A stretch of DNA of 61,448 nucleotides, taken from Candidatus Moraniibacteriota bacterium. GTDB lineage: Bacteria; Patescibacteriota; Minisyncoccia; Moranbacterales; GCA-2747515. This document shows, in pieces, positions 1 to 61,448 of this stretch; positions within the stretch are counted from its first letter, which is position 1, and every line of letters starts with the position of its first letter. The position numbers were made by a program, and so were the translations under genes. The stretch spans positions 1 through 61,448 of the forward strand of contig CAMZLB010000025.1 in NCBI GenBank assembly GCA_947311515.1, read 5' to 3'. The notes under the pieces are model-generated. The model ran no database searches. It worked only from the letters and a program-made list of their open reading frames with translations, and was not told the DNA's origin.

Positions 1-133
1 AACTTTTGTGTCCACTTATACTATATAATACAATATTATTCTTGTCAATTGCCAGTATTTATATTATATTAGTATAATAGATAGAGACTAATTTCACACA
101 TAATGAACTGTCTGGAATTATCTAACTTATCCC

Positions 134-258
134 TCAAGAAGGATCTAAAAACTTCAAAATCATTTTTATTTTTTTATAAAATACAATTTACAAAAACCCT
201 AAAAATATATTTCAAATTTATTTTCTTAATTTTTACTAATAATTTAGTTTTTCAGACC
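134..258 (+). repeat. Degenerate copy (M3) of a ~150-bp intergenic MITE-like repeat family
   Basis: Aligns by eye with 14148..14300 through shared blocks (AAAAACTT.AAAA, AAAATACAA.TTA.AAAAACC, AATAA.TTAGTTTT.CAGA). The right terminal inverted repeat is not preserved. Lies just upstream of the first gene. Confidence 0.4.
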
Positions 259-296
259 GCTCTAAAGAGATAAGCTTATCACATTTAAACTTAATT

Positions 297-1439
297 ATGT
301 CTAAAAATCTCTTAGAACAAAAAATACTACTAGTAACCAGACCCCTATGTGAACCATGGGATGAGGCAAGTAAAAACTTTGCCTTTGATCTCGCAAAAAA
401 CGTAACTACAAAAAATATATCCATACTAACACATGGAATAATCAAAAACACTCCTGAGCACATAACGCAAGAAAATATATATACAAAATCACAGTTCAAT
501 CTTTTTCAAAAGATATTACTACTATTCTTTTTATGCAGAAAAGCAAAAAATTATGAAATAATTCATTTATTATTTACTCCTACCAAATTAAATAGCTGGG
601 TAATCAAAAAACTATTACCTGCAAATGTAAAAATAATCCAAACAATCGCAACTGTACGAGATGATATTTACCCAAAAAAAGATCTTAGAAAAATCTACTT
701 TGCAAATACTTTAGTAACGTATTCTAAATTTGCAGAAAAAAAGGTAAATGAAATTTTCAAAAATAACTCTACAAAAAATATTTCTCAAATTTATCCTGGT
801 ATAAATCTAACTAAATTCACTCCAAGTAAAAAGGATACCGAACTTTTAAAAAAGTGGTCCATTAATGAAAAAGATATTATCGTAACATATGCTGGTGAAT
901 TTGTAAGACTTGGTGCAACTGATTTAATAATTGATGCCTTCATTAAAATTTGGGCAAATCCAGCAAATCATCATATCAAATATCTATGTGCATGTAGGAT
1001 AAAGAATGATGCAGATATGGCTAAAAAAAATGATGTAATAATAAGATTTACTAAAGCAGGACATTTGGATAAAGTTATATTTAGCGATACTTTCTCCGAT
1101 ATGAATGCTTTGTACAATGTATCTAATATAATGATTTTTCCAGTTACAAAGATGCAAGGGAAATTTGATGTGCCTCTTGCTATGATAGAACCCTACGCTT
1201 GCAAAAAACCTGTTATTTCGTCAGACCTTCCAATATTTGAAGAGTTTTCATCAAAGGAAATCAATGTTATAATTAAAAGCGGCAACGAAAAAGAACTTGT
1301 GAAATCTATACTATCACTATCAGATAACACCTCTAAATGTACCGAGCTAGGCGAAGAATCTTATATATTTGCACATAAAACCTTCAATATATCTAAAATA
1401 TCAAAACAATATACTAAACTATATGACAAACTCCAATAA
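297..1439 (+). CDS. Glycosyltransferase, GT-B fold (GT4-like)
   Basis: 380-aa ATG ORF. The C-terminal half has a GT4-type pattern (IVTYAGEFVRLGATDLIIDAF ... PLAMIEPYACKKPVISSDLPIFEEF). Confidence 0.7.
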   Translation: MSKNLLEQKILLVTRPLCEPWDEASKNFAFDLAKNVTTKNISILTHGIIKNTPEHITQENIYTKSQFNLFQKILLLFFLCRKAKNYEIIHLLFTPTKLNSWVIKKLLPANVKIIQTIATVRDDIYPKKDLRKIYFANTLVTYSKFAEKKVNEIFKNNSTKNISQIYPGINLTKFTPSKKDTELLKKWSINEKDIIVTYAGEFVRLGATDLIIDAFIKIWANPANHHIKYLCACRIKNDADMAKKNDVIIRFTKAGHLDKVIFSDTFSDMNALYNVSNIMIFPVTKMQGKFDVPLAMIEPYACKKPVISSDLPIFEEFSSKEINVIIKSGNEKELVKSILSLSDNTSKCTELGEESYIFAHKTFNISKISKQYTKLYDKLQ

Positions 1440-2931
1440 AAACATTGTTAAGTTAAATGAGCATCACAATTCATTCAAAACTGATAAAATGAAAGTTCCT
1501 GCTACTTTTCTTATGTCAGAAAATTTATTTCCAAAAAAAGATACTTTTCAACAAATAGAGAATATTGCTTGTAATGATTGCTTATTTCACTCAATAGCAG
1601 CTCTACCTGATGTCATGTCAAAACCTGGTAGAAAAAATGCCTCTGGTACTACCATAGTTAGTAAAAATCATTTATTACCTCAAGTAAATGATTCTGACCC
1701 TAATTGTGGTATGAGAGTTGTTAAAACTAATTTAACAGAAGATAATATCTCAGAACAAGATTTGGATAAATTATTCAAAAAACTAGTCTATAAAGTGCCT
1801 ACGAAAGCATTAGTTGGTACAAAAGTTCCCTATCATGTAATCGTTGACTTATGTAGAGGTGGCACACAAGCACTTATAGACCATTTAGACATAAAAACAA
1901 AGAATGAATTAGAAAATTCTCAAGGCAAGGGTAACTATTTTGGAAAAATAATATCAAAACAAGATTTATTTGATGCTGTTCCTCAATTATATTTACATTT
2001 TGCTCAATTTAGACTTGGGCTCATAGGTGCGGCTGGCAATCATTTCATGGATCTCATGAAAGTTACAGAAATAGTTGAACCTGAAATTTCCAAAAAATTT
2101 GGCATAAAAAAAGGTCAGTATCTATTTATGGTTCACACCGGATCTGGAATACTTGGTCAATACACAATGTATACCTATACTGCAAAAAAACGAGAGCATT
2201 TATCTCAATCCATAATGGTCAATCTTGGACAAGCAACATTTAAAACAACAAAAAAAGATGTTTATAAAACAATTAAAAAAGCAATAGAAAAACACATGAA
2301 CGGTGATGACTCTTTACTTAAATATGATGCAAATGGTGATGATGGAAAACTTTATATGACAGCTAGAAATGCGGCTAGCAATTTTGGCACAGCAAACAGA
2401 GCTACAATAATCCATAATATTTCAGAAACTATCAAAGAAGTGTTGGGACGTGATCCTGAAATGGATTTATTGTATGACTTGCCTCATATATCCATTGAAA
2501 AAGAAAATCATTTTGATGAAGATGTATGGGTTCATAGAAATAATACTTCCAGAGCCTATGGACCTGCTAAAATGCAAAATCATCCGATATTCAAAGACAC
2601 AGGTGAGCCGGTATTTATTCCATCATCCATGAGCACTGAAGCTTACATCGGGGTTGGAACGGATACAAACACAGATAGCTTTTTTAGTGCCCCACATGGC
2701 ACAGGAAAAGGTGTGAAAACTTCAGAAAAAAACGTCCCAAAAAACAGAGAAGAGTTGATGAAAAAAATGAAAAATAAAGGAGTGAAATTATATAATGCAC
2801 AATCCTCAAAAACTATAGAGCAGGATTCTTCTCAATACAAAGATGTTTCTAGCGTTATAAAAGGAGTAGAAGACAATGGAATAGCAAAAATAATAGCTAA
2901 AATGAAACCTATTAGCGTTATAATGTATTAA
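1423..2931 (+). CDS. rtcB: RtcB-family RNA 3'-phosphate ligase
   Basis: RtcB metal and active-site motifs are present in order: ALPDVMSKPG, DPNCGMRVV, GAAGNHFMDL, MVHTGSGILG, SAPHGTGKG. The start was chosen at the ATG at 1423 (MTNSNKN...), which overlaps the upstream stop. An alternative ATG lies at 1489. Confidence 0.75.
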   Translation: MTNSNKNIVKLNEHHNSFKTDKMKVPATFLMSENLFPKKDTFQQIENIACNDCLFHSIAALPDVMSKPGRKNASGTTIVSKNHLLPQVNDSDPNCGMRVVKTNLTEDNISEQDLDKLFKKLVYKVPTKALVGTKVPYHVIVDLCRGGTQALIDHLDIKTKNELENSQGKGNYFGKIISKQDLFDAVPQLYLHFAQFRLGLIGAAGNHFMDLMKVTEIVEPEISKKFGIKKGQYLFMVHTGSGILGQYTMYTYTAKKREHLSQSIMVNLGQATFKTTKKDVYKTIKKAIEKHMNGDDSLLKYDANGDDGKLYMTARNAASNFGTANRATIIHNISETIKEVLGRDPEMDLLYDLPHISIEKENHFDEDVWVHRNNTSRAYGPAKMQNHPIFKDTGEPVFIPSSMSTEAYIGVGTDTNTDSFFSAPHGTGKGVKTSEKNVPKNREELMKKMKNKGVKLYNAQSSKTIEQDSSQYKDVSSVIKGVEDNGIAKIIAKMKPISVIMY

Positions 2932-2937
2932 TAAACT

Positions 2938-3537
2938 ATGAGTTTAAACATTATAACACTATCTGGAGTTGATGGTTCTGGCAAATCAACACAAATTGAT
3001 TTATTAAAAAAGTACTTAGATGATAACGGAGCAAAAACTTATTATTTTCATGCGATATCATTTTCACTTGCAAATACCAATAAAAATTTTGTAACAGGTA
3101 AATCCCCAGCTGTAACAAAAGCTTCATGGAATAAAGTTCAACTTAGAAAGCTAGTATTTATTTTAGACTCAATTAGATTCAGGATTCTTATAAAAAAATT
3201 AGAGCGTGACAACTACACACATTTGGTTTCTGATAGATATTTCTTTGATACTATTATTAATATATTATTTTTATCTAATGAGAAAAAAATATATTCATTT
3301 GGCGTCAATCTACTTGTAAAAATTATTAAAAGCCCTAATTTTGCTTTTTATATAGATATCTCAGCGGAAGAAATTCAAAGTAGAGATAGAAATATAGAAC
3401 AAGGGACTTCTTACATAAAGAAAAAAATTATCATTTTTAAACAGACCATTAAGGACTGGAATATACAATCAATAGATGGAGAGAGAAATCAGCTCATAAT
3501 AGCTAAAGATTTACAGCAAAAAATTAAATTGCATTAA
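2938..3537 (+). CDS. tmk: Thymidylate (dTMP) kinase-like P-loop kinase
   Basis: P-loop LSGVDGSGKSTQ at the N-terminus, a DRY motif (LVSDRYFFDT), and ~200 aa length typical of Tmk. Confidence 0.65.
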   Translation: MSLNIITLSGVDGSGKSTQIDLLKKYLDDNGAKTYYFHAISFSLANTNKNFVTGKSPAVTKASWNKVQLRKLVFILDSIRFRILIKKLERDNYTHLVSDRYFFDTIINILFLSNEKKIYSFGVNLLVKIIKSPNFAFYIDISAEEIQSRDRNIEQGTSYIKKKIIIFKQTIKDWNIQSIDGERNQLIIAKDLQQKIKLH

Positions 3538-3549
3538 AAATTTTGTCAG

Positions 3550-4830
3550 ATGAAAAAAACCTTAACATTATCTTTTATTTTTCTTATTTTTGCCGAATTC
3601 GTTTATAACATCTCATCTTATGTTATCAAATTTGGACTAGGTCATACACTAGGAGTCGCCGAATATGGAAGATATAGTATAGTATTATCCTTTACAACCA
3701 TGCTCATAGTACTTGCAGGGCGTGGAATACCAACGGCTATGACTAAACGTATTAGCGAACAATTAAGAGACTGGGACAAAATACTAGGAATTAAAAAAAC
3801 TTCAGCAAAATTGCAACTTGTCATAATATTTTCTATAACTATTATTTTCTTTTTTTCAGCTCCGCTTATAGCTAATGCATTTGGTGATAGTAGCCTCACC
3901 AACCTTTTTAGATTAAGTAGCCTACTCATACCTTCTTTTGCTCTTTCATCTTTTCATGTTGCCTATTTCAATGGACTAAAGGCCTTTGGAATGATGACTG
4001 CGTTAAAAAGCTCACGTGGAATTTTTCGTGGAATTTTTATAGTAACTGGTGCTTTTTTCTATGGACTTCATGGTGCTATAATTGGAGCCATACTCTCTCC
4101 ACTTGCAGTTTATCTGGTAGCAATCACTCTTGAGAAATTTTATATTAAAAAACCTACTAATACAAAAATATCATACTATAATTCAAAAGATATTATGTCT
4201 TATGCTTATAAATTTATAGTATTTTTATTTTTTTATGAATTTTTTACAAGAATTGATATCTATCTAATTAAATCTTTACTACATGATGATAGATTAACTG
4301 GACTATATGATTCTGCCATAACTACGGCACTTATTCCGTTTTATGCTGTATTTGCTCTGACATTTGTTTTATTTCCTACCATGTCCAAACTTACATCCAA
4401 TAATGAAATTCAAAAAATTAGAAAACTACTTCTAAGAATTTTTATATTTCTAATTTTATCGCTTAGCTCTGCATCCACTATACTTTTCTTTTTTCCAGAC
4501 TTTATAATCACATTACTTTTTGGCTCAAATTTTTCAGAAGCGAGCACACTTATACCATTTATGATTGGTGGTACATTTTTTGGTACTATCTTTTATATTT
4601 TTGCTTCTGTTTTAAATGGTTCAGGATATACCAAAATAACTTCATCTATAGTAGCAATAGCTCTAACTATAAGTACAATTGCAAATACATTATTTTTACC
4701 AATATATGGCACAATAGCAACAGCATTGATATTTTCAATGACATCAACTCTTATGGGTATAAGCATACTATTCTTTGTATATCTCAAATTTTTTAAAAGC
4801 ACATCTCATACAAATTTTCAAAAATATTAA
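3550..4830 (+). CDS. Polysaccharide/oligosaccharide flippase, MOP superfamily (Wzx/MurJ-like)
   Basis: 426-aa polytopic membrane protein with ~12 hydrophobic segments. Lies in a glycan-synthesis neighbourhood (GT4, GT2, sugar dehydrogenase). Confidence 0.6.
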   Translation: MKKTLTLSFIFLIFAEFVYNISSYVIKFGLGHTLGVAEYGRYSIVLSFTTMLIVLAGRGIPTAMTKRISEQLRDWDKILGIKKTSAKLQLVIIFSITIIFFFSAPLIANAFGDSSLTNLFRLSSLLIPSFALSSFHVAYFNGLKAFGMMTALKSSRGIFRGIFIVTGAFFYGLHGAIIGAILSPLAVYLVAITLEKFYIKKPTNTKISYYNSKDIMSYAYKFIVFLFFYEFFTRIDIYLIKSLLHDDRLTGLYDSAITTALIPFYAVFALTFVLFPTMSKLTSNNEIQKIRKLLLRIFIFLILSLSSASTILFFFPDFIITLLFGSNFSEASTLIPFMIGGTFFGTIFYIFASVLNGSGYTKITSSIVAIALTISTIANTLFLPIYGTIATALIFSMTSTLMGISILFFVYLKFFKSTSHTNFQKY

Positions 4831-4905
4831 TTAGCTAATTTCAAATTTAACTGAAAAGTATTTTTTGAAAAAAAATTTTAAAAAACTAAATTTATTTGTT
4901 TTAAC

Positions 4906-4934
4906 TTGAACTTATTACCATAGAGTGATAATAT
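4906..4934 (+). promoter_or_regulatory. Candidate sigma70-type promoter for valS
   Basis: TTGAAC (4906..4911), a 17-nt spacer, then TAATAT (4929..4934), about 30 nt before the valS ATG. Confidence 0.4.
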
Positions 4935-4963
4935 TAATATATACAATATTTAATTTATCTATT

Positions 4964-7081
4964 ATGCACGAAAAGTACACAAAGCCCTATGATGCTTCAC
5001 TTATAGAAAATTCTATTTACAAAAAATGGGAAGAATCTGGATATTTCAATCCTGATAAATTGCCTGGAAAAAGAGAGGAGAGCTTTTGTATAGTCATGCC
5101 ACCTACGAATGCTAACGGAAAACTTCATGCAGGTCACGGTTCAGATTTTGTCATTAAAGATATTATAGGAAGGTATCAACGTATGATTGGTAAAAAGGTA
5201 TTACTATTACCAAGCACTGATCATGGAGGATTTGAAACTCAAGGAGTATATGAAAAAAATCTGCAAAAAGAGGGTCGCTCCCGATTTGGAATGAGTAAAG
5301 CTCAATTATACGATGAGATATATACTTTTGTAGAAAAAAATATACACAATATAGAAAATGATGTAAAAAAACTTGGAACTTCTTGTGATTGGTCCAGAAA
5401 TAAATTCACAATGCAAAAAGATATAATAGAAAAAGTCAAAGACACCTTTATTAAAATGTACAAAGATGGATTGATTTATAGAGGGAATCGTTCAATACAT
5501 TGGAATCCTAAATTTAAAACATCCTTAGCTGACATAGAAACTAAATTTGAAGATAAAACAGAACCATTTTATTATTTTAAATATGGTCCTTTTGAAATAG
5601 CTACATCTCGTCCAGAAACTAAATTTGGAGATAAATACGTAGTTATGCATCCAGATGATAAAAGATATAGTAATTGGAAAGAAGGAGACACTTTTGAAGC
5701 AGAATGGTTAAATGGAAAAATAACTGGAACTGTTCTAAAAGATGAAGCTATTGATATGGAATTTGGAACAGGTGTTATGACTATAACTCCATGGCATGAT
5801 GCTACTGATTTTGAAATTGCTCAAAGACATGGACTAGACTATGAGCAAATTATTGATTTAGATGGACGCTTAATGGATATTGCTGGAGAGTTTTCTGGTA
5901 TGAAAGTGCATATTGCTCGTCCTAAAGTTGTAGAAAAATTAAAAGAAAAGGGCTTAGTTACAAAAATAGAACAAAAACATACACATGCAGTAAGAGTTTG
6001 TGAAAGAACTGGTGTCATATTGGAGCCTCAGTTAATGGAACAATGGTTTGTAAAAATGAAACCTCTTACAGAGCTTGCATTAAAAGCCTTAAAAGAGAAA
6101 AGATTTTCTTTTGTTTCAAAACAATTTGAAAAAACCTTCAGATATTGGATGGAAAATTCAATAGATTGGAATATCTCTAGACAAATAGCTTGGGGAATTA
6201 CAATACCAGCATGGTTTAAAAATAAAGGAGAAGAAAATGAGGAAATTATAGTATCAAATACAAAGCCGGCTGGAGATGGGTGGAAACAGGACACTGACAC
6301 TTTCGATACATGGTTCTCTTCTGGACAATGGCCTCTTTTAGCATTAGGATACCCAAATAATTCTGATTTCAAAAACTTTTTTCCAACTGATGTAATGGAA
6401 ACAGGAAGAGATTTAGTTTTCAAATGGGTTCCTAAAATGATAATGTTTAGTTTATACCTGACTAAAGAAATTCCTTTTAAAGTTATTTATCTCCACGGTA
6501 TGGTCCTAGATAGAAAAGGACAAAAAATGAGCAAATCCAAAGGTAACACGTTGTCTCCGCTTGAACTTTCTGACGAATTCGGTACTGACGCTATGCGAAT
6601 GTCTTTTATAATAGGAAACACACCTGGAAAAGATATGCCCCTGACTACCAATAAAGTTAATGCTTATAAAAAGTTTGCAAACAAACTATGGAATATATCT
6701 AGATTCATTTACTCTAATACTGAAAATTTTGATTTTGATAATTTTGATACCTCTCTACTTGAAAAAGATCAACTAAATAAGATCGAAGAATTGGATGAAT
6801 TCAAAAAAGATTTATCAAAGGATATAGATGAATATAGACTTTATCTCGCAGCAGAAAAAATATATCATTTTATTTGGCATGAGCTTGCAGATAAAATTAT
6901 AGAAGATACTAAAGATTCTGTAATATCAGAAAATAAAGATATAAAAAATCAATATCTACTACTCAAATTTTTACATGAATCATTAAAAATGCTACATCCA
7001 TTTATGCCATTCATAACAGAAGAGATTTGGAAAGACTTCCCTATCAAAGATAAAGACTTGTTGATAGTTGAGAAATGGTAA
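4964..7081 (+). CDS. valS: Valine--tRNA ligase (compact form without the C-terminal coiled coil)
   Basis: Class I aaRS motifs: PPTNANGKLHAGH (HIGH) and KMSKSKGN (KMSKS). ValRS-type CP1 strings TSRPETKFGDKYVVMHPDD and GTGVMTITPWHD. Start taken at the ATG at 4964 (MHEKYTKPYD). Confidence 0.85.
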   Translation: MHEKYTKPYDASLIENSIYKKWEESGYFNPDKLPGKREESFCIVMPPTNANGKLHAGHGSDFVIKDIIGRYQRMIGKKVLLLPSTDHGGFETQGVYEKNLQKEGRSRFGMSKAQLYDEIYTFVEKNIHNIENDVKKLGTSCDWSRNKFTMQKDIIEKVKDTFIKMYKDGLIYRGNRSIHWNPKFKTSLADIETKFEDKTEPFYYFKYGPFEIATSRPETKFGDKYVVMHPDDKRYSNWKEGDTFEAEWLNGKITGTVLKDEAIDMEFGTGVMTITPWHDATDFEIAQRHGLDYEQIIDLDGRLMDIAGEFSGMKVHIARPKVVEKLKEKGLVTKIEQKHTHAVRVCERTGVILEPQLMEQWFVKMKPLTELALKALKEKRFSFVSKQFEKTFRYWMENSIDWNISRQIAWGITIPAWFKNKGEENEEIIVSNTKPAGDGWKQDTDTFDTWFSSGQWPLLALGYPNNSDFKNFFPTDVMETGRDLVFKWVPKMIMFSLYLTKEIPFKVIYLHGMVLDRKGQKMSKSKGNTLSPLELSDEFGTDAMRMSFIIGNTPGKDMPLTTNKVNAYKKFANKLWNISRFIYSNTENFDFDNFDTSLLEKDQLNKIEELDEFKKDLSKDIDEYRLYLAAEKIYHFIWHELADKIIEDTKDSVISENKDIKNQYLLLKFLHESLKMLHPFMPFITEEIWKDFPIKDKDLLIVEKW

Positions 7082-7557
7082 CGACTTTTATACAATCATT
7101 ATCTTTTGGAGGACTTGCAATTATAGGTGCTTTCATTGTTCAGGCTTTTGCAATAACCCTTATTTCAGTTTTCACAAGGGATCCTGGTATAAACTCTATT
7201 TTTGAACTAAATAATACATTTCTTGCTATAACAATAATTGCATTAATTGAAGAAGTATTTAGAATTGCACTTATAAAAAAATTAATAGACATAAGCAATA
7301 ATTCAAATATATTGTTTAAAGGATTTTCTTTTGGTTTCGGATTTTCTATGATTGAATTATTTTTCATATCTCAAAGCGTTCAACTAAATCCCTCTATTCT
7401 TTCTCTTGTGTCTGTGTTTATGTTTCATGTTTTAATAAGTATGTTTACTTTTTATAAATTAAATAAACATAGATATACTATTCAAGTAATCATTTCCCTG
7501 TTAATTGCTGTATCAGCACACATAATTTACAATATACTAGTAAATACTTTAACTTGA
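7075..7557 (+). CDS. CPBP-family (CAAX-like) intramembrane protease
   Basis: Multi-TM 160-aa protein with the three CPBP motifs in order: EEVFR (E-E-x-x-x-R), FMFHV (F-x-x-x-H) and HIIYN (H-x-x-x-N). The ATG overlaps the valS stop (ATGGTAA). Ends in TGA. Confidence 0.6.
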   Translation: MVTTFIQSLSFGGLAIIGAFIVQAFAITLISVFTRDPGINSIFELNNTFLAITIIALIEEVFRIALIKKLIDISNNSNILFKGFSFGFGFSMIELFFISQSVQLNPSILSLVSVFMFHVLISMFTFYKLNKHRYTIQVIISLLIAVSAHIIYNILVNTLT

Positions 7558-7728
7558 AAATAAGATACTACTTTAAATCTATATTTTTTACGAATAAGCG
7601 TAATTTTAAAATCTATTTTTGTCTTTATTATTTAGTATTTTTATCTCTTATATATCAAAAATAGACATACCCATTATTTCTTATATGTTTTTTAAAAGAA
7701 TTCAAAAAAGGTGTATGACTAAACCATA

Positions 7729-8679
7729 TTACTTTTTGTATAGTTTTTTTCTTTCTTTGTATAATAATTCTTCTGTAAGAATTCTGGAATTTTTGACCAT
7801 GTCTGCTATGAGTGCAAATATCACAAATTGTAAACCTATCAAAAATAATGCTATCGAAGTAAATAAATAATTTCTATTTGCCTCAAATTGCATTTCTGGT
7901 AAATATCTAATTAAAAAGAGTATCAAAGCTATTGAACTAAGTACCAAAAGACCGAGTCCAGGCCAACCAAAAAACTTCATGGGTCGGATATCTCTAAAAG
8001 CTTTTATAATTATTTTCATGGAATTATTTACATACTTCCAAATTGTTTTGACAACACGAGATTTTCTAGTGGTGTGATATGTAACATTTACAGGTACCCA
8101 TATTATTCTTAAATTTTTACCTATAGCGTCTATTATAGTTTCTTGTGTATATGTAAATCCTATTGGCGTATTCAATCTCAATAAAGATTCTAAATTATGA
8201 GCTCTAAATCCACATGTTAAATCCGCAACAGGATAATCAAGTGAACTACCAACAATCCATGCAGCTAGTCTATTTAATTTATCTTTTGCAAAAGGTATAT
8301 CTTTTGCTGAATTCTCAGAAAATCTATCTGCAGAAACTATATCAGCCTTACCTTTTAATATAGGATCTATAATTTTTTGAATATCTTTTGGATTAAATTG
8401 ACCATCTGCATCAATATTCACCAAAATGTCCGCATTATTTTTAATAGCACTATCCCTCATAGTAGAGAACATCTTTCCTAATCCTAAATTTCTACCATGA
8501 GAAATTATTATATCAGCTCCTGCTTTTTTAGCAACTTCTACAGTATTATCAGTTGAACCATCATCAATCACTTGAATCAAAATTTTAGATATTCCTTCAA
8601 AAGATTTTGGGATTTTTTTTATTGTTTCTCTAATATTCCCTCCTTCATTTAATGCTGGTAAATTTACTATTAATTTCAT
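7729..8679 (-). CDS. Family 2 glycosyltransferase (polyprenol-phosphate sugar transferase-like) with C-terminal TM helices
   Basis: GT-A motifs LPALNEGGNI, VIDDGSTDNT and NIDADGQF (DxD), plus two C-terminal TM segments. Start taken at the ATG at 8679 (MKLIVNLPA). Confidence 0.8.
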   Translation of the reverse strand: MKLIVNLPALNEGGNIRETIKKIPKSFEGISKILIQVIDDGSTDNTVEVAKKAGADIIISHGRNLGLGKMFSTMRDSAIKNNADILVNIDADGQFNPKDIQKIIDPILKGKADIVSADRFSENSAKDIPFAKDKLNRLAAWIVGSSLDYPVADLTCGFRAHNLESLLRLNTPIGFTYTQETIIDAIGKNLRIIWVPVNVTYHTTRKSRVVKTIWKYVNNSMKIIIKAFRDIRPMKFFGWPGLGLLVLSSIALILFLIRYLPEMQFEANRNYLFTSIALFLIGLQFVIFALIADMVKNSRILTEELLYKERKKLYKK

Positions 8680-8790
8680 AATTAAAACTATATAATTTTC
8701 TAATATTTGTATCAATATATTTATTATATAACAAAACAATAAATAAAAACATGTCAATATAACATGTTTTTATAAATATGTATTCGTTGA

Positions 8791-10071
8791 CTATCTTCCG
8801 ATACCTCCATAAATAACTTTATTATTTTCTATATCTTTTTTATCTAAAGAATTCTTACCATCTATTATAATTTTAATATTATTTTTTCTTAATAATTCCC
8901 CATTTACAGAAGAAAACTCTTTATGATTTGTTATAAGAATAATAACTTCAGATTTTTCCAAAATAGACTCTAAGCTTTCACAAGACGATTTTTTCTTTAT
9001 GTGTGGATCAAAACTATGCACATTTGCTCCAAATTTTTTCAAAATCTTTTCTATATTATAATACGGTGATTCCCTATCATCATCTACATTAGCCTTATAG
9101 GCAATACCTAAGATACCAACATTTGTTCCGTTTAATGGCATTTTCAAATCATTTAACGAGTTCTGTAACTTATTCACTGTATAAGCTGGCATTGAATTGT
9201 TTATATTTCTAGAAGTTCTTAAAAATTTATGATCAAATCCAGCTTGCTTTGCTTTTTCTATCAGATAATAAGGATCCACTGGAATGCAATGTCCTCCAAT
9301 TCCACATGATGGATAATGTGGCATGAAAGCAAATGGTTTTGTAGCTGCTCCATCTATAACATCTTTTACATCTATTCCTAAAACATCAAAAGACTTAGCT
9401 AACTCATTTACAAAAGCAATGTTTATATCTCTAAACGAATTCTCAACAACTTTACATGCCTCTGCTTCACGAATATGCTTCATAGAACGAATTTCTCCGT
9501 CAATTATTGACTCATAAAACTTAACTGCAATATTCAATCCTCTTTTTGTAAAAGCTCCGACAACTCTAGGAATATTTGTAACATTCCACATAGCATCTCC
9601 TGGATTAATTCGTTCTGGACAATGAGCAATAAAAACATCCTCACCTGTTTTAAATCCAGCCTCATCAAAAATAGGCTTTACAATATCCTCGGAAACACCT
9701 GGATTCACAGTAGATTCTAAAACTACCAAAGTACCTTTTTTCATATTTCTAGCAACCATTTCACATGCACCTTTCACTGGTCCTATATTTGGCTTATACA
9801 TCGCATCGACTGGAGTAGGAACACAAATCAATACCACATCAGCCTTTTTAATCTCCTTTTCATGCAATGTTGCCCTTATTGGAAATTTTGGCAGATTTTC
9901 ATAAAGATATTCATCTTCTATTGGAGAAATTCCTTTATTTATCAAATCAACTTTTTCCTCACTTCTTTCAATTCCTATAACTTCATATCCTTTTTCTTTT
10001 GCTCTAACAGCAAGAGGTAATCCTACATATCCAAGTCCTATAACCACAACGGTTTTTATTGTATCAGTCAT
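8791..10071 (-). CDS. Nucleotide-sugar 6-dehydrogenase (UDP-glucose/UDP-ManNAc dehydrogenase family)
   Basis: N-terminal Rossmann motif VIGLGYVGLPLA, catalytic Cys motif GIGGHCIPVDPYY, 426 aa. Confidence 0.85.
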   Translation of the reverse strand: MTDTIKTVVVIGLGYVGLPLAVRAKEKGYEVIGIERSEEKVDLINKGISPIEDEYLYENLPKFPIRATLHEKEIKKADVVLICVPTPVDAMYKPNIGPVKGACEMVARNMKKGTLVVLESTVNPGVSEDIVKPIFDEAGFKTGEDVFIAHCPERINPGDAMWNVTNIPRVVGAFTKRGLNIAVKFYESIIDGEIRSMKHIREAEACKVVENSFRDINIAFVNELAKSFDVLGIDVKDVIDGAATKPFAFMPHYPSCGIGGHCIPVDPYYLIEKAKQAGFDHKFLRTSRNINNSMPAYTVNKLQNSLNDLKMPLNGTNVGILGIAYKANVDDDRESPYYNIEKILKKFGANVHSFDPHIKKKSSCESLESILEKSEVIILITNHKEFSSVNGELLRKNNIKIIIDGKNSLDKKDIENNKVIYGGIGR

Positions 10072-10244
10072 TTTTGTGAAAGCTATTTTTATACAACAAG
10101 AACTAATCTTTTTATATAAAAATATACTTAATTATATAAATTATTTAACTTTTCTATTTAAATTTTTAAATATTTTTTACTATCTATACTTAGGGTACTG
10201 TATATTACTATATTTGTAAATATTTTATATATTAACACATTTTC

Positions 10245-11279
10245 TTACCTTTTAATATTTTGAAGATTTTTTTTGATCAAAATATCATCAAAATATTTAG
10301 GTAGCTCAGTTTCATATTCAAACTTTTTTCCATCTAATTCAAAAGATAATTTCTGAGAATGTAAATAAAAAGTATGTAGTGATTCTGGGTTTAAAGTTCT
10401 GAATAATTTTTGATTCAGTTCTTTAAATCCCTTTGTTTCATATTTTACATCTCCTATTATGGGAGTGCCTATATGTCTCATATGTACTCTTATCTGATGC
10501 ATTCTTCCAGTTTTTGGCTTAGCTTCAACTATAGAAATGAATGGAGATATTATTTCCTTACCCATAGTAGAGCTTGTCTTTGTGATTGAAATACCTGACT
10601 CAAAAGAATCTATAGTTTTGTAAGAAGTTACCGCATCTTTAGCTTCACCTTTATATTTTCCAGACTCATTCAATACAACTTTTTGTCTCGTGTACCCCAT
10701 AGCTCTAGCAATTGGTGCATTTATTTCTCCAATCAATTCTTTTGGCTGTCCCCAAACTAATGTTATGTAAGTTTTGTCTATTTTTCTACTTGCAAATTTC
10801 TCCTTCAGCTCTTCAAAAGTTTTTTGATTTTTTGCAATAATCATCAGACCAGATGTGTATTTATCTAATCTGTGCACTATTCCAGGTCGAAGTTCATCAT
10901 CTCCAACCTCTCTTATTTCTGGATACTTAGCCACAAGCCCATTCGTTAAGGTAAATTCCCTTTCTGTTGTACTTGGATGAACTTGAATTCCTCTTTCTTT
11001 GTTTATAATTAAGAAATTTTCATTTTCATCAACTATGTTTAATATAACATTTCCATTTGACATAAGTCCAGTTACCTGTTTCACTAGCTCTTTAATGACT
11101 ATTACATCACCAATTTCTAATTTATAACTTGCTTTTGTTTTTTTATCATTACATACTATTTTTTCACTCTTTAACGCTCGTACCACATCTCCTCTAGAGA
11201 ATGCTGGATTCTTTTTTGATAAAAAAGAATCTATCCTGTTACCTGACTCTTCACTAGTTATTATATAATTTTTATTCAT
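10245..11279 (-). CDS. rluD: RluA-family 23S rRNA pseudouridine synthase (RluD-like)
   Basis: N-terminal S4-like segment (RIDSFLSKK), catalytic motif HRLDKYTSGLMIIAKN, and C-terminal HQIRVHM. Start taken at the ATG at 11279. Confidence 0.8.
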   Translation of the reverse strand: MNKNYIITSEESGNRIDSFLSKKNPAFSRGDVVRALKSEKIVCNDKKTKASYKLEIGDVIVIKELVKQVTGLMSNGNVILNIVDENENFLIINKERGIQVHPSTTEREFTLTNGLVAKYPEIREVGDDELRPGIVHRLDKYTSGLMIIAKNQKTFEELKEKFASRKIDKTYITLVWGQPKELIGEINAPIARAMGYTRQKVVLNESGKYKGEAKDAVTSYKTIDSFESGISITKTSSTMGKEIISPFISIVEAKPKTGRMHQIRVHMRHIGTPIIGDVKYETKGFKELNQKLFRTLNPESLHTFYLHSQKLSFELDGKKFEYETELPKYFDDILIKKNLQNIKR

Positions 11280-11362
11280 GAAATAATTATAACACATTTT
11301 TCTATTTTTTGCAAATTCATGAAAACACTATACTTAAATAAAGTCTTTTCATAAATATATCT

Positions 11363-11408
11363 AAAATCTATTGATTTTTGTGAAATTTTCATATTTTGAC
11401 AAAATTTG
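11363..11408 (+). repeat. ~46-bp intergenic repeat (family B) containing the palindromic core AATCTATTGATT
   Basis: AAAATCTATTGATTTTTGTGAAATTTTCATATTTTGACAAAATTTG closely matches 27246..27293. The 12-nt core recurs inverted at 58816..58827. Confidence 0.4.
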
Positions 11409-11907
11409 AATAATATTTTTCCTAGAAAAACATATAGAACAATTAGAAATGGTATATAATTTAGCTCAAAAATGAGTTCTAGTAACTGCTAGAAATTCAG
11501 AAAGATACAACTATTTTTAAGTATTACTGTGCAATCTTTGAGAAATATTTAGGTGACAAGATTTAGATTTGCAAAAATACTAATATTTGAATTTTGAAAA
11601 GGTTGGAGGAAAACTAAAAAGAATTGATGTAAAATTGATTAGTAATAATTAAAGTTTGGTAAAATTATATTTCATCAGTTATCTACCCATTTATATGTTT
11701 ACCTATTTATAATAGTATAATCATTCCAAAGGTAAATCGAATATTACACAAAAAGTAAAAAATTTAACAATATTATAAATTTCTAATGATAGTATCTCTA
11801 TCCAAAAATTACAGAAGACACTTCTATTGGCTATTAACATATATAGACAAGGGGTTTATTTTTTTAAATAACTATGCTATTCTTTATATAGATGGCTTGA
11901 TTGGTTA

Positions 11908-11936
11908 TTGACAATAATTAAAAGCTATATTATAGT
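11908..11936 (+). promoter_or_regulatory. Candidate sigma70 promoter of the secE-nusG-rplK-rplA unit
   Basis: Consensus TTGACA (11908..11913), a 17-nt spacer, then TATAGT (11931..11936). An 8-bp hairpin AAAAGCCC-ACAT-GGGCTTTT (11950..11969) follows in the predicted 5' UTR. Confidence 0.5.
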
Positions 11937-11984
11937 AAAGATACTAATCAAAAGCCCACATGGGCTTTTAAAAAACTTAAAAAA

Positions 11985-12170
11985 ATGACTAAAACATTTC
12001 AATTTTTTCGCGAGGCATATGGTGAACTTAGGCGTGTATCATGGCCAACGCGTGAACAAACAATTCAATACACTATACTAGTTATAATAATTAGTTTATT
12101 AGTAGCTTTCCTGCTGGGAGTACTAGATTATTTCTTTGGTGCTCTAGTAAGCGAATTCTTACTTAAGTAA
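11985..12170 (+). CDS. secE: Preprotein translocase subunit SecE
   Basis: 61 aa with a single C-terminal TM helix and ELRRVSWPTREQT. Sits in the conserved position upstream of nusG. Confidence 0.8.
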   Translation: MTKTFQFFREAYGELRRVSWPTREQTIQYTILVIIISLLVAFLLGVLDYFFGALVSEFLLK

Positions 12171-12184
12171 ATTTAAACAATACA

Positions 12185-12730
12185 ATGGCTAAACAAACAC
12201 AACACCATGGAAAAGCATGGTATGTCCTACATACCTATTCTGGATATGAAGACAACGTTGCACAAAATTTAAAGCAACGTATTGACTCTATGGACATGGA
12301 AGAATTTATATTTGACATTATGATTCCTACAGAGAAGAAGATTAAAATCAAAGCAGGTAAGCGAATTATGGTTGAAGAGAAAATTTATCCCGGTTACGTA
12401 CTAGTTCAAATGCTTGTAACAGATGCTTCATGGTACGTAGTTAGAAATACTCCAAATGTTACAGGTTTCATAGGACTCGGAACCACACCAACTCCAGTAG
12501 ATCCATCAGAAATTACTTCCATAAAAAAACGAATGGGCAAAGAAGAGCCTAAATATAAAATAGATTTAGAAAAAGGCGAGAAGATAAAAGTAATAGATGG
12601 ACCCTTTAAAGAATTTGAAGGAGAGATCAGAGAAACAGATGAGGCTAGAGGTAAGGTAAAGGTACTAATAATGGTATTTGGTCGAGAAACACCTGTTGAA
12701 GTAGATTTTACACAGATTCAGAAAATTTAG
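12185..12730 (+). CDS. nusG: Transcription termination/antitermination factor NusG
   Basis: NGN domain (WYVLHTYSGYE) and KOW motif (IKVIDGPFKEFEGEI). Terminates in TAG. Confidence 0.9.
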   Translation: MAKQTQHHGKAWYVLHTYSGYEDNVAQNLKQRIDSMDMEEFIFDIMIPTEKKIKIKAGKRIMVEEKIYPGYVLVQMLVTDASWYVVRNTPNVTGFIGLGTTPTPVDPSEITSIKKRMGKEEPKYKIDLEKGEKIKVIDGPFKEFEGEIRETDEARGKVKVLIMVFGRETPVEVDFTQIQKI

Positions 12731-12758
12731 ATAATAGTTAATTATAATAAAAAATTAT

Positions 12759-13187
12759 ATGGCAGAAAAAAAGATAATGACAACCCTTAAATTGCAAATC
12801 CAAGGAGGTAAGGCTAATCCAGCTCCACCAGTTGGACCAGCATTGGGTCAATGTGGTATAAATATCAATGATTTTTGTAATCAGTTCAATGATAAAACAA
12901 AAGACAAGATGGGTGACATAGTACCTGTTGAAATAACAGTCTATGAAGACAGGTCGTTTAGTTTCATAATGAAAACACCACCAGCTGTAGAATTACTCAA
13001 AAAAGCAGCAGGTATAAAAAAAGGAACCGATAACCCTCTTACAACCAAAGTAGGCAAGGTCACAAAAGCACAAATAAAAGAAATTGCAGAGATAAAAATG
13101 CCAGACCTAAATTCAGCTGATATAGAGGGTGCTATGAAAATAATTGAGGGAAGTGCTCGCTCAATGGGTATAACAGTAGAAAATTAA
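12759..13187 (+). CDS. rplK: 50S ribosomal protein L11
   Basis: [16 protein letters not shown] motif, 142 aa. Confidence 0.95.
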
Positions 13188-13196
13188 ACATACACA

Positions 13197-13352
13197 ATGA
13201 AAAAAATAAATGTAATTGGAATAGTTCTTATAATAGTAGGTCTACTATTCATAGCAAAAACATATTTTGGCTTATTTTTAAATCTTAGCTGGAGTCATGT
13301 TTGGCCATTTATTTTGGTAGTTTTGGGACTATACTTTGTATCCAAAAAGTAA
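13197..13352 (+). CDS. Small 2-TM membrane protein (51 aa) inserted between rplK and rplA
   Basis: Hand-translated ORF below the ORF-track cutoff: MKKINVIGIVLIIVGLLFIAKTYFGLFLNLSWSHVWPFILVVLGLYFVSKK*. It has two hydrophobic helices. No clear SD. Confidence 0.4.
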   Translation: MKKINVIGIVLIIVGLLFIAKTYFGLFLNLSWSHVWPFILVVLGLYFVSKK

Positions 13353-13407
13353 AATAATAAATTAATTATGTGGGAGAATTATATTCGATAAAACCACAAT
13401 AAACAAT

Positions 13408-14082
13408 ATGAAAATCAGTAAAAGAATCAAGAAAGCAAAAGAATCAATAGAAAAAGGAAAATTATACGAAGCCTTAGAAGGATTCAAACTTGCAAAAGAA
13501 AATGCAGGAGCAAAATTTGATGAATCAATAGAAGTTCATGTAAATTTAAATATCAACCCATCTAAAGGAGATCAAGCCGTACGATCGACAGTTGTATTAC
13601 CTCACGGAACAGGCAAAAATATAAAAGTTTGTGTTATAACAAATGATGAAGCTGAAGCAAAAAAAGCTGGAGCTGATATCATAGGTGGTGAAGATTTAAT
13701 AGCTCAAATAAAAACTGGAAAATTACCCGAGGCTGATGTGATAGTAACTACTCCAGATATGATGCCAAAGCTTGCAACAGCAGCAAAAGTATTAGGTCCG
13801 CGAGGACTTATGCCTAGCCCAAAAACTGATACTGTTACGACAAATATAGTAGAAGCTGTTTCAGATCTCAAAAAAGGGAAAGAAAGCTTTAAGAATGATA
13901 AAGGAGCTTGTATTCATCAGGTAATAGGAAGAGCATCTTTCAGTGAAAGTGATTTAGAAGAAAATTACAATGCTTTTATAGAAGCCTTATTACTTCAAAA
14001 AGCTGACTCTGTAAAAGGAAGACTTATAAAATCTATAGCTGTATGTTCCACAATGGGACCTAGTATCAAGCTTAAAGTATAA
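13408..14082 (+). CDS. rplA: 50S ribosomal protein L1
   Basis: RSTVVLPHGTGK and GPRGLMPSPK motifs, 224 aa. Confidence 0.95.
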   Translation: MKISKRIKKAKESIEKGKLYEALEGFKLAKENAGAKFDESIEVHVNLNINPSKGDQAVRSTVVLPHGTGKNIKVCVITNDEAEAKKAGADIIGGEDLIAQIKTGKLPEADVIVTTPDMMPKLATAAKVLGPRGLMPSPKTDTVTTNIVEAVSDLKKGKESFKNDKGACIHQVIGRASFSESDLEENYNAFIEALLLQKADSVKGRLIKSIAVCSTMGPSIKLKV

Positions 14083-14108
14083 TTCTCTAGAAAAATATTT
14101 TCATAAAA

Positions 14109-14142
14109 ACATCCTCCTTGAGAGGTGTTTTTATTTTTTTTT
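14109..14142 (+). terminator. Intrinsic terminator after rplA
   Basis: Stem ACA(T)CCTC / GAGGTGT with loop CTTGA, followed by TTTTTATTTTTTTTT. Confidence 0.55.
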
Positions 14143-14147
14143 GAAAA

Positions 14148-14300
14148 TTAAGGAAGATTTCAAAAACTTTAAAAGTTTCTATTTTTGTTTTTTTTCAAAA
14201 TACAACTTAAAAAACCTTATAAACAAAGGCTTTTGAAAATGTATTTTAGAACTATTTTATTATTTTTTGCCAATAAGTTAGTTTTGCAGATATTCCTTAA
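14148..14300 (+). repeat. MITE-like element M1 (~153 bp) with terminal inverted repeats
   Basis: Termini are TTAAGGAAGAT ... ATATTCCTTAA. The full length aligns in inverted orientation with 48408..48556, and partially with 134..258 and 27137..27213. No coding capacity. Confidence 0.55.
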
Positions 14301-14328
14301 TATTAGTCGTATTATGATAAACTACAGA

Positions 14329-15327
14329 TTAATTACTCCCTACATATACTGAAAATTGATTTGTATTTTTTATTATTTGATAATTTTTGAAATATTTTGT
14401 GAAAAGTTTTTCAAGTTTTAAACGTGATTGTACAACTATTATAAATTTTCCCTTTTTCTTAAGAGACCTAGGTGAACTTTCTATTAAGTGCTCTATTATT
14501 TTAGTATGCTCTATCTTTTCAGTATGCATCGGAGGATTTGAAACTATAATATCATACCTAATCATTTCATCAAAATTCATAGAATCACTTGCTATGAACT
14601 GAGCACTGGGCATATTTTTTTTAGCTGCAAAAAGAGATATTAAATCTATGTCTAATCCTGTATATTCAATATCAGAAAAATATTTTTTTGCAATAACTCC
14701 TATAATTCCACTACCACAGCCATAATCCAAGATTGATTGTTTATTATTGATAAGTGGTAATAAACTATCCAATAAAACTTTAGTTCCTATATCTAACTTT
14801 CCAGAAGCAAACATTCCTGGATAAAATTCCATGTTTAGATTACTATCATCATACAATAACTCAGTATTTACCTTAAAATCCTGTATATTTTTTTCATCAA
14901 ATTTACTTTTTATCCTAGACATTAACACATGACACCTTTTTTTGAACAGAACAGTTTCTACATTATCAAAAAATATCCTCATCTTTTTTTTTGCTCCTTT
15001 TATGCCCTCATCAGTCATACCGTAAACAATAATTCTAGCATCTTTTATAAGTAAGCCTGATACAATATTTAAAATCATATCAAATGAAGCATGAGATTTG
15101 GGCAATCTTATTACAACCGTATCAAATACACTATTTTCTGGAAATATTTTTGAAGGTAATTTAGTAGAAAAAAATCTATTCCATACAGATAATTTAGAAC
15201 TTCTTTTAGAAAAAAAATTAAATAGTTTAATATCATAATTTTCCACCAATAATACATTACCAAGTTTCTCATCATTCTCAAAAGCCTCCTTAACTATATT
15301 TGTTGCAATCTCTACCCTATTATTCAT
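14329..15327 (-). CDS. Class I SAM-dependent rRNA (guanine-N2) methyltransferase, RsmC/RlmG-like
   Basis: SAM motif I ILDYGCGSGIIG and catalytic motif IV VSNPPMH. Two-domain length (332 aa) as in RsmC. Confidence 0.65.
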   Translation of the reverse strand: MNNRVEIATNIVKEAFENDEKLGNVLLVENYDIKLFNFFSKRSSKLSVWNRFFSTKLPSKIFPENSVFDTVVIRLPKSHASFDMILNIVSGLLIKDARIIVYGMTDEGIKGAKKKMRIFFDNVETVLFKKRCHVLMSRIKSKFDEKNIQDFKVNTELLYDDSNLNMEFYPGMFASGKLDIGTKVLLDSLLPLINNKQSILDYGCGSGIIGVIAKKYFSDIEYTGLDIDLISLFAAKKNMPSAQFIASDSMNFDEMIRYDIIVSNPPMHTEKIEHTKIIEHLIESSPRSLKKKGKFIIVVQSRLKLEKLFTKYFKNYQIIKNTNQFSVYVGSN

Positions 15328-15345
15328 ATTTAAATTTTATATAAA

Positions 15346-16605
15346 CTATAAATTATGTTTCTGTTTATAAAATTTCCACTGTTTTTTTGACCAATCTTTG
15401 GGCTTTTCGGTAAATTTTTCTTGACCAGGCTGTGGATAGTCATCTGGAGACTTATAATTACTATAAAATGTATCATTTATCACCAAATTACCATTCTTAT
15501 CAAACACTTTTTGTACAAAATATGTTTTCATAGAACCATCCGTATTTCTCTCTGTAACTATCGGACCTTTCATTTCCACGTTCCTACCATCATCTGTTCC
15601 ATAAAACTGAAATACTAACTCATTCCCATGTAATATAGTATCTATTAGTATGTAATTATCTGTATTATTTACAAATTTCATATCCGGTGCAGGAATGTAT
15701 ACTGTAGCATCAAACCCAGTAGGCAAATAATAATGTACAGGGTATGAATGATTTTTTCTTGCAGTGATTTTCATCCCAGTTAACACAGCTGCTCTAAAAA
15801 TCGTTGTCGACACTTGACATGTTCCTCCTCCATATTCAGGTATAGTTTGATTATTTCTTATCACTAACTCTTTTTTATATCCATTTTCACCGTCAACAGG
15901 ACCTAAATTATCAAGAAATGAAAATTCCTTATTAGGAGGAATTAAAAGACCTTTGAACTTACTAGCTGCCGTTTTTATATTATGTATCCTATTCCTTGTA
16001 GATCCTGAAAAGTTACTACGACCTTCACCAATAATTTCCTTCAATCCCAATTGTAAAAAATTATCACTTCGTATTTTTGCTAAGTTTTCTTTCAAACTCA
16101 AGGTGGATAATATTTTTTTATTTTTTAAGTCTTTCTCTATTATTTTTACTGACTCTTCTATATCAACATCTAAACCATTTACATGTGGCTTTGCTATAAT
16201 AACTTTTTTATCCTCTGTTATAGATAATTCAGAATTCACAGGAAGTACTTGAATTTGATTAGCTATACTTTCCACACTAAGCTGAATTTTTTTATCATCT
16301 GTATCAAAAGTAGCTAATTTCTTTTTATAAAACTTACTCTTAATAGTAGATATTAACTCATAAGGCACATCTTTTTGTACTATAAGTCTTGTGTTCTCTA
16401 TCTCTGACATATAGTCAGTAGTGTTTACAATATAAGGCTTTTCTATAAACCACTTATCTAATTCTTCTTTTGGAATAGTAAAGCTCTCTCCATTAGCTAA
16501 AACCTTAAAATCACTAAATTTTTCTGGAATCGATACAGCAAAAACACTACTAGTATTAATTAATAATAGAAAAAAAAATATTGATAAATATCCTAATTTA
16601 CTCAT
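15346..16605 (-). CDS. VanW-family protein with N-terminal signal/TM segment
   Basis: Signature GGGTCQVSTTIFRAAVLTG, then HSYPVHYY. Hydrophobic N-terminus LSIFFFLLLINTSSVFA. Confidence 0.8.
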   Translation of the reverse strand: MSKLGYLSIFFFLLLINTSSVFAVSIPEKFSDFKVLANGESFTIPKEELDKWFIEKPYIVNTTDYMSEIENTRLIVQKDVPYELISTIKSKFYKKKLATFDTDDKKIQLSVESIANQIQVLPVNSELSITEDKKVIIAKPHVNGLDVDIEESVKIIEKDLKNKKILSTLSLKENLAKIRSDNFLQLGLKEIIGEGRSNFSGSTRNRIHNIKTAASKFKGLLIPPNKEFSFLDNLGPVDGENGYKKELVIRNNQTIPEYGGGTCQVSTTIFRAAVLTGMKITARKNHSYPVHYYLPTGFDATVYIPAPDMKFVNNTDNYILIDTILHGNELVFQFYGTDDGRNVEMKGPIVTERNTDGSMKTYFVQKVFDKNGNLVINDTFYSNYKSPDDYPQPGQEKFTEKPKDWSKKQWKFYKQKHNL

Positions 16606-16723
16606 ACATTTAAATTTTTATACTATACTTGAGTAGATTACTATAACCTATCTAATACCTTAATTTCTTGCTAAATTTTTTGATGAAATAATAAATTTTA
16701 GACAGGATTTTAGATAAGCTTCT

Positions 16724-16752
16724 ATAAAAAAAGAAAGCTAAACTGCTCTCTT
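16724..16752 (-). terminator. Candidate intrinsic terminator after the hsp20 gene
   Basis: On the minus strand: AGAGAGC-AGTTTA-GCTTTCT (7 bp, one G.U) followed by TTTTTTT. Confidence 0.4.
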
Positions 16753-16779
16753 TTTGCCGTTTATTTGTCAAAAACCTAT

Positions 16780-17295
16780 TTAAAAACCTCTAACAGTGAT
16801 TTTTTTAGTTTTTGTAGTGTCAGCCTTTGGTAATTTTATTGTTAAAATACCATTTTTTAGAGTTGCATCAATCTTTTCGTCAAGTACATCCGTAGGAAGA
16901 ACCAATGAACGAGAAAAAGATCCCCAGTAACACTCTTGATAATAATAATTTTCTTCTGGAATACTATTGTCCTGAGTTCTTGCTCCTTTTATTGTTATCA
17001 TATCATTACTTATGCTAACATCAAGATTCTCAGGCTTAACTCCAGCAATTGTAGATTTAATGACAATATCAGTATCTGTTTGATACACGTCAATTGTTAA
17101 TTGACCCTCCTCATCAACTGCAGATGCCTCTTCTTCCCACATCTCTTCTCTCTGCTGTTCTTGTCGTTGCGGAATCTGTACTTCAGTCTCAACATCCTCA
17201 TCATAAATTTCCATCTGCCGTGGCTGCCCACGCTCAGGAAGCGAAGATCCTGAACCTGTAAATTTATCTAAAAATGAGTGTTTTTCTTTTGCCAT
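16780..17295 (-). CDS. Hsp20/alpha-crystallin family small heat-shock protein
   Basis: Alpha-crystallin domain (LTIDVYQTDTDIVIKSTIAGVKPENLDVSI ... LKNGILTIKLPK) after an acidic N-terminal extension. Confidence 0.85.
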   Translation of the reverse strand: MAKEKHSFLDKFTGSGSSLPERGQPRQMEIYDEDVETEVQIPQRQEQQREEMWEEEASAVDEEGQLTIDVYQTDTDIVIKSTIAGVKPENLDVSISNDMITIKGARTQDNSIPEENYYYQECYWGSFSRSLVLPTDVLDEKIDATLKNGILTIKLPKADTTKTKKITVRGF

Positions 17296-17455
17296 AAAAT
17301 TATTTTAATTTTTGTATCTATTTGTATTATAATATAAAAATAAAAACTACGCAAATAGCCGTATTCAAGAACCTATCTAAAACCTCCTATTGAGGTCAAA
17401 AATATTTACATTTTTCAAGCAGATTCTTAGATTTAAAAATCCAAAATACAAATAC

Positions 17456-17484
17456 TTTACATGCGTCAATTAACATGCTATTAT
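17456..17484 (+). promoter_or_regulatory. Promoter of cassette 1
   Basis: TTTACA, a 17-nt spacer, then TATTAT. Nearly identical to 19516..19544 and homologous to 21641..21669. The upstream block CTTAGATTTAAAA... is also shared by all three cassettes. Confidence 0.55.
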
Positions 17485-17490
17485 CTTATC

Positions 17491-17587
17491 AGGTTAGTTT
17501 TTTGATGTATTTAGCAATGGGCTTATACGCGACAGTGACTTAGTCACAAACTAATCTCAAAGAGCACTTTAACAAAAAGGATTAGCT
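17491..17587 (+). promoter_or_regulatory. Conserved structured 5' leader of cassette 1 (candidate cis-regulatory RNA and/or 12-codon uORF)
   Basis: Outer helix GGTTAGTTT (17492..17500) / AAACTAATC (17548..17556). Inner hairpin GTGAC-TTA-GTCAC (17535..17547). Conserved TGATGTATTTAG box. uORF at 17505..17543 (MYLAMGLYATVT*). SD AAGGA before the ATG at 17588. Confidence 0.45.
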
Positions 17588-18871
17588 ATGTTACCCATAT
17601 CTAAGATATCTGTGATATTAAAATTAATTTTGATATCAGTTGTGATATTACTCATTCCAGAATATGAAAATATTTTTCTGAATACAGTAATATTTTTACT
17701 TGCGCTTGTATTGGTACTTTTATTATCTATTAACTTAATAAAGGATGTATACAGCATTATTGGACTACAAAACAATGGTCTCAATTTAGGAATCATTGTT
17801 TCTCTGATAGTTTCTATAGAAACTGTGTTATTGGCACATTCATTTCAAATAGTAGAAGATACTGATATGGTATTGGCTATTGATTTGATAACTATCGTAC
17901 TTAGTACTTTTGCAATATTTATGAGCGGTTTTAAAAATGTACCAACCCTTCACAGAGAACAACTAACTTTTATGAATAAAATCCTAGCTGGAAAAGAGTT
18001 ATCAGAAGGACCTAGTTGGTGGTTTCCGTTTGTTGGAGATAGAAATCTCTTTCTTTTAGAAAATAAGCAATTAACAATTTTCAAGAAAGTAAAAGAAATA
18101 TCTATTTCAGATAGCGTTCACTTTAAAATTATGTCTATGCATATCATGTATAAATATCTCAAAGGATCTTTATACAAAGTAATGAACTTAGGAGAAAATA
18201 CAGAAGAAGAGATAAAGAAATTTTCCTTGCCCTATATAAAAAAAGCTATGCTACTAACTATTACAGCAAAAACAAAGGGATGTATAGAGCAAAATGATTC
18301 AGGCTTATCAGTAATGGATTTTTTCTTAAAAAACACGGAACTTATCAATAGAATTCTATTAAATGGTTCCTTTTTTGAATCTCATCAAAGATATAGTTCG
18401 CTACTTCAGGACAATTTTTATATAGATAGTGTAGTAAAACTATATAACAAACAACACCTTGATAAAAAAAATGTACCTAAAAGTAGGAAACTTAGTTGGT
18501 TTACACCAGAAATAGCTCTGGAGTATAAATTACCTGTTTTTACAGACGAACAAGCCGACAATTTAATTTCTAATAATATAGGTACAAGTGAACTAGTAAA
18601 TAATGGCTTGTTGAACAAGTTTCATGAAAACGGTTTTCAATTTATATATTTTATAATAGGACCTATGAAAGTTTCGGAAAATAATGAATATAATGGTAAT
18701 AGTGCCACCAATCCCGCACCCTCGTCGTCTAATAATAGATTTTCAGAGATATGTAGAGAGATTTTTGCATGGATTGAAATAAGAATGATAATGTTCATTG
18801 TTATTATTGTGGGAAGGATATGGTATTTCTTCAATGAAGAAGATACTGATTTTAGTTCTAGTTCTAACTAG
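17588..18871 (+). CDS. Cassette 1 'A' protein: 4-TM N-terminus + SPFH/Band-7-like domain, fused in frame to a B-type TM anchor and short Ser linker; ends at an in-frame TAG
   Basis: 427-aa ORF. The SPFH-like assignment comes from motif order (GPSWWFPFVG..., ...GFQFIYFIIGPMKVSENNE), by homology to copy 3. The C-terminal WIEIRMIMFIVIIVGRIWYFF-SSSSN matches the anchor and linker of the copy 3 B protein. The TAG at 18869..18871 is in frame with the next ORF. Confidence 0.6.
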   Translation: MLPISKISVILKLILISVVILLIPEYENIFLNTVIFLLALVLVLLLSINLIKDVYSIIGLQNNGLNLGIIVSLIVSIETVLLAHSFQIVEDTDMVLAIDLITIVLSTFAIFMSGFKNVPTLHREQLTFMNKILAGKELSEGPSWWFPFVGDRNLFLLENKQLTIFKKVKEISISDSVHFKIMSMHIMYKYLKGSLYKVMNLGENTEEEIKKFSLPYIKKAMLLTITAKTKGCIEQNDSGLSVMDFFLKNTELINRILLNGSFFESHQRYSSLLQDNFYIDSVVKLYNKQHLDKKNVPKSRKLSWFTPEIALEYKLPVFTDEQADNLISNNIGTSELVNNGLLNKFHENGFQFIYFIIGPMKVSENNEYNGNSATNPAPSSSNNRFSEICREIFAWIEIRMIMFIVIIVGRIWYFFNEEDTDFSSSSN

Positions 18872-18904
18872 AATCTGCCTAAACAGATCTTCAAAGATGT
18901 AGTT

Positions 18905-19351
18905 TTGCCATCTCCAGATGGAACAACTATACTAACTATGGAGGCTAACACAACTTATTTTGTGAAAGCTTCTATGGATCGCAGGTACCGACTGGAAGAG
19001 CACGTTTACCCTAATTACATTGGGCTTTTTTATCCAAATGGAGCATGTAGAGGAATGCCGTCTTTGCACTACCCCGCAGATAAACATGTCAAAAAGGAGT
19101 TTGGAGATGTCAAGTGGCGAAAACCATATGAGGCAGTATTAATAGCTCTCGTATGTACCGACAATGATGATGCTAAGCTGAAATGTGAAGTCCTATCTGA
19201 CAGAACAATCGCAATCAGAGGGAAAAAAGGGGAAAAGCTAAAGCTATCCCTAAATTTCCCAATAGAAAATGGTATATATGATAGAAACGAATATGCCAAA
19301 AAATGTTTTAGGGGTGGCTGGCTGATAACGGTCGAAAGCTCCAAGAATTAA
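18905..19351 (+). CDS. Cassette 1 'B' C-terminal domain (unknown ~140-aa domain), same frame as the preceding ORF
   Basis: LPSPDGTTILTMEANTTYFVKASMDRRYRLEEH...RGGWLITVESSKN is homologous to residues ~150-292 of the copy 3 B protein. No SD precedes either TTG 18905 or ATG 18938. Expression therefore needs TAG readthrough or SD-less initiation. Confidence 0.45.
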   Translation: MPSPDGTTILTMEANTTYFVKASMDRRYRLEEHVYPNYIGLFYPNGACRGMPSLHYPADKHVKKEFGDVKWRKPYEAVLIALVCTDNDDAKLKCEVLSDRTIAIRGKKGEKLKLSLNFPIENGIYDRNEYAKKCFRGGWLITVESSKN

Positions 19352-19354
19352 AAT

Positions 19355-19390
19355 AAGAGTAGATACATCGCTATCTACTCTTTTGATTTT
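19355..19390 (+). terminator. Intrinsic terminator of cassette 1
   Basis: Perfect 11-bp stem AAGAGTAGATA / TATCTACTCTT with loop CATCGC, then TTGATTTT. An identical hairpin follows all three cassettes. Confidence 0.7.
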
Positions 19391-19515
19391 GTGATATTTT
19401 TACAAAATTAACAATAAACTTGTCCCTAAATAAGATTTTTAATAGAAATAATCAGTACTTTTATTTCTTGTTTTCTGTTTTGTGTCTAAGATTTAAATAT
19501 TTATAATATAGATAC

Positions 19516-19544
19516 TTTACATGCGTCAATTACCATGATATTAT
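19516..19544 (+). promoter_or_regulatory. Promoter of cassette 2
   Basis: TTTACA, a 17-nt spacer, then TATTAT. Two substitutions relative to the cassette 1 promoter. Confidence 0.55.
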
Positions 19545-19550
19545 CTTATC

Positions 19551-19646
19551 AGGTTAGTTTTTTGATGTATTTAGCAATGGGCTTATACGCGACAGTGACT
19601 TAGTCACAAACTAATCTCAAAGAGCACTTTAACAAAAAGGACGCCT
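19551..19646 (+). promoter_or_regulatory. Conserved structured 5' leader of cassette 2
   Basis: Identical to the cassette 1 leader from the -10 element to the SD, by eye. Includes the same helix, hairpin and uORF (19565..19603). Confidence 0.45.
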
Positions 19647-20657
19647 ATGTTAGACATTCCTAAAATATCTATGATATTAAAATTAATTTTGATATCAGTT
19701 ATGATATTACTCATTCCAGAATATAAAAATATTTTTCTGGATCCGAATATAGATATAATAATATCTTTACTTGCAATTGTCATAATAATTCTATTGACTA
19801 TTAAATCATTAAAGGATTTCTATAGTATTATTGGACTAGAAACTAACGGTCTCAATTTAGGGATCATTTTTCCCCTGATAGTTCCTATAGAAACTGTGTT
19901 ATTAGTACACTCATTTCAAATAGTAGAGAATACTGATGTGCTATTGGCTATTGATTTGATAACTCTCGTACTTAGCGCTTTTGTAATATTTATGATCGAT
20001 TTTAGAAATTTCTTTCTTTTGGAGGAAAATAAGCAATTAACAATTCTCAAAAAAGGAGAGAAAATATCTATTTCAGGTAACCTTTATTTTGAAAGTCTGC
20101 CTATGCATATCATATACAAATATCGCAAAGGATTTTTATGCAAAGTAATAAATTTAGGAAAAAATGAAAAAGAAAAGATAAAGAAATTTTCCTTGCCTTG
20201 TATAAAAAAAGCTATGCTACTAACTATCGCAACAAAAACAAAGGAAGGTATAGAAAAAAAATATTCAGGCTTATCAGTAATGGATTTTTTCTTGAAAAAC
20301 ACGGAACTTACCAATAGAATTCTATTAAATGGTTCATTTTTCGAATCTCATCAAAGATATCACTTGCTACTTCAGGACAATTTGTATATAGATAGTGTAG
20401 TAAAACTATACGACAAACAACACCTTGATAAAAAAAATGTACCTAAAAGTAGGAAACTTAGTTGGTTTACACCAGAAATAGCTCTGGAGTATAAATTGCC
20501 TGTTTTTACAGACGAACAAGCCGACAATTTAATTTCTAATAATATAGGTACAAGTGAACTAGTAAATAATGGCTTGTTGAACAAGTTTTATGAAAACGGT
20601 TTTCAATTTATATATTTTATAATAGGACCTATGAAAGTTTCGGAAAATAATGAATAG
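19647..20657 (+). pseudogene. Cassette 2 'A' paralog with internal deletion of the SPFH-like N-terminal strands and a premature in-frame TAG (probable pseudogene or readthrough-dependent)
   Basis: Lacks ~33 codons present in copy 1 (VPTLHREQLTFMNKILAGKELSEGPSWWFPFVGDRN). A TAT-to-TAG change at 20655..20657 sits where copy 1 reads ...NNEYNGNS. The same frame stays open downstream. Confidence 0.5.
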
Positions 20658-20867
20658 GATGGTAACAGCGCCACCAATCCCGCACCCTCGTCGTCTAATA
20701 ATGGATTTTCAGAGGGACTCAGAAAGATTTTTACATGGATTAAAATGCTAATATTTCTTATCATTGTTTGGGTAATATGGTATTTTTTCAGTGATAATAC
20801 TGATTTCAGTAATAATTTCAGTTCTGATTTTAGTTCTAATTCTACTTCTAGTTCTAGTTCTAACTAG
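20658..20867 (+). other. In-frame open segment of cassette 2 (B-type TM anchor + Ser-rich linker) bounded by two TAG codons
   Basis: Translates as DGNSATNPAPSSSNNGFSEGLRKIFTWIKMLIFLIIVWVIWYFFSDNTDFSNNFSSDFSSNSTSSSSSN followed by TAG (20865..20867). Same frame as 19647 and 20937. Confidence 0.4.
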
Positions 20868-20936
20868 AATCTACCTAGACAACAGATCTTTAAAGACGTA
20901 GTTTTACCATCTCCAGATGGAACAACTATACTAACT

Positions 20937-21356
20937 ATGGAAGCTAACACAACTTATTTTGTGAAAGCTTCTATGGATCGCAGGTACCGACTGGAAGAGC
21001 ACTTTTACCCTAATTTCATTGGACTTTCTTATCCGAATGGAGCGTCTAACGGAATGCCGTCTTCGCTCTACCCAGTAGATAAACGTGTTAAAAAGGGGTT
21101 TGGAGATCTGATAAAGTGGAAAAAACCATATGAGGCTATATACACAGCACTCATATGTACCAACAATGACAATAGTACGGAATTGGAATGTGAAGTCCTA
21201 TCTGACAGAACAATCGCAATCAGAGGAAAAGAAGGGGAAAAGCTAAAGCTATCCATGAATTTTCCAATAGAAAATGGTCTATATAATAGAAACGAATATA
21301 CCAAAAAATACTTAAGGGGTGGCTGGCTGATCACAGTCGAAAGCTCCAAGAATTAA
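20937..21356 (+). CDS. Cassette 2 'B' C-terminal domain (unknown ~140-aa domain)
   Basis: MEANTTYFVKASMDRRYRLEEHFYPNF...RGGWLITVESSKN. Intact ORF, in frame with the upstream segments, no SD. Confidence 0.4.
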   Translation: MEANTTYFVKASMDRRYRLEEHFYPNFIGLSYPNGASNGMPSSLYPVDKRVKKGFGDLIKWKKPYEAIYTALICTNNDNSTELECEVLSDRTIAIRGKEGEKLKLSMNFPIENGLYNRNEYTKKYLRGGWLITVESSKN

Positions 21357-21359
21357 AAT

Positions 21360-21396
21360 AAGAGTAGATACATCGCTATCTACTCTTTTGATTTTT
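21360..21396 (+). terminator. Intrinsic terminator of cassette 2
   Basis: Same AAGAGTAGATA-CATCGC-TATCTACTCTT hairpin plus T tract. Confidence 0.7.
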
Positions 21397-21505
21397 GCAA
21401 CCTAAAAATTCAAACAAAAAAGATGAGCAGTAACTCATCTTTTTAAATTTAGAGCCAATCTACACAATAATCTTTGCAAGTGATTTGATAATTACTAGTG
21501 ATACA
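21397..21505. repeat. Duplication scar: copy of 23990..24098, including a second hairpin and a ~45-bp relic of the pilin gene 3' end
   Basis: TGCAACCTAAAAATTCAAACAAAAAAGATGAGCA.TAACTCATCTTTTTAAATTTAGAGCCAATCTACACAATAATCTTTGCAAGTGATTTGATAATTAC occurs at both places. At 24053+ it encodes the C-terminus (...IIKSLAKIIV*) of a minus-strand pilin. Confidence 0.7.
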
Positions 21506-21640
21506 ATACTATTTCATCAAAGAAGCCTAATTAAATCTAATTTTCTTATTAAATTTTAAGTTTTCAATAAAAATAATTAGCTCTATTCTTTTCCGTATTT
21601 CACTCTATATCTTAGATTTTAAAATTCAAAACATAAACAC

Positions 21641-21669
21641 TTGACTTATTTAAATTATTATGCTATCAT
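21641..21669 (+). promoter_or_regulatory. Promoter of cassette 3
   Basis: TTGACT, a 17-nt spacer, then TATCAT. Confidence 0.55.
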
Positions 21670-21674
21670 ATTTT

Positions 21675-21779
21675 TAGTTTAGTATTTAGTGATGTATTTA
21701 GAATGTTCTACTTACACACTTATAATTTATTATAAAACTAAACTAACTTTCTTTAACAATTGAATAAAAAGGATATAAA
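21675..21779 (+). promoter_or_regulatory. 5' leader of cassette 3 (diverged homologue of the cassette 1/2 leader)
   Basis: Outer helix TAGTTTAGT (21675..21683) / ACTAAACTA (21737..21745): different sequence, same architecture. Conserved GTGATGTATTTAG box. uORF at 21692..21763 (MYLECSTYTLIIYYKTKLTFFNN*). SD AAGGA before the ATG at 21780. Confidence 0.4.
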
Positions 21780-23069
21780 ATGAAATTTTTAGGAATTTTA
21801 TTAAGTATAGCAGCTCTAATATTTGGACTGCTACTAGGTTCAGAGATGTATGCTACGTCAAGTGATATTAGTATTACAACAATGATACTTGGAGACATTC
21901 TACTTTCTGGTTTCTTAGCAGTAAGCACAGTATCTACTCTCTATTTTACATATAAAATAGTTGAGTTAAGTTATAATGGCTTACTACTTGGAGCACTAAC
22001 TTCGTTATTGCTTACAATAGAAACAATAATCATTGTAAATACACTGTTTCCACTAGGACTGCTATTGAACACTGTGGTGTTCGTGTTGCTAGTAGTGTTT
22101 TTCTTTTTCCATGGATACCTGGAGATACCTAACCTCAATAAAGCGCAAATTTTTTTCATAGAGAAAACGTTACCGAGGGGCGAATTAGTGGATGGGCCTG
22201 CGTGGTTCTTCAACATCCCCTCTTTAATAGAGATTAGACTCTTTTTGATGGATGTTAGAACATTAGAACTCTTCAAGGGAGATCCTCTCTCAATATCCCA
22301 TGGGATGAGCTTCAAAACTTCACCTATAAAAGTGACATATAAGCTCAACAATTTAGAGCAGTATATCAAATTGGGTGCAGAAGCAAGAAAAGATTGGGAA
22401 AATTATTTAGTAGACAGTATCAGAAATGCTGCAATACTAATAATAAGTAGCAAAAGTGAAGAAGAACTAAATGAAGAGTATTCAGGTCTAGCATTACTCC
22501 TCATTATGGACTCATTAAAAATGTTCAAGAGAATTATCTTGAATGGAACTTATTTTGAGTCTCATCTAGAATATCCCATACTGAAAAGAGATGAAATGTA
22601 TGAGAAAAAGATACAGGACACATATGCAAATTTAGATGACTTTACAAAAGAGGAGAGTCAAAAAAACAAAATACATATCTTTTCAGATAAACAATGGACA
22701 ATGTTACTAGATTCCAAAAGTGAGGACAACCTACCCAATAGAGGGGTTTTGCATAAAAGCTCAGATATAGGCTTTACGTTGGTGGATATCACTTTTGGAA
22801 ACTTCACATTAGAGGATTCTCTACAAGCTGAAATCCTCAAGAAAAGAAGTGAAGGCCTCCAAAGAGAAGCAGAATTAGCTGACATAACAACACTGGAAAT
22901 GTTAGCTAAAAAAATAGCGTCTTTAGGAATTCCAATTGACAAGGCTACACAACTAGCCATGTTGCGTATGGATACACCAAACCTAAACTACAAAGTAACT
23001 GAAATTTTATCCACATCGGATAAAGTTGACCAAGTTATAGCAGCACTTATAGAAGGAAAAGGAGAATAA
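21780..23069 (+). CDS. Cassette 3 'A' protein: 4-TM N-terminus + SPFH/Band-7-like domain with coiled-coil tail (full-length form)
   Basis: 429 aa. Strings follow SPFH order: GPAWFFNIPSLIEIRLFLMDVRTLELF, IKVTYKLNNLEQYI, YLVDSIRNAAILII, IGFTLVDITFGNFTLEDSLQAEILKKRSEGLQREAELADI. Family call is by eye only. Confidence 0.6.
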   Translation: MKFLGILLSIAALIFGLLLGSEMYATSSDISITTMILGDILLSGFLAVSTVSTLYFTYKIVELSYNGLLLGALTSLLLTIETIIIVNTLFPLGLLLNTVVFVLLVVFFFFHGYLEIPNLNKAQIFFIEKTLPRGELVDGPAWFFNIPSLIEIRLFLMDVRTLELFKGDPLSISHGMSFKTSPIKVTYKLNNLEQYIKLGAEARKDWENYLVDSIRNAAILIISSKSEEELNEEYSGLALLLIMDSLKMFKRIILNGTYFESHLEYPILKRDEMYEKKIQDTYANLDDFTKEESQKNKIHIFSDKQWTMLLDSKSEDNLPNRGVLHKSSDIGFTLVDITFGNFTLEDSLQAEILKKRSEGLQREAELADITTLEMLAKKIASLGIPIDKATQLAMLRMDTPNLNYKVTEILSTSDKVDQVIAALIEGKGE

Positions 23070-23070
23070 A

Positions 23071-23949
23071 ATGATTTACTTAATAATGATGTTAATAATC
23101 ATATTTACGAACAAACCAAACTTTGGATTTGATTCTGTGTTTGAGGATCTTGGATTCAAAAAAGAGCTTGAGGAAGCGGAAAAAGCAAAAAAATCCGCAC
23201 CCTTGTGGTCTAGCAATATAACCAAAATAGCATCTGGATTTATAAAGGGATTAGCAAATCTTTTTCTGTGGATTGCAAAAATGCTAATGTACTTTGCTAT
23301 TGCTTGGGGAATATGGTATTTCTTCAGTCATACTGATTTTAGTTCTAACTTTAGTTCTAGTTCTAGTTCTAGTTCTAGTTCTAATTCTAGTTCTAATTCT
23401 AGTTCTAATTCTAGTTCTAATTCTAGTTCTAGTTCTAGTTCTAGTTTTAGCTCTAGTTCTTACCAGAATATACTTAGACAACAGATCTTTAAAGATATAG
23501 TTTTACCATCTCCAGATGGCACAACTATACTAACTATGGAAGCCAACACAACTTACATTGTAAAGGCTTCTATGGACAGAAGATACAGACTGGAAGAGCA
23601 CTTTGACCCTAATTTCATTGGACTACTTTATCCAAATGGAAAATCTAACGGGAGAAAAATTTCCTCATACCCAGCAGATAACTTTATCAAAAAGGGATTT
23701 GGAGATATAAAGTGGAGAAAACCATATGAAGCAGTATACATAGCACTCATATGTGTCGACAATGACGATGGTAAACTGGAATGTGAGGTCCTATCTGACA
23801 GAACAATCGCAGTTAAAGGAAAGAAAGAAGGAAAACTAAAACTATCCCTAAATTTCCCAATAGAGAATGGTATATATGATAGAAACGAATACCCAAAAAA
23901 ATATTTTAGAGGTGGCTGGCTAATCACAGTCGAAAGCTCCAAGAATTAA
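23071..23949 (+). CDS. Cassette 3 'B' protein: N-terminal hydrophobic segment, TM anchor, ~40-residue poly-Ser/Asn linker, unknown ~140-aa C-terminal domain
   Basis: 292 aa with a strong SD (AAGGAG) 7 nt upstream. The ATG lies 1 nt after the A stop. The C-terminal domain is homologous to 18905..19351 and 20937..21356. Confidence 0.65.
   Translation: MIYLIMMLIIIFTNKPNFGFDSVFEDLGFKKELEEAEKAKKSAPLWSSNITKIASGFIKGLANLFLWIAKMLMYFAIAWGIWYFFSHTDFSSNFSSSSSSSSSSNSSSNSSSNSSSNSSSSSSSSFSSSSYQNILRQQIFKDIVLPSPDGTTILTMEANTTYIVKASMDRRYRLEEHFDPNFIGLLYPNGKSNGRKISSYPADNFIKKGFGDIKWRKPYEAVYIALICVDNDDGKLECEVLSDRTIAVKGKKEGKLKLSLNFPIENGIYDRNEYPKKYFRGGWLITVESSKN
23341..23460 (+). repeat. Hexanucleotide microsatellite (AGTTCT / AGTTCTAATTCT)n encoding the poly-Ser(Asn) linker
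   Basis: About 20 consecutive 6-nt units read directly from the sequence. Both alternative-frame ORFs here (23284..23481 minus, 23294..23500 plus) are artefacts of the repeat. Confidence 0.9.
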
Positions 23950-23952
23950 AAT

Positions 23953-23989
23953 AAGAGTAGATACATCGCTATCTACTCTTTTGATTTTT
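23953..23989 (+). terminator. Intrinsic terminator of cassette 3
   Basis: Same 11-bp perfect hairpin plus T tract as after cassettes 1 and 2. Confidence 0.7.
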
Positions 23990-24008
23990 GCAACCTAAAA
24001 ATTCAAAC

Positions 24009-24038
24009 AAAAAAGATGAGCACTAACTCATCTTTTTA
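24009..24038 (-). terminator. Bidirectional hairpin terminator closing the minus-strand pilin array
   Basis: AAAAGATGAG-CACTAA-CTCATCTTTT flanked by A and T runs, 15 nt downstream of the pilin stop at 24053. Duplicated at 21416..21446. Confidence 0.6.
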
Positions 24039-24052
24039 AATTTAGAGCCAAT

Positions 24053-24679
24053 CTACACAATAATCTTTGCAAGTGATTTGATAATTACCAGCGATATAAG
24101 AGCTATAACTATACCTACAACTGCATATTTGATAGTGTTTTTGCCCATTTCTGCACGCTTTTCATCTCCTGTTGAAGTAATATATATAACCCCACCTACA
24201 ACTATCATGAGCACACTAAGACCTCCTATGAAACTCATGAGGGATTTGAGGACATTTAGTACTATTTCAGAAAGCGTTTTTGCAGCTACAGCTTCAGCTG
24301 GTACTATAGCAGGACTAACATTCATTACATCATATATCTCCTTGAGAAATGATGGAGCCGCAAACGCTAGTGAAACTCCTATGATAGCTGCCCATATAGC
24401 TCCCTTTGCCATACTCATACGCTTTTCATCGCCAGAAGATGTGATATATATAATACCGCCTATCACTATAAATACTATAGCTAGCACACCTATCATCATC
24501 TGAATAGTCTTCAAGATATTTGATAGTAATGCCTCTACAGTATCAAAGGCCAATGGATTTTCAAATTTTATTGGAGTTATTACTACTCCTTGTGCCCCAA
24601 CATCTTGTGGCATTATAAATGAAAAGGCTATAGTTAGTACGATTATAACTGGAAGAGATGTTTTGAATAAACTTTTCAT
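24053..24679 (-). CDS. Internally duplicated (double) TrbC/VirB2-like 'T4SS pilin' family protein
   Basis: Signal peptide (…FIMPQDVGAQG), then two repeats of the pilin unit. Each unit has a TM helix, GG(I/V)IYITS(S/T)GDEKR, and a second TM helix. Confidence 0.65.
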   Translation of the reverse strand: MKSLFKTSLPVIIVLTIAFSFIMPQDVGAQGVVITPIKFENPLAFDTVEALLSNILKTIQMMIGVLAIVFIVIGGIIYITSSGDEKRMSMAKGAIWAAIIGVSLAFAAPSFLKEIYDVMNVSPAIVPAEAVAAKTLSEIVLNVLKSLMSFIGGLSVLMIVVGGVIYITSTGDEKRAEMGKNTIKYAVVGIVIALISLVIIKSLAKIIV

Positions 24680-24700
24680 ATTTTTTAATTTTTGAAATTA

Positions 24701-25108
24701 TTATATTGCTCCGAGAGCTCTAGATACTACATAAACTATGACATAAGCAAGAAGTGCCAAGATTAATCCATATATCGCTGTAGTAAATATCCTCTTCGCC
24801 GTGTCAACTCTGCTTTCATCAGATTCAGAAGTTATATACATCAAACCACTTACAATTATCATAAGTGTTGCAAGACCTCCTAGAAATTGCAATATAAAAC
24901 TTATAATCTTTACGATGACTGTTATTATTTTATCATCAGTGGAGATACCCTTTGGACCTTGAGCATGATTTGGATCTGGTAAGCAAACTCCGTCTACCAG
25001 TGCGTATCCAGGTGTACTAGTACAAGTAAAGGCGCTTGTGTATTGAAAATTTCCCCACAGTGTCAATGCAAATACAAACACTAGCATAGATATAAATTTT
25101 ATTTTCAT
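24701..25108 (-). CDS. TrbC/VirB2-like 'T4SS pilin' family protein
   Basis: Signal peptide, Cys pair (CTSTPGYALVDGVC), TM helix, SGLMYITSESDESRVDTAK, then a second TM helix. Confidence 0.65.
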   Translation of the reverse strand: MKIKFISMLVFVFALTLWGNFQYTSAFTCTSTPGYALVDGVCLPDPNHAQGPKGISTDDKIITVIVKIISFILQFLGGLATLMIIVSGLMYITSESDESRVDTAKRIFTTAIYGLILALLAYVIVYVVSRALGAI

Positions 25109-25184
25109 ATTTTTTATTTAATTTTTATCCATTATCACTCAGATACTTACTTTAGTATACATCAACATATACATAAAACACAAA

Positions 25185-25580
25185 TTACATACCTACAACT
25201 TTTGATACAATATTTACTATAACCCAAGCAAGCAAAACAATGATAAGTCCATATATTACCTGTATAATCATAGTCTTTGCCATTTCAATACGCTTTTCAT
25301 CTCCACCTGATGTTATATATATAATTCCAGCAACGATAAGATACACAACAGCCAACGCAGCCACGAAGCTTAATATAAATTTCATAACTTTCACTATAAC
25401 ACCACTAACCGTAGGACTTGTTTCCTTTCCAACTTTTGTGACTTTTAATCCATCCTCAAAACTAGGAAAACTTTCTGCATTAGCATGCCCTACAAAAGCA
25501 ATTTCACATCCATCAGTAGAGACTGCAAAAACTCCTATAATCAATAAAAGAAAAAAACCTATTTTCATCAAAGATTTCAT
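25185..25580 (-). CDS. TrbC/VirB2-like 'T4SS pilin' family protein
   Basis: Start taken at the ATG at 25580 (MKSLMKIGFF...). Motif AGIIYITSGGDEKRIEMAK lies between two TM helices. Confidence 0.65.
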   Translation of the reverse strand: MKSLMKIGFFLLLIIGVFAVSTDGCEIAFVGHANAESFPSFEDGLKVTKVGKETSPTVSGVIVKVMKFILSFVAALAVVYLIVAGIIYITSGGDEKRIEMAKTMIIQVIYGLIIVLLAWVIVNIVSKVVGM

Positions 25581-25631
25581 ATTTTTATTTTTTAACCTTA
25601 TATTTTTATTATACACGCTTTTGTGCAAAAT

Positions 25632-25662
25632 AAAAACTCTAGTCAATAAGTCTAGGGTTTTT
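25632..25662 (-). terminator. Intrinsic terminator between pilin paralogs
   Basis: Minus strand: AAAAACCCTAG-ACTTATTGA-CTAGAGTTTTT, then ATTTT. Part of a repeated intergenic block. Confidence 0.55.
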
Positions 25663-25767
25663 AGATATATTTTAAAAGCTATTTCAAATCCTACCTTTTT
25701 GTTGAAATATAATAATTCAACTAAAAGTAAGTATTTTCAAAAAACTATTAATAATATTTAACACTTA

Positions 25768-26142
25768 CTACGGACCTATAACTACATTTGATACGATATT
25801 TACAATTACCCATCCAAGTAATGCAATTATAAGTCCTATGATTGCATATATTATCCATTTCTTTGCTGTTTCTACTTTTCCTTCATCTCCTCCTGATGTT
25901 ATGTACATAATTCCAGCAATAAGTATGACAAGAACAGCCAAAGCAGCTAGAAATGTCAAAAAAAATGAAATAACCTGCCGTATAATACTAATCACCGTCC
26001 TTGTTCCTCCTTTATCATTATATTGTGCTACCGCAAGTCCTCCTTTATAATCAGCATTCAAAGATCCAGCTACTGCATACAAAGGATTTATCAAAAAAGC
26101 TATTGCAAGAGCGATAATAGCATTGTTTTTGATTGTATTCAT
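25768..26142 (-). CDS. TrbC/VirB2-like 'T4SS pilin' family protein (tandem paralog)
   Basis: GGAGGTG SD upstream of the ATG at 26142 (MNTIKNN...). Motif AGIMYITSGGDEGKVETAKKWIIYAIIGLIIALLGWVIVNIVS. Confidence 0.7.
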   Translation of the reverse strand: MNTIKNNAIIALAIAFLINPLYAVAGSLNADYKGGLAVAQYNDKGGTRTVISIIRQVISFFLTFLAALAVLVILIAGIMYITSGGDEGKVETAKKWIIYAIIGLIIALLGWVIVNIVSNVVIGP

Positions 26143-26209
26143 ACTATTCACACCTCCTCTCTTTTAATTTTTATAACTTGCATTCATTATACACGCTTTT
26201 GTGCAAAAT

Positions 26210-26240
26210 AAAAACTCTAGTCAATAAGTCTAGAGTTTTT
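26210..26240 (-). terminator. Intrinsic terminator between pilin paralogs (second copy)
   Basis: Perfect 11-bp stem AAAAACTCTAG / CTAGAGTTTTT with a 9-nt loop, inside the repeated intergenic block 26188..26353. Confidence 0.55.
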
Positions 26241-26345
26241 AGATATATTTTAAAAGCTATTTCAAATCCTACCTTTTTGTTGAAATATAATAATTTAACT
26301 AAAAGTAAGTATTTTCAAAAAACTATTAATAATATTTAACACTTA

Positions 26346-26720
26346 CTACGGACCACCTATAACTAGAGTTGATACGATATTTACAATTACCCATCCAAGT
26401 AGTGCAATTATAAGTCCTATGATTGCATACATTATCCAATTCTTTGCTGTCTCTACTTTTCCTTCATCTCCTCCTGATGTTATATACATAATTCCAGCAA
26501 CAAGTATGACAAGAACAGCCAAAGCAGCTAGAAATGTCAATAAAAATGTAATAATTTTCAAAATAATTGTAGGAATATCAGTATTTGTATTATCAGTATA
26601 TTTTACTTTATCTCTTCCTGTTTTAAATGTAGCATCTAGACCTGCTTGAGCACTAGCTAAGCTTGGAACTACTAGGATTGTAAACAACAATGCTAGGCTG
26701 GTATTTTTGATTATGTTCAT
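26346..26720 (-). CDS. TrbC/VirB2-like 'T4SS pilin' family protein (tandem paralog)
   Basis: GGAGGTG SD upstream of the ATG at 26720 (MNIIKNT...). The C-terminal half is almost identical to 25768..26142. Confidence 0.7.
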   Translation of the reverse strand: MNIIKNTSLALLFTILVVPSLASAQAGLDATFKTGRDKVKYTDNTNTDIPTIILKIITFLLTFLAALAVLVILVAGIMYITSGGDEGKVETAKNWIMYAIIGLIIALLGWVIVNIVSTLVIGGP

Positions 26721-27136
26721 TTTAGCATACACCTCCTCTCTTTTATTTTTTTAAATCTCATATTTATTGTATATCTTTTTTAAGAAATAGTCAACCACAT
26801 TTTTAATATATAGCAAATATATAACTAATCATATATTAGAATTCACCACGTTATTTGTATTTTTTTTAAGATAAAAATAACAATTAATTATTCTATTATA
26901 TTTCTATATGAGACTTAGCTATATTGTAATAATTTACAAATCTTATTATTTTTTTTATGATTTCTATTTTTAAATTCAGTTTTTTGTACTATATTTTTAA
27001 TAAAGTTCCAATAACTTACTCATTTTATCTGTAAATTCTTTTATGTATTTTTATAAATTTTTATTCAGTACTAGCGCCCCTATATTTTAAAGATAAACTG
27101 TAAATATTAACAAAAAAAATTAATAAACTAAATCTA

Positions 27137-27213
27137 ACATATATTCCCAAAGATCTTTGTTTGTATGGTTTTTGTAAGTTGTCTTTTTCTTAAGATTTGT
27201 AAAGACTCCTTAA
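27137..27213 (-). repeat. Truncated copy (M4) of the MITE-like family
   Basis: TTTGTTTGTATGGTTTTTGTAAGTTGTCTTTTTC...ACTCCTTAA aligns with the 48470..48556 half of M2, including the TCCTTAA terminus. Confidence 0.4.
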
Positions 27214-27245
27214 ACATTATTACCCTTTTATCTTTAAAACCTGTC

Positions 27246-27293
27246 AAAATCTATTGATTTTTACGAAATTTCCTTATTTTTAGACAGAAATTG
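27246..27293 (+). repeat. Family B intergenic repeat, second copy
   Basis: AAAATCTATTGATTTTTACGAAATTTCCTTATTTTTAGACAGAAATTG, compared with 11363..11408. Confidence 0.4.
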
Positions 27294-27532
27294 CAAAAAT
27301 TAAAGAAGAGTATTAAGATATTTTGACGAAATGAATTATTTCGTAGACAAATTACGGAAATTATGATTTTTGGAGCTTTACAGAAACTTCTCACTTATCA
27401 CAACTTCCACTGTATTTTATTGATTAACTCTTTTTCATATTCAAGAACCCTGCACACATAAATCATATTTCACTATACTTCTATAGCTAAGCTAATTTTA
27501 TACCTTTCTCCAATGTAGTACAAAAACCCGAT

Positions 27533-27560
27533 AAAAAACATTCCTTTCAGAATGTTTTTT
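27533..27560 (-). terminator. Intrinsic terminator after the DEAD-box helicase gene
   Basis: AAAAAACATTC-CTTTCA-GAATGTTTTTT symmetric hairpin, 28 nt downstream of the stop. Confidence 0.6.
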
Positions 27561-27587
27561 ATTTTGGATACGATTTTATAGAAAAAT

Positions 27588-28937
27588 TTATCTAGTTCTA
27601 CTTTTACTAAAATTCTTTTCTTGTTTTTTAGAAGAATTTTTATCATTGTACTTATCAAATTTTTTAAATTTTTTAGTTCTTTTTTTATCCAAATTTTTAT
27701 CAAAATTACTCTTTACAGCTTTATTTAAATTACCATTATTATTTTTTTTATATCCCTGAACAAAAGTTACGGCATTACCTGTACTTCCTGCTCTACCAGC
27801 TCTACCAATTCTGTGTACATAATCATCATAACTTTGAGGAGTTTCATAATTAATCACCAAAGCAACATCCTTAACATCGATTCCCCTAGCTGCAACATCA
27901 GTAGCTACTAATATATCTACCTTACCTCTTTTAAAATTAAGGAGAGCTTTCTGTCTTTGTCCTTGTGATTTTCCACCATGAATTGAATCTGCCTTAAATC
28001 CATCTTCACTTAATTCTTTACCAAGTCTATCTGCCTTATATTTCATCTCTTTAAAAATAAGTACTTTCTTATCTCTATTTTCATTCAGAATGTCATGTAA
28101 TTTTTCATATCTATCTTCTCTGGTTATATATTCCTGTATACTTTGATCAACATTTTCACTTGTATTTCCAGTTTTTACTGAAATTGTTTTGTAATTAGCA
28201 GAAAACTCATCTATTATTTTTTGAACTTTTTCATCCATTGTTGCAGAAAAGAAAAGTGATTGCCTATTCTTTGGTAATTTACTCAAAATTTCTTTCATAT
28301 CATTTACAAATCCCATATCAAGCATTCTATCAACTTCATCCAACACAACTGTATCAAACTTTTCAATTTTCAATTTTTTGTTTTCAATATGATCTTTTAT
28401 TCTACCAGGTGTTCCTATAACAATTTGCGGATATCTAGATAAATCCCTAAGTTGAGGACCCATCTTTACTCCACCTATAAGAATTGCCCACTTAATGCTA
28501 CTTCCTCTTAATAACAACTTACATTCTTCAAATATTTGTTGTGCTAATTCTCTAGTTGGAGCCATTATTATAGCCTTTGAATTTCTATTTAATAAAAGCT
28601 TATTTATAACGGGTATAGCAAAAGCAACTGTTTTACCAGTTCCTGTATTTGCTATCCCTAAAACATCTCCACCTTTCAGAGCTATTGGTATAGATTTATC
28701 TTGAATTGGTGATGGAACTATATATTCTCTTTTTTCAATATTTTTCTTAAGTAATGCAGTTATTTCAAAGTCACTAAACGTGTTTTCTGCTATATATTTA
28801 TCCTGCTTCTTTGGATCTGCTTTTTTTATAAACATTTTTGGATTTATAACCTCCTTTTTTGTTTTACGTTTTTTTGAAAAGTTTCCACCTCTTTTTTTGT
28901 TAAATGAAAACTTAGCTCTTTTTTGATTATATGTCAT
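27588..28937 (-). CDS. DEAD-box ATP-dependent RNA helicase with Lys-rich tails
   Basis: Motifs ANTGTGKT, PTRELA, DEVD, SAT and HRIGRAGRAG in canonical order. Confidence 0.9.
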   Translation of the reverse strand: MTYNQKRAKFSFNKKRGGNFSKKRKTKKEVINPKMFIKKADPKKQDKYIAENTFSDFEITALLKKNIEKREYIVPSPIQDKSIPIALKGGDVLGIANTGTGKTVAFAIPVINKLLLNRNSKAIIMAPTRELAQQIFEECKLLLRGSSIKWAILIGGVKMGPQLRDLSRYPQIVIGTPGRIKDHIENKKLKIEKFDTVVLDEVDRMLDMGFVNDMKEILSKLPKNRQSLFFSATMDEKVQKIIDEFSANYKTISVKTGNTSENVDQSIQEYITREDRYEKLHDILNENRDKKVLIFKEMKYKADRLGKELSEDGFKADSIHGGKSQGQRQKALLNFKRGKVDILVATDVAARGIDVKDVALVINYETPQSYDDYVHRIGRAGRAGSTGNAVTFVQGYKKNNNGNLNKAVKSNFDKNLDKKRTKKFKKFDKYNDKNSSKKQEKNFSKSRTR

Positions 28938-29178
28938 AATAAATTTAAATAATTGTTTTAGAAAAAAATTAAAAACAGAATTGAATCAAAGATTTACTAA
29001 AATCTGCTTAAAATTTTATTTTTTATTTTTCAATACTGATACTAACTCAAAACATAGCTAAAAAGTTATCCCTCAAATTATCACAGCTTTTCTTCATAAA
29101 ATATCTTAGTCAGTTGAAGTATTGAACTATAAAAATAAACATATAACCAAGATATTACCACGTATAGATAGATAAAGT

Positions 29179-29203
29179 AAAAAGCTGTGAAAAACAGCTT
29201 TTT
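29179..29203 (-). terminator. Hairpin terminator after rpoC
   Basis: Perfect 9-bp stem AAAAGCTGT-GAAAA-ACAGCTTTT, 20 nt downstream of the rpoC stop. Confidence 0.55.
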
Positions 29204-29223
29204 ACCGTTATTAAACTATCTTT

Positions 29224-32200
29224 CTACTTTCTCATTCCAGTACCCGCTGGAATCAATCTACCAATAATCACGTTTTCTTTCAGACCTCGCAATTTATCTT
29301 CTTTTCCTGTAACAGCCGCATCTATCAAAACTCTAGCTGTTTCTTGAAATGACGCTGCTGACAAAAATGACTCTGTCGAAAGAGCGACTTTTATAATACC
29401 AAGTATTAAATTTTTACCTTTCGCAACAGTCCCCTTTTCTTTTCTAGCAAGTTGATTTGCTTCAATGAAAGCATCTTTTTCTACTATATCGCCTGGAATA
29501 AGGTTAGTCGTTCCAGCATCAGAAACTCTAACACGTGAAAACATCTTCCTTATGATTATTTCTACATGTTTATCATCGATACCTTCACCCTGTGATGCGT
29601 AAATATCTTGAATTTCTTTAACTATATATCTATGAACTTCCTCTGGACCCATAATCTTTGCCATTTTTTTCAAATCAATATGACCCTCATTTAAACTTGA
29701 ACCTTTTGCAACCAAATCTCCTTTTACAACTTTTACAGAAGATCCAATAGGAACATTATATTCCTTAATAATCTTATTTTGATTTTCTTCCTCAATCTTG
29801 ATAGTTATAAGTTTACCTCTCTCATTTATAACATCAACTACCTTTCCATCGATTTCTGAAATAACTGACTCTCCTTTTGGAGGTCTCGCTTCAAATAACT
29901 CATCAACACGAGGCAAACCTTGTGTAATATCGGTACTAGCAACACCTCCAATATGGAAAGTACGCATAGTAAGCTGTGTACCCGGCTCTCCAATAGCTTG
30001 AGCAGCAATAACACCTACTGTCTGACCAATTCCAACGACTCCTCCTCGTCCCAAGTCAACTCCATAACACATCTGACATACTCCTCTAACGGTCTTACAG
30101 GTAACTAATGATCTTATCCTAACTGATTCAACCATAGATTTATTTATAGATAAGGATTGTTCTTTATTTATCAAATCACCAGCTACAGCAAGAACTTTCT
30201 TTGTCTTGGGATGCAAAACATCTTCTACAAGAACTCTTCCTTTGATTCTAGAAGCATAATCCCCACCAATTCTATCTGTATCTTCTCTATACAAAGATGC
30301 TCCTATTTTATCTCCGCAACTTCTATGTGTAATTATCACATCTTGAGCAACATCTACAAGCTTACGTGTAAGATAACCTGCAGAAGCTGTACGAAGTGCT
30401 GTATCAGCCATACCCTTTCTAGCTCCATGAGTAGAAATGAAATATTCTAGTACATTTAAACCTTCTTTGTATGAACTACGTACTGGAAGCTCTATAGTTG
30501 AACCTGTAGCTCCTGCCATAAGTCCTTTCATACCTGTCATCTGAACAACAACTGACTCACTGCCACGAGCCTTTGAATATACCATTGAATATACTGGACC
30601 CTCTTTATCCATGCTCTCTCTAACTTCTATAGTTATATCATCCTTTGCCTTATTCCATATTTCAATCGATTTATTCTTCCTCTCTTCTACTGTCAATAGA
30701 CCCATATTGAATTGCTTCCTAACTTCAGTCACCTTATTTTGTGCTTCTTCCATTATTTCGGCCTTTTTTTCAGGAACCTGCAAATCGTCCATACCCCAAC
30801 TAATTCCACTACGAGTAACACTCTTGAATGCAAGTTTTTTGATTCTATCAACAAAATTAGCAGTCTCTTCTTCACCTAATTCTCCAAGCATTGTTGCAAC
30901 AATCTCCTTAAGCTCTGATTTAACCATTTCTTTGTTCACATACCGCATCTCCTCAGGTAAAATATCATTAAATATTGCCCTACCTACAGATGTATCAATT
31001 ATTTCATCACCATACTTAAGCTTAATTTTAGCATTTACATCAATAAGTCCTGCTTCATATGAAAATATAACTTCATTAATATCTCCAAATATTCCTCCTT
31101 CTCCTTTTGCTCCTGACTTAATATGAGTTATATAATAAATACCAAGAACCATATCTAGAGAAGGATTTACAATTGGATCACCACTAGAAGGCTTCTTTAG
31201 ATTTTTTGTAGATAACATTAACTCCGCACACTCTTTTCTAGCTTCGTTAGTAAGAGGTACGTGTACTGCCATCTGATCACCATCAAAGTCAGCATTAAAA
31301 GCTGCACAAACCATAGGATGTAAATGTATCGCCTTACCCTCAACTAACACTGGACGAAATGCTTGAATTGACAATCTGTGAAGTGTAGGCGCCCTATTGA
31401 GCATTACATAATGATTTGGTATTATTTCATCCAATATTTCATATGCATTTTCATCTTCATTATCTACCATTTTTCCAGCAACACGCACATTATGAGCATA
31501 TTCTCTTTCAATAAGCTTGCTTATAATAAATGGCTTAAACAATTCAAGTCCCATTTTTTTAGGAATTCCTGCTTGGTGTAACTTTAGATGCGGGCCAATA
31601 ACAATAACACTTCGCCCCGAGTAATCCACTCGCTTTCCAAGTAAATTCTGTCTAAACCTACCCTGCTTTCCCTTTAAAGCATCTGCTAATGACCTTAACA
31701 CTCTTTTTTGTCCAGTACTTGATGATACTGCATCCTGACCTCTCCTAGATGAATTATCAAAAAGTGCATCCACTGCTTCTTGAAGCATTCTTTTTTCATT
31801 TCTAGCAATTACCTCAGGAGCGTTCAATTCAATCAATTTCTTAAGTCTATTATTTCTATTTATTATCCTGCGATATAAATCATTCAAATCAGAAGTGGCA
31901 AATCTTCCACCATCCAATGCAACCATAGGTCTCAAATCTGGTGGTATTACTGGTATAACAGTAGGTAACATCCATTCCATATCCATACCCACTTTCTTAA
32001 TACCTTTAAAAAACTTAAGCCTTTTGCTAAATTTCTTTTTTTCAAGCGTTTTTGTTGTCTCAATTAAGCTTTCTAGGTCAGCTATAGTTTTTTCAATATT
32101 TATATCCTTAAGTAAATCCCTAATAGACTCTGCTCCTATACCTGCTTCAAACACATGTCCAAACTTAGTGGATAAATTAAAATATTCCACCTCAGAAAGG

Positions 32201-32793
32201 ACTTTATACTTATAAATATTTTTAAGTTCATCTTTTGCATCACGAAACTGAGTCTTTAGCTTATCTAAATCTTTAGAATTTACATCAACTAATTCTTTTT
32301 GTTTTGATTTAAATTCTGCATTTAAATCTTTTTCAACCAATTCTTTTGCTTCATAATCTACTTCAGTTATAATATATGAAGAAAAATATACAACTTTTTC
32401 TAAGGCTTGAGGAGAAATGCCTAAAGCTAATCCTATCTTACTAGGAACACCTCTAAGAAACCAAATATGAGACACAGGAACTGCTAACTGAATATGTCCC
32501 ATACGATTTCTACGTACTGAGCTTGTTGTAACTTCAATTCCACATTTATCACAAGTTATACCTTTATATCTAATTCTTTTATACTTTCCACAATAACATT
32601 CCCAATCCTTTGAAGGACCAAAAATTCTCTCACAAAATAACCCGTCCATCTCAAATTTCTGTGTACGATAATTTATCGTTTCTGGCTTTGTTACTTCACC
32701 ACCTGACCATTCAATGATTGATTTTGGGCTAGCAACGCTCAACCGAACGCTATCAAAGTCATTAACTCTCAATGATTCCATTTCATTGTACAT
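29224..32793 (-). CDS. rpoC: DNA-directed RNA polymerase subunit beta'
   Basis: 1189 aa with the catalytic NADFDGDQM and a zinc-binding CYCGKYK...CDKCG region. Ends in TAG. Confidence 0.97.
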   Translation of the reverse strand: MYNEMESLRVNDFDSVRLSVASPKSIIEWSGGEVTKPETINYRTQKFEMDGLFCERIFGPSKDWECYCGKYKRIRYKGITCDKCGIEVTTSSVRRNRMGHIQLAVPVSHIWFLRGVPSKIGLALGISPQALEKVVYFSSYIITEVDYEAKELVEKDLNAEFKSKQKELVDVNSKDLDKLKTQFRDAKDELKNIYKYKVLSEVEYFNLSTKFGHVFEAGIGAESIRDLLKDINIEKTIADLESLIETTKTLEKKKFSKRLKFFKGIKKVGMDMEWMLPTVIPVIPPDLRPMVALDGGRFATSDLNDLYRRIINRNNRLKKLIELNAPEVIARNEKRMLQEAVDALFDNSSRRGQDAVSSSTGQKRVLRSLADALKGKQGRFRQNLLGKRVDYSGRSVIVIGPHLKLHQAGIPKKMGLELFKPFIISKLIEREYAHNVRVAGKMVDNEDENAYEILDEIIPNHYVMLNRAPTLHRLSIQAFRPVLVEGKAIHLHPMVCAAFNADFDGDQMAVHVPLTNEARKECAELMLSTKNLKKPSSGDPIVNPSLDMVLGIYYITHIKSGAKGEGGIFGDINEVIFSYEAGLIDVNAKIKLKYGDEIIDTSVGRAIFNDILPEEMRYVNKEMVKSELKEIVATMLGELGEEETANFVDRIKKLAFKSVTRSGISWGMDDLQVPEKKAEIMEEAQNKVTEVRKQFNMGLLTVEERKNKSIEIWNKAKDDITIEVRESMDKEGPVYSMVYSKARGSESVVVQMTGMKGLMAGATGSTIELPVRSSYKEGLNVLEYFISTHGARKGMADTALRTASAGYLTRKLVDVAQDVIITHRSCGDKIGASLYREDTDRIGGDYASRIKGRVLVEDVLHPKTKKVLAVAGDLINKEQSLSINKSMVESVRIRSLVTCKTVRGVCQMCYGVDLGRGGVVGIGQTVGVIAAQAIGEPGTQLTMRTFHIGGVASTDITQGLPRVDELFEARPPKGESVISEIDGKVVDVINERGKLITIKIEEENQNKIIKEYNVPIGSSVKVVKGDLVAKGSSLNEGHIDLKKMAKIMGPEEVHRYIVKEIQDIYASQGEGIDDKHVEIIIRKMFSRVRVSDAGTTNLIPGDIVEKDAFIEANQLARKEKGTVAKGKNLILGIIKVALSTESFLSAASFQETARVLIDAAVTGKEDKLRGLKENVIIGRLIPAGTGMRK

Positions 32794-32817
32794 ATGATTT
32801 ATGTCTTATATGATGAA

Positions 32818-35800
32818 TTATTTACTTTCTATTTCTTTTTCTAACTCGTCCATTTCTTTTGTTTCAACTATTTCTTTCGCCTCTTCAGTTTCTTTTTTGA
32901 TATCTTTAGTCATTTTTTTGATCTGTTTAGTTTCTTTTTTCTCATTTTCATAAGAATCAACCTCTTTCTGAACATTTTCTGATTTTTGAATATCATTGGA
33001 ATCATCTTCTTTATGAACATTTTCTGATTTTTGAATATCATTGGAATCATCATCACCTTCTACCAATTCTATATTTGCTATATCATTATCAATTCTTAGA
33101 CGTCCTTCCCCAACTAATTCTATATCTAAACAAAGACCTTTAAGCTCGTGCATAAGTACCCTGAATGATGCTGGAATATTTGGACTCTTTATTTCTCCTC
33201 CCTTAATTATTGCTTCATATGCCTTTGATCTACCAACAACATCATCTGATTTTATAGTAAGCATCTCTTGTAATACGTGTGCAGCTCCATAACCTTCAAG
33301 AGCCCATACTTCCATCTCTCCAAATCTCTGTCCACCAAATTGAGCCTTTCCGCCTAATGGCTGTTGAGTTATAAGTGAGTATGGTCCTATAGAACGCATG
33401 TGAAGTTTATCTGAAACTAAATGATGCAACTTCAGTATATACATTACACCTACAGTAGAATCATTATCGAATGCTTGTCCTGTTTTTCCATCTATTAACT
33501 GAATTTTACCACTTTCTGGTAATCCTGCTTTTTTCAATTCTTTCTTAATATCTTCTTCACTTACACCATCAAGTGCTGGAGATGCAGCTTTATAACCAAG
33601 TGTGAGTCCTGCCCATCCTAAATGAGTTTCTAGTATCTGACCAATATTCATACGAGATGCCACACCCAAAGGATTTAGTATAACATCTACCGGAGTACCA
33701 TCTGGAAGATATGGCATATCCTCAATAGGTGCAATTCTTGAAATCACTCCCTTATTTCCGTGACGACCTGCAAGCTTATCACCTACTGATATTCTCTTCA
33801 TCTTTGCTACTGAAACTTGAATTTGCTGTAACACACCTGTTTGCAACTTATCTCCCTGCTCCCTAGAAAAGATTTTTATATCGATTACTTTTCCTGGCTC
33901 TCCATGTTGTATATGCAATGATGCATCTTTTACATCTCTTGATTTTTCACCAAAAATCGCTCTAAGCAATCTCTCCTCTGGAGTAAGATCTGTCTCGCCT
34001 TTTGGCGTAATTTTTCCTACAAGAATATCTCCAGAACCTACCTCTGCTCCAATTCTTACTATACCTGTCTCATCTAAATTTTTAAGCTTATCTTCTCCCA
34101 CATTTGGAATATCCCTAGTAACAATTTCTGGACCAAGCTTTGTATCACGAACATCTACTGTAAAATTTTCTATGTGAATCGATGTATATTTATCGTCCTG
34201 AAGTATTCTTTCTGAAAGAATAATAGCATCCTCAAAATTGTAACCCTCCCAAGGAATGAATGCTACAAGCATATTTTGACCAAGTGCCAATTCACCATTT
34301 TGAGTACCTGAACCATCAGCCAATAATTGACCTTTATTTATTTTTTCACCCACTGAAACACGAGGTACTTGGTTCATAGCTGTAAATGCATTTGATCTTG
34401 TAAAGGTATGTAGTAAATATTCCCTTTTAAATTTCTTTTTAGTACCTTTTCTTGCTTCTTCTTCAACTATAATATGTCCACCATCAACCTCAATAACTGT
34501 CCCCGACTGACGAGCCATAACAGCTTGACCAGAATCAGCAGCTGCCTTATCCTCAATTCCAGTTCCAACAATTGGAGAATCTGGCTTTACGCACGAAACA
34601 GCTTGACGTTGCATATTTGAACCCATAAGCGCACGATTTGCATCATCATGTTCCAAAAATGGTATAAGAGAAGTAGCAATAGAAATAGCTTGCTTTGGAG
34701 ACACATCCATAAAATCAACCTTTGTTGCAAGAACCATATCAGGATGACCATGCATCCTAGCATCAACAAACTCATCAACTATATTCCTATTTTCATCTAA
34801 ATTTATTCCAGCATGTACTGAAATTTTTCTATCCTCTTCTGTTGCGCTCACATAAACAATCTCATCATCTATAAATGGTACTACAGATATAGTATCACTT
34901 TTTTCTTTTGCGATTTTTTTTGCATCTTCTTTTGATATGATGACTCTTTTTTTAACTCCAGCTAATTCTTCTTGAAGCATTCTACCCACCAACTCTTTTT
35001 CTTCATTTTTTACCTCCTGCTTAACTATAAAATATGGCGTTTCTAAAAATCCAAACTCATTAACAATCGCATAACTAGCTAAATGACCTACAAGACCAAT
35101 ATTTGGACCCTCAGGAGTCTCTACTGGACAAATTCTGCCATAGTGAGAATGATGAACATCACGAACCTCAAACCCAGCTCTTTCTCTAGTTAAACCACCT
35201 GGACCAAGAGCACTAAGTCGTCTTTTATGTTCAAGCTCTGCAAGTGGATTTATCTGATCCATGAATTGTGATAACTGTGAACTTGAAAAAAATTCCTTTA
35301 TAGATGCTGCAACTGGTCTTGAATTTATGATTTGACCAGGAACAACATTTTCCAAGTCACACGTACTCATTCTATCTTTAATATTTCTTCCCATTCTAGC
35401 AAAACCAACTCGTATTTTGTTTTGAATAAGCTCTCCTACTCCTCTAATTCTACGATTTCCTAAATGATCTATATCATCAGCCATTGCCTCTGGATCATCA
35501 CTCATTCTGATAAGTTCTTTTATTATCATAATAAAATCATCCATCGTAAGAACTCTATTTTCTGGAATATCATCTTTATCAACTTCTAGTCGCTGATTTA
35601 ACCTATACCTACCAACAGCGCCAAAATCATATCTATCAAAATTAAAGAACATTGTATCAATCATGCCCTTAGCATTATCTTCTGTTGCCAAGTCTCCTGG
35701 TCTTATTCTTTTATATATCTCAATATACGCTTCTCCTGCAGTTTTTGTAATATCTTTGTCCAACGTGTTTTGTATATAATCAACTTCATCTATTTTTGTC

Positions 35801-36462
35801 TCCGCAAAAATATTTCTAATATCCTCATCTTTCTCATAGCCAAAAGCACGAAGTAACGTTGTAATAGGTATTTTTCTTTTTCTATCTATTTTAACAGTTA
35901 TAACACCGTCTCTATCCATATCCAACTCCAACCATGCCCCACGGTTTGGTATAATCTTTGCTCCAAACAACTTCTTACCTTTTTGGTAATTCATTGAGAA
36001 AAATACACCTGGACTCCTTACAAGCTGCGATATAATAACACGCTCAATTCCATTTATTACAAAAGTACCTCTATCAGTTATGAGAGGGAAATCTCCTAAA
36101 TATATCTCTTGTTCTCTAACTTCACCAGTCTTTTTGATTGTTAGTCTAGCTATAGCTCTAAGAGGTGCTTCATAAGAACGGTTCTTATTTTTTGAAATTT
36201 GTTCATTATACTTTGTCTCTTCTAAAAAATAATCAGAAATAGTTAATTCTAAATCTTTACCTGTAAAATCCGATATCGGATTAAACTCATCCAACAATTC
36301 TTGAAAACCATGTTCCAAGAACCAGTTATAAGAATTTATTTGTGCTTCAATTAAATTTGGCAATGAAACTGCAAGCTGTTTTTTGAAAAATTTTCGTTTT
36401 GCTAACGAAGATGTTGAAGAAAAGTTCTCCCTCACCTTTAAAGTTCTCGTTTTTTTGGACAT
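32818..36462 (-). CDS. rpoB: DNA-directed RNA polymerase subunit beta, with an acidic repeat-containing C-terminal extension
   Basis: Conserved blocks such as GEMEVWALEGYGAA and NMQRQAV. Start taken at the ATG at 36462 (MSKKTRTLK). The track start at 36480 is a TTG. Confidence 0.97.
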   Translation of the reverse strand: MSKKTRTLKVRENFSSTSSLAKRKFFKKQLAVSLPNLIEAQINSYNWFLEHGFQELLDEFNPISDFTGKDLELTISDYFLEETKYNEQISKNKNRSYEAPLRAIARLTIKKTGEVREQEIYLGDFPLITDRGTFVINGIERVIISQLVRSPGVFFSMNYQKGKKLFGAKIIPNRGAWLELDMDRDGVITVKIDRKRKIPITTLLRAFGYEKDEDIRNIFAETKIDEVDYIQNTLDKDITKTAGEAYIEIYKRIRPGDLATEDNAKGMIDTMFFNFDRYDFGAVGRYRLNQRLEVDKDDIPENRVLTMDDFIMIIKELIRMSDDPEAMADDIDHLGNRRIRGVGELIQNKIRVGFARMGRNIKDRMSTCDLENVVPGQIINSRPVAASIKEFFSSSQLSQFMDQINPLAELEHKRRLSALGPGGLTRERAGFEVRDVHHSHYGRICPVETPEGPNIGLVGHLASYAIVNEFGFLETPYFIVKQEVKNEEKELVGRMLQEELAGVKKRVIISKEDAKKIAKEKSDTISVVPFIDDEIVYVSATEEDRKISVHAGINLDENRNIVDEFVDARMHGHPDMVLATKVDFMDVSPKQAISIATSLIPFLEHDDANRALMGSNMQRQAVSCVKPDSPIVGTGIEDKAAADSGQAVMARQSGTVIEVDGGHIIVEEEARKGTKKKFKREYLLHTFTRSNAFTAMNQVPRVSVGEKINKGQLLADGSGTQNGELALGQNMLVAFIPWEGYNFEDAIILSERILQDDKYTSIHIENFTVDVRDTKLGPEIVTRDIPNVGEDKLKNLDETGIVRIGAEVGSGDILVGKITPKGETDLTPEERLLRAIFGEKSRDVKDASLHIQHGEPGKVIDIKIFSREQGDKLQTGVLQQIQVSVAKMKRISVGDKLAGRHGNKGVISRIAPIEDMPYLPDGTPVDVILNPLGVASRMNIGQILETHLGWAGLTLGYKAASPALDGVSEEDIKKELKKAGLPESGKIQLIDGKTGQAFDNDSTVGVMYILKLHHLVSDKLHMRSIGPYSLITQQPLGGKAQFGGQRFGEMEVWALEGYGAAHVLQEMLTIKSDDVVGRSKAYEAIIKGGEIKSPNIPASFRVLMHELKGLCLDIELVGEGRLRIDNDIANIELVEGDDDSNDIQKSENVHKEDDSNDIQKSENVQKEVDSYENEKKETKQIKKMTKDIKKETEEAKEIVETKEMDELEKEIESK
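32971..33051 (-). repeat. Two tandem 45-bp repeats inside the rpoB 3' extension
   Basis: AACATTTTCTGATTTTTGAATATCATTGGAATCATC... occurs twice, encoding DDSNDIQKSENV(H/Q)KE x2. Confidence 0.85.
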
Positions 36463-36663
36463 AAAAAGACGTCCCACCAAAAACCGCCCAGCTATTTTTA
36501 TTGATTCTTCTTATTAGCGTGGACTATCTTCCAGTGGAATTATATGGATTATTTATCAAATTGTTCGAAAAATACATAAAATACACGTTCTACTGACATA
36601 CCAATTCCTGCTACCTTCAGGTAAAGAAAGTCATATAAAATTAATTATTTTTCAATACTATTT

Positions 36664-36692
36664 ACTATATAGCACTTCTGATAATTTGTCAA
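36664..36692 (-). promoter_or_regulatory. Candidate sigma70 promoter for rpoB-rpoC
   Basis: On the minus strand: TTGACA (36692..36687), a 17-nt spacer, then TATAGT (36669..36664), about 200 nt upstream of the rpoB ATG. Confidence 0.45.
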
Positions 36693-37124
36693 TAGCTATA
36701 TCTAAATTTGTTAATTGTCAATGTAAATGACTTTAATTATATAAAAATTGTTTCCTATTTAACTATAACAAAGACAAGGATAAATAGAAAAACAAGGTAA
36801 AATTTGATATATTTTAGACAAAACTATAAAAAGTAAACTGCCGAAGACTTGTAAAAAATAAAACTCAGCGGTTTATTCTGTGTATACTATACAATATTTA
36901 TAAAATACGTAAAAAATTAATCATAGATTCTATCTAATAGGTTATCTGTGTATAGCTAAAGAGTAATAAATAGTAGAAAAAAACATCTTACTACAAATTA
37001 AATAAAACCAGTCTCTTCTGAAACAGATTTTTAGACTTTATAATTAATTTATAAAGTTTAGAGAGGTTCTAAGAAGACTTTCTTTAATTGACTACCTGAT
37101 TTTATATTGCTATTATTTAATTAT

Positions 37125-38036
37125 ATGAAAACACTTCACTTGGATAAAAATGGATTAATTACAATAAAACACTTCACAAGGAGTTCTTTTTGTGCATTAT
37201 TTAAAGACATCAATACACGTGATTTACGACCTGTTTTTTCTACTATGCAGGTTTCCACTATACTTCCTAGAGACACAGTACTTATCATTAATTTAGGTTT
37301 TATAAAATGCGTAATAACACCCAAATCAGTCTATTTTACAATACATAATAACAGTGATGAAGTGGAAGCAATTATAAAAAAAATTCAAATTAAATTACAA
37401 AATAAAAATGAAGATTTATTCGTTCTTACGATCCTAGAAGCTTTATTTGACGCTAAAATTTCACAATTAAAAATAAAGGTATCCGATGCAGAAAAAAGAG
37501 TTAATATTATACTTAAAAAAATTAGAACTAAATTTCATGAATCTGATTTAGAAAAATTATTAATTCTCAAAAAACACCTTTCCCGACTAGAAACTAGAAA
37601 TAAAGAAATTTTATCAGCGACAGAAGAAGTACTAGATGATAAGGAAGACTTTGACCAAATCTTATCATTAACAAATAATGATCAAGTCTCTGGCGATGAA
37701 CTAGAATCCATTTTTGATAACTTCTTAGAACAATTGGAAAATACAGATGGTATAATATTTGGATTAGAAGAAAGTATCGAGGACAATGAAGAGTTTGTAA
37801 ACCTTACTCTTAATGTAAGAAGAACGTCCTTCATTCAACTTAATTTGATGGCAACCTTATTTACACTGATTCTATCACTCTTAGCTGTAATTGTAGGTCT
37901 CTACGGTGTAAATTTAAAAAATGGTTTAGAGAATAATTTAAATGCCTTTCATACTCTTTCATCTATTCTTTTTGCTATTTTTATCATTCTAACTATTGCA
38001 TTATTTATCTATCTCAAAAAGAAAAATTTATTTTAA
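37125..38036 (+). CDS. CorA-superfamily Mg2+ transporter of the Mrs2/Alr1-like type (G-V-N variant of GMN)
   Basis: Two C-terminal TM helices flank LYGVNLKNG. The N-terminal strings RDLRPVFS...ILPRDTVLIINLGFIKCVIT resemble eukaryote-type Mrs2. Confidence 0.65.
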   Translation: MKTLHLDKNGLITIKHFTRSSFCALFKDINTRDLRPVFSTMQVSTILPRDTVLIINLGFIKCVITPKSVYFTIHNNSDEVEAIIKKIQIKLQNKNEDLFVLTILEALFDAKISQLKIKVSDAEKRVNIILKKIRTKFHESDLEKLLILKKHLSRLETRNKEILSATEEVLDDKEDFDQILSLTNNDQVSGDELESIFDNFLEQLENTDGIIFGLEESIEDNEEFVNLTLNVRRTSFIQLNLMATLFTLILSLLAVIVGLYGVNLKNGLENNLNAFHTLSSILFAIFIILTIALFIYLKKKNLF

Positions 38037-38069
38037 ATAAAAGACTACTATATTATAGTAGTCTTATTG

Positions 38070-39314
38070 TTATTTTGGAGCTCTCCAAGCCTCCAATGTA
38101 GTAACACCCTTTTCTAGAGGTAGTGCATTCTTTCTATACCTATAAAAAAATTTTATTTTATTAGTATCTCCTCCTTTAAAGTATTGTACTACTTCTTCGT
38201 ATTTTTTCATATATCTAGGTAGCTCATAAAAAACTATTTTAGGACTTGTGTCCAAGCTACAATATGTCTGAGCGTATTTCTTATTTATTGAATAAATATA
38301 TGCTCCATTTCTGAATTTACATTCATAAACTGGCACAGAACCTTTTGCACTCTTTCTGAGTCCATAAAATGCAAACTTACCACCACTACTCTTTTTAGAG
38401 CTATATCTACTATTTCCCCCTTCAATAGAAACATAAATTTTTATTATATCTCTCTTTCTAAATTTTTTATTAACACTTACCCTTTTTTTTAAATCAAGAG
38501 CCTTACCTACAAGTGCCTTAACCAATGGTCTTCTAGTATGTTCTTTAATATTTGATTTACTACCTTTTTTTCGAAATTTCTTTTTCAACTTCTTTTTTTT
38601 TCGAAATTTCTTTTTCAACTTATTTTTTTTTCGAAATTTCTTTTTCAACTTATTTTTTTTTCGAAGTTTCTTTTTCAACTTATTTTTTTTTCGAAGTTTC
38701 TTTTTCAACTTCTTTTTGGTAACTTTTTTATTTATAGGATAATTTGAGCCGTTGCTCATTATTTTACTTGTATCCAAATGATGATTATCAGCTGCATTAC
38801 TATACTCACTGTAACTATTTTTGTTTTTGTGTACTGAAATATTATTATTAATAATATCTCTAACCAACACTATTTGAGAGAGCTTTTTATTTAGTTCTTT
38901 AATTTTTTTGGAGTTAATATCCATTATAACTCCAAATAATTCTACTCGATAAGTCTCTACGTATAACACTTTCTCAGGAAGACAGATACTAAGCATACTC
39001 TTGCCATATCCATTTGTCCATTTAACTGCCTTTATACTAGGCATTTTATCCAGAATCTCTGAAAACTCTGAACTAGCAAAGACCTTAAACTTGCCATTAC
39101 CACCCATATTTGAAATATCAAAGTCTAGTGAGTGGTTACACGAATCTAATTGTGCATTTTTTGAGATTGGCCTAATTGCTGCAGCTGTACTATTTATCTT
39201 AAAAACTCTTTCAAGATAAATGAATTTTTGATTTGATGAAGGGTTTTTTATAACACAACCATTCAAAAAAAACATCAGGCTTACTATTGTGAACAAAGTA
39301 TACTTATTTACCAC
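38070..39314 (-). CDS. Predicted lipoprotein with a central poly-Lys/Arg tandem-repeat tract
   Basis: Lipobox FFLNGC near the N-terminus (GTG start). Central tract is KKKLRKKNKLKKKLRKKNKLKKKFRKKNKLKKKFRKKKKLKKKFRKK. No recognisable family. Confidence 0.55.
   Translation of the reverse strand: MVNKYTLFTIVSLMFFLNGCVIKNPSSNQKFIYLERVFKINSTAAAIRPISKNAQLDSCNHSLDFDISNMGGNGKFKVFASSEFSEILDKMPSIKAVKWTNGYGKSMLSICLPEKVLYVETYRVELFGVIMDINSKKIKELNKKLSQIVLVRDIINNNISVHKNKNSYSEYSNAADNHHLDTSKIMSNGSNYPINKKVTKKKLKKKLRKKNKLKKKLRKKNKLKKKFRKKNKLKKKFRKKKKLKKKFRKKGSKSNIKEHTRRPLVKALVGKALDLKKRVSVNKKFRKRDIIKIYVSIEGGNSRYSSKKSSGGKFAFYGLRKSAKGSVPVYECKFRNGAYIYSINKKYAQTYCSLDTSPKIVFYELPRYMKKYEEVVQYFKGGDTNKIKFFYRYRKNALPLEKGVTTLEAWRAPK
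38571..38720 (-). repeat. Five tandem 30-bp repeats (coding, 10-aa K/R-rich unit)
   Basis: Unit TCGAA(A/G)TTTCTTTTTCAACTT(A/C)TTTTTTTT read five times in head-to-tail order. Confidence 0.9.
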
Positions 39315-39427
39315 AATAAATCCTTTTTTTTAAAGTGCATATCTGTAAATTTACAAATATAGTGGACCACCTATATCTAACAACACAGACAATCCACATG
39401 TATTTAAAAATTAACATTTAGCACTAT

Positions 39428-40297
39428 CTAAAATTTTGCTATAAAAAAATCTTTATATTCTTTTTTAAAAATACTATTTACAAATTCCAATTCTTCTTCA
39501 GATTTAAAGATTCCAAAAGTTGTAGGTCCTTTTCCTGATATAGACGTTGACATCGCACCAAATGATTCCATTGCATTTTTTATTTCTTCTATCTTACAAC
39601 TTTTTTTCATAGCTGTCAAGGAAAAATCATTATATACATACTTAGCAACATCTTCAGAACTTTTTGCATCATTTTTCATAGTTAGTGCAATTTTTTTTCT
39701 CCTATTATCATTCATAAACCATTGAAGTTTATCTAATTGTTTATATGCCCATAGTGTACTAATTTCCACATTTGGAAAAACTACCAAAATATTTAATTTT
39801 GGAAAACCCTCTATAGTTATAACCTCTTCTCCTGCACCACTCACATAAGAAGCTATTGAATTATTCAAAAAAAATGGTATATCTTTTCCTATTTCTGAAG
39901 CAATCTCAACTAATTCTTTCTTAGATAATAAATTATTATAAAAATTATTAAGGACCAATAGAACACTAGCCCCATTTGAACTACCTCCTCCAAGTCCTGC
40001 AAGTGGCGGAATTCTCTTTTTTATATCAATAGTTATACCAACTTTTTTTCCAATTTTTTCAAAATATCTCTCAGCTATCATCCAGCATATATTTTTATTA
40101 TTAGTTGGAATACTTTTATCATCACATATAATATTTATTTTATCATTATCATGAGAAAACTCTATACAAATTTCATCATATAAATTTTTTGATTTTACAA
40201 ATACTGAATTAATTTCATGAAAACCATTTTTATATTTTTTAACAACTTCTAAGCATAGATTCAATTTTGCTGGAGATTTTATCTGAATATTTTTCAT
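39428..40297 (-). CDS. ispE: 4-diphosphocytidyl-2-C-methyl-D-erythritol kinase
   Basis: SPAKLNLCLEV N-terminus and GHMP motif PPLAGLGGGSSNGA. Confidence 0.85.
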   Translation of the reverse strand: MKNIQIKSPAKLNLCLEVVKKYKNGFHEINSVFVKSKNLYDEICIEFSHDNDKINIICDDKSIPTNNKNICWMIAERYFEKIGKKVGITIDIKKRIPPLAGLGGGSSNGASVLLVLNNFYNNLLSKKELVEIASEIGKDIPFFLNNSIASYVSGAGEEVITIEGFPKLNILVVFPNVEISTLWAYKQLDKLQWFMNDNRRKKIALTMKNDAKSSEDVAKYVYNDFSLTAMKKSCKIEEIKNAMESFGAMSTSISGKGPTTFGIFKSEEELEFVNSIFKKEYKDFFIAKF

Positions 40298-40312
40298 AAG
40301 ACAACAATTGTA

Positions 40313-40795
40313 CTATTTTTTTATAATACTAACAATTACAAAAACTTGAACTCCTTCTCCTCTTCCGAACGAAGTCATCCCTTCTCCTGTTGTAGCATTT
40401 ATTCCTATATTTTTTATATCTGTTTCCAATATTGGAGCTAAACATTTTTTCATTTTATCTTCAATCGGAAGAATTTTTGGGACTTTTGCTTCAATAGATA
40501 TTCCTATATTATTTATAATATACTTTGCTTCTTTCATGTGATTTACTGCAATTTTTAAGTATTCCTTACTATCTACAATTCCATTTTTGCACATATCATC
40601 TGCATAAGTAGAAAAATTTTTTCTACCCAAAGACTGCTCAATAGCTGCACATATTGCATGAACTACAACATCACCATCTGATAATCCTTTTAATCCTCTA
40701 GTTCCACAACTGGTTTCAATTCCACCCAAAACACATCTTTTACCATCTACAAAAGGATGTGAATCCTGTCCGATTCCTACTCTAATCATAAACAT
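40313..40795 (-). CDS. ispF: 2-C-methyl-D-erythritol 2,4-cyclodiphosphate synthase
   Basis: GIGQDSHPF and SDGDVVVHA motifs, ~160 aa. Confidence 0.9.
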   Translation of the reverse strand: MFMIRVGIGQDSHPFVDGKRCVLGGIETSCGTRGLKGLSDGDVVVHAICAAIEQSLGRKNFSTYADDMCKNGIVDSKEYLKIAVNHMKEAKYIINNIGISIEAKVPKILPIEDKMKKCLAPILETDIKNIGINATTGEGMTSFGRGEGVQVFVIVSIIKK

Positions 40796-40803
40796 TTTGT
40801 AAA

Positions 40804-41505
40804 TTATTTTTTTCTATTTAATATAACCTTTGCTAATTCCAAATCAATCGGAGTTGTTATCTTAAAATTATTATCTGACGCTTCTACTATCTTAACATTT
40901 TTTCCATAATTTTCAACAATTGAACAATCATCAGTACCCTCAAAGCCACTTTGAAACGCATATTCAAAAGATTCTTTTGCTAAATCCAATTGTATAGCTT
41001 GAGGTGTTTGCATATTCCACAATCCACTCCTATCAATAACTCCTTTTGAAAATTTGTTTTCATCAACCTTCCGTATAGTATCCTTTGTTTTATGAGCTAC
41101 TGCAGCTGCACCATTATTTTTTGAACCTGTTATGACATTTTTTATTTCCTCAGAAGCTATAAATGGATTGGCACCATTATGAAATATAAGTGTGGCGTTT
41201 TTGATATCCTTATATTTTTTATACACAAATTTAACACCCTCGTAAGCTGATTGTTGCCTAGTATTTATACCACCAATAATTATACTAGAAATTTTTTTAA
41301 ATTTATATTTATCTATAATTTCTTGCATATATTTAATCTCATTTTTTTTAGAGACTATGACAATTTCATCTACATATTCAGATAACTCGAAACTTCGTAT
41401 TGCATAAGTGATAAGTGGCTTATTGTCTAATTCTAAAAATATTTTATTTTTACCAGCTTTCATCCTACTCCCAATTCCAGATGCTAAAATCAACACTACA
41501 TTCAT
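40804..41505 (-). CDS. ispD: 2-C-methyl-D-erythritol 4-phosphate cytidylyltransferase
   Basis: ILASGIGSRM N-terminal motif, 233 aa, adjacent to ispF and ispE. Confidence 0.85.
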   Translation of the reverse strand: MNVVLILASGIGSRMKAGKNKIFLELDNKPLITYAIRSFELSEYVDEIVIVSKKNEIKYMQEIIDKYKFKKISSIIIGGINTRQQSAYEGVKFVYKKYKDIKNATLIFHNGANPFIASEEIKNVITGSKNNGAAAVAHKTKDTIRKVDENKFSKGVIDRSGLWNMQTPQAIQLDLAKESFEYAFQSGFEGTDDCSIVENYGKNVKIVEASDNNFKITTPIDLELAKVILNRKK

Positions 41506-41579
41506 AAGAAATTTTACTAATTATAAATATATTGTACAATACTTTCATCGTAATCTCCAATAAAATTTAAAATAGCTAT

Positions 41580-42344
41580 CTAAAGTTCCTCAGACCTATT
41601 TTTTGCGGAAGTTATAACCTCACTTAAAGATTGACTAATCTTATTTTTTTTAAATGTTTTCAGTCCTGCTTCAGTTGTGCCTCCCTTGCTAGTTATCTTT
41701 TTTATAAGTTCTTCTATACTATTATCATAACAATTTTTTTCTAAATATTTTTTAGTTCCTGATAGTAAGTTTATTATCATTTCATTTACTTTATCCTCAC
41801 TTACCCCCAACTCCTCAGTTCTAAATTTAAATGTATCCAAAACTTCGAGTATAAATGCTGGGCCACTTCCATAAAGTGCTGTAAACAAATCAAAATCTTC
41901 CTCATTAATTTCAGCTATAACTCCCATTTTTTTTATTTCTGTCTTTACATTATGTACAATTTCATTATCACAATTTGCACAAAAAGCAGTAACAGATTCA
42001 CCATATTCAATAGCAAGATTCGGCATTACACGTACAATACTAACATCATTATTCAAATAACTTTCTATAAAACTTATTTTTTTTCCTGCAATTATAGATA
42101 CAATCAATTTATTTTCAAAATTTTCATTTGCAAGCTTTGTAAGTATTTCTGGTATAATCTGTGGTTTAACGCATAACCATATTACATCAGAAAATTCCAC
42201 TAATTCATTTATAGAACTAACTAATTCTATATCTTTATATTTACTACTTTTGGATATATACTTAAAATTATTTTTTTTATTTTTTTTAAGACCTTTATGA
42301 ATTGCCTTTGCCATATTTCCAAATCCTATAAAACCATGTTTCAT
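41580..42344 (-). CDS. proC: Pyrroline-5-carboxylate reductase
   Basis: GFIGFGNMAKAI Rossmann motif and KGGTTEAGL C-terminal signature. Confidence 0.85.
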   Translation of the reverse strand: MKHGFIGFGNMAKAIHKGLKKNKKNNFKYISKSSKYKDIELVSSINELVEFSDVIWLCVKPQIIPEILTKLANENFENKLIVSIIAGKKISFIESYLNNDVSIVRVMPNLAIEYGESVTAFCANCDNEIVHNVKTEIKKMGVIAEINEEDFDLFTALYGSGPAFILEVLDTFKFRTEELGVSEDKVNEMIINLLSGTKKYLEKNCYDNSIEELIKKITSKGGTTEAGLKTFKKNKISQSLSEVITSAKNRSEEL

Positions 42345-42346
42345 AA

Positions 42347-43117
42347 TTATATTTTAAACTTTGTAAATTTAATCTTTCCAACAAGTGCATCATTCAAAAA
42401 ATTATCTTTTCCACCATTTACAATCCAAGTTTCTATGTTTTTATCTCTACAAATTTCCATAGCTTCAATTTTTGATGTCATGCCTCCAGTTCCTAAATCT
42501 GACTCAATATCCTCTACAAACTGAGTCAAGTTGTCTAATTTTGTGATATTCTCTATGAGCCTTGCATCATTATTTGTATTTGGATTACTATCAAAAAGTC
42601 CGTCAATGTCCGAAGCAATTACTAGCAAGTCTGCATCAACCACACTAGCTACAAGTGCTGACAATTTATCATTATCTCCAAGTATTATTTCTTCTATTGC
42701 TATAGTATCATTCTCATTCACAATTGGGATATAATTAAATTCCAATAGTTTATTTAACGTATTTCTAGAGTTAACTTTTGCCGTTTTATCCAAAAATTCC
42801 CTATTTGTCATAAGACATTGAGCAATATTTAATCCAAAGTTTTCAAAAATTTTCTCAAAAATACCAAATAATTTAGGCTGACCAATTGCAGACATTGCTT
42901 GCTTTGAATCAACCTTATTATCATATCCTTTAATATTTACAAACTGTTTTGCTGTTGCTATTGCTCCTGATGATACAATTATTATGTCGCATATATCATT
43001 AAGTTTAGAAATTTGTCTTGCTATATCTTCAATTTTTCCATAAGAAATCCTATTACCTCCTTTTGTGAGGGTAGAAGTACCTATTTTTAATACTATTTTT
43101 TTCTTCATATTTTTCAT
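42347..43117 (-). CDS. proB: Glutamate 5-kinase (short form without PUA domain)
   Basis: KIGTSTLT N-terminus, amino-acid kinase fold strings (IIVSSGAIA, GDNDKLSALVA), 256 aa. Confidence 0.85.
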   Translation of the reverse strand: MKNMKKKIVLKIGTSTLTKGGNRISYGKIEDIARQISKLNDICDIIIVSSGAIATAKQFVNIKGYDNKVDSKQAMSAIGQPKLFGIFEKIFENFGLNIAQCLMTNREFLDKTAKVNSRNTLNKLLEFNYIPIVNENDTIAIEEIILGDNDKLSALVASVVDADLLVIASDIDGLFDSNPNTNNDARLIENITKLDNLTQFVEDIESDLGTGGMTSKIEAMEICRDKNIETWIVNGGKDNFLNDALVGKIKFTKFKI

Positions 43118-44305
43118 TTAACTCCTTATTTGTCCATTTCCCGATATATACCATTTATTAGTAACTAACTGATTAAGTCCTATAGGGCCTCTAAAGTGGA
43201 GCTTTTGCGTACTTATTGCAATTTCTGCTCCAAATCCCCATTGACCTCCATCAGTAAATCTAGTTGAAACATTGTGATAAACTGCTGCACAATCAACTAT
43301 ATCTTGAAACATTTTTGCATTATTCATATCAGATGAGATAATAGTTGCAGAATGTCCTCCTGAGTATTTATTTATAATCTCAGCTGCATTTTTTACATCG
43401 GAAGCTAAAGATAAATAAATTTTAGCAGATAAAAATTCTTCTCCTAAAATTTCATCTTCCATTACAAATTTAACTCTCCTATCCATATCACAAACCTTCT
43501 GACTACCTATAACCTCTATTTTATTCTTTATTAATTCTTCTATAAGAGTTTTTAACTTTGATTCTAAATCGTCCATTTTTTCATCCAATAAAACCTTGTC
43601 AAGTGCATTACATACACTTATTCTAGACTTTCCATTTAATATAATCTTAGTTGCCATATCAAAATTTGCAAATCTATCTACAAACAAAAAGTTATTTCCT
43701 CTTCCACTTACAAGCATTGGTAAATCTGTATTTTTTTTCACAAAATTTATAAGACCTGCTCCTCCTCTCGGTATGATCAAATCTACATTTTCCATATTTT
43801 GTTTTATCATTTCCTGAAATTCTTTTCTACTTAAATCAAGATATTTTACAATTCCTGTATCCAACCCAACACTTTCAAGAGATTCTTTCCATAAATCTAC
43901 TAAAATTTTATTAGAATATCTTGCCTCACTTCCTCCTTTTAAAAGAACTTTATTTCCTGCTTTAAATGCAAGAATCGAAGCTTCTATCGTCACATCAGGT
44001 CTTGATTCATATATTATCAAAATATTTCCAAATGCAACGGATGTATTTTTTACCACCATTTTATTATCATGCACATATTCATATAAAATTTTTCCCTCAG
44101 GATCTTCAAATGTAATAGTTTTTTCCACTGACTCAATCATTCCGTCAATTTTATCCTCATTTATTTTCAACCTATCTAACAAAGACTCACTAATATTTTC
44201 ACAATTTTCAATATCTTTTTTATTTTTATTTATTATTTCTTTCTTGTTTTCTTGAAGTAACCTTGCTAAATTTTTTAACACTTTATTTTTTTTGCTAGTT
44301 TTCAT
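43118..44305 (-). CDS. proA: Gamma-glutamyl phosphate reductase
   Basis: Aldehyde dehydrogenase-like, with the catalytic Cys context SVCNALDKVLL and C-terminal GPIGLNQLVTNKW. Abuts proB with no gap. Confidence 0.85.
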   Translation of the reverse strand: MKTSKKNKVLKNLARLLQENKKEIINKNKKDIENCENISESLLDRLKINEDKIDGMIESVEKTITFEDPEGKILYEYVHDNKMVVKNTSVAFGNILIIYESRPDVTIEASILAFKAGNKVLLKGGSEARYSNKILVDLWKESLESVGLDTGIVKYLDLSRKEFQEMIKQNMENVDLIIPRGGAGLINFVKKNTDLPMLVSGRGNNFLFVDRFANFDMATKIILNGKSRISVCNALDKVLLDEKMDDLESKLKTLIEELIKNKIEVIGSQKVCDMDRRVKFVMEDEILGEEFLSAKIYLSLASDVKNAAEIINKYSGGHSATIISSDMNNAKMFQDIVDCAAVYHNVSTRFTDGGQWGFGAEIAISTQKLHFRGPIGLNQLVTNKWYISGNGQIRS

Positions 44306-44330
44306 ACATCTCTAATTAATTTATTTATAA

Positions 44331-44375
44331 TAAAAAATCTACCTCACACACTGTTAACTCAGGGGTGAAAGTAGA
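44331..44375 (-). terminator. Candidate terminator between gdh and proA
   Basis: Minus strand: CTACT-T(T)CAC ... GTGA-GGTAG imperfect stem followed by ATTTTTT. Confidence 0.35.
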
Positions 44376-44396
44376 TTAATTTGAAAGCTCAACTAT

Positions 44397-45677
44397 TTAA
44401 TTTACATTAACATTTTTTATCACTCTAGTTATTGCAATCTTATTGGCTGCTTTTCTAAGTGACAAATTCTCTTTCTGTGCTAAATCTTTTATTTTATAAA
44501 AGGCGCCTACTATCCTTTCTTTTAACTTTCTATTCACTTCCTCAAGTGTCCAATGCTCTCCCTTTAAATTCTGCTCCCATTCAAAATATGATACAATCAC
44601 ACCTCCAGAATTTGCGATGAGTCCTGGTATAACACTAATTCCATTTGACTCTAAAACTTTTTCTACATTTGGCAAAATGGGACCATTTGCTAATTCCAAT
44701 ATTTTAGTAGCTCTTATATCTTCTACATTTTCTGAGTTAATAACACCACCAAGAGCAGCGGGGACTAGTAAGTCCACACTTAATTCAAGCAATTCTTCAT
44801 TTGAAATTTTATCACCTTTCAGTGAATTAATCCTTCCTACTTTTTTACCATCTTTATACAACTCATCCATAATTTCAGTTATATTCAAACCGCTATCATC
44901 ATAAACTCCACCAGATGAATCTGAAATTGCTACAACTTTATATCCATTTTCATACAATAATTCTGCCATAACTGCTCCTGCATTTCCAAAACCTTGAATT
45001 GCTACTGAAATATTTTTCTTATCTTCCGTATCTTTATATTCCTCATTAAGTAAATAAAATCCACCCATAGCTGTCGACTTATCTCTACCTTCTGAACCTC
45101 CATCAGCTACCGGCTTTCCTGTTATAAAGGCTGGTGACTTTTCTCCTGCAATTTTTTCATATTCATCAAGCATCCAACTCATAATTTCAGGATTTGTATT
45201 TACATCTGGTGCTGGAACATCTTTTTTTGGACCAATTGCATCAAATAACTCCCTTACATATCCTCTAGAAATTTTTTCTAATTCTACCTTTGAATATTTT
45301 TTTGGATTTATCCTAATACCTCCTTTTGCTCCACCGAAAGGCAATCCTGTTACAGAAGTTTTTAACATCATACCAAAAGCAAGTTCAGATACTTCGTCCA
45401 AATCAACGTCTTGATGAAATCTAATTCCTCCTTTTCCTGGACCTAAATTTAAATTATACTGAACTCTGTAAGCTGTAATTATTTCTATACTTCCATCGTC
45501 CTTCACTATAGGATAATTAACTTGAAATACTTTTTGTGGATGCTTAACAAGTAATAATTCTACCTTACTCATAACTCCTTGTTTTTTTATGTTTTCAATT
45601 TCAATTTTGCAATTATTACAAAATATCAATTCATTTTCTGAATAAACCATATTTTTATTTACTTTTTTAATACTCAT
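44397..45677 (-). CDS. gdhA: Glutamate dehydrogenase (Glu/Leu/Phe/Val dehydrogenase family)
   Basis: Catalytic GGAKGGIRINP and Rossmann motif IQGFGNAGAVMA. Confidence 0.85.
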   Translation of the reverse strand: MSIKKVNKNMVYSENELIFCNNCKIEIENIKKQGVMSKVELLLVKHPQKVFQVNYPIVKDDGSIEIITAYRVQYNLNLGPGKGGIRFHQDVDLDEVSELAFGMMLKTSVTGLPFGGAKGGIRINPKKYSKVELEKISRGYVRELFDAIGPKKDVPAPDVNTNPEIMSWMLDEYEKIAGEKSPAFITGKPVADGGSEGRDKSTAMGGFYLLNEEYKDTEDKKNISVAIQGFGNAGAVMAELLYENGYKVVAISDSSGGVYDDSGLNITEIMDELYKDGKKVGRINSLKGDKISNEELLELSVDLLVPAALGGVINSENVEDIRATKILELANGPILPNVEKVLESNGISVIPGLIANSGGVIVSYFEWEQNLKGEHWTLEEVNRKLKERIVGAFYKIKDLAQKENLSLRKAANKIAITRVIKNVNVN

Positions 45678-45738
45678 TACATATACATAATACTATCTTA
45701 ATCATAATAAATCCATACATTATGATATTATATGAATT

Positions 45739-46935
45739 TTACTTTTTTTTCAAACTCTTTTTAATTTCTATATAAGCTAATCTAAACGATTTACCATCAT
45801 TTACTAAATCATAAACATCTTCAGTAACAAATAAGTCTTTAGTCATAGCTTTCCTTAAATTTTCTTTATTAAAAATTAAATTTTCAGTAACCAATGTCAA
45901 TACTTCAATAATTTCATTTAAATTATCCACTTGTTCTACAAAAATTTCCTTCGTAAGTTGAACATCTCTATTATATCCAGATATAAGTTGGATACATATA
46001 TTTTGCAATTCAGCTTGAGCTGAAAAATATCTATTCATCCTACCTCTTGCAATTTCTAGTACATCATAATTTCTTTTCTGAGGCATTATTGAACTTCCTG
46101 TAGTAAAATTCTCTGGTAATGATACAAACTCAAATTCTTGCATAGTAAACAAAAGCATATCATTTACAAATCTAGACAAAATTAAAATTGAAGGTGCATA
46201 TGTTTGTAAAAATTGATTTTCGAAATGCCCCCTAGAAATTCCACAATACATCGGGTTTCTTTGCACTTTTTTAAATCCCAGTTCATTACTTGTAAAATCT
46301 TGATTATTGTCAAAATTTGTAATTCCAAATCCACTAGCTGATCCCAGGGGTGACTGATTTAATAACTCATCCAGTGCTTCAAAAAATGGTTTTTGATCAC
46401 TGAGTGCAGCAGAAAAACTTCCAAGCCACATAAAGACATCAGATGGCATTGCTTTTTGTGCGTGAGTATATCCTGGCATTTTTAGATTTCTATTATTTTT
46501 TGCTACAGAATTAAACACTTTTTGTAAATTGTCTAGCTTTTGAACAATTTTTTTAGATTCCTCTTTCATATACAATCTAAGCATTACTAAAGCTTGATCA
46601 TTTCTACTCCTTCCAGTATGAATCTTTTTTCCGATCTCTCCATACTTTTCTGTCAAAAACTGCTCGATTGCAGTATGTCCATCTTCCTGTTCTTGAGTTA
46701 TATCAAATTTTCCTTGCTCCCAAAGTTCTAAAATTTCATCCAATCCTTTTATTGCATTTTTATAATCTGCATCTGATAGTATCTTTTTTTCTTTTAACAT
46801 CTTTGCATGAGCCTTTGAAGCTTTTACATCGTACGACAATAATTTTCTATCAAGCAAATAATCATTTCCTATTGTAAATTTCTCCACAACAGGATGTAAT
46901 CCATTGTCTATTTCCCATAATTTCTTTTTTGTCAT
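45739..46935 (-). CDS. argH: Argininosuccinate lyase (short form)
   Basis: Fumarate-lyase signature TGSSIMPQKRNYDVLE, plus HTGRSRNDQ. Confidence 0.85.
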   Translation of the reverse strand: MTKKKLWEIDNGLHPVVEKFTIGNDYLLDRKLLSYDVKASKAHAKMLKEKKILSDADYKNAIKGLDEILELWEQGKFDITQEQEDGHTAIEQFLTEKYGEIGKKIHTGRSRNDQALVMLRLYMKEESKKIVQKLDNLQKVFNSVAKNNRNLKMPGYTHAQKAMPSDVFMWLGSFSAALSDQKPFFEALDELLNQSPLGSASGFGITNFDNNQDFTSNELGFKKVQRNPMYCGISRGHFENQFLQTYAPSILILSRFVNDMLLFTMQEFEFVSLPENFTTGSSIMPQKRNYDVLEIARGRMNRYFSAQAELQNICIQLISGYNRDVQLTKEIFVEQVDNLNEIIEVLTLVTENLIFNKENLRKAMTKDLFVTEDVYDLVNDGKSFRLAYIEIKKSLKKK

Positions 46936-46962
46936 ATTTATATATTAAATCAATAACAACTT

Positions 46963-48222
46963 TTATTTTTTAAAATCAAATGAATTATAAGCAGTTTTTT
47001 GTGCTAAATTCCATATTTCTATAAATCCTGCAGAAGAATTCTGGTTAAATTTTGAATTTTTATCAAATGTTGCTAAACTCTCATCAAATAATGAATATGG
47101 AGAATCAAGTGAAACTATAGTGCAATTTCCTTTATATAGCTCAACTTGAACATTTCCTGTAACCTTTTTATTTTGAGAATCTTGATATGCAATAATATGT
47201 CTCATCACAGGATCAAACCACTTAGCAGCATACGCAAGATATGCCCATTTTTGATCTATTAAAGTCTTAAATTCATTCTCTTCTCTAGTTGATACAAGCA
47301 TTTCAAGCTTTTTGTGAGCTGAAACAAGAATATGTGCTGCTGGATTTTCGTATATTCCACGCACTTTAAGCCCTACAAATCTATCCTCTATAAGATTAAA
47401 ATATCCAACACCATGACTTGCTCCAATAGTATTACATTTACTCACAATTTTTGAAAGTTTCATTTTTTCTCCATTAACAGCAACAGGAATACCTTCTTTA
47501 AATTCTATATCTATTATTTCACTTTCATTTTTTGCCTGTTTTTGTGTTTTACACCACTTCAATATATTTTCTATTGGTGGCACAAGTCTAGGGTCCTCTA
47601 TTTCTCCTCCTTCTCCTGTATTTCCCCACATATTCTCATCATAAGAATATGGACTTTTAGATGTTTGAATTACTGGAATATTATTTTTCCTTGCATATTC
47701 AATCTGTTCATTTCTACCCATTGACCATTCTCTAACTGGAGCTATAGTTTTAATTTTTGGATTTAATGTGGTTATATAACCCTCAAATCTCACCTGATCA
47801 TTTCCTTTCCCTGTACAACCATGTGCTATAACTTCACAATTATACTTTTTTGCCATTTTTACAGCTATTTCTGATATTATGACTCTACCAAGTGGAGTAG
47901 AAAGTGCATAACCTCCTTGATAATCAGCATTAGCCTTTATTGCACTAGATAAAAGATCATCTGCAAATTCCTCTTTTGCATCATAAATAACTGCGTCACT
48001 AGCTCCTAATTTTATAGCCTTCTCTTTTATAATATCTAAATCATCAGCTGTTTGTCCTATATCAATTGTTAATGCTATAACCTCAGACTTATATTCATCC
48101 TGAATCCACTTTAGCATTGTAGAAGTATCTAATCCTCCCGAATACAATAATAAACATTTTTTAAATTCTCCTTTTTTTGCTTCATGTGAAGCAATTTTCT
48201 TATAACTAGTTACTGATTTCAT
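46963..48222 (-). CDS. argG: Argininosuccinate synthase
   Basis: LLYSGGLDTS ATP-PPase motif and GCTGKGNDQVRFE. Confidence 0.9.
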   Translation of the reverse strand: MKSVTSYKKIASHEAKKGEFKKCLLLYSGGLDTSTMLKWIQDEYKSEVIALTIDIGQTADDLDIIKEKAIKLGASDAVIYDAKEEFADDLLSSAIKANADYQGGYALSTPLGRVIISEIAVKMAKKYNCEVIAHGCTGKGNDQVRFEGYITTLNPKIKTIAPVREWSMGRNEQIEYARKNNIPVIQTSKSPYSYDENMWGNTGEGGEIEDPRLVPPIENILKWCKTQKQAKNESEIIDIEFKEGIPVAVNGEKMKLSKIVSKCNTIGASHGVGYFNLIEDRFVGLKVRGIYENPAAHILVSAHKKLEMLVSTREENEFKTLIDQKWAYLAYAAKWFDPVMRHIIAYQDSQNKKVTGNVQVELYKGNCTIVSLDSPYSLFDESLATFDKNSKFNQNSSAGFIEIWNLAQKTAYNSFDFKK

Positions 48223-48242
48223 AATATTATAATTTATCTAAT

Positions 48243-48383
48243 AAAAAACCCACTTTAATAAAAAGTAGGCGAAATTCAACAAAACAAAAACGCCCGTCTA
48301 TATGCGACGTGGAAACAAACCCTTAATCATTGTATTTCGCTTATTCATAATTCTATTATACAGTTAATTCTCCAAAATGTAAA
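48243..48383 (-). promoter_or_regulatory. argG promoter plus leader with a 16-codon Arg-codon uORF and alternative hairpins (candidate transcription attenuator)
   Basis: Minus strand: TTTACA (48383..48378), a 17-nt spacer, then TATAAT (48360..48355). uORF at 48348..48298 (MNKRNTMIKGLFPRRI*). Terminator CCTACTTT/AAAGTGGG followed by TTTTTT (48269..48243). Details are given in the findings. Confidence 0.45.
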
Positions 48384-48407
48384 TAAAAGACCTTTTACAA
48401 GAGTGCT

Positions 48408-48556
48408 TTAAGGAAATACTGCAAAACTAATTATTAGTCAAAATTAAAAAATAAATTTAAAATATATTTTCAGTAAGCGATATTTGTAAGGTTTTTGTAA
48501 ATTGTATTTTGAGAAAAATAACATTTTTTAAAGTTTTGCAAACATTACTTCCTTAA
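48408..48556 (-). repeat. MITE-like element M2 (~149 bp) with terminal inverted repeats
   Basis: Termini are TTAAGGAAATAC ... TTACTTCCTTAA. Its reverse complement aligns along its full length with 14148..14300. Confidence 0.55.
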
Positions 48557-48678
48557 CCTCATCAACAATTCCGTCTATATCTATATATAGTTCTTTTACA
48601 CCAGTTTCCACATTTACTATGAATACCGCTATATGAATCACTATTTTTTTTAATTACTATAGCAACTTTTTTACCATC

Positions 48679-48978
48679 TCAAGTAAAATTTCCTTTACCT
48701 TTTCCAAATGTTATATCATCATATCTACTAAGATCCTCTACCTGTGTAATTGTATCATTTGCTACATGCCATTTTCCTATTGCTTTACTACTAGTATCAA
48801 CATAATGCATATATTCTGACTCAGTCATACTCCACCTAACTCTACTTCCAGGTTTATCTCTAGTAAATAAAACTTCATAAGTTTCTCCATCTAACCATAC
48901 ATCTTGAGAGATTCTATCAAGAAAAATCATACCTTCATCATTATTCCACGGTTGTCTTTTTGAATATCCATATCTCAA
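48679..48978 (-). CDS. Hypothetical protein (possibly a gene remnant)
   Basis: 99-codon ORF that starts only at a TTG. There is no in-frame ATG before residue 17 and no SD. Ends in TGA. No recognisable motif. Confidence 0.25.
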   Translation of the reverse strand: MRYGYSKRQPWNNDEGMIFLDRISQDVWLDGETYEVLFTRDKPGSRVRWSMTESEYMHYVDTSSKAIGKWHVANDTITQVEDLSRYDDITFGKGKGNFT

Positions 48979-49046
48979 TTGTTCATCTGGACATACTTCT
49001 CCTAAAATATATATACCTTACATCATAAAACTAATTAATTACAGTA

Positions 49047-49361
49047 TTATTTTTTAATTATTTTTATACCTCTTATACCAAAAATAATCAAACAAATAAT
49101 AAATATTTTCAAAAAATAATGACTATATAAATCCATGAAATCTCTGGTCATCGGTGTTATATTACCAAAAATAAGATGAATTATTATACTAAAAGGTAAT
49201 GTTAAAAATACCCAATTTAATCTAGGAACTTTAATATTAATTTTTAAAAATATTTCTGATAATCTATTAGAAAGTAAATATATTCCTCCTAAAGCTAAAA
49301 TTAAATCAAAAATAGCATAATTAAAAATAGTAACTTGTCTCAAAAATTCTAATACATTCAT
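49047..49361 (-). CDS. Hypothetical small membrane protein (3-4 TM)
   Basis: 104-aa ATG ORF with hydrophobic segments. No family recognised. Confidence 0.4.
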   Translation of the reverse strand: MNVLEFLRQVTIFNYAIFDLILALGGIYLLSNRLSEIFLKINIKVPRLNWVFLTLPFSIIIHLIFGNITPMTRDFMDLYSHYFLKIFIICLIIFGIRGIKIIKK

Positions 49362-49674
49362 ACTTTTATCATTATTTTACTCACAATCTCTTTTTAACTT
49401 TTTAAAAAAGTCATGTTTTATCTATAAAATATTAATTCCTATTTACGTACTTGTTTAAGAAATCTGCTTATACTACTTATATAGAATACATACTTTAATT
49501 TAAAAACTGTATAAACTCTGAACAAAAAATAAAAACTACCTACACTTTACAAATTTATTTTTACTCACACAGAGCGTGGAAAATCGTTGCAAAATCAACC
49601 CTTTGTGCGCAAAATGCGACTTTTGCAGAACTTAGTTCTGCTCGCAATTCTGCCGTTTCTAACAAAATCAAAGG

Positions 49675-49759
49675 CGGAAGGGACAGGATTTGAACCTGCG
49701 GAACATTGCTGCTCACACGCTTTCCAAGCGTGCGCTTTCAACCACTCAGCCACCCTTCC
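49675..49759 (-). tRNA. tRNA-Ser (anticodon GGA), class II with long variable arm; CCA not encoded
   Basis: Minus strand: GGAAGGGTGGCTGAGTGGTTGAAAGCGCACGCTTGGAAAGCGTGTGAGCAGCAATGTTCCGCAGGTTCAAATCCTGTCCCTTCCG. It folds into a 7-bp acceptor stem (GGAAGGG/CCCTTCC), an anticodon stem CACGC/GCGTG with loop TTGGAAA, and a T arm GCAGG-TTCAAAT-CCTGT. Confidence 0.9.
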
Positions 49760-49893
49760 ATAATTATTACTATAACATAGTTTAAACAAAAATTGAAAAT
49801 AAGTTATTTTAATCTATAATCAGTGATTTATTTCATTCTTCTTCTGCAAGTTTCCATAAGAACTATTTGTTAGAATTACTATCATTATTTACT

Positions 49894-51090
49894 TTATTGA
49901 TAATTTTTATTAGTTTTTTCTATCCATTTACCTTTTTCTTTGATAAGAGCTACCAATTCATCTATTGCCTCATCTTCTGGCACACCTCTTTTTATTAATT
50001 CCTTTTTATAATATAAACTTATTTCTCCAGGTTTTCCACCCACATAACCAAAGTCCGCATCAGCCATTTCCCCAGGTCCATTGACAATGCAACCCATTAT
50101 AGCAATTCTGACACCTTTCAGATGACCCATTATCTCCTTTATTTTATTTGTGACAATCTCTATATCATAAAGTGTTCGCCCACAAGATGGACATGAGATA
50201 AATTCTGTTTTTGTTATTCTCCTCCTAGTTGCTTGCAAAATAGAATAGCAAACTGGAATTTCTTTTTCTGGCTCTTCTGTGAGAGAGACTCTTACGGTAT
50301 CTCCTATTCCATCAAGTAATAAAGTACCAATTCCTATAGTAGATTTTGCTCTTCCATCTTCTTTATTTCCTGCTTCAGTAACACCTAAATGTATTGGATA
50401 ATCCATTCCCTCTTTTTCCATTCTTTCATCTAATAATCTATTTGCATTTATCATCATGATAGGATCTGATGACTTTAGCGCTACAACCATTTGATGAAAA
50501 TCATGCTTTGCAAAAATTCTTAAATATTCCATAGCACTCTCTACCATACCTTCTGCTGTATCTCCATATTTACTCAAAACTCTATCCGATAGAGAACCAT
50601 GATTTGCACCTATTCTTATTGGCTTTCCTGCTTCTTTCAGTGCCTTTATAAAATCAATAAGACCTTCTTCTACTCTTTTTAATTCTTGTTCATATTCTTC
50701 ATCAGTAAGGATGTTATCTTTTTGTAACTTTTTATCAAATAAATTTCCTGGATTTATCCTTATTTTATCCGCCCACTTAAGAGCTTCATAAGCTGCAGCT
50801 GGCACAAAGTGAATATCTGCAATAAGTGGTATGTTGCAATTATATTTTTCTTTTAAAAGTTTTTTTATTTCCCCTATTGCTTTTGCATGCTTGGGTGTCG
50901 GTGCTGTTATTCTAACTAATTCAGAACCCTCATCCACACAACGAAGAACTTGTAAAACTGTTGCGTTGATATCCATAGTATCTGTATTTGTCATAGTTTG
51001 GACACGAATCGGCTCATCTCCTCCAATTCCCACACTACCAACATTTACAACTCTTGATTTTCGTCTTTTGCTCTGAACTTCTTTAAACAT
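49894..51090 (-). CDS. ispG: 4-hydroxy-3-methylbut-2-en-1-yl diphosphate synthase
   Basis: Fe-S cysteine motifs FISCPSCGRT and GCIVNGPGEMADADFG. Confidence 0.9.
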   Translation of the reverse strand: MFKEVQSKRRKSRVVNVGSVGIGGDEPIRVQTMTNTDTMDINATVLQVLRCVDEGSELVRITAPTPKHAKAIGEIKKLLKEKYNCNIPLIADIHFVPAAAYEALKWADKIRINPGNLFDKKLQKDNILTDEEYEQELKRVEEGLIDFIKALKEAGKPIRIGANHGSLSDRVLSKYGDTAEGMVESAMEYLRIFAKHDFHQMVVALKSSDPIMMINANRLLDERMEKEGMDYPIHLGVTEAGNKEDGRAKSTIGIGTLLLDGIGDTVRVSLTEEPEKEIPVCYSILQATRRRITKTEFISCPSCGRTLYDIEIVTNKIKEIMGHLKGVRIAIMGCIVNGPGEMADADFGYVGGKPGEISLYYKKELIKRGVPEDEAIDELVALIKEKGKWIEKTNKNYQ

Positions 51091-51175
51091 AACATTATAC
51101 TTAGAATATTATTTTCTTATTATTAATAATAAGGTTATATATAAATATTGTCAAAGTATCAATACCATAACATAC

Positions 51176-51577
51176 TTAATAAAATGCATTTTTAATATGT
51201 TTAATCTCTATCTTTTTTGAATTTTTAATAAAAATTACACTTACAATGTCAAGTCTCACATTTGAATTCCATAATTCTTTTTCTTTTATGTAACTCTCAG
51301 ATACTTTTTGAATTTTTTTAAGCTTTACATGCGTTACTTGTTCTTCTGGTAAAATATCTCTTATTTCCGATAAAGTTCTAGATTTAACCTCTACAAAAAC
51401 TATAGTATTATTTTCTTTTGCTATTATATCTATTTCACCAAGTCTTTTGCCCTTTTTATTATACCAATTTAGCTCAATAATTACATATCCTTGTTTTTGC
51501 AAAAAATAAACTGCTTCATTTTCACCAGCTCCACCAATTCCTCTTTGATTTGATTTTTTTGACAAAAAATTAAACAT
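51176..51577 (-). CDS. YraN-family (UPF0102) endonuclease-like protein
   Basis: GEIDIIAKENNTIVFVEVKSR core, typical of the PD-(D/E)xK YraN family. Confidence 0.7.
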   Translation of the reverse strand: MFNFLSKKSNQRGIGGAGENEAVYFLQKQGYVIIELNWYNKKGKRLGEIDIIAKENNTIVFVEVKSRTLSEIRDILPEEQVTHVKLKKIQKVSESYIKEKELWNSNVRLDIVSVIFIKNSKKIEIKHIKNAFY

Positions 51578-51598
51578 TTAATTATTCAATATTCAAAA

Positions 51599-52984
51599 CT
51601 AAACCTCTATTTCATCACCAGGACCTGGTATAACCACATCTAAAGCATTATTTAATTCTATTAATTTTTGCTTAAGTCCAATTGCCTGCTTTGAATCAGC
51701 ATGTACTATTACTACTTTCTTTACATCCTTTGTAGCTTCAATATTTGCGATTAAATCATCTCTATCTCCATGAGCGCTATATCCTTTTATGTTTTCAATT
51801 TTTGCTTTAACTTTGACTCTATCTCCAAAAATTTTTACCTCTGACTTTTTTTCTATTAAATCCCTGCCTAAAGTGTATTCAGCTTGATATCCTACGATAA
51901 GTACTGTGTTTCTTTCATTCTCAAGACCATGTCTTAAATGATGCTTTACTCTACCAGCCTCACACATGCCAGAACCCGCTATTATAATACAAGACTTTGA
52001 ATATTTATTTAATTTTTTACTCTCATGTACAGATTTTGTATGAGTTAAATTTCTGAATGAGAATGGATTTTGTCCTCTATCTACAAAAAACTCATGCGTT
52101 TCTTCATCAAAATCATTTAAATGTTTTCCGAAAATTTTAGTAAAATCTGTTGCAAGCGGTGAATCCACAAACACTGGAATACGAGGTACCTTTTTTTGAT
52201 TGTACAATCTATGTAAATCATAAAGAAGCTCTTGAGATCTTTCTAAGGCAAAACTTGGAATTATAAGCCTACCTTTTCTCTTATGTACATCATTTATAAC
52301 CTTAGCTAAATCTTCCCTAGTGTGTAATTTTCGTTTGTGTAATCTGTCTCCATATGTTGCCTCTGTGATAAAAACATCTGCACTAGGAATATTTACAGAA
52401 TCTTTTATTATTTTTCTATTTCTACTACCTAGATCTCCTGTAAAAGCAATTTTTTTACCTTCTGCTTCAATTTGGATTTGTGAACTCCCTAATATATGAC
52501 CAGCATTATAAAAGGTTATATTAGCCACGTCTAAAATTCTAAATTTTTCCTCTCGTTTTTTTGTAACAATAAACTTAAGCATCCTCTTAACATCACTTTT
52601 ATCATAAAGAGGTTCTAAAACTTCTATTGATTCATCAAAAATAGCTAATTTACTATAATATTCAAAATCTTCTTGTTGCACATGAGCCGAGTCTAGAAGA
52701 AGCGGTTCCAATATTTCTGCTGTTCCTTCTGTTGTGTAAATTTTCCCAACAAAACCTTCTTTTACTAATTTTGGCAAAAGTCCACTATGGTCAACATGAG
52801 CATGTGATAATACAACAGCATCAATTTCATTTGCCTTAAATGGCAATTCTTTATTTAACTTATAGACAGTCTTCCAGAATCCTTGATGCAATCCACACTC
52901 CAATAAAATTTTTTTATCCTTTATGGAAATTATATGCTTTGAGCCAGTAACTCCACCAACTGCTCCATGAAATGTTATCTTCAT
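51599..52984 (-). CDS. Metallo-beta-lactamase / beta-CASP family RNA-metabolising nuclease
   Basis: HAHVDHSG motif, later GHILGSS and a C-terminal HGD. 461 aa, typical of the CPSF-like/RNase J-like beta-CASP group. Confidence 0.75.
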   Translation of the reverse strand: MKITFHGAVGGVTGSKHIISIKDKKILLECGLHQGFWKTVYKLNKELPFKANEIDAVVLSHAHVDHSGLLPKLVKEGFVGKIYTTEGTAEILEPLLLDSAHVQQEDFEYYSKLAIFDESIEVLEPLYDKSDVKRMLKFIVTKKREEKFRILDVANITFYNAGHILGSSQIQIEAEGKKIAFTGDLGSRNRKIIKDSVNIPSADVFITEATYGDRLHKRKLHTREDLAKVINDVHKRKGRLIIPSFALERSQELLYDLHRLYNQKKVPRIPVFVDSPLATDFTKIFGKHLNDFDEETHEFFVDRGQNPFSFRNLTHTKSVHESKKLNKYSKSCIIIAGSGMCEAGRVKHHLRHGLENERNTVLIVGYQAEYTLGRDLIEKKSEVKIFGDRVKVKAKIENIKGYSAHGDRDDLIANIEATKDVKKVVIVHADSKQAIGLKQKLIELNNALDVVIPGPGDEIEV

Positions 52985-53074
52985 AATATTATTTTATTTT
53001 ATATACTTATCATATTAACATAATCTTGCTTTATAGTGTATAATTAAAGTACTATTATTTATATAATTACATCT

Positions 53075-53602
53075 ATGAACAAAAATACAATATCACCAAA
53101 AGAACTTAATGATTTACTGAAAGAAAAAAAATCTAAAGTACTATGCATTGACCTAAGAACTGAAGATGAACATAACTTTTCTCACATACCTGGAACAATT
53201 AATATTCCGCTTGATCAACTACAAAATCATTTATCAGAGCTAAAAGGATATGATAAAATAATTTTACAATGCACAAGTGGAGCGAGGTCTCAATTTGCAT
53301 GCAATGTACTACCTGCAAATATAAAATGCCACACACTAAGTCTCGAAGGCGGAATTACTAAATGGGAAAGCGATGGATTTAATGTGAAATATAAAGGAAA
53401 ATCTAGAATTTCCCTCATGCGACAAGTATTTTTGATTGCTGGAGTATTTATATTATCTGGTCTTTTATTTTATAATATAACACATAATGTTTGGTATCTA
53501 CTTTTACCCTTATTGGTTGGAATTGGACTTACATTTGCAGGAATCACTGGACAATGTCTCATGTCAAAACTACTTATAAAAATGCCTTGGAATAGAAATT
53601 AA
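53075..53602 (+). CDS. Rhodanese-domain sulfurtransferase with C-terminal 2-TM (YgaP/DUF2892-like) domain
   Basis: Active-site loop QCTSGARS, followed by two hydrophobic helices and ...GQCLMSKLL. Confidence 0.7.
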   Translation: MNKNTISPKELNDLLKEKKSKVLCIDLRTEDEHNFSHIPGTINIPLDQLQNHLSELKGYDKIILQCTSGARSQFACNVLPANIKCHTLSLEGGITKWESDGFNVKYKGKSRISLMRQVFLIAGVFILSGLLFYNITHNVWYLLLPLLVGIGLTFAGITGQCLMSKLLIKMPWNRN

Positions 53603-53774
53603 ATCGTACTTAAAGATTTATATAAAAAACTTAATCTCATTAAAAAATTTAACGTGTCTTCGTACATATAAGCTCACACTCAAGATTTAATAAAGATAAC
53701 TTATTTAAATAATAAAATTTTAATATTGAACGAAGACATATCTGAATGGAAAAATCAAGATTATATCATATAGT

Positions 53775-54011
53775 GTGAAAAAGTTCCACATATTCATAGC
53801 AAGACAAATATTTCTATTTATTGAAACTATATTTATTTTTGAATTATTCTTATATAAATTAACAGCCATTATCTTCTTTTTAACACCTTTACTACTAATT
53901 ACTATAGAGCTGATACAAAGAATAAAAAATACATATTTACACGCATACTACTCAAAATATCTTGGAATAGACAGAGATATTTTGTATTATATTTTAAGTA
54001 TACATAAATAA
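53775..54011 (+). CDS. Hypothetical small membrane protein (weak call)
   Basis: 78-codon GTG-initiated ORF, hydrophobic, no SD or homology. Confidence 0.2.
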   Translation: MKKFHIFIARQIFLFIETIFIFELFLYKLTAIIFFLTPLLLITIELIQRIKNTYLHAYYSKYLGIDRDILYYILSIHK

Positions 54012-54105
54012 AATTAACCTTATGTGATAAAAAACTACACTTAGGAAGATTAAAAAATATCAATAAACTAAGTTAAGTAGATATTAAAAGAATAACTTTA
54101 CATCC

Positions 54106-54133
54106 CTAAAAACATTTGAGAAGATGTTTTTAG
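54106..54133 (-). terminator. Bidirectional hairpin terminator downstream of the double-PilB gene
   Basis: Perfect 10-bp stem CTAAAAACAT-TTGAGAAG-ATGTTTTTAG in a convergent gap. Confidence 0.55.
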
Positions 54134-54181
54134 ATTTTTACTCCTTGTTATAAATATCACTAATTTTATGACGAATAGTAA

Positions 54182-57100
54182 TTATAACATCGTAACTCTT
54201 TGCACTTCCTCCAATGTCGTTGTTCCTTGCACAACCTTTAGTGCAGCATCTTGTTCCATAGTGAGCATACCTGACTCTATAGCAGATTCCAATATTTCGG
54301 AAAGCATAGCACCTTGCGAAATTAATCTTCTAATAACATCATTCATCACAAATACCTCTGAAATAACACTTCTACCTTTAAAGCCTATACCGTTGCATTT
54401 ACTGCATCCATTTGCTTTGTATAACATATCAACCAATTGCACATCTATATCAACCTTTTTAGAAATACTTTTTAAAACCCTGTCCAATAATTCCTGCTCT
54501 TCTTTTGATGGTTTGATTTTTTCTTTACAGGAACATAATTTTCGCACCAATCTCTGTGCAATAAATGCATTTACCGATGTTATTATATCATCAGTTCTAA
54601 CTCCTAGATTTATAAGTCTTTGTATTGCACCAACTGCATTGTTTGTGTGTAATGTTGATAACAGTAAATGACCAGTCAAAGAAGCATCTACTGCAATACT
54701 AGCCGTTTCATTATCACGAATTTCACCAATAAGTAATATATCTGGATCTTGACGAAGTAATGCACGAAGAGCCTTTGCAAAAGTATATCCTTCTTCTTTA
54801 TTAATTTGTGTTTGCAGTATTCCATTTAATTGATACTCTATAGGATCTTCTACAGTTATTATTTTTACACTCGGTTTATTCAATTTATTTAAAATACTAT
54901 ACAATGTTGTAGTCTTACCTGAACCAGTTGGTCCAGTGTTCAGAATCATTCCATAAGGCTTTTCTATCTCCTTTATGATTCTGTGCATATTATATTCTCT
55001 AAAGTCCAATTTTGTTATATCAAGTGCTGTATTTTTCCTATTTAAAATACGCATCACGACAGTTTCACCAAATCCCCCAAGTATAATTGAAACACGTATA
55101 TCCATTCTATTATTCTTTTCTCCTTCAATTTCTTGAGTTATGGAAAATCTACTATCTGAAACACCTTGCCTAATCATTGTTTGAATATTGGATAAATCCT
55201 TTATTTTACTGATTAAAATTGGATATCTTTTTAATGGAATAGTTGCAATTGTTTGAAGTACTCCATCAATCCTCATTCTAATCAAAACTTCATTTTGTTG
55301 TGGTTCTATATGAACATCACTACTTCTAAGAAGTAGTCCGTATGAAAAAATAAGTTGCAATAAATTATTATTATCTATATTTTTTATTCTATCCAAAATG
55401 CTATTTTTATTTTCAGAATTTTCTATTGCAATATTTTGATTTTCTAAATTTATAAAAATATTACTAGATAGCAATTGTGAAGTTAACTTATCATATAATT
55501 CACCAATAATATCACCCTCGGAAGTAACTCTCCATATTTCATCGAGTGACGTAATTCCATTTAATGATTTAATAACTCCATCCTGCGTCATAGTAACAAA
55601 TCCTTCTTCAAAAGCAGTCTTCATCATTTCAGTTTCACCTGCCATATTTAAAATCAATTCTTCAATCTCTGGACTAATCGAAAAAACTTCAAAAATACCT
55701 ATTCGCCCCTTATATCCAGTGCCATGACACAAATCACATCCCTTAGGTCTATATAGTAATTCTATTTCAGTAGGAATATTCATTTTTGCTTTAGGAGATA
55801 TAAGACCAATCATTCTCATTATAGAATCCTTTGTCTCTTGTGCAGGAACATAAGACTCCTTACAAGAGCATAGTTTTCGAACTAATCTTTGAGCCATAAA
55901 TATGTTTGTAGCTGGAGAAATTAGAGTCGGTCTAATTCCTAATTCTGTCAATCTAGCTATAGTTGCTATTGCATTATTTGTATGTAGCGTAGAAAACACT
56001 AGATGCCCTGTTAAAGCTGCATTAACAGCAATATCAGCAGTCTCATCATCACGAATCTCACCAACTAATATAATATCAGGGTCTTGTCTTACTATAGCCC
56101 TCAATCCTTTGGCAAAAGTAAAATTTTTATTTTTAGAAATTTCTGTTTGCACTATCCCGTCTAATTGATATTCTATAGGATCTTCAATCGTTATAATCTT
56201 TACTTCTTCTGATTTAATGTGATTTATTATAGTATACAAAGTCGTAGTTTTACCAGAGCCTGTTGGTCCTGTTGTAAGAATCATTCCAGTATTTTTTTGA
56301 ATACTTTTAGACACATCATCAAAAGCTTTTCCCTCTAATCCAAGGTCATAAATTGATACATTTATACCTCTACTATCCAAAAGACGCATAACTATACCCT
56401 CCTTTTTTCCTGGAATAATGGAAACACGTACATCCATATCTACCTCATTTACTGTAAATGAAAAATGTCCATCTTGAGCTTTGTCTCTAACATTAATTCT
56501 CATTTTACCCATAAGTTTAATACGTGAAACTATCAATTTATATATTCTAAATGATATATGTATCACATCGCGAAGCACTCCATCTGTCCTATACCTAAGT
56601 CTTACTTCTTCTCTCTCTGGTTCAAAATGTATATCACTTGCACCTAAAGAAACCGCTCCTGCAAAAATTATATCTAATATTTCAGTAGTTGGTAGTGTAT
56701 TTATACTATTATTTAATTTTAATAATCTTCCAAGTCCTTGTTCGAATTTTTCCAAATCACTTCCAGATAAATTAATTTTAATAGCATCTAATGTCTCCAA
56801 TAAAAATACATTTTCATATTGACTAAGTGCATGCTCCAATGATGATGGCGACACAATTACAACACTTACCTTCCAACCAAGATTTTCCTCCATGTTATAA
56901 ATAAACTCCAAGAAATTTTCTGTTGATGGGTTAGAAGTTGCTATTTTTACACGCTTACCACTTGAATGTATGATTGCAGCCCTTGCTTTTCTAGAAACTT
57001 CTTCCTTAAGCTTATACAAATCATCCACATTTAATGGTATTATGTGTAAATCTAGATAAGGAAGTCCTAATTCTTCAGCAAATCTAGCAGCATGTTCCTC

Positions 57101-57193
57101 TTCACTTTTTGACTTTAATTTATCTAATCGAATTTCTATTTCATCCGAATGACGCTTTTTAGATTTTTCTTGTGATTCAATTACGAGTGGCAT
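54182..57193 (-). CDS. pilB: Tandem-fused double GspE/PilB-type secretion ATPase (T2SSE_N domain + two complete ATPase modules)
   Basis: 1003 aa. Module 1 has GASDIHFEP, GPTGSGKTTTLY, IITIEDPIEYQ, RQDPDIILVGEIRD, TGHLVFSTLHTN and CSC...GCDLCHGTGYKGR. Module 2 repeats every motif: SSDVHIEP, GPTGSGKTTTLY, IITVEDPIEYQ, RQDPDILLIGEIRD, TGHLLLSTLHTN and CSC...GCSKCNGIGFKGR. Confidence 0.85.
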   Translation of the reverse strand: MPLVIESQEKSKKRHSDEIEIRLDKLKSKSEEEHAARFAEELGLPYLDLHIIPLNVDDLYKLKEEVSRKARAAIIHSSGKRVKIATSNPSTENFLEFIYNMEENLGWKVSVVIVSPSSLEHALSQYENVFLLETLDAIKINLSGSDLEKFEQGLGRLLKLNNSINTLPTTEILDIIFAGAVSLGASDIHFEPEREEVRLRYRTDGVLRDVIHISFRIYKLIVSRIKLMGKMRINVRDKAQDGHFSFTVNEVDMDVRVSIIPGKKEGIVMRLLDSRGINVSIYDLGLEGKAFDDVSKSIQKNTGMILTTGPTGSGKTTTLYTIINHIKSEEVKIITIEDPIEYQLDGIVQTEISKNKNFTFAKGLRAIVRQDPDIILVGEIRDDETADIAVNAALTGHLVFSTLHTNNAIATIARLTELGIRPTLISPATNIFMAQRLVRKLCSCKESYVPAQETKDSIMRMIGLISPKAKMNIPTEIELLYRPKGCDLCHGTGYKGRIGIFEVFSISPEIEELILNMAGETEMMKTAFEEGFVTMTQDGVIKSLNGITSLDEIWRVTSEGDIIGELYDKLTSQLLSSNIFINLENQNIAIENSENKNSILDRIKNIDNNNLLQLIFSYGLLLRSSDVHIEPQQNEVLIRMRIDGVLQTIATIPLKRYPILISKIKDLSNIQTMIRQGVSDSRFSITQEIEGEKNNRMDIRVSIILGGFGETVVMRILNRKNTALDITKLDFREYNMHRIIKEIEKPYGMILNTGPTGSGKTTTLYSILNKLNKPSVKIITVEDPIEYQLNGILQTQINKEEGYTFAKALRALLRQDPDILLIGEIRDNETASIAVDASLTGHLLLSTLHTNNAVGAIQRLINLGVRTDDIITSVNAFIAQRLVRKLCSCKEKIKPSKEEQELLDRVLKSISKKVDIDVQLVDMLYKANGCSKCNGIGFKGRSVISEVFVMNDVIRRLISQGAMLSEILESAIESGMLTMEQDAALKVVQGTTTLEEVQRVTML

Positions 57194-57277
57194 AATTTTT
57201 TTATTAATCGTGTATATCTATTTTACCACATATAAACAATAATAAAAAAATATTATTCAAAAAAGTTTGGATATTTA

Positions 57278-58390
57278 CTACACACTTAGAATTTCAACAA
57301 TTTTTTCCCTACCTTTTTCTACTGTATCAACATCTAGTACTATGTAATTTATATCTGATTCAGATACAGCTAATTCTACTACAATACCGCCAGTTTTTGA
57401 TGTATCTATCATAGCCTTTATTTTATCTTTTTCCTCATAGATTATCACAAACACCTTTCCTGATGATTGATTTTGTTTAATCTTTTCTATTAAATTTGAT
57501 AAATATTGTACACCAGTCCCCGTTTTTTTGAAATCGGTTTCAGAAAGTGTAGTGGTTATGATTGACTCATCTACTGTTTTTTGTAAATTTTTTAAAGCAC
57601 GTCCCCATAGCTTAATAAATCCAATAGATTGAGTCTTATAAAGATTTATAATTATATCTTGCTGATTTGCTCCAGCGTCTATCATATCACCTGCATAAGA
57701 AAGTGCTTTTGGTGTCGTTCTTTGTGATCGAAAACTGTCAGTTGCAACAATAATACCACATAGAAAACATTGTGCAATTTTAGAATCTAAAATATTTTCA
57801 AATTCATTTTCAAACAAATTAAGAACAACCTCTGATACTGATGAACTAGTTAACTTTACAATATTTAATTGTCCAATATTTTCATTAGAGCTGCTATTAT
57901 CAATATTTATAATAGGAATGTCAAAAAAAATATCAGGCATGCTTTTGAATATCCCACCAGAAGATTCCTTATTATTCAGTCCTATTGCAATCATTAAGTC
58001 ATAGGGGAAATCAGCAAGACCAAAGGAGAAGTCTCTAGAATCTATTATTCCTTTTTCAGGAGTTATTTTTATATTCAATTTATCCTCTAATTCTTCAGTT
58101 TTAACATTTATTATTTTATTATGTTTCGTTTTAAATGTAACAATAAAATCACGTGAACCACTAAGGGTATCAATCACCTTTTCTGGAGTAGGAAGGAATG
58201 AATATAATTTTGCAGATTGACTTGGATTAGAAAATGCAACAGTCACATTTAAGCCGACTTTTTCCAATAAGTGCGCTAAACCAAAACCAGCTCCAATTTC
58301 ATCACCATTTGGATTTTCTGAAAGAACTATTAAAATATCTTTATTAGAATTTAATAATCTTTCAAATTGCTCTTGTTTTGTCATGGACAT
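57278..58390 (-). CDS. DHH-superfamily (NrnA-like) protein with substituted catalytic motifs
   Basis: Architecture and spacing resemble NrnA, but motif I reads SENPNGDEIGA, motif III reads IDNS instead of IDHH, and motif IV reads ATDSFR. Start taken at the ATG at 58390. Confidence 0.55.
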   Translation of the reverse strand: MSMTKQEQFERLLNSNKDILIVLSENPNGDEIGAGFGLAHLLEKVGLNVTVAFSNPSQSAKLYSFLPTPEKVIDTLSGSRDFIVTFKTKHNKIINVKTEELEDKLNIKITPEKGIIDSRDFSFGLADFPYDLMIAIGLNNKESSGGIFKSMPDIFFDIPIINIDNSSSNENIGQLNIVKLTSSSVSEVVLNLFENEFENILDSKIAQCFLCGIIVATDSFRSQRTTPKALSYAGDMIDAGANQQDIIINLYKTQSIGFIKLWGRALKNLQKTVDESIITTTLSETDFKKTGTGVQYLSNLIEKIKQNQSSGKVFVIIYEEKDKIKAMIDTSKTGGIVVELAVSESDINYIVLDVDTVEKGREKIVEILSV

Positions 58391-58861
58391 AAGTTCAAAT
58401 CTATCAACTAAGTAATAAATAATATTACCAAGTATAAAGACTAATGTCAAGAAAATGCCAAATTGATACTTGAGTTAAATTAGAATTTTCATAAACTCCA
58501 TAAAATACATTCGTGGCAACCTAACTATTAACAATATAAATATCCAAAACACACTTTTGCTATATTTTATACTCGTCTCTTATCTATTTTGATACCTTAT
58601 AAAGATTCTTTAAATTTTTCTATTTTATTAATATTTATAACACCATTCAAATACATTCTTACTACTATTACAAAACCTGAATTATAGTATCTATAAACAT
58701 ATTACAAATAGCTTACAAGCAATTCCATACACACCTCAACCTTATCATGATAACTTTCTTCTTTCGATTTCATGACTTATTTTCAATTAGATTTTGCAAG
58801 TTGCACAAAAAATCTAATCAATAGATTAAGTAGAAATTTCAATTTAAATATAAAAATTTTA

Positions 58862-59605
58862 TTATTTCCTTATCAATTCTATATTTCTTATAACTACATC
58901 TTTCATAGGCTTATCAGCAAATCCTATCTCTACATTTTCAATATCACTAACTATATTCATTCCGTTTGTTACTTGTCCAAAAAGTGAATAAGATGGTGGT
59001 AAACTAATACCATTATCGCCTGATACTATAAAAAATTGACTACCATTTGTATCAGGCCCTGCATTTGCCATAGCTATTGAACCAAGTTTATACTCTCCTG
59101 CATTTGGAAGTTCGTCTTCAAATTTATATCCAGGTCCTCCAGTTCCAGTTCCAGTTGGATCACCTCCTTGAATCATGAACCCCTTTATAACTCTATGAAA
59201 AATAACATTATCATAAAATCCTTTGTCTGCAAGTGTACAAAAATTTGAAACAGTTATTGGTGCCTTTTCTGGAAATAGCTCTAATTCTATAGTTCCTAGA
59301 TTTGTTACAATGTTAGCTCCTTTACAATTTTCTGCAAATTTCATATCTATTTGCTCTGGTACATTACTCATATTTTTTTTATTAATTAATTTATTATCTA
59401 TCTTATTTATTGCATCTTGAATTTCTTCATTTCGTGTATCTACTAATTTTTCAACATTCTTTGCTTTTTTGTGAGCATTTCCCAAAACTTCTATATATCC
59501 ACTTGACTTTTCTTCTTTTTTTTCAGTAACTTCTGTTTCTGTGTCGCTACATCCACTAAAGATTACTACTCCTACTAATACAGCAATAGCATAAAACCTA
59601 TTCAT
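58862..59605 (-). CDS. Cyclophilin-type peptidyl-prolyl cis-trans isomerase, predicted lipoprotein
   Basis: Lipobox VIFSGC. Cyclophilin core FHRVIKGFMIQGGDPTGTGTGGPGY ... SIAMANAGPDTNGSQFFI. Confidence 0.85.
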   Translation of the reverse strand: MNRFYAIAVLVGVVIFSGCSDTETEVTEKKEEKSSGYIEVLGNAHKKAKNVEKLVDTRNEEIQDAINKIDNKLINKKNMSNVPEQIDMKFAENCKGANIVTNLGTIELELFPEKAPITVSNFCTLADKGFYDNVIFHRVIKGFMIQGGDPTGTGTGGPGYKFEDELPNAGEYKLGSIAMANAGPDTNGSQFFIVSGDNGISLPPSYSLFGQVTNGMNIVSDIENVEIGFADKPMKDVVIRNIELIRK

Positions 59606-59713
59606 AATTTATTTTATTTATTTTTTAAACAATATTCAACTTAAAGAATGTCTATAAAGCTTCTAAAAAATTATTAAAATTGAATATGTATATATAATAC
59701 AAAAAAATATACT

Positions 59714-60133
59714 TTATTGCAACATTACAAAACGTCCACGCTCATGCCAACTAAATGAAATATTTTTTGAATACTCTGGAATGCTACTTTGAATTTGTTC
59801 AGGCCATTCTATTAAAATCAAGCTATTTGAATCATTTATCATATCCGAAAAACCAATACTATCTGTATCTTGACTAGAAATTCTATAAGCATCTATGTGA
59901 TATATAGTTTTAATATTTTTATTATTTAAATCATATTGATTTACAATAGTAAATGTTGGACTAGTAAAAGGACCTATGGCACCAAGACTTTTAAGAATTC
60001 CTTGTACAAAAGTAGTTTTTCCAGTACCTAGATCACCTGTAAATGTGTAAATCTCTCCGCCAGTAATATTACTTGCAACCTTACCTGCCAAATCATACAT
60101 TTCCTCAATATTTTTCAAAAAGTAATTTTTCAT
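59714..60133 (-). CDS. tsaE: tRNA t6A37 biosynthesis ATPase TsaE
   Basis: FTGDLGTGKTTFVQG P-loop, ...HIDAYR..., 139 aa. Confidence 0.85.
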   Translation of the reverse strand: MKNYFLKNIEEMYDLAGKVASNITGGEIYTFTGDLGTGKTTFVQGILKSLGAIGPFTSPTFTIVNQYDLNNKNIKTIYHIDAYRISSQDTDSIGFSDMINDSNSLILIEWPEQIQSSIPEYSKNISFSWHERGRFVMLQ

Positions 60134-60170
60134 ATGTATATATTATGATAAAATAGTTCAAAAATCAAAT

Positions 60171-61448
60171 TTACTTCAAAAAGTTCACTGTATAATTAGG
60201 CAAGTAATCTTTTTCATAATTTATTTTTATATCAATTATATGATATTTTTTTTGACTCTCCTCACGTTGAAAAAAATTTAATGTATAAAATTTACCAAGT
60301 AATGAATTCATATAATTAAAAACCTTATTAAAGAAACTTCTATCCTCATTAAGATAAACATTATCCGAAGTTTCTTTGTTTTTCATCAATAACTTTATAC
60401 GATCTTTTTCATTATCATTAGCTAACGCGGATAAGACTATATCTTTACTAATAAATTCAGAAAGCTCCCTTTGTTTTTCTGAGTTAGTGATTATCTGTGG
60501 AATTTCCCAAATCCAACCTCTTTCTGTTTTTTTATATACACCTCCAGATGGAATTGATAAATTTTCATTATAATTATATTCTTTTTTATAAACAGCCTCT
60601 CCGTCTGGTGCTCTAAGCTCTACTACACCACCTTTATTTGGCAAAGATATTGCACTATATTTAGTATAAATTTTCTTTATTTTTCCAGATTTCAACTTAA
60701 AATCTTTTCTAATTGGATGATTAACTAAATGTTTTTTATCTTTTCCTGTAGCTATACTCCAATCATCAAATTTTATAGTTTTTTTTGATTTATTTTTAAT
60801 TATTATATATTCATTTCCAGAGTCTCTTCCTTTTGGATTTGCTGAGATCTCTATTATATTTACATTATAATTTGGATAATTTTCTACATTCACCCTAAAT
60901 GTTTTTATAATTTCTTCTACATCATTACTTATTTTTATGGAACATTTATATAAACCATTTCTTTTATACTTATGAATTGTTTTTCTTTTGTAGCTCTTTT
61001 TTCCATCTCCGAAGTCCCATCTATATTTCAAGTCATCCTCACTAAAATTACTTTTTACTGAAAATTTTGATTTTACATTTTTATAAATTTCTTTATCAAA
61101 TTTTAATTTTGAAATCATCAATTTTTTCTCAAATATATTTTTTTTATTTGGAGTTAAAATTTTACTAAATCTCCATTCAAAACCATTCCATCCATAAGAA
61201 ATATTCTTTTTTGCCAATTTATAGCTCACACTAGACTTTTCTATTCCATTAGGGTCTGTCAAAACAACTACTTCTCCACCTGAATTATTAAGTGCAAATT
61301 TAAATTCATCTTTTTCAATAAGATAGTAACTTTTAGCTTTAATTACAGAATTATCATCAAATACATATTTACCATTCTTTGACGAGTCTCTAAGAATCCA
61401 ATCTTTTAAATCTACCTCAAAATCATTTGGATTATAAAGTTCTATAAA
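60171..61448 (-). CDS. LTD-PKD-LTD multidomain protein (5' end outside the window)
   Basis: Hand translation shows the frame stays open to the window edge (FIELYNPNDFEVDLKDWILRDSS... = lamin-tail domain). PKD-like YRWDFGDGKKSYKRKTIHKYKRNGLYKCSI follows. A second LTD reads VNIIEISANPKGRDSGNEYIIIKN...GGVVELRAPDGE. The track 'start' at 61262 is an internal TTG. Confidence 0.7.
   Translation of the reverse strand, partial: FIELYNPNDFEVDLKDWILRDSSKNGKYVFDDNSVIKAKSYYLIEKDEFKFALNNSGGEVVVLTDPNGIEKSSVSYKLAKKNISYGWNGFEWRFSKILTPNKKNIFEKKLMISKLKFDKEIYKNVKSKFSVKSNFSEDDLKYRWDFGDGKKSYKRKTIHKYKRNGLYKCSIKISNDVEEIIKTFRVNVENYPNYNVNIIEISANPKGRDSGNEYIIIKNKSKKTIKFDDWSIATGKDKKHLVNHPIRKDFKLKSGKIKKIYTKYSAISLPNKGGVVELRAPDGEAVYKKEYNYNENLSIPSGGVYKKTERGWIWEIPQIITNSEKQRELSEFISKDIVLSALANDNEKDRIKLLMKNKETSDNVYLNEDRSFFNKVFNYMNSLLGKFYTLNFFQREESQKKYHIIDIKINYEKDYLPNYTVNFLK

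Follow-up and report, generated by a model that had tools for sequence, protein, structure and literature searches.

A rare tandem membrane module that probably joins a divergent SPFH/Band-7 protein to a variable anchored partner

Three consecutive cassettes on one strand of a 61,448-nucleotide stretch of DNA (the window) probably represent a rare membrane module in one working operon and two paralogues that are derived and damaged; in this module, an SPFH scaffold (A) would be paired with a surface partner (B). The module is unusual in joining a fast-changing, putatively surface-anchored partner to a well-known scaffold family. The initial annotation proposed such a pairing, and we checked the four points on which it might have failed (whether A resembles any SPFH profile, whether A-like and B-like genes occur together elsewhere, whether the array is an assembly artefact, and whether B belongs to a known family); the outcomes favored its interpretation.

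Cassette array and the intact copy 3

Repeat families and frame translations confirmed the three cassettes (17456..19390, 19516..21396, and 21641..23989; Table 1). Promoter-like sites at 17456, 19516, and 21641 occupy equivalent positions, all with TG before the second hexamer; because such sites are not in excess in this AT-rich region (37, versus 34.2 in shuffles), it is conservation between copies that argues for promoters. Each cassette also has the expected leader, that of cassette 1 being 94% identical to the leader of cassette 2 and about 70% identical to that of cassette 3. The minimum-energy fold of the cassette 1 leader has an outer stem (GGUUAGUUU/AAACUAAUC), with a z-score of only -0.8, and this leader did not match a covariance model made from the leaders of relatives. 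The same terminator hairpin, with an 11-pair stem and a T-rich tail, lies 3' of each cassette.

Table 1. Features of the cassette array and adjoining pilin genes
Feature	Positions	Strand	Description
Promoter-like site, cassette 1	17456..17484	+	TTTACA, 17 nt, TATTAT; TG before second hexamer
Leader, cassette 1	17492..17587	+	About 96 nt; AAAAAGGA at end, ahead of ATG
Cassette 1 ORF	17588..18871	+	427 aa; A-family HMM E 1e-131; ends at TAG 18869-18871
Cassette 1 B-domain segment	18872..19351	+	Same frame, past TAG; possible restarts TTG 18905, ATG 18938
Terminator hairpin, cassette 1	19355..19382	+	11 pairs, 6-nt loop, T-rich tail; identical in all three
Promoter-like site, cassette 2	19516..19544	+	Position equivalent to other two cassettes
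Cassette 2 A part	19647..20657	+	336 aa; 79% identical to copy 1; ends at TAG 20655-20657
Cassette 2 anchor and Ser-linker segment	20658..20867	+	Same frame; ends at TAG common to copy 1 (20865-20867)
Cassette 2 B-domain segment	20868..21356	+	Past both TAGs; internal ATG 20937
Terminator hairpin, cassette 2	21360..21387	+	Identical to cassette 1 and 3 hairpins
Duplicated spacer, pilin-gene terminator (21417-21444), and last pilin-gene bases	21388..21512	.	98-100% identical to 23981-24099
Promoter-like site, cassette 3	21641..21669	+	TTGACT, 17 nt, TATCAT; TG before second hexamer
Leader, cassette 3	21677..21779	+	Outer stem GUUUAGU/ACUAAAC in minimum-energy fold; z-score -1.3
A3	21780..23069	+	429 aa, intact; four TM helices, divergent SPFH/Band-7 domain, helical tail
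B3	23071..23949	+	292 aa, intact; AAGGAG 23059-23064 upstream of ATG 23071
Ser-linker repeat	23330..23468	+	(AGTTCT)n, 12-nt period
Terminator hairpin, cassette 3	23953..23980	+	Identical to cassette 1 and 2 hairpins
Five VirB2-like T4SS_pilin genes	24053..26732	-	Convergent; first gene with two pilin domains

The array had been described as a tandem triplication. Three cassettes are indeed present, but identity between copies 1/2 and copy 3 is only 25-28% for the A genes (about 80% for the B domains and 100% for the terminators), so the array did not arise by recent triplication of a single unit. The cassettes are unequal copies: copy 3 is intact, and copies 1 and 2 are damaged. The duplication at 21388..21512 is a footprint of array growth; a pilin gene of a related locus (L014) matches window positions 21459-21512. 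Misassembly does not account for the array, because its copies are mutually divergent and because a contig assembled independently (L015, run ERR4221282), which equals window positions 21466-23402 at 100%, crosses the copy 2/copy 3 junction.

Copy 3 is the clean two-gene version anticipated by the initial annotation, down to the B3 ribosome-binding site. The A3 SPFH/Band-7 domain has an insert of roughly 90 aa, and a long helix is predicted at residues 346-380, as is the helical tail; A3 is 97% identical to its orthologue in locus L001 (dN/dS 0.105). B3 consists of a short hydrophobic N terminus, a Lys-rich segment, a transmembrane (TM) anchor at about residues 60-85, a Ser-rich linker, and an all-beta domain of ~150 aa. 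The repeat encoding the linker differs in length in every copy and strain; contig L015 ends within it. Since B3 starts one base past the A3 stop, the two proteins are likely made together. Stop and start are adjacent or overlapping in the window and in loci L001, L005/L006, and L004.

Gene A and its pairing with B

Hydropathy bore out the four N-terminal hydrophobic helices proposed for A. The proposed SPFH-like domain holds up indirectly: A1, A2, and A3 gave no match to Pfam Band_7 at E<=1, whereas some of their relatives did. We searched for relatives exhaustively with HMMER, using a window-only profile against 1.84 billion representative proteins; this yielded 14 matches and about ten relatives, and all clusters that we looked up were singletons. 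Relative to the Band_7 gathering score of 23.6, P0015 scores 39.8 bits (E 6.6e-10, spanning profile positions 4-174 of 176), P0011 and P0013 also exceed it (26.5 and 25.9), and three further relatives fall slightly below; the A-like protein of L012 scores 23.5 bits against this cutoff. In hhalign, the A group and the Band_7-positive group align with a probability of 100% (E 7e-48, 388 columns). Weak PDB matches of the family profiles (E 0.4-2) are to stomatin, PH stomatin, HflK, and HflC, in the correct register. Because three relatives pass the Band_7 threshold and align with the A group, we assign A by transitivity, from sequence profiles, as a very divergent SPFH/Band-7 protein anchored by four helices. 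An AlphaFold2 model of A was unreliable (mean pLDDT 37).

A-like and B-like genes are also neighbors in L001, L002, L004, L005/L006, L012, and L014, so that the pairing recurs in at least five loci beyond the window. At L008, the gene after a Band_7-positive relative encodes a protein whose anchor layout is the same but whose outer domain differs. The convergent pilin-paralog array noted earlier consists of five T4SS_pilin (PF18895) genes downstream of copy 3. Since a pilin neighbor is common to related genomes (L001 and L014), the neighborhood may reflect descent rather than function; between L014 and the window, the pilin is 85% identical and B about 27%.

Copies 1 and 2 and variation of the B domain

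As reported previously, an in-frame deletion common to copies 1 and 2 has removed the A tail and the B N terminus and so fuses A to the B anchor. The cassette 1 ORF accordingly encodes four TM helices, a divergent SPFH-like domain lacking the C-terminal helical tail, an in-frame B-type TM anchor, and a short Ser linker. Overlooked earlier was an in-frame TAG that cuts the fused frame of both copies just ahead of the B domain (18869-18871 and 20865-20867); the matching codon is CAG in copy 3 and in a related strain. Copy 2 contains another TAG, at 20655-20657, in place of the TAT of copy 1, and a deletion of 38 codons has cost it the 'GPxWWFP' motif. In this window TAG serves as an ordinary stop, ending 14 of 49 ORFs.

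Copies 1 and 2 are most likely in decay while remaining a source of sequence for recombination. They would descend from a single ancestor that had undergone the in-frame deletion and then acquired the CAG-to-TAG stop, with copy 2 decaying beyond copy 1. A plain pseudogene reading fits poorly because the B-domain segments past the stop are not neutral: between copies 1 and 2 their dN/dS is 0.40 (binomial p = 0.003 against neutrality), and that of the A parts is 0.56 (p = 0.01).

These ratios, both below 1, would also be in line with copies 1 and 2 being working variants, the A-anchor fusion serving as a self-contained scaffold and the B domain being made separately, by re-initiation at ATG 18938 or 20937 or by TAG read-through. 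Copy 1 retains every residue that is invariant across a seven-sequence alignment of the A group, the promoters and ribosome-binding sites of both copies are intact, and a gene caller predicts products of 137 and 139 aa (P0003 and P0004). We nevertheless regard this reading as unlikely: copy 2 lacks the core SPFH motif and carries two stops, and the fusion lacks the helical tail by which SPFH proteins assemble. Moreover, the internal starts are not preceded by a clear ribosome-binding site, a restarted B domain, lacking anchor and signal, would remain cytoplasmic, and read-through is at odds with the normal use of TAG as a stop.

Sequence comparison shows the outer domains of B to be hypervariable. 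Among paralogues P0016, P0019, P0021, and the third L002 copy, the first 130 aa are 92-98% identical and the remainder 33-55%. A comparison of copy 3 with its positional orthologue in L001 gives a dS of 0.57 for the B domain and 0.14 for A (Fisher p = 6e-8), and 30 of 49 informative sites in the L001 B domain side with copies 1/2 rather than with the positional orthologue; clustering of these sites into a mosaic was not significant (runs test p = 0.2). This B-domain history, unlike that of its flanks, is compatible with a pilE/pilS-type arrangement in which copies 1 and 2 are silent donors and gene conversion transfers their untranslated B-domain segments to the expressed copy 3. The donor segments are open and constrained in spite of the upstream stop, they lie between conserved flanks (anchor and linker on one side, the identical terminator on the other), and relatives likewise show a variable core between constant ends. 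Such an arrangement seems rather improbable, however, given that the donors number only two and both have a promoter and start of their own, that the runs test gave no significant mosaic blocks, and that ordinary ectopic gene conversion among tandem paralogues would leave the same signals with no programmed system.

Gene B, a proposed arrangement, and known systems

As the initial annotation had found from inspection, B fits no family: it has no match in Pfam (NfeD included), NCBIfam, PADLOC, or PDB. No NfeD motif is evident either, with PF01957 unmatched at E<=1 in the nine B-family proteins scanned and NfeD chains absent among matches of the B profile to PDB at E<=10. The AlphaFold2 model of B is unreliable (mean pLDDT 49), and Foldseek with this low-confidence model returned nothing at E<0.1. 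B might still be a cryptic, highly diverged NfeD homologue, making the locus an ordinary SPFH-NfeD operon missed by sequence methods: it is the membrane-anchored operon partner of an SPFH gene and has a C-terminal all-beta domain, and one study (PMC2636767) describes NfeD proteins that keep their fold at about 21% identity. We consider this very unlikely. In addition to the failed PF01957 and PDB searches, B is 240-290 aa long and has a single clear TM helix and a ~150-aa domain, whereas NfeD, as described in the same study (PMC2636767), has 140-150 aa, three hydrophobic stretches, and a small five-stranded barrel; the B domain is also predicted to lie across the membrane from the SPFH domain.

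That last prediction comes from a simple hydropathy script, which assigned four TM helices to A, one to B, and five to fused copy 1; the odd count in the fusion places the membrane between its SPFH part and its B domain. From hydropathy, the Ser-rich linkers, and the conserved Cys pairs of relatives (GCG...CPDG), we infer that the B domain is exposed at the cell surface. A would sit in the membrane via its four N-terminal helices, with a predicted cytoplasmic SPFH domain and helical tail, and by analogy with solved SPFH proteins might form a ring or cage on the membrane. B would have its short Lys-rich N-terminal tail inside the cell and a Ser-rich stalk bearing the beta-rich domain (about 150 aa) at the surface. 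Docking of the B tail and anchor in the A scaffold would cluster the surface domain and hold it in position, with this clustering set beside the VirB2-like pilin array, in a cell that is probably of the Patescibacteria type. Rapid change of the surface domain, arising partly by exchange between paralogous copies, would be expected of a contact or recognition surface. That the module is instead a conflict system (anti-phage defence or a toxin-like effector, with the SPFH protein as membrane sensor or effector) is hardly credible: its rapid turnover, tandem amplification, and patchy, rare distribution would suit such a role, but A, B, and their relatives match no PADLOC model at E<=0.1, domain searches found no nuclease, protease, NTPase, or toxin domains, and the neighbors are housekeeping and pilin genes.

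Among known systems, the Neisseria pilE/pilS and VirB2 arrays (Patescibacteria, Bartonella, and Anaplasma) resemble this one in their tandem paralogues, variable core with constant ends, and signs of exchange between copies; the VirB2-like pilin array next to the module is of a kind reported to be common in Patescibacteria and to vary greatly there (bioRxiv 10.1101/2025.01.22.634366). Here, however, the varying protein is a new anchored domain rather than a pilin, there are only two extra module copies, both with their own promoter, and programmed conversion is putative. With solved SPFH assemblies (HflK/C, QmcA, stomatin, flotillin, and prohibitin), A shares a motif order: a membrane anchor, then 'FG-x-L ... 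eG-x-x-W/F-x-x-P ... D-x-r/t', then 'G-i-x-v-x-x-i-x-i ... D', and a long charged helix. Its anchor is polytopic, however, and its similarity to any one member is insignificant alone (E 0.4-2). Further parallels are SPFH-NfeD operons (qmcA-ybbJ, yuaF-floT, yqeZ-floA, and PH1511-PH1510), which likewise combine an SPFH/Band-7 scaffold gene and a small anchored partner with a C-terminal all-beta domain in one operon; PMC2636767 describes this pairing as kept across lineages, with the SPFH gene duplicated at times. A differs from the SPFH proteins of these operons in its four TM helices, where they have one anchor or a hairpin, and in an insert of about 90 aa (lacking in its shortest relative, P0015), while B, about twice the length of NfeD and without its signature, has one clear TM helix and a Ser-rich stalk in place of three hydrophobic stretches, and carries a hypervariable domain of about 150 aa that is predicted to lie outside the cell.

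The cassette array and its setting

The three cassettes described on one strand by the initial annotation are real (table below). Misassembly is unlikely because the copies differ from one another and because an independent contig (L015, ERR4221282), which terminates within a Ser-linker repeat, matches part of the array at 100%. Each cassette opens with a promoter-like site in which TG precedes the second hexamer, and each is closed by an identical 28-base hairpin (11 pairs plus a T-rich tail); a promoter and a shared terminator had both been proposed. The leader, also said to be conserved, is related in all three cassettes, but only copies 1 and 2 are closely alike (94%); copy 3 is just ~70% alike. 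Copy 3 is indeed a clean two-gene pair, in which B3 (292 aa) starts one base past the A3 stop (429 aa).

The window has a low G+C content (~30%) and translates cleanly under the standard code; its 49 ORFs end in TAA (34), TAG (14), or TGA (1), the last closing a 160-aa ORF without a Pfam family. Housekeeping genes (NusG, L1, RsmC-like methyltransferase, VanW, and Hsp20) lie upstream of the cassettes; on the downstream side are a DEAD-box helicase gene and two very long ORFs. Five genes for VirB2-like pilins (T4SS_pilin, PF18895) immediately follow the cassettes in convergent orientation. Since VirB2-like pilin arrays of 2 to 11 genes are reported to be common in Patescibacteria (bioRxiv 10.1101/2025.01.22.634366), the window probably represents a chromosome of that group, as base composition also suggests. 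The Ser linker of B is encoded by an (AGTTCT)n repeat of 12-nt period, whose length varies among all copies and in the related contig L001; slippage by 6 or 12 would be frame neutral, altering stalk length without switching the gene off.

Features of the array and of related loci (window positions unless a contig is named)
Feature	Position	Remark
Promoter-like sites	17456; 19516; 21641	Copies 1, 2, 3
Leaders	17492-17587; 19552-19646; 21677-21779	Copies 1, 2, 3
A3	21780-23069
AAGGAG before B3	23059-23064
B3	23071-23949
Ser-linker repeat	18850-18868; 20797-20864; 23330-23468	Copies 1, 2, 3
TAG past Ser linker	18869-18871; 20865-20867	Copies 1, 2
Second TAG	20655-20657	Copy 2; TAT in copy 1
B segments beyond TAG	18872-19351; 20868-21356	Copies 1, 2
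L015 match	21466-23402
Pilin-derived segment	21388-21512	Matches 23981-24099
First pilin gene	24053-24679 (-)
Spurious plus-strand ORFs	25240-25761; 26133-26339
ORF with TGA stop	7075-7557	Stop 7555-7557
L001 (GCA_947313845.1)		93-95% DNA identity to window; copy-3-type pair and convergent pilins
L005/L006 (GCA_054011055.1)		P0008, overlapped by 246-aa B-like gene
L004		P0007, then B-type N-terminus
L002		A-like gene, then three tandem B-like genes
L012 (GCA_027039165.1)		B-like gene, pilin remnant, 484-aa A-like gene
L014		Two B-like genes, convergent pilin, 408-aa A-like gene
L008		Band_7-positive P0015, then protein with same anchor layout, different outer domain
Protein after P0015	L008 3020-3997
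Amplified B genes	L002 1276-4311; L014 2-1404
56-aa ORFs	L002 2287-2457; L002 3512-3682
Pilin remnant	L012 1212-1413
Complete pilin	L014 1503-2039
A-like gene leaders with two-helix element	L005 9920-9974; L011 299-353; L009 134-188; L012 1458-1512; L007 52-102
Leader-model match	L014 376-427	Upstream of B-like gene; E 0.008

Promoter (TTGACA, 17 nt, TG-n-TATACT) and leader are conserved among relatives. RNAalifold predicted no structure from the raw 13-sequence leader alignment. Five short-type leaders of relatives support a hand-specified element of two helices at the 5' end, in which 91% of cells pair (28 to 44% in slid controls) and compensatory changes occur in 5 of 14 pairs; its covariation score of 0.46, compared to 0.19 for shuffles, was reached in 0 of 500 shuffles. 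In the window, the longer leaders retain the outer-stem blocks in minimum-energy folds, with weak z-scores (-0.8 and -1.3), and went undetected by a covariance model built from the five relatives. The same model also matched ahead of B-like genes, with a weaker signal in L002 than in L014.

The SPFH-like protein A and its anchored partner B

A1, A2, and A3 have no Band_7 (PF01145) match in Pfam at E ≤ 1 and belong to no family in NCBIfam, PHROGs, or PADLOC; in these four libraries the Ser linker gave rise to low-complexity noise and nothing else. When 5.8 billion proteins were searched by word index with A3, only A3 itself came back, and pattern scans found no A relatives in two GTDB representative-genome scans and one JGI metagenome scan. 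Exhaustive HMMER searching of 1.84 billion representatives with a window-only profile matched 14 proteins, nine of which (P0006-P0013 and P0015) are A relatives; P0014 (1816 aa) owes its match solely to a short motif present in 14 copies and was discounted as spurious.

P0015 reaches 39.8 bits with Band_7 (E 6.6e-10), covering positions 4-174 of the 176 in the profile. P0011 (26.5 bits) and P0013 (25.9 bits) also exceed the 23.6-bit cutoff; P0008, P0010, and P0012 fall slightly under it. When the near A group (A3, A1, P0006-P0009, and the 408-aa L014 protein) was aligned to the Band_7-positive group, hhalign gave 100% probability and an E value of 7e-48 over 388 columns. PDB matches of the family profiles to stomatin, PH stomatin, HflK, and HflC are weak (E 0.4-2) and in the right register, as is an hhalign alignment to one stomatin sequence (5% probability). 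Because its relatives pass Band_7, the two groups align, and the PDB matches are in register, we read A as an apparent, very divergent SPFH protein: the resemblance noted in the initial annotation holds by way of P0015, P0011, and P0013, though A has no Band_7 match of its own.

The four N-terminal helices of A predicted at first are hydrophobic and end near residue 110, and the SPFH-like motif runs from ~115. SPFH proteins are usually anchored by one helix or a hairpin, so four helices are atypical. The third helix carries a conserved NG-x3-G-x3-S motif, and A has a ~90-aa insert absent from P0015. The AlphaFold2 model of A, made from an alignment of 3-4 sequences and with a mean pLDDT of just 37, places strands at 160-189, then helices, strands at 332-344, and a helix at 346-380; the order of elements in this low-confidence model fits an SPFH domain plus a long helix.

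B proteins (239-292 aa) start with 12 hydrophobic residues and a Lys-rich segment; a single TM helix and a linker rich in Ser then lead to a beta-rich domain of ~150 aa. If B were a cryptic NfeD, the usual operon partner of SPFH proteins, the pairing would be a known one; no NfeD (PF01957) match was found at E ≤ 1 in B1-B3, P0002, P0016-P0021, or the B-like proteins of L002 and L005, none of which matches any Pfam family. The B profile, searched against all PDB chains at E ≤ 10, listed no NfeD and no meaningful match, in agreement with the earlier failure to place B in a family. Foldseek comparison of a low-confidence B model (mean pLDDT 49; alignment of 3-4 sequences) to PDB gave nothing at E < 0.1, with insignificant beta-sandwich matches (TM ≤ 0.34). 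A conflict system was also weighed; PADLOC-DB 2.0 yielded no match at E ≤ 0.1 for A3, A1, B3, P0008, P0011, P0015, or P0016. Since fused copy 1 has five helices, its SPFH part and B domain would lie on opposite membrane sides; a location of the B domain outside the cell is suggested by the positive charges that precede the anchor, by the stalk rich in Ser, and by Cys pairs conserved in relatives.

B-like genes adjoin A-like genes in L001, L002, L004, L005/L006, L012, and L014; the remaining related contigs are too short for judging this neighborhood. The family is rare (five of five clusters looked up are singletons). The protein after P0015 in L008 has the B-like N-terminal layout (hydrophobic start, spacer, TM anchor) and an unrelated outer region of 240 aa without a Pfam match; the anchor may be conserved for docking and the outer domain open to exchange. 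In another lineage (L002 and L014) the B gene alone is amplified, with at least three tandem paralogs, two of them each preceded by an identical 56-aa ORF. Their N-terminal halves are near-identical and their outer domains divergent: identity is 92-98% over the first 130 residues and just 33-55% beyond, with the last strand conserved.

Decay, exchange, and the pilin link

Copies 1 and 2 do share the in-frame loss reported to fuse A to the B anchor: ~373 bases are missing, comprising the A tail, with its predicted helix, and the first ~41 B codons. This fusion hints that the A and B proteins touch. Three equal modules are not what the window holds; only copy 3 is intact. Just past the Ser linker, copies 1 and 2 have an in-frame TAG where copy 3 has CAG and the related strain L001 a Gln codon. 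Copy 2 carries a second TAG and a 38-codon deletion that takes out the GPxWWFP core. TAG reassignment or a read-through code was rejected: TAG closes 14 of the 49 window ORFs, conserved genes included, and the stops in copies 1 and 2 are therefore real.

The cassettes are mosaics in which older and younger parts are combined. A1 and A2 share 79% identity, but either is just 25-28% identical to A3, with synonymous sites saturated (dS 1.7-2.0), and A3 is nearer to homologs from other lineages (31-33%) than to A1. At the protein level the B domains of the copies share 77-80% identity, and the terminators do not differ. Between copy 3 and its positional ortholog in L001, dS is 0.57 for the B domain and 0.14 for A (Fisher p = 6e-8), and dN is 0.133 and 0.015, respectively. 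At 30 of 49 informative sites the L001 B domain sides with copies 1 and 2, not copy 3, a pattern that points to exchange between paralogs.

Two rival readings give copies 1 and 2 a role. As programmed silent cassettes they would supply sequence to copy 3, in keeping with stops upstream of their B segments and the discordant B-domain history; yet both keep their promoters, and the mosaic blocks in the L001 B domain are suggestive but unclustered (runs test p = 0.2). As functional fusions they would be working variants, with the B domain made by re-initiation or TAG read-through. The B segments beyond TAG are under apparent purifying selection (dN/dS 0.40, p = 0.003, copy 1 versus copy 2), which may reflect either translation or gene conversion. 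The best reading of copies 1 and 2 is that they are derived paralogs in decay that still trade sequence with copy 3.

A segment between copies 2 and 3 repeats the spacer, the terminator of the pilin gene, and that gene's last bases; it is a duplication footprint, from a duplicated unit that extended into the pilin gene. A 200-base pilin remnant separates the B-like and A-like genes in L012, and L014 has a complete convergent pilin gene at the equivalent place. Ancestrally, the repeat unit probably consisted of A, B, and then pilin. The first gene of the pilin array encodes a 208-aa protein with two T4SS_pilin domains; at 85% identity, its L014 ortholog is far better conserved than the neighboring A and B genes. 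Two spurious plus-strand ORFs share a C-terminal stretch of ~50 aa, so the sequences upstream of two pilin genes are duplicates, and this suggests that tandem duplication with promoter regions also built the pilin array.

Proposed working and comparison with SPFH-NfeD pairs

The SPFH-plus-partner reading holds with corrections: only one module is intact, copies 1 and 2 contain stops, and the history is mosaic. We propose that A would form an SPFH-type scaffold at the inner face of the membrane; B, coproduced with A, would dock through its tail and anchor and raise its variable domain on the Ser stalk at the cell surface, its genes lying beside pilin genes. The in-frame A-anchor fusion and conserved gene order support contact between A and B. 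A bolder version is improbable in our judgment: that the B family is a new class of hypervariable surface recognition domain, which would dock by its tail and anchor in a polytopic SPFH scaffold dedicated to it, would diversify through gene conversion with the adjacent, translationally silenced copies 1 and 2 as donors, and would act with the VirB2-like pilin array in host contact of a Patescibacteria-type episymbiont.

The preferred SPFH-plus-partner reading describes a rare, four-helix-anchored SPFH subfamily consistently paired with an anchored, stalked, fast-varying, and probably surface-exposed partner. On this reading, what SPFH scaffolds may organize would extend beyond proteases and channels inside the membrane and include a variable surface protein. 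Pilin array and base composition suggest that the genome belongs to a Patescibacteria-type episymbiont; in that case the module is a candidate for a part in host contact or in interplay with phage, and, to our knowledge, surface proteins of this group mostly lack an assigned function. In practice the gain is modest and consists of a defined family with its alignments and ~10 loci.

SPFH scaffolds occur throughout life, and the locus is a rare, lineage-restricted instance of the SPFH-plus-partner theme with an unlike partner. NfeD, the recurrent prokaryotic SPFH operon partner described so far, has ~140-150 aa, with three N-terminal hydrophobic stretches followed by a small soluble five-stranded beta-barrel (PMC2636767). 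Compared with that description, B is about twice as long and has fewer hydrophobic stretches and a larger domain; as in SPFH-NfeD pairs, a B-like gene adjoins an A-like gene, in the window and at six further loci.

Follow-up and report, generated by a model that had tools for sequence, protein, structure and literature searches.

Amber-interrupted A/B cassettes in a Paceibacteria bacterium as possible nonsense-truncated paralogues of an intact, hypervariable B gene

An uncultured Paceibacteria (CPR) bacterium carries three tandem A/B cassettes, in which the A/B pair combines a membrane scaffold with a surface domain, and in two of these cassettes the coding frame is interrupted solely by in-frame TAG codons. 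The explanation that we favor, with only somewhat better than even confidence, is that cassettes 1 and 2 are nonsense-truncated paralogues, one of them clearly decaying, which are homogenised with an expressed hypervariable B gene. The observation on which the original prediction for this locus was built was confirmed, and its interpretation was partly supported. All coordinates refer to the window, i.e. the whole stretch of 61,448 nucleotides that was analysed.

Results

Layout of the locus

The features of the locus are listed below.

17456..17484, + strand: promoter-like site of cassette 1 (TTTACA-17-TATTAT with TG), then a conserved leader
17588..18871, + strand: cassette 1 ORF of 427 aa, SPFH-like A1 with B-derived TM anchor and short Ser linker
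18872..19351, + strand: B1 tail, B domain of 159 in-frame codons 3' of the linker TAG
18895..18977, + strand: double hairpin in the sense RNA of cassette 1 (z -5.4)
19355..19382, + strand: intrinsic terminator of cassette 1, bidirectional stem
19516..19544, + strand: promoter-like site of cassette 2
19647..20657, + strand: A2 segment of cassette 2, 336 aa, ending in TAG 20655-20657
20658..20867, + strand: anchor and Ser-rich linker of cassette 2, bounded by both TAGs, ending in TAG 20865-20867
20868..21356, + strand: B2 tail, B domain of 162 in-frame codons
21357..21506, unstranded: 3' flank of cassette 2, copy of the cassette 3 flank
21641..21669, + strand: promoter-like site of cassette 3 (TTGACT-17-TATCAT with TG)
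21780..23069, + strand: A3, intact SPFH-like membrane protein, 429 aa
23071..23949, + strand: B3, intact, 292 aa
23953..23980, + strand: intrinsic terminator of cassette 3

Cassette 1 (17588-19351) and cassette 2 (19647-21356) each run in one frame to a terminal TAA, the former with TAG 18869-18871 as its sole internal stop and the latter with internal TAGs at 20655-20657 and 20865-20867. A frame check found no further stops or frameshifts in either cassette, which bears out the claim that these three codons are all that splits them. Both cassettes have an extended -10 promoter, a Shine-Dalgarno (SD) sequence and an ATG, and the promoter and leader of cassette 1 are ~97% identical to those of cassette 2, with blocks in common with cassette 3. 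Since each cassette retains its strong promoter and conserved leader and has its terminator 3' of the B tail, the B tails are expected to be transcribed; no terminator was found between the linker TAG and the B tail. The original prediction further stated that the intact A, B and pilin genes all show an AAGGA or GGAGG SD. This held for A1, A2, A3, B3 and two pilin genes, but pilin208, pilin135, hsp20 and vanW have no SD.

B3 comprises, in order, TM1, a charged loop, a TM2 anchor, a Ser-rich linker (AGTTCT repeats) and a 160-aa beta-rich domain. B had no Pfam hit, and the AF2 model of its domain (pLDDT 44) was unusable. The AF2 model of A3 (pLDDT 75.7) gave Foldseek matches to stomatin, HflK/C, prohibitin, erlin and flotillin (E 2e-6 to 1e-3), and A3 is predicted from this model to be a membrane-anchored protein with an SPFH / Band 7 fold and a coiled-coil tail; A gave no match to the Pfam Band_7 sequence model and no other Pfam or NCBIfam hit. 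A3 shares 97% aa identity with its orthologue in the related strain L001, and A and B are two separate genes in both L001 and a distant relative, L004 (455-aa A and 246-aa B).

Chimeric origin of cassettes 1 and 2 and decay of cassette 2

Judged by their divergence, cassettes 1 and 2 are chimeras that fuse an anciently diverged SPFH-like A part with a more recent copy of the B3 anchor, linker and domain. Synonymous divergence between A1 and A3 is saturated (pS 0.70; dS about 2), whereas the anchor and B parts have a dS of about 0.5 relative to B3. A1 retains 9/9 family-invariant residues and lacks the last ~90 aa of A3 (the C-terminal helical tail), and the cassette 1 fusion lacks the first ~40 aa of B3, including B TM1. 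Neither an A-B fusion nor an A1-type protein was found among 5.8e9 protein clusters. Cassette 2 has additionally lost 36 codons just before nt 20004 (cassette 1 equivalents, 17933-18040), which removes F126, L131, G139 and W142, 4/9 of the invariant A-family residues. With nonsense codons, the loss of the A tail and B TM1, and the 36-codon loss, the cassettes carry the disabling lesions relative to intact relatives that define pseudogenes or truncated paralogues. The dN/dS between the A parts of cassettes 1 and 2 was 0.56, above the B-part value, as expected from relaxed constraint. The 3' flank of cassette 2 is a copy of that of cassette 3, with the B terminator (21360-21387), a pilin-gene terminator (21417-21444) and a relic of the pilin 3' end (24053-24099 in cassette 3), the identity of which fades beyond ~24090.

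Ancestry and age of the TAG codons

The linker TAG of cassette 1 lies in the context TCT AAC TAG AAT and corresponds to CAG in copy 3 (23464-23466; TCT TAC CAG AAT), and TAG 20655 of cassette 2 corresponds to TAT in copy 1 (18689-18691), both as originally described. Contig CAMZNX010000193.1 (GCA_947313875.1, L002) is 100% identical to window positions 19946-22677 and therefore carries both cassette 2 TAGs as well as the cassette 2 deletion. The linker TAG is common to cassettes 1 and 2, now ~12% diverged in B, which differ at 2-3 positions within the 15 nt 3' of it, and strain L001 has CAG at this site within the same c1/c2-type context; no further homologues were found in which to follow this stop. 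Taken together, these observations suggest that the linker TAG is not very recent, and its sharing by two since-diverged cassettes suggests that it persisted for some time. As for the 'very recent pseudogenisation' offered earlier, truncation is indeed the best supported reading, but of the TAGs only 20655, which sits in a tract ~98% identical between cassettes 1 and 2, looks recent.

Global or lineage-wide reassignment of TAG (to Gln, or Pyl) was rejected, in line with the original prediction, because TAG terminates 12/46 genes in the window, including nusG, rpoC and vanW (TAA, 33/46; TGA, 1/46). The 'all amber' pattern had been called not significant, and this is what we found: ~27% of the nonsense mutations possible in these genes lead to TAG, with P ~0.07 for two independent TAG events. 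A suppressor tRNA(CUA) and other amber-split genes had been proposed as things to look for. In the 61-kb window no tRNA-CUA was found, tRNA-Ser(GGA) being the only tRNA there, and, apart from the two cassettes and neighbouring genes that have starts of their own, there were no TAG-joined ORF pairs. The base 3' of the cassette TAGs (A, A and G), likewise proposed for comparison, was judged no different from that of genuine TAG terminators (7 T, 5 A).

Constraint and neutrality in the B tails

The B1 tail has ~79% aa identity to B3, and the open frames of the B tails had been regarded as unexpected for dead sequence. Private substitutions numbered 18 in B1 (7 synonymous and 11 non-synonymous; neutral expectation 4.2:13.3) and 16 in B2 (6 synonymous and 10 non-synonymous; neutral expectation 5.2:10.5). 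When pooled (13 synonymous, 21 non-synonymous), these changes were compatible with neutrality in what is a low-power test (n=34; joint P of non-synonymous changes at or below the observed number = 0.20). Under neutrality, the joint probability that these 34 lineage-private substitutions introduce no new stop is 0.41, which removes the element of surprise from the open frames; for all 55 B1-B2 substitutions it is 0.13-0.22.

The dN/dS of B, also suggested as a check, was 0.38 overall between B1 and B2 (NG86, P = 0.002; spectrum-conditioned permutation P = 0.02-0.05), although the private changes could not be distinguished from neutral ones. The first 24 codons 3' of the TAG, which are the most conserved stretch of B, show 5 synonymous versus 1 non-synonymous change. 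B2 has two private +3-nt insertions, and every inter-cassette indel is in frame. Fifteen of the B1/B2 differences are 2:2 splits with both states present in functional alleles (B3 and L001-B). The low dN/dS would thus stem largely from variants that functional B alleles also carry, a pattern pointing to gene conversion. Open B1 and B2 frames are probably no more than what young, recombining and probably untranslated remnants would show.

Hypervariability and mosaicism of the expressed B gene

The expressed locus is hypervariable between close strains: B3 is only 69% aa identical to its L001 orthologue, while the flanks are 96-97% identical, and dS between B3 and L001-B is 0.55, compared with 0.05-0.14 for flanking genes. 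The alignment reveals L001-B as an apparent mosaic. Its columns 0-115 are c1-like (5 mismatches to c1 versus 14 to c3) and show CAG in place of the TAG, columns 115-170 are c3-like (9 mismatches to c1 versus 0 to c3; Fisher P = 6e-4), which places a breakpoint near column 115, and columns 405-450 form a foreign patch; a single-breakpoint max-chi2 test for L001 gave only P = 0.05. Conserved blocks lie on both sides of the central variable region of B, and dN/dS >1 was not found in this region. Among the cassettes, the B parts are much more alike than the A parts, which argues for concerted evolution. Equivalents of cassettes 1 and 2 were not found in the L001 assembly. A hypervariable expressed locus and a mosaic allele are hallmarks of silent-cassette systems, but the donors of such systems have neither promoter nor start codon, and cassettes 1 and 2 have both.

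Discussion

In the explanation that we favor, A would be a membrane scaffold of the SPFH family, and B would be a hypervariable, beta-rich domain, presumably exposed at the surface, that a Ser linker tethers to a membrane anchor. A B3-type segment, reaching from the pre-anchor loop to past the terminator, would have been pasted onto an anciently diverged A1-type gene, thereby removing the C-terminal helical tail of the latter. Before cassettes 1 and 2 split, the CAG at the linker's end would have mutated to TAG by a transition, truncating this fusion just 5' of the B domain. Cassette 1 may still yield a 427-aa SPFH-plus-anchor protein, while cassette 2 would have decayed further through the recent TAT-to-TAG change and the loss of 36 SPFH-core codons. 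The B1 and B2 tails would be essentially untranslated remnants, translated at most in the trace amounts expected at any UAG from near-cognate tRNA-Gln. They would look intact because private mutations are few and because segmental gene conversion has traded the remaining variation with functional B alleles, so that selection had already filtered it. Counting against truncation are the apparent persistence of the linker TAG through ~12% B divergence, the overall dN/dS of 0.38 and the 5:1 ratio after the TAG, the fact that all indels are in frame, and the retention of promoter, leader and terminator, by which the tail would be transcribed. In a published survey of bacterial in-frame stops, most persisted at polymorphism scale only (PMC7918605).

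Amber readthrough, in the form in which the original prediction offered it, was neither supported nor excluded, and we consider it rather improbable that some ribosomes functionally decode the linker UAG and that selection on the long isoform keeps B1 open. Decoding would most simply insert Gln via near-cognate tRNA-Gln(CUG), restoring the ancestral CAG meaning, or would use an unseen suppressor tRNA, and cassette 1 would yield a major 427-aa SPFH-anchor product and a minor 587-aa SPFH-anchor-linker-B product. Descent of the linker TAG from CAG, its sharing by two diverged cassettes, the dN/dS below 1 with the 5:1 ratio in the first 24 codons, the in-frame indels and the terminator-free interval to the B tail all agree with this, and the topology of the fusion would make sense provided that SPFH domain and B3 loop face the same side of the membrane. 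In Salmonella pseudogenes, UAG is read through more often than the other stops, in most cases as Gln, and C at -1 and A at +5 are enriched there (PMC9122581); the linker TAG has both. Two very stable hairpins follow the linker TAG at a distance of 23-26 nt, but counterparts exist in cassette 2 (20894-20976) and equally in the stop-less cassette 3 (23493-23575), and the 3' base does not differ from that of genuine terminators, so the stop-specific stimulatory context of programmed readthrough is lacking. Known readthrough-stimulating structures have a spacer of about 8 nt from the stop, which puts this pair too far away. Also arguing against readthrough are the statistically neutral private B changes, the two readthrough events that cassette 2 would need with its SPFH core lost, and the absence of tRNA-CUA from the window and of an intact fused homologue from the protein clusters searched. 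Alternatively, the B tails could be translated independently, by reinitiation or an SD-less start at AUG 18938 or 20937, yielding a free B domain of 137-139 aa. The ORFs are among those predicted by gene callers (P0004 and P0005), and several bona fide genes in the window have no SD, so that a missing SD is not disqualifying. However, this AUG, the only one in frame, is located 67-70 nt past the TAG in the 5' arm of an 11-bp stem (z about -5), which in cassette 1 belongs to the second hairpin; TTG 18905 of cassette 1 is TTA in cassette 2; the 24 most conserved codons with their 5:1 ratio lie 5' of the AUG; and such a protein would be missing the anchor and linker by which B3 is positioned outside the cell. 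The SD-independent reinitiation put forward earlier is thus disfavoured, and we regard translation from this AUG as the least probable of all readings.

It is about as improbable as readthrough that the TAG-silenced B1 and B2 are archival donors, kept by second-order selection as a variant reservoir from which segments are copied into B3 by segmental gene conversion, diversifying the surface protein as pilS, vls and MgPar do. The hypervariability of expressed B between near-identical strains, the c1/c2-type segment across the TAG site in the mosaic L001 allele, the conserved blocks bordering the variable region and the concerted evolution of the B parts are in agreement with such a role, while donors, of which there are only two, would have no need of the complete promoters, the start codons and the long A parts that cassettes 1 and 2 possess. 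In addition, the variable region shows no dN/dS >1, the max-chi2 support is marginal, no cassette 1/2 equivalents turned up in the L001 assembly, and inter-strain homologous recombination explains the mosaic equally well. We give the same low credence to a combination in which amber-silenced B1 and B2 are exchanged with expressed B and occasional Gln readthrough displays the stored variants at a low level. If true, no archive-type variation system would have been described in Patescibacteria before this one, the host being a CPR/Paceibacteria episymbiont. Given the repetitive nature of the region, inside which other assemblies break, the TAGs might represent assembly or consensus errors in repeats, or low-frequency population variants. 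This is very unlikely given a separate assembly that is identical over 2.7 kb, including both cassette 2 TAGs and the deletion, and a linker TAG found in two diverged contexts.

Comparison with known systems

Genes with in-frame stops, or 'pseudo-pseudogenes', were described by Belinky et al. 2021 (PMC7918605) and Feng et al. 2022 (PMC9122581). The cassettes resemble these in the alternation of CAG and TAG at one aligned codon, a stop common to related copies, an overall dN/dS below 1, an expected mRNA, and the use of UAG, the stop most prone to trace Gln readthrough. They differ in that they are paralogous tandem cassettes of a gene-converting family, known from sequence alone, in which the lineage-private changes look neutral and the low dN/dS could be explained by gene conversion alone. 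For CS3 pili of ETEC, PMC6681793 mentions a programmed amber bypass in pilus biogenesis (Jalajakumari et al. 1989). Here too a cell-surface gene contains an in-frame amber codon whose suppression could yield a longer product, but CS3 bypass was shown experimentally, whereas nothing sets the TAG context of our cassettes apart from ordinary terminators and one of the two cassettes is degenerate.

One intact expressed gene with a presumably surface-exposed hypervariable domain, adjacent non-expressible copies that are ~80-85% identical, and a mosaic expressed allele in a sister strain are shared with silent-cassette systems. Neisseria pilE/pilS and Mycoplasma genitalium MgPar are segmental gene-conversion systems of this type. 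Borrelia vlsE/vls is another (PMC11499132). Unlike in those, there are only two extra copies here, each equipped with its own promoter and start codon as well as a large, unrelated SPFH part at the N terminus, and exchange is deduced by comparing alleles, which does not imply its direction.

The A/B pair itself can be compared with operons that pair an SPFH scaffold (stomatin/HflK/C/QmcA) with a membrane partner, such as QmcA-YbbJ (PDB 8z5g). It differs in having no Pfam Band_7 or NfeD match, in the four predicted N-terminal helices of A and in a B that has a linker of Ser repeats and, apparently in place of the NfeD OB fold, a hypervariable domain of 160 aa, whose model is poor. As in such operons, however, A3 combines N-terminal TM helices, a predicted SPFH fold and a helical tail at the C terminus, the next gene encodes a small membrane protein whose C-terminal domain is beta-rich, and the pair is kept in a distant relative.

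A rare two-gene module with a Ser-rich linker

The window is AT-rich (~30% GC) and belongs to a Paceibacteria/CPR genome; its best VanW matches are Paceibacteria MAGs with 45-50% amino acid identity. The canonical unit of the tandem A + B cassettes is cassette 3, which consists of two genes, A3 and B3. A3 (429 aa) combines four helices at its N-terminus and a beta-rich core with a long helical tail. Its AlphaFold model (pLDDT 75.7) resembles stomatin, HflK/C, prohibitin, erlin and flotillin (E 2e-6 to 1e-3), which makes A3 a divergent SPFH scaffold. B3 (292 aa) has two helices, the first hydrophobic and the second an anchor, separated by a charged loop; a Ser-rich linker, for which AGTTCT repeats code, then leads to a beta-rich domain of 160 aa, whose AF2 model reached a pLDDT of 44. 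Pfam and NCBIfam gave nothing significant for A or B.

Only 12 matches among 1.84e9 representative proteins mark the A family as very rare. A protein database search with B returned one orthologue only (P0003), and no B-domain relatives were found in GTDB genomes, JGI metagenomes or IMG/VR. A VanW synteny search led only to distant Paceibacteria, in which the Hsp20-VanW pair is kept and the A and B genes are absent. A distant A homologue of 455 aa (33% identity) was found in a further relative (L004, GCA_054011055.1, 8001-10108), where its gene overlaps by one base with the next gene, encoding a separate 246-aa protein that is arranged like B, as two helices plus a beta-domain, and ends in a similar C-terminal GGxWxxTV motif. 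Since A directly precedes a separate two-helix, beta-domain protein there as well, two separate genes are the norm, and the A + B pair is a conserved but very rare module.

Features of cassettes 1, 2 and 3, in that order (forward-strand coordinates)
17440-17530, 19500-19590, 21625-21715: promoter and leader block, conserved across cassettes
18820-18871, 20780-20867, 23330-23470: Ser-rich linker, hexamer repeats of highly variable copy number
18895-18977, 20894-20976, 23493-23575 (sense RNA), and ~1595-1680 in L001, a related strain (GCA_947313845.1): two-hairpin structure at the start of the B domain, in all three cassettes and L001

The linker contains 2, 5 and 17 AGTTCT/AATTCT hexamers in cassettes 1, 2 and 3, respectively; it is short in L001, and its length changes are always in frame.

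Cassettes 1 and 2 as fused and interrupted copies

Compared with cassette 3, cassettes 1 and 2 are missing ~90 aa from the end of A and ~40 aa from the start of B, so that the SPFH domain is joined directly to the B anchor. Their A parts are anciently diverged from A3, with 29.5% amino acid identity and saturation at synonymous sites (pS 0.70); the anchor-linker-B parts, with a dS of ~0.5, are much younger. In addition, the 3' flank of cassette 2 (21357-21506) duplicates that of cassette 3 (23950-24099) and has with it acquired both the terminator of the pilin gene and the last part of the pilin ORF, a relic that dates the segmental duplication. The combination of old A parts, a young anchor-linker-B part and a copied cassette-3 flank argues that an older A paralogue received a B3-type segment, which would have generated the cassette 1/2 fusion. 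Cassette 2 also lacks 36 codons (cassette 1 nt 17933-18040), in which 4 of the 9 A-family-invariant residues lie. The searched collections yielded no further homologues, neither proteins of the A1/A2 type nor an intact fusion of A and B.

A frame check placed three in-frame TAGs exactly where the original prediction had them: one in cassette 1 (18869; cassette 17588-19351) and two in cassette 2 (20655 and 20865; cassette 19647-21356), with no further stop or frameshift in either cassette, both of which end in TAA. The linker TAG (18869 and 20865) aligns with CAG at 23464-23466 in copy 3, and the first cassette-2 TAG with TAT at 18689-18691 in copy 1. A contig of another public assembly (L002, GCA_947313875.1) is 100% identical to the window over 19946-22677, so the cassette-2 TAGs and deletion are reproducible. 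L001 reads AAC CAG AAT at the linker site within the exact flanking context of cassettes 1 and 2; the linker TAG therefore arose by a C-to-T change on their common stem. TAG 20655 is recent, as it sits in a tract that is ~98% identical between the two cassettes.

TAG usage in the window

Among 46 gene ends in the window, TAA was used 33 times, TAG 12 times and TGA once; the frequent use of TAG as a terminator rules out its global reassignment, in agreement with the original prediction. Within the 61-kb window we found neither other TAG-split genes nor a suppressor tRNA, the sole tRNA being Ser-GGA. Comparison of the 3' context was not discriminating: genuine TAG terminators are followed by T (7) or A (5), the cassette TAGs by A, A and G. 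Because ~27% of the possible nonsense mutations in the cassette sequences yield TAG, two independent amber events have a P of ~0.07, and the all-amber pattern is, as had been cautioned, suggestive only. Separately, the single TGA-terminated gene (7075-7557) has a TAA two codons beyond its TGA, and no in-frame TGA was seen in the long genes of the window; this genome may make almost no use of TGA.

Transcription and RNA structure of the B tails

Every cassette has an extended -10 promoter, a conserved leader and an intrinsic terminator only 3' of the B part; given this terminator position, the B tails of cassettes 1 and 2 are predicted to be transcribed. All three cassettes have conserved the promoter and the leader's initial ~35 nt (TTAGT.TTT..TGATGTATTTAG) despite the synonymous saturation between A1/A2 and A3, and this block may constitute a shared regulatory site.

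Reinitiation had been proposed for the tails, whose lack of a Shine-Dalgarno sequence was considered telling; this argument is weak, since several real genes in the window have none either. The sole in-frame AUG in the tails lies 67-70 nt beyond the stop, buried in the 5' arm of an 11-bp stem that is part of the two-hairpin structure. This structure (z = -4.9 to -5.4) is comparable in stability to the terminators, ranks with the most stable 90-nt windows found on scanning 18 kb and is strand-specific owing to G-U pairs; two of its pairs are broken, compared with one compensatory pair and three changes that are wobble-compatible. An Rfam search of 17200-24100 gave no match at E up to 1. The structure begins 23-26 nt from the TAG; since cassette 3 has the same hairpins, the idea of a structure that stimulates readthrough in the TAG copies alone was rejected.

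Recombination and the open downstream frames

Between L001 and the window, A3 is 97% and the adjacent pilin 96% identical, whereas B is only 69% identical, with a dS of 0.55 compared with 0.14, 0.14 and 0.05 in flanking genes; nucleotide identity along the locus falls from 100% over 600 nt to 73% in B. The L001 B gene is a mosaic: the ~115 nt that follow the linker resemble cassettes 1 and 2 (5 mismatches to cassette 1, 14 to cassette 3), the next 55 nt resemble cassette 3 (9 and 0 mismatches, respectively; post-hoc Fisher P = 6e-4; single-breakpoint max-chi2 P = 0.05), and a 45-nt patch is unlike every copy in the window. The 600 identical nt (window 21801-22400, L001 1-600), next to sequence differing by 4-12%, appear to indicate a recent inter-strain recombination tract. 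Five T4SS/TrbC-type pilin paralogues adjoin cassette 3 (24053-26732, minus strand; L001 2151-4158), with patches at 24495-24594 and 25695-25794 that are 79-82% identical between strains in surroundings of 96-100%. Localised recombination or diversification seems to affect the surface genes at this locus.

The B1-B2 comparison gave a dN/dS of 0.38 (NG86; dS 0.25; P = 0.002 versus neutrality), and dN/dS between cassettes 1 and 2 was 0.35 for the anchor segment and 0.56 for the A part. A spectrum-preserving permutation weakened this signal: 31-33 non-synonymous changes were seen versus 38.5 ± 3.2 expected (P = 0.02-0.05), and only 1.4-1.9 stops were expected (P of no stop 0.13-0.22). Most of the constraint signal disappeared when B3 and its L001 orthologue served as outgroups to polarise the B1-B2 differences. 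The 18 B1-private changes comprised 7 synonymous and 11 non-synonymous (neutral expectation 4.2:13.3), and the 16 B2-private changes 6 and 10 (5.2:10.5), jointly neutral-like (P = 0.20) and with a probability of 0.41 of no new stop. The claim that frames open past the TAGs are unexpected for dead sequence did not, therefore, withstand this analysis. Another 15 differences are 2:2 splits with both states present in functional alleles, and would represent variants filtered by selection elsewhere and later moved by recombination. Among these are the changes in the first 24 codons 3' of the TAG (5 synonymous, 1 non-synonymous), sites at which cassette 1 equals L001 and cassette 2 equals B3.

Interpretation of the interrupted cassettes

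The most economical account, and one we consider somewhat probable, is that cassettes 1 and 2 belong to a gene-converting family as chimeric paralogues truncated by nonsense codons. An SPFH-anchor protein of 427 aa may still be produced from cassette 1, cassette 2 is decaying, and the B tails would be remnants that conversion keeps similar to functional alleles. Bacteria commonly show in-frame alternation of CAG and TAG at dN/dS <1 (PMC7918605), and a pseudogene UAG can be read through at a low level, mostly as Gln (PMC9122581); trace readthrough of the cassette UAGs is therefore plausible, with no mark of programming. The locus is thus a cautionary case: where a multi-copy family recombines, readthrough is not demonstrated by a frame that stays open past a nonsense codon with dN/dS <1, and the readthrough-like signal vanishes once lineage-private changes are split from variants shared with functional copies.

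The locus is moderately interesting for CPR biology, since it pairs a very rare, divergent SPFH scaffold family with a hypervariable domain tethered by a Ser linker, beside a T4SS-pilin array and with clear signs of inter-strain segmental recombination. Should expression of the B tails or their use as donors be demonstrated, one could ask whether episymbiotic Patescibacteria vary their surface. Of the remaining readings, the most interesting is that B1 and B2 serve as donors from which the expressed B is varied, although we consider it unlikely: it resembles vls-type systems (PMC11499132), but donors there are promoterless, whereas cassettes 1 and 2 each carry a promoter.

Follow-up and report, generated by a model that had tools for sequence, protein, structure and literature searches.

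Candidate trp-type leader-peptide attenuator with arginine specificity upstream of argG-argH in Patescibacteria

The classical leader-peptide attenuators are those of the enterobacteria, namely trpL, hisL, pheL, leuL, thrL and ilvL, and the amino acids served by the classical systems are Trp, His, Phe, Leu, Thr and Ile/Val. Textbook control of the arg genes is by ArgR/AhrC and the ARG boxes: ArgR is a protein repressor that acts on operator DNA and senses free arginine, and its boxes are usually tandem and overlap the promoter. The fungal AAP (the arg-2/CPA1 uORF) is an upstream ORF through which arginine controls a gene of its own biosynthesis; its conserved peptide stalls the ribosome at its own stop codon under high free arginine, and the output in these eukaryotes is at the level of translation and mRNA decay. 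The Patescibacteria are a very large group, for the most part uncultured, in which few regulators can be recognised. Leader-peptide attenuators described later include a His leader before Bacillus hisS (PMC2965389) and a Cys leader before cysS (PMC8632094). Leader ORFs that sense Arg codons are represented by Salmonella orf34, upstream of speF (PMC6386406), and by S. aureus rbfL (PMC13009471). An Arg leader-peptide attenuator of arginine biosynthetic genes was not found in Rfam 15 or in full-text literature searches.

Here we analyze the region upstream of argG in a stretch of 61,448 nucleotides (henceforth the window, meaning this stretch at its full length), for which a preliminary description had proposed a trp-style Arg attenuator with 1:2, 2:3 and 3:4 pairings. 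The taxonomic placement of the window is inferred from its ArgG relatives, from runs labelled 'epibiont metagenome' and from the occurrence of its sequence in the MAG assembly GCA_947313875.1 alone. The proposal is supported, in that the uORF and its Arg codons are conserved in about 40 loci and the helices covary. We regard the element as a real attenuator of the trp type with a new (Arg) specificity, its function being inferred. As the same layout is present in about 40 related uncultured bacteria, it very likely turns argG-argH on when charged tRNA-Arg is short.

Organization of the argG leader

The first regulated gene is argG (argininosuccinate synthase; 48222..46963, minus strand; NF001770, 492 bits), which is followed after 27 nt by argH (argininosuccinate lyase in its short, 398-aa form; 46935..45739, minus strand). 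argH lies directly after argG in 19 of 28 leader-bearing loci checked, and on the opposite strand in 2 further loci of this set. The regulated operon is very likely argG-argH, and membership of gdh and proABC is neither shown nor excluded.

All the elements that the preliminary description had listed upstream of argG are indeed located on the minus strand where it placed them. The promoter comprises a -35 hexamer TTTACA (48383..48378), a 17-nt spacer and a -10 hexamer TATAAT (48360..48355) that lies 6 nt upstream of the uORF ATG. It scores 11/12 in a promoter scan, which is the joint top score within 47500..50000 and the only such score on the argG strand in that interval. The nearest relative, L001 (ArgG 84% identity; a metagenome scan recovered none nearer), has TTTGCA in place of the -35 hexamer and likewise a 6-nt spacing between the -10 element and the ATG. 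Another candidate promoter, a TATAAT 3 nt before the argG ATG, was rejected: it lacks a -35 partner, is not conserved in L001 and was not among the sites given by the scan. Further upstream there is a repeat (48481..48523) with only one copy in the window.

The uORF (48348..48298, minus strand) begins with ATG, lies between the promoter and argG, 75 nt upstream of the latter, and has 16 codons followed by TAG; its product is MNKRNTMIKGLFPRRI, and that of L001 is MNILSTMILVSLFPRRF. Codons 14 and 15 are the tandem Arg codons CGT CGC (48309..48304, minus strand), which are also part of segment 1; in the window genes CGT accounts for 12.5% and CGC for 0.9% of Arg codon usage. A recoded stop codon was considered, as many relatives are labelled Gracilibacteria and only one of 40 long ORFs ends in TGA, and was rejected, with TGA absent in frame and common out of frame (316 and 788) and with rpoB and rpoC intact. 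The uORF stop is TAG, whatever the status of TGA.

A hairpin corresponding to the 1:2 pairing (CCACGUCGC-AUAUA-GACGGG; 48312..48293, minus strand; -6.1 kcal/mol) pairs the Arg codons with the 5' part of segment 2, and a U-run comes next. Its inferred role is that of an anti-antiterminator, and it might possibly double as a pause hairpin, pausing itself being an inference. Equivalent hairpins are seen in L001, L014, L023, L026, L029, L043 and L059. Segment 2, GGGCG (48295..48291, minus strand), constitutes the 5' strand of the antiterminator and is followed by TTTTTGTTTTG. The U-rich tract UUUUUGUUUUG (48290..48280, minus strand), immediately 3' of the 1:2 hairpin, is a possible RNA polymerase pause site, by inference only; a U-run followed by G also stands 3' of segment 2 in L001, L004, L014, L018, L023, L026 and L035. 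Segment 3, CGCCT (CGCCU in the RNA; 48271..48267, minus strand), forms the 3' strand of the antiterminator and overlaps the foot of the terminator, with which it shares CCU, i.e. the three lowest base pairs of the stem. The core stem of the terminator, CCTACTTT (48269..48262) and AAAGTGGG (48256..48249), is followed by TTTTTT (48248..48243), all on the minus strand. The extended 3:4 structure (48270..48243, minus strand) has a stem of 8-9 bp, CCUACUUU/AAAGUGGG, with a UUAUU loop and U6, and an energy of -7.7 kcal/mol, or -9.7 kcal/mol with one more pair on each side; it was also picked up by an independent terminator scan. From the end of the T-run to the argG ATG (48222) there are 20 nt. On both strands of the 61 kb, the leader at 48348..48243 is the sole place where an ATG-initiated uORF containing tandem Arg codons has a terminator downstream.

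The antiterminator of the window (GGGCG/CGCCU) has 5 bp including one G.U, with an energy of -7.0 kcal/mol, and covers 3 of the 8 nt of the terminator 5' arm, making the two helices mutually exclusive. Compared to shuffles, which average -4.0 kcal/mol, it has a z of -1.5, and 14 of 200 shuffles are equal or better, i.e. it is by itself not significant; the fold of the entire leader gives a z of -1.45. The window taken alone is weak evidence for an attenuator. The element recurs upstream of argG in dozens of distant genomes, far above shuffle expectation, and it is the comparison that settles the case.

The preliminary description had cautioned that there is no SD and that the ATG is only 6 nt past the -10 element. 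Both points are true, but they prove to be family traits: an SD is present in 1 of 31 leaders, and in about half of these 31 the -10 box ends 6-12 nt before the ATG. The organism as a whole also does largely without SDs, which only 7 of 40 genes possess. Given the lack of SDs and the frequent 6-12 nt spacing, the uORFs are probably leaderless; as the -10 element of the window ends 6 nt before the ATG, the transcript is predicted to start at or within ~2 nt of the AUG, and translation of the window uORF is probably leaderless, both the transcription start and the translation being inferred. No RNA reads over the leader were found in the RNA runs searched: one metatranscriptome yielded low-depth contigs on argG only (47841..48215), and three large transcriptome runs from 2026 with the same organism label gave zero reads.

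Conservation and covariation of the leader family

For the comparative analysis a uORF was defined by an ATG start and a length of 10-35 codons. Tandem-Arg uORFs are present at 36 of 81 argG loci, as against 6.9 ± 2.6 (maximum 17) in dinucleotide shuffles of the 81 upstream regions and 5 on their reverse strand. Runs of RRR occur in uORFs at 20 loci compared to 0.6 in shuffles, and no other amino-acid doublet is found at more than 11. Non-conservation of the uORF or its Arg codons in orthologous leaders would have refuted the preliminary description, and the result is the opposite. Metagenome contigs add at least 15 further members to the family. As the loci are phylogenetically related, these counts cannot be equated with independent events. 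Gene finders miss such short uORFs; none, for instance, is called in L161.

The number of tandem Arg codons at the equivalent place in the relatives ranges from two to four. They are CGN codons in most leaders, and AGA/AGG in the genomes of 23-25% GC (L043, L052, L057 and L059). Beyond the Arg run the leader peptides, of 14-29 residues, have no conserved sequence or length, and the distance from the run to the stop codon varies from 1 to 17 codons. The layout is common to about 40 Patescibacteria-type loci with nucleotide sequences that are almost wholly different. Conservation lies at the level of the amino acid.

A terminator was found in 30 of 31 leaders. When the first Arg codon is occupied by the ribosome, the helix formed with the terminator 5' arm has a median energy of -15 kcal/mol across 30 leaders and a median z of -3.0 relative to shuffles, with 23 of the 30 below -2. 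In strong members such as L036 and L043 the antiterminator reaches -20 to -24 kcal/mol. With the ribosome at the stop codon the median is -0.5 kcal/mol, and the terminator probability is 0.8-1.0. These calculations assumed a fixed ribosome footprint, the size of which is itself an assumption, and that the antiterminator strand begins at or after +13 is partly built into this model. The nearest relatives, L001, L004 and L023, have an equally minimal design, with an overlap of 2-3 nt at the GC-rich foot of the terminator.

The covariation check suggested by the preliminary description bore out both helices, in an alignable Saccharibacteria-type subfamily (alignment A2) and between the window and L001. 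For the A2 antiterminator, paired cells make up 92.7%, both partners have changed in 6 of the 10 pairs, and only 0-2 of 500 shuffles do as well; when its partners are shifted by 1-3 columns, pairing drops to 39-54%. In the A2 terminator pairing amounts to 83% and both partners have changed in 3 pairs, and columns 76-81 are common to the two helices. The leaders of the window subfamily are too divergent for column covariation with MAFFT: alignment A3 gives only the 1:2 hairpin, which RNAalifold recovers, and the arms are out of register in A1. Per-sequence folding with shuffles and a manual comparison of the window with L001 were therefore used. In this comparison, both bases are exchanged in each of the terminator pairs 4-6 (A-U to G-C, C-G to A-U and U-A to C-G). 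The antiterminator counterpart in L001 is AGGUGG paired with CCACCU, with C-G changed to U-A and G.U to A-U.

Strain-level variants (X5/X6), which come from epibiont metagenome contigs only, display 7 changes within 48295..48375 and none within 48243..48294. The variant G48295A converts the G.U with U48267 to A-U, as in L001, and the promoter spacer is changed at 48375, 48373 and 48363. The leader peptide has Gly10 replaced by Asp and Ile16 by Thr, with RR kept; the Arg codons, the promoter hexamers and the terminator are all unaltered.

Proposed mechanism and competing explanations

On the basis of the elements, of how they are conserved and covary, and of the energies and geometry calculated for the alternative folds, we propose that the leader attenuates transcription by a ribosome-mediated mechanism, sensing charged tRNA-Arg and thereby controlling argG-argH. 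We consider this quite probable, with the function inferred rather than measured; where transcription starts, that the uORF is translated, that ribosomes stall at its Arg codons and what regulation results are likewise inferences. Transcription would begin at or beside the AUG of the 16-codon uORF, the translation of which would probably be leaderless, and RNA polymerase would pass the 1:2 hairpin and the U-tract with the ribosome trailing. When Arg-tRNA is scarce, the ribosome is predicted to halt once the first Arg codon, CGU (48309..48307), occupies its A site, thereby covering segment 1 with the Arg codons and leaving segment 2 (GGGCG) free to pair with segment 3 (CGCCU). Such pairing would deprive the terminator stem of three foot pairs, both G-C pairs among them, and through their loss polymerase would read through into argG-argH. 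When Arg-tRNA is plentiful, the ribosome would reach UAG and cover segment 2, and the 3:4 terminator would form, with termination falling 20 nt upstream of argG. The terminator is expected to form in the absence of translation too.

Free RNA starting at the first Arg codon +13 forms the antiterminator with -7.0 kcal/mol, as against 0.0 for RNA free from the stop codon +13. RNA free from the first Arg codon +16, which represents a stall on the second Arg codon (CGC, the rarer of the two), gives only -2.1 kcal/mol and the antiterminator is lost, which means that the switch of the window can operate only if the ribosome stalls at the first of the two. The preliminary description had listed an inability of the 2:3 pairing to compete with the terminator among its refuting conditions. 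In the calculation, a ribosome on the first Arg codon leaves the antiterminator ensemble (-9.26 kcal/mol) almost equal in energy to the terminator ensemble (-9.34 kcal/mol), and the equilibrium probability of the terminator drops merely from 0.98 to 0.78. Given these two properties, regulation would hinge on kinetics and would require the stall to be at the first codon. The caveat that the helices are short likewise holds for the window: its antiterminator is the second weakest of 30 analyzed leaders, with only that of L052 (-6.2 kcal/mol) being weaker.

These weaknesses raise the possibility that the window element is a decayed copy of the family, which has retained its promoter and terminator around a dead switch and results in constitutive partial termination, or constitutive read-through, before argG. 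Consistent with this are the rank of the antiterminator and its lack of significance relative to shuffles, its disappearance when the second Arg codon is the stall site, the near equality of the two states and the presence of just two tandem Arg codons where relatives reach four. However, L001, L004 and L023 share the same minimal design, both helices show compensatory changes between the window and L001, and the strain variant keeps or strengthens the 2:3 pairing, with its changes confined to the region outside 48243..48294. Furthermore, once the CCU at the foot is sequestered the residual hairpin (ACUUU/AAAGU) amounts to only -0.8 kcal/mol. We therefore judge decay to be unlikely. It is still less likely that the entire arrangement is a chance combination of a promoter, a hairpin with a T-run and a spurious ORF in AT-rich DNA, with argG regulated by other means such as an ArgR-type repressor. 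Promoter-like hexamers are indeed frequent in DNA of 27-30% GC (22 found, 16.8 expected), and neither the leader fold nor the antiterminator of the window departs from shuffles by more than about 1.5 sd, but the comparative data (doublet counts, fold z-scores and covariation) speak strongly against chance, as does the occurrence of one such combination only in 61 kb. The question of ArgR, which the preliminary description had raised, is answered only in part. Matches to the ARG box TNTGAATWWWWATTCANW (18 bp, up to 3 mismatches) are not enriched in the window (156, with 142 ± 16 expected). The promoter (48355..48383) is free of them, the nearest being 48425..48442 and 48457..48474 with 3 mismatches each; this search is uninformative in AT-rich DNA, and the E. 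coli consensus may not suit the lineage. An ArgR-like protein was not found among the ten small proteins scanned in the window, which has little bearing on the remaining genome. On balance a chance origin seems hardly credible.

A further explanation accepts the uORF as functional and has it act via its peptide or via the general speed of translation, as opposed to tRNA-Arg charging. Ribosome arrest as in the fungal AAP, TnaC and SpeFL might be caused by the positive charge of the nascent RR(R) chain or by binding of free arginine within the exit tunnel, or the leader might report overall ribosome availability. In favour of this, the Arg run lies near the C-terminus in many leaders (e.g. RRI, RRF, RRRP or RRRR directly before the stop), and segment 2 would likewise be covered, and termination favoured, by arrest at the stop codon. 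Against it, no peptide sequence or length is conserved outside the Arg run, and conserved residues typify the known ligand-sensing arrest peptides; the geometry matches antitermination upon a stall at the Arg codons, and an Arg-specifier T-box, itself a sensor of tRNA charging, precedes argG in sister lineages (see below). We regard this explanation as decidedly improbable, if a shade less so than chance, and retain attenuation by tRNA-Arg charging as the preferred reading.

Wider distribution and relationship to known systems

A T-box (RF00230) is found before argG in sister lineages of Patescibacteria, with 105.7 bits in L072 and L127 and 42-73 bits in L006, L016, L062, L088 and L089, and the specifier of these argG T-boxes is CGC (Arg). 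This suggests that control of argG by tRNA-Arg charge is achieved by two interchangeable devices in the Patescibacteria. The window leader has neither a Stem I specifier loop nor the conserved T-box sequence AGGGUGGNACCGCG, and no T-box was matched in the window at the gathering threshold or in 48150..48700 with E up to 10. More generally, at the gathering threshold Rfam gives only a tRNA-Ser beyond chance level in the whole window, and matches in the leader region with E up to 10 are at chance level, the best being anti-hemB with 21 bits against a cut-off of 49.5.

Carriers of the leader family include MAGs labelled Gracilibacteria, Peregrinibacteria/Peribacteria, Saccharibacteria and Magasanikbacteria. 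We lean, with little more than even confidence, towards the broader view that an undescribed, phylum-wide family of Arg-sensing leader peptides, with leaderless, SD-less uORFs, interchangeable with T-boxes and without ArgR, controls argG-argH across the Patescibacteria. If this is true, these epibionts with reduced genomes would control arginine salvage purely via cis-acting sensors of tRNA-Arg charge, and ribosome-mediated attenuation would function even where 70S ribosomes initiate at a 5'-terminal AUG. An Arg-codon attenuator would add a new amino acid to the leader-peptide mechanism and be among the first concrete mechanisms of gene regulation for the Patescibacteria, with leader peptide and T-box swapped at a single gene inside one phylum. 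As its uORFs seem to start without a leader, the family would provide a natural test case for transcription-translation coupling without an SD, and a covariance or pattern model of the leader would help to annotate CPR genomes and to spot operons that respond to arginine.

The argG leader has no sequence similarity to known leader families. Like ArgR/AhrC, it is predicted to turn off arginine biosynthesis genes when arginine is plentiful. The argG T-box resembles it in sensing tRNA-Arg charging and in ending in a terminator/antiterminator switch, but binds uncharged tRNA directly and needs no translation. Whereas the fungal AAP is a conserved peptide, the argG leader conserves only its Arg codons, and its output is bacterial transcription termination. 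In orf34 and rbfL, too, the speed of the ribosome over Arg codons reports arginine supply and alters the structure or accessibility of the downstream mRNA; however, their targets are polyamine synthesis and a biofilm regulator respectively, not arginine biosynthesis, and rbfL acts at the translation level by occlusion of the ribosome binding site, whereas the argG leader uses an intrinsic terminator, i.e. transcription attenuation. In its overall logic the leader is closest to the trpL type: a short uORF with tandem cognate codons, a 1:2 hairpin holding those codons, and a 2:3 antiterminator that excludes a 3:4 terminator just before the first biosynthetic gene, with segment 2 predicted to be freed by a ribosome at the regulatory codons and covered by one at the stop codon. 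Unlike the trpL type, it is found in Patescibacteria (CPR), is predicted to sense arginine, has a uORF that lacks an SD and is seemingly leaderless, and in its window-type form works with very short helices that overlap the terminator by only 3 nt.

The argG leader and its genomic setting

The leader elements that the preliminary description had recognized upstream of argG (48222..46963, minus strand; NF001770 match, 492 bits) are all present on that strand, each in its original place. The promoter, with an 11/12 match, comprises TTTACA (48383..48378), a 17-nt spacer and TATAAT (48360..48355); it is the sole site of this quality on the argG strand within 47500..50000, where one plus-strand site (49793..49820) scores equally. 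It is followed by a short upstream ORF (uORF, 48348..48298) encoding MNKRNTMIKGLFPRRI, with the tandem Arg codons CGT CGC at 48309..48304, by segment 2 (GGGCG, 48295..48291) leading into UUUUUGUUUUG, by segment 3 (CGCCU, 48271..48267), and by a terminator composed of CCUACUUU and AAAGUGGG with a U6 tract (48269..48243), which was also reported by an independent scan. Across both strands of the 61 kb window, this is the single case in which an ATG-initiated uORF containing tandem Arg codons has a terminator behind it. Just upstream of the promoter, 48481..48523 is single-copy in the window, and represents a short multi-copy repeat at which many different contigs join in three epibiont metagenomes (word depth 36-68 against 4-8 in the flanks, i.e. 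5-10x).

On the same strand argG is succeeded by a short argH, gdh, proA, proB and proC, with gaps of 27, 61, 91, 0 and 2 nt, respectively. No convincing terminator was found between the genes from argG to proC, and the reach of the regulated transcript past argH is undetermined. The ArgH protein (45739..46935, about 398 aa) covers positions 8-383 of the 455 in the TIGR00838 profile, and lacks roughly its last 70 residues. As the short form is common to several related argG loci (e.g. L001, L004 and L023), it is a lineage trait rather than a truncation artefact.

Both regulatory codons are minor among the Arg codons of this genome, CGT accounting for 12.5% and CGC for 0.9%, as against 62% for AGA. 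The 40 long ORFs of the window end in TAA (27), TAG (12) and TGA (1); recoding of TGA was considered and rejected, because its avoidance in frame and abundance out of frame indicate a rarely used stop. Elsewhere in the window, small paralogous genes whose products have pilin domains of the T4SS/TrbC type stand in tandem (24701..26732; 24701..25108, 25185..25646 and repeats to about 26700). A repeat unit of roughly 2 kb is present three to four times in 17400..24100, and contains serine-rich (AGT TCT)n tracts near 20800 and 23320-23470. In a minus-strand ORF (38070..39314) a 30-nt unit (TTTTTTTCGAAATTTCTTTTTCAACTTATT) is repeated six times in tandem (38535..38747), encoding a repetitive Lys/Glu-rich segment.

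Arginine-coding leaders in related argG loci

Considered by itself the window is weak evidence for an attenuator. Its whole-leader fold is only 1.45 sd better than shuffles, and an equally good antiterminator arises in 14 of 200 spacer shuffles (z -1.5). We regard the relatives, and not the window, as settling the case for the predicted attenuator. These were sampled through the ArgG protein, which yielded 80 loci each from species-representative genomes and from metagenomes, mostly Patescibacteria/CPR assemblies; the nearest, L001, shows 84% ArgG identity. By inspection, 31 of 81 upstream regions (window included) contain a short ATG-initiated uORF with 2-4 tandem Arg codons, as do at least 15 further metagenome loci. 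In an automatic count the Arg codons are likewise conserved: RR doublets occur in ATG-initiated uORFs of 36 of the 81 loci, compared to 6.9 ± 2.6 after dinucleotide shuffling and to 5 loci on the reverse strand, and RRR in 20 compared to 0.6 after shuffling; every other amino-acid doublet is limited to 11 loci at most. Predicted leader peptides include MNILSTMILVSLFPRRF (L001), MIIYNYINTNLRRRLWA (L004), MNVWILVSQLRRRRQ (L026), MSNYSIQANTRRRSPRISGGCPCNC (L036) and MLNNISIIRRRRLVRNSH (L043), each ending at a stop codon. Most genomes use CGN codons in the leader, whereas those of 23-25% GC use AGG/AGA; the conserved entity is thus the in-frame arginine and not a GC-rich nucleotide motif. In most of the leader-bearing loci checked argH lies directly 3' of argG. 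Some leaders carry extra elements beyond the first attenuator, either a second small ORF with many Arg codons (MRNLRNRRFQSK) or a second hairpin with a T-run. Such elements, which could be tandem control elements, lie some 40-165 nt upstream of argG in L013, L017, L092 and L096, and past the attenuator terminator in L018/L097 and L031.

The absence of a Shine-Dalgarno (SD) sequence and the proximity of the ATG to the -10 box, noted as caveats in the preliminary description, are traits typical of the family. In the 31 leaders sigma-70-like promoters lie directly 5' of the uORFs, the distance from the -10 box to the ATG is 6-12 nt in about half (6 nt in the window and L001), and only one has an SD-like motif. 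The organism itself rarely uses SD sequences (SD-like 4-mers before 7 of 40 window genes), and the region 3-10 nt upstream of start codons in the window shows a mild enrichment of -10-like hexamers (1.75 versus 1.02 per position). Together, the missing SD and the close -10 box point to leaderless uORFs, an inference made with transcription starts unmapped; the uORF of the Arg attenuator is probably leaderless.

Mutually exclusive helices and the proposed switch

In the alignable Saccharibacteria-type subfamily (11 sequences) the RNAalifold consensus structure is the antiterminator, with 92.7% of cells paired and both sides changed in 6 of 10 pairs. Only 0-2 of 500 shuffles were equally good, and sliding the partners by 1-3 columns reduced pairing to 39-54%. 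The terminator, with which it has columns 76-81 in common, is 83% paired with 3 pairs changed on both sides; thus two mutually exclusive helices are both maintained. As the window subfamily is too divergent for alignment with MAFFT, the window was compared directly with L001: three terminator pairs differ (pair 4, A-U to G-C; pair 5, C-G to A-U; pair 6, U-A to C-G), as do two antiterminator pairs (C-G to U-A and G.U to A-U). Further support comes from a naturally occurring strain variant with about 2.4% divergence, present in contigs of two epibiont metagenome runs (X5 and X6). Its G48295A substitution repeats the G.U to A-U change of L001, and is accompanied by two non-Arg peptide substitutions (G10D and I16T) and three changed promoter-spacer bases. 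No change affects the Arg codons, either promoter hexamer or any part of 48243..48294.

We folded only the ribosome-free RNA of 30 leaders, assuming a footprint that frees RNA from Arg1+13 (first Arg codon) or stop+13. When the A site holds the first Arg codon, the post-Arg segment pairs with the 5' arm of the terminator (median -15 kcal/mol; z against shuffled spacers has a median of -3.0 and is below -2 in 23/30). With the ribosome at the stop codon, the helix falls to a median of -0.5 kcal/mol and the terminator probability is 0.8-1.0. The switch logic is thus conserved across leaders despite non-conserved sequences. Most subfamilies retain the helix when the free RNA starts as late as Arg1+19. 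In leaders of the window type (window, L001, L004, L023 and L035) it is gone at Arg1+16, so that antitermination would require the stall to be at the first Arg codon. Any later Arg codon of these leaders falls within segment 1 and is covered by the ribosome during the stall, as the classical attenuator scheme has it.

In the window the computed helix energies are -6.1 kcal/mol for the 1:2 hairpin, -7.0 for the 2:3 antiterminator (-5.1 for its core helix) and -7.7 to -9.7 for the terminator. Placing a ribosome on the first Arg codon makes the two ensembles isoenergetic, at -9.26 for the antiterminator and -9.34 for the terminator. It speaks for the design that the antiterminator takes away 3 bp at the terminator foot, including both its G-C pairs, and leaves a residual hairpin of only -0.8 kcal/mol. 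The window copy is among the weakest family members, and efficient switching is uncertain.

In the proposed mechanism transcription would start at or beside the uORF AUG, and ribosomes would load at the transcript 5' end. When Arg-tRNA is low, a ribosome stalled at CGU would let segment 2 pair with segment 3, removing the terminator foot and permitting read-through into argG-argH; when it is ample, a ribosome at UAG would cover segment 2 and the terminator would form. Without translation, a long-range helix predicted by folding (48340..48327 with 48282..48269) would leave the terminator intact (probability 0.88). More speculatively, the 1:2 hairpin and U-run may pause the polymerase. Right after this hairpin G-rich segment 2 runs into a U-run and a G (GGGCGUUUUUG; 48280..48295), a motif conserved at equivalent sites in L001, L004, L014, L018, L023, L026 and L035. 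By inference from pause consensus sequences, this motif looks like a hairpin-assisted pause site for RNA polymerase, which could synchronize polymerase and ribosome.

Relation to T-boxes and known attenuators

In other Patescibacteria lineages (assemblies labelled Uhrbacteria, Jacksonbacteria and related groups) a T-box lies about 60-400 nt upstream of argG. L072 and L127 score 105.7 bits, and L006, L016, L062, L088 and L089 score 42-73 bits (E 4e-6 to 3e-14); as the latter range, which includes most of them, is below the Rfam gathering cut-off of 93, these are divergent versions that would escape standard annotation. The five aligned (L072, L127, L088, L006 and L016) have GAA-CGC, an Arg codon, at the specifier position. 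These T-boxes are an independent pointer to tRNA-Arg sensing at argG, and evolutionary exchange of a T-box for a leader peptide in front of a single gene is already known (PMC2965389). The window leader is not a T-box, having no T-box match; no Rfam 15 family matches it, and no ARG box was found at its promoter.

The observation is confirmed, and its reading as a trp-style Arg-codon attenuator is supported by the enrichment of RR uORFs and by the switch folds and covariation in relatives; the claim is strong at the level of the family. Full-text literature searches recovered no leader-peptide attenuator that reads Arg codons to control arginine biosynthesis, and one statement of review type has arginine as T-box-regulated, not attenuator-regulated (PMC1262725). 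The nearest functional analogues reading Arg codons, Salmonella orf34/speF (PMC6386406) and Staphylococcus aureus rbfL (PMC13009471), differ from the window leader in controlling other genes or acting on translation. The inferred function of the leader is that of trpL, hisL and pheL, all sequence-level criteria of that class being satisfied; what is new is the Arg specificity and the phylum in which this known class of leader-peptide attenuators occurs.
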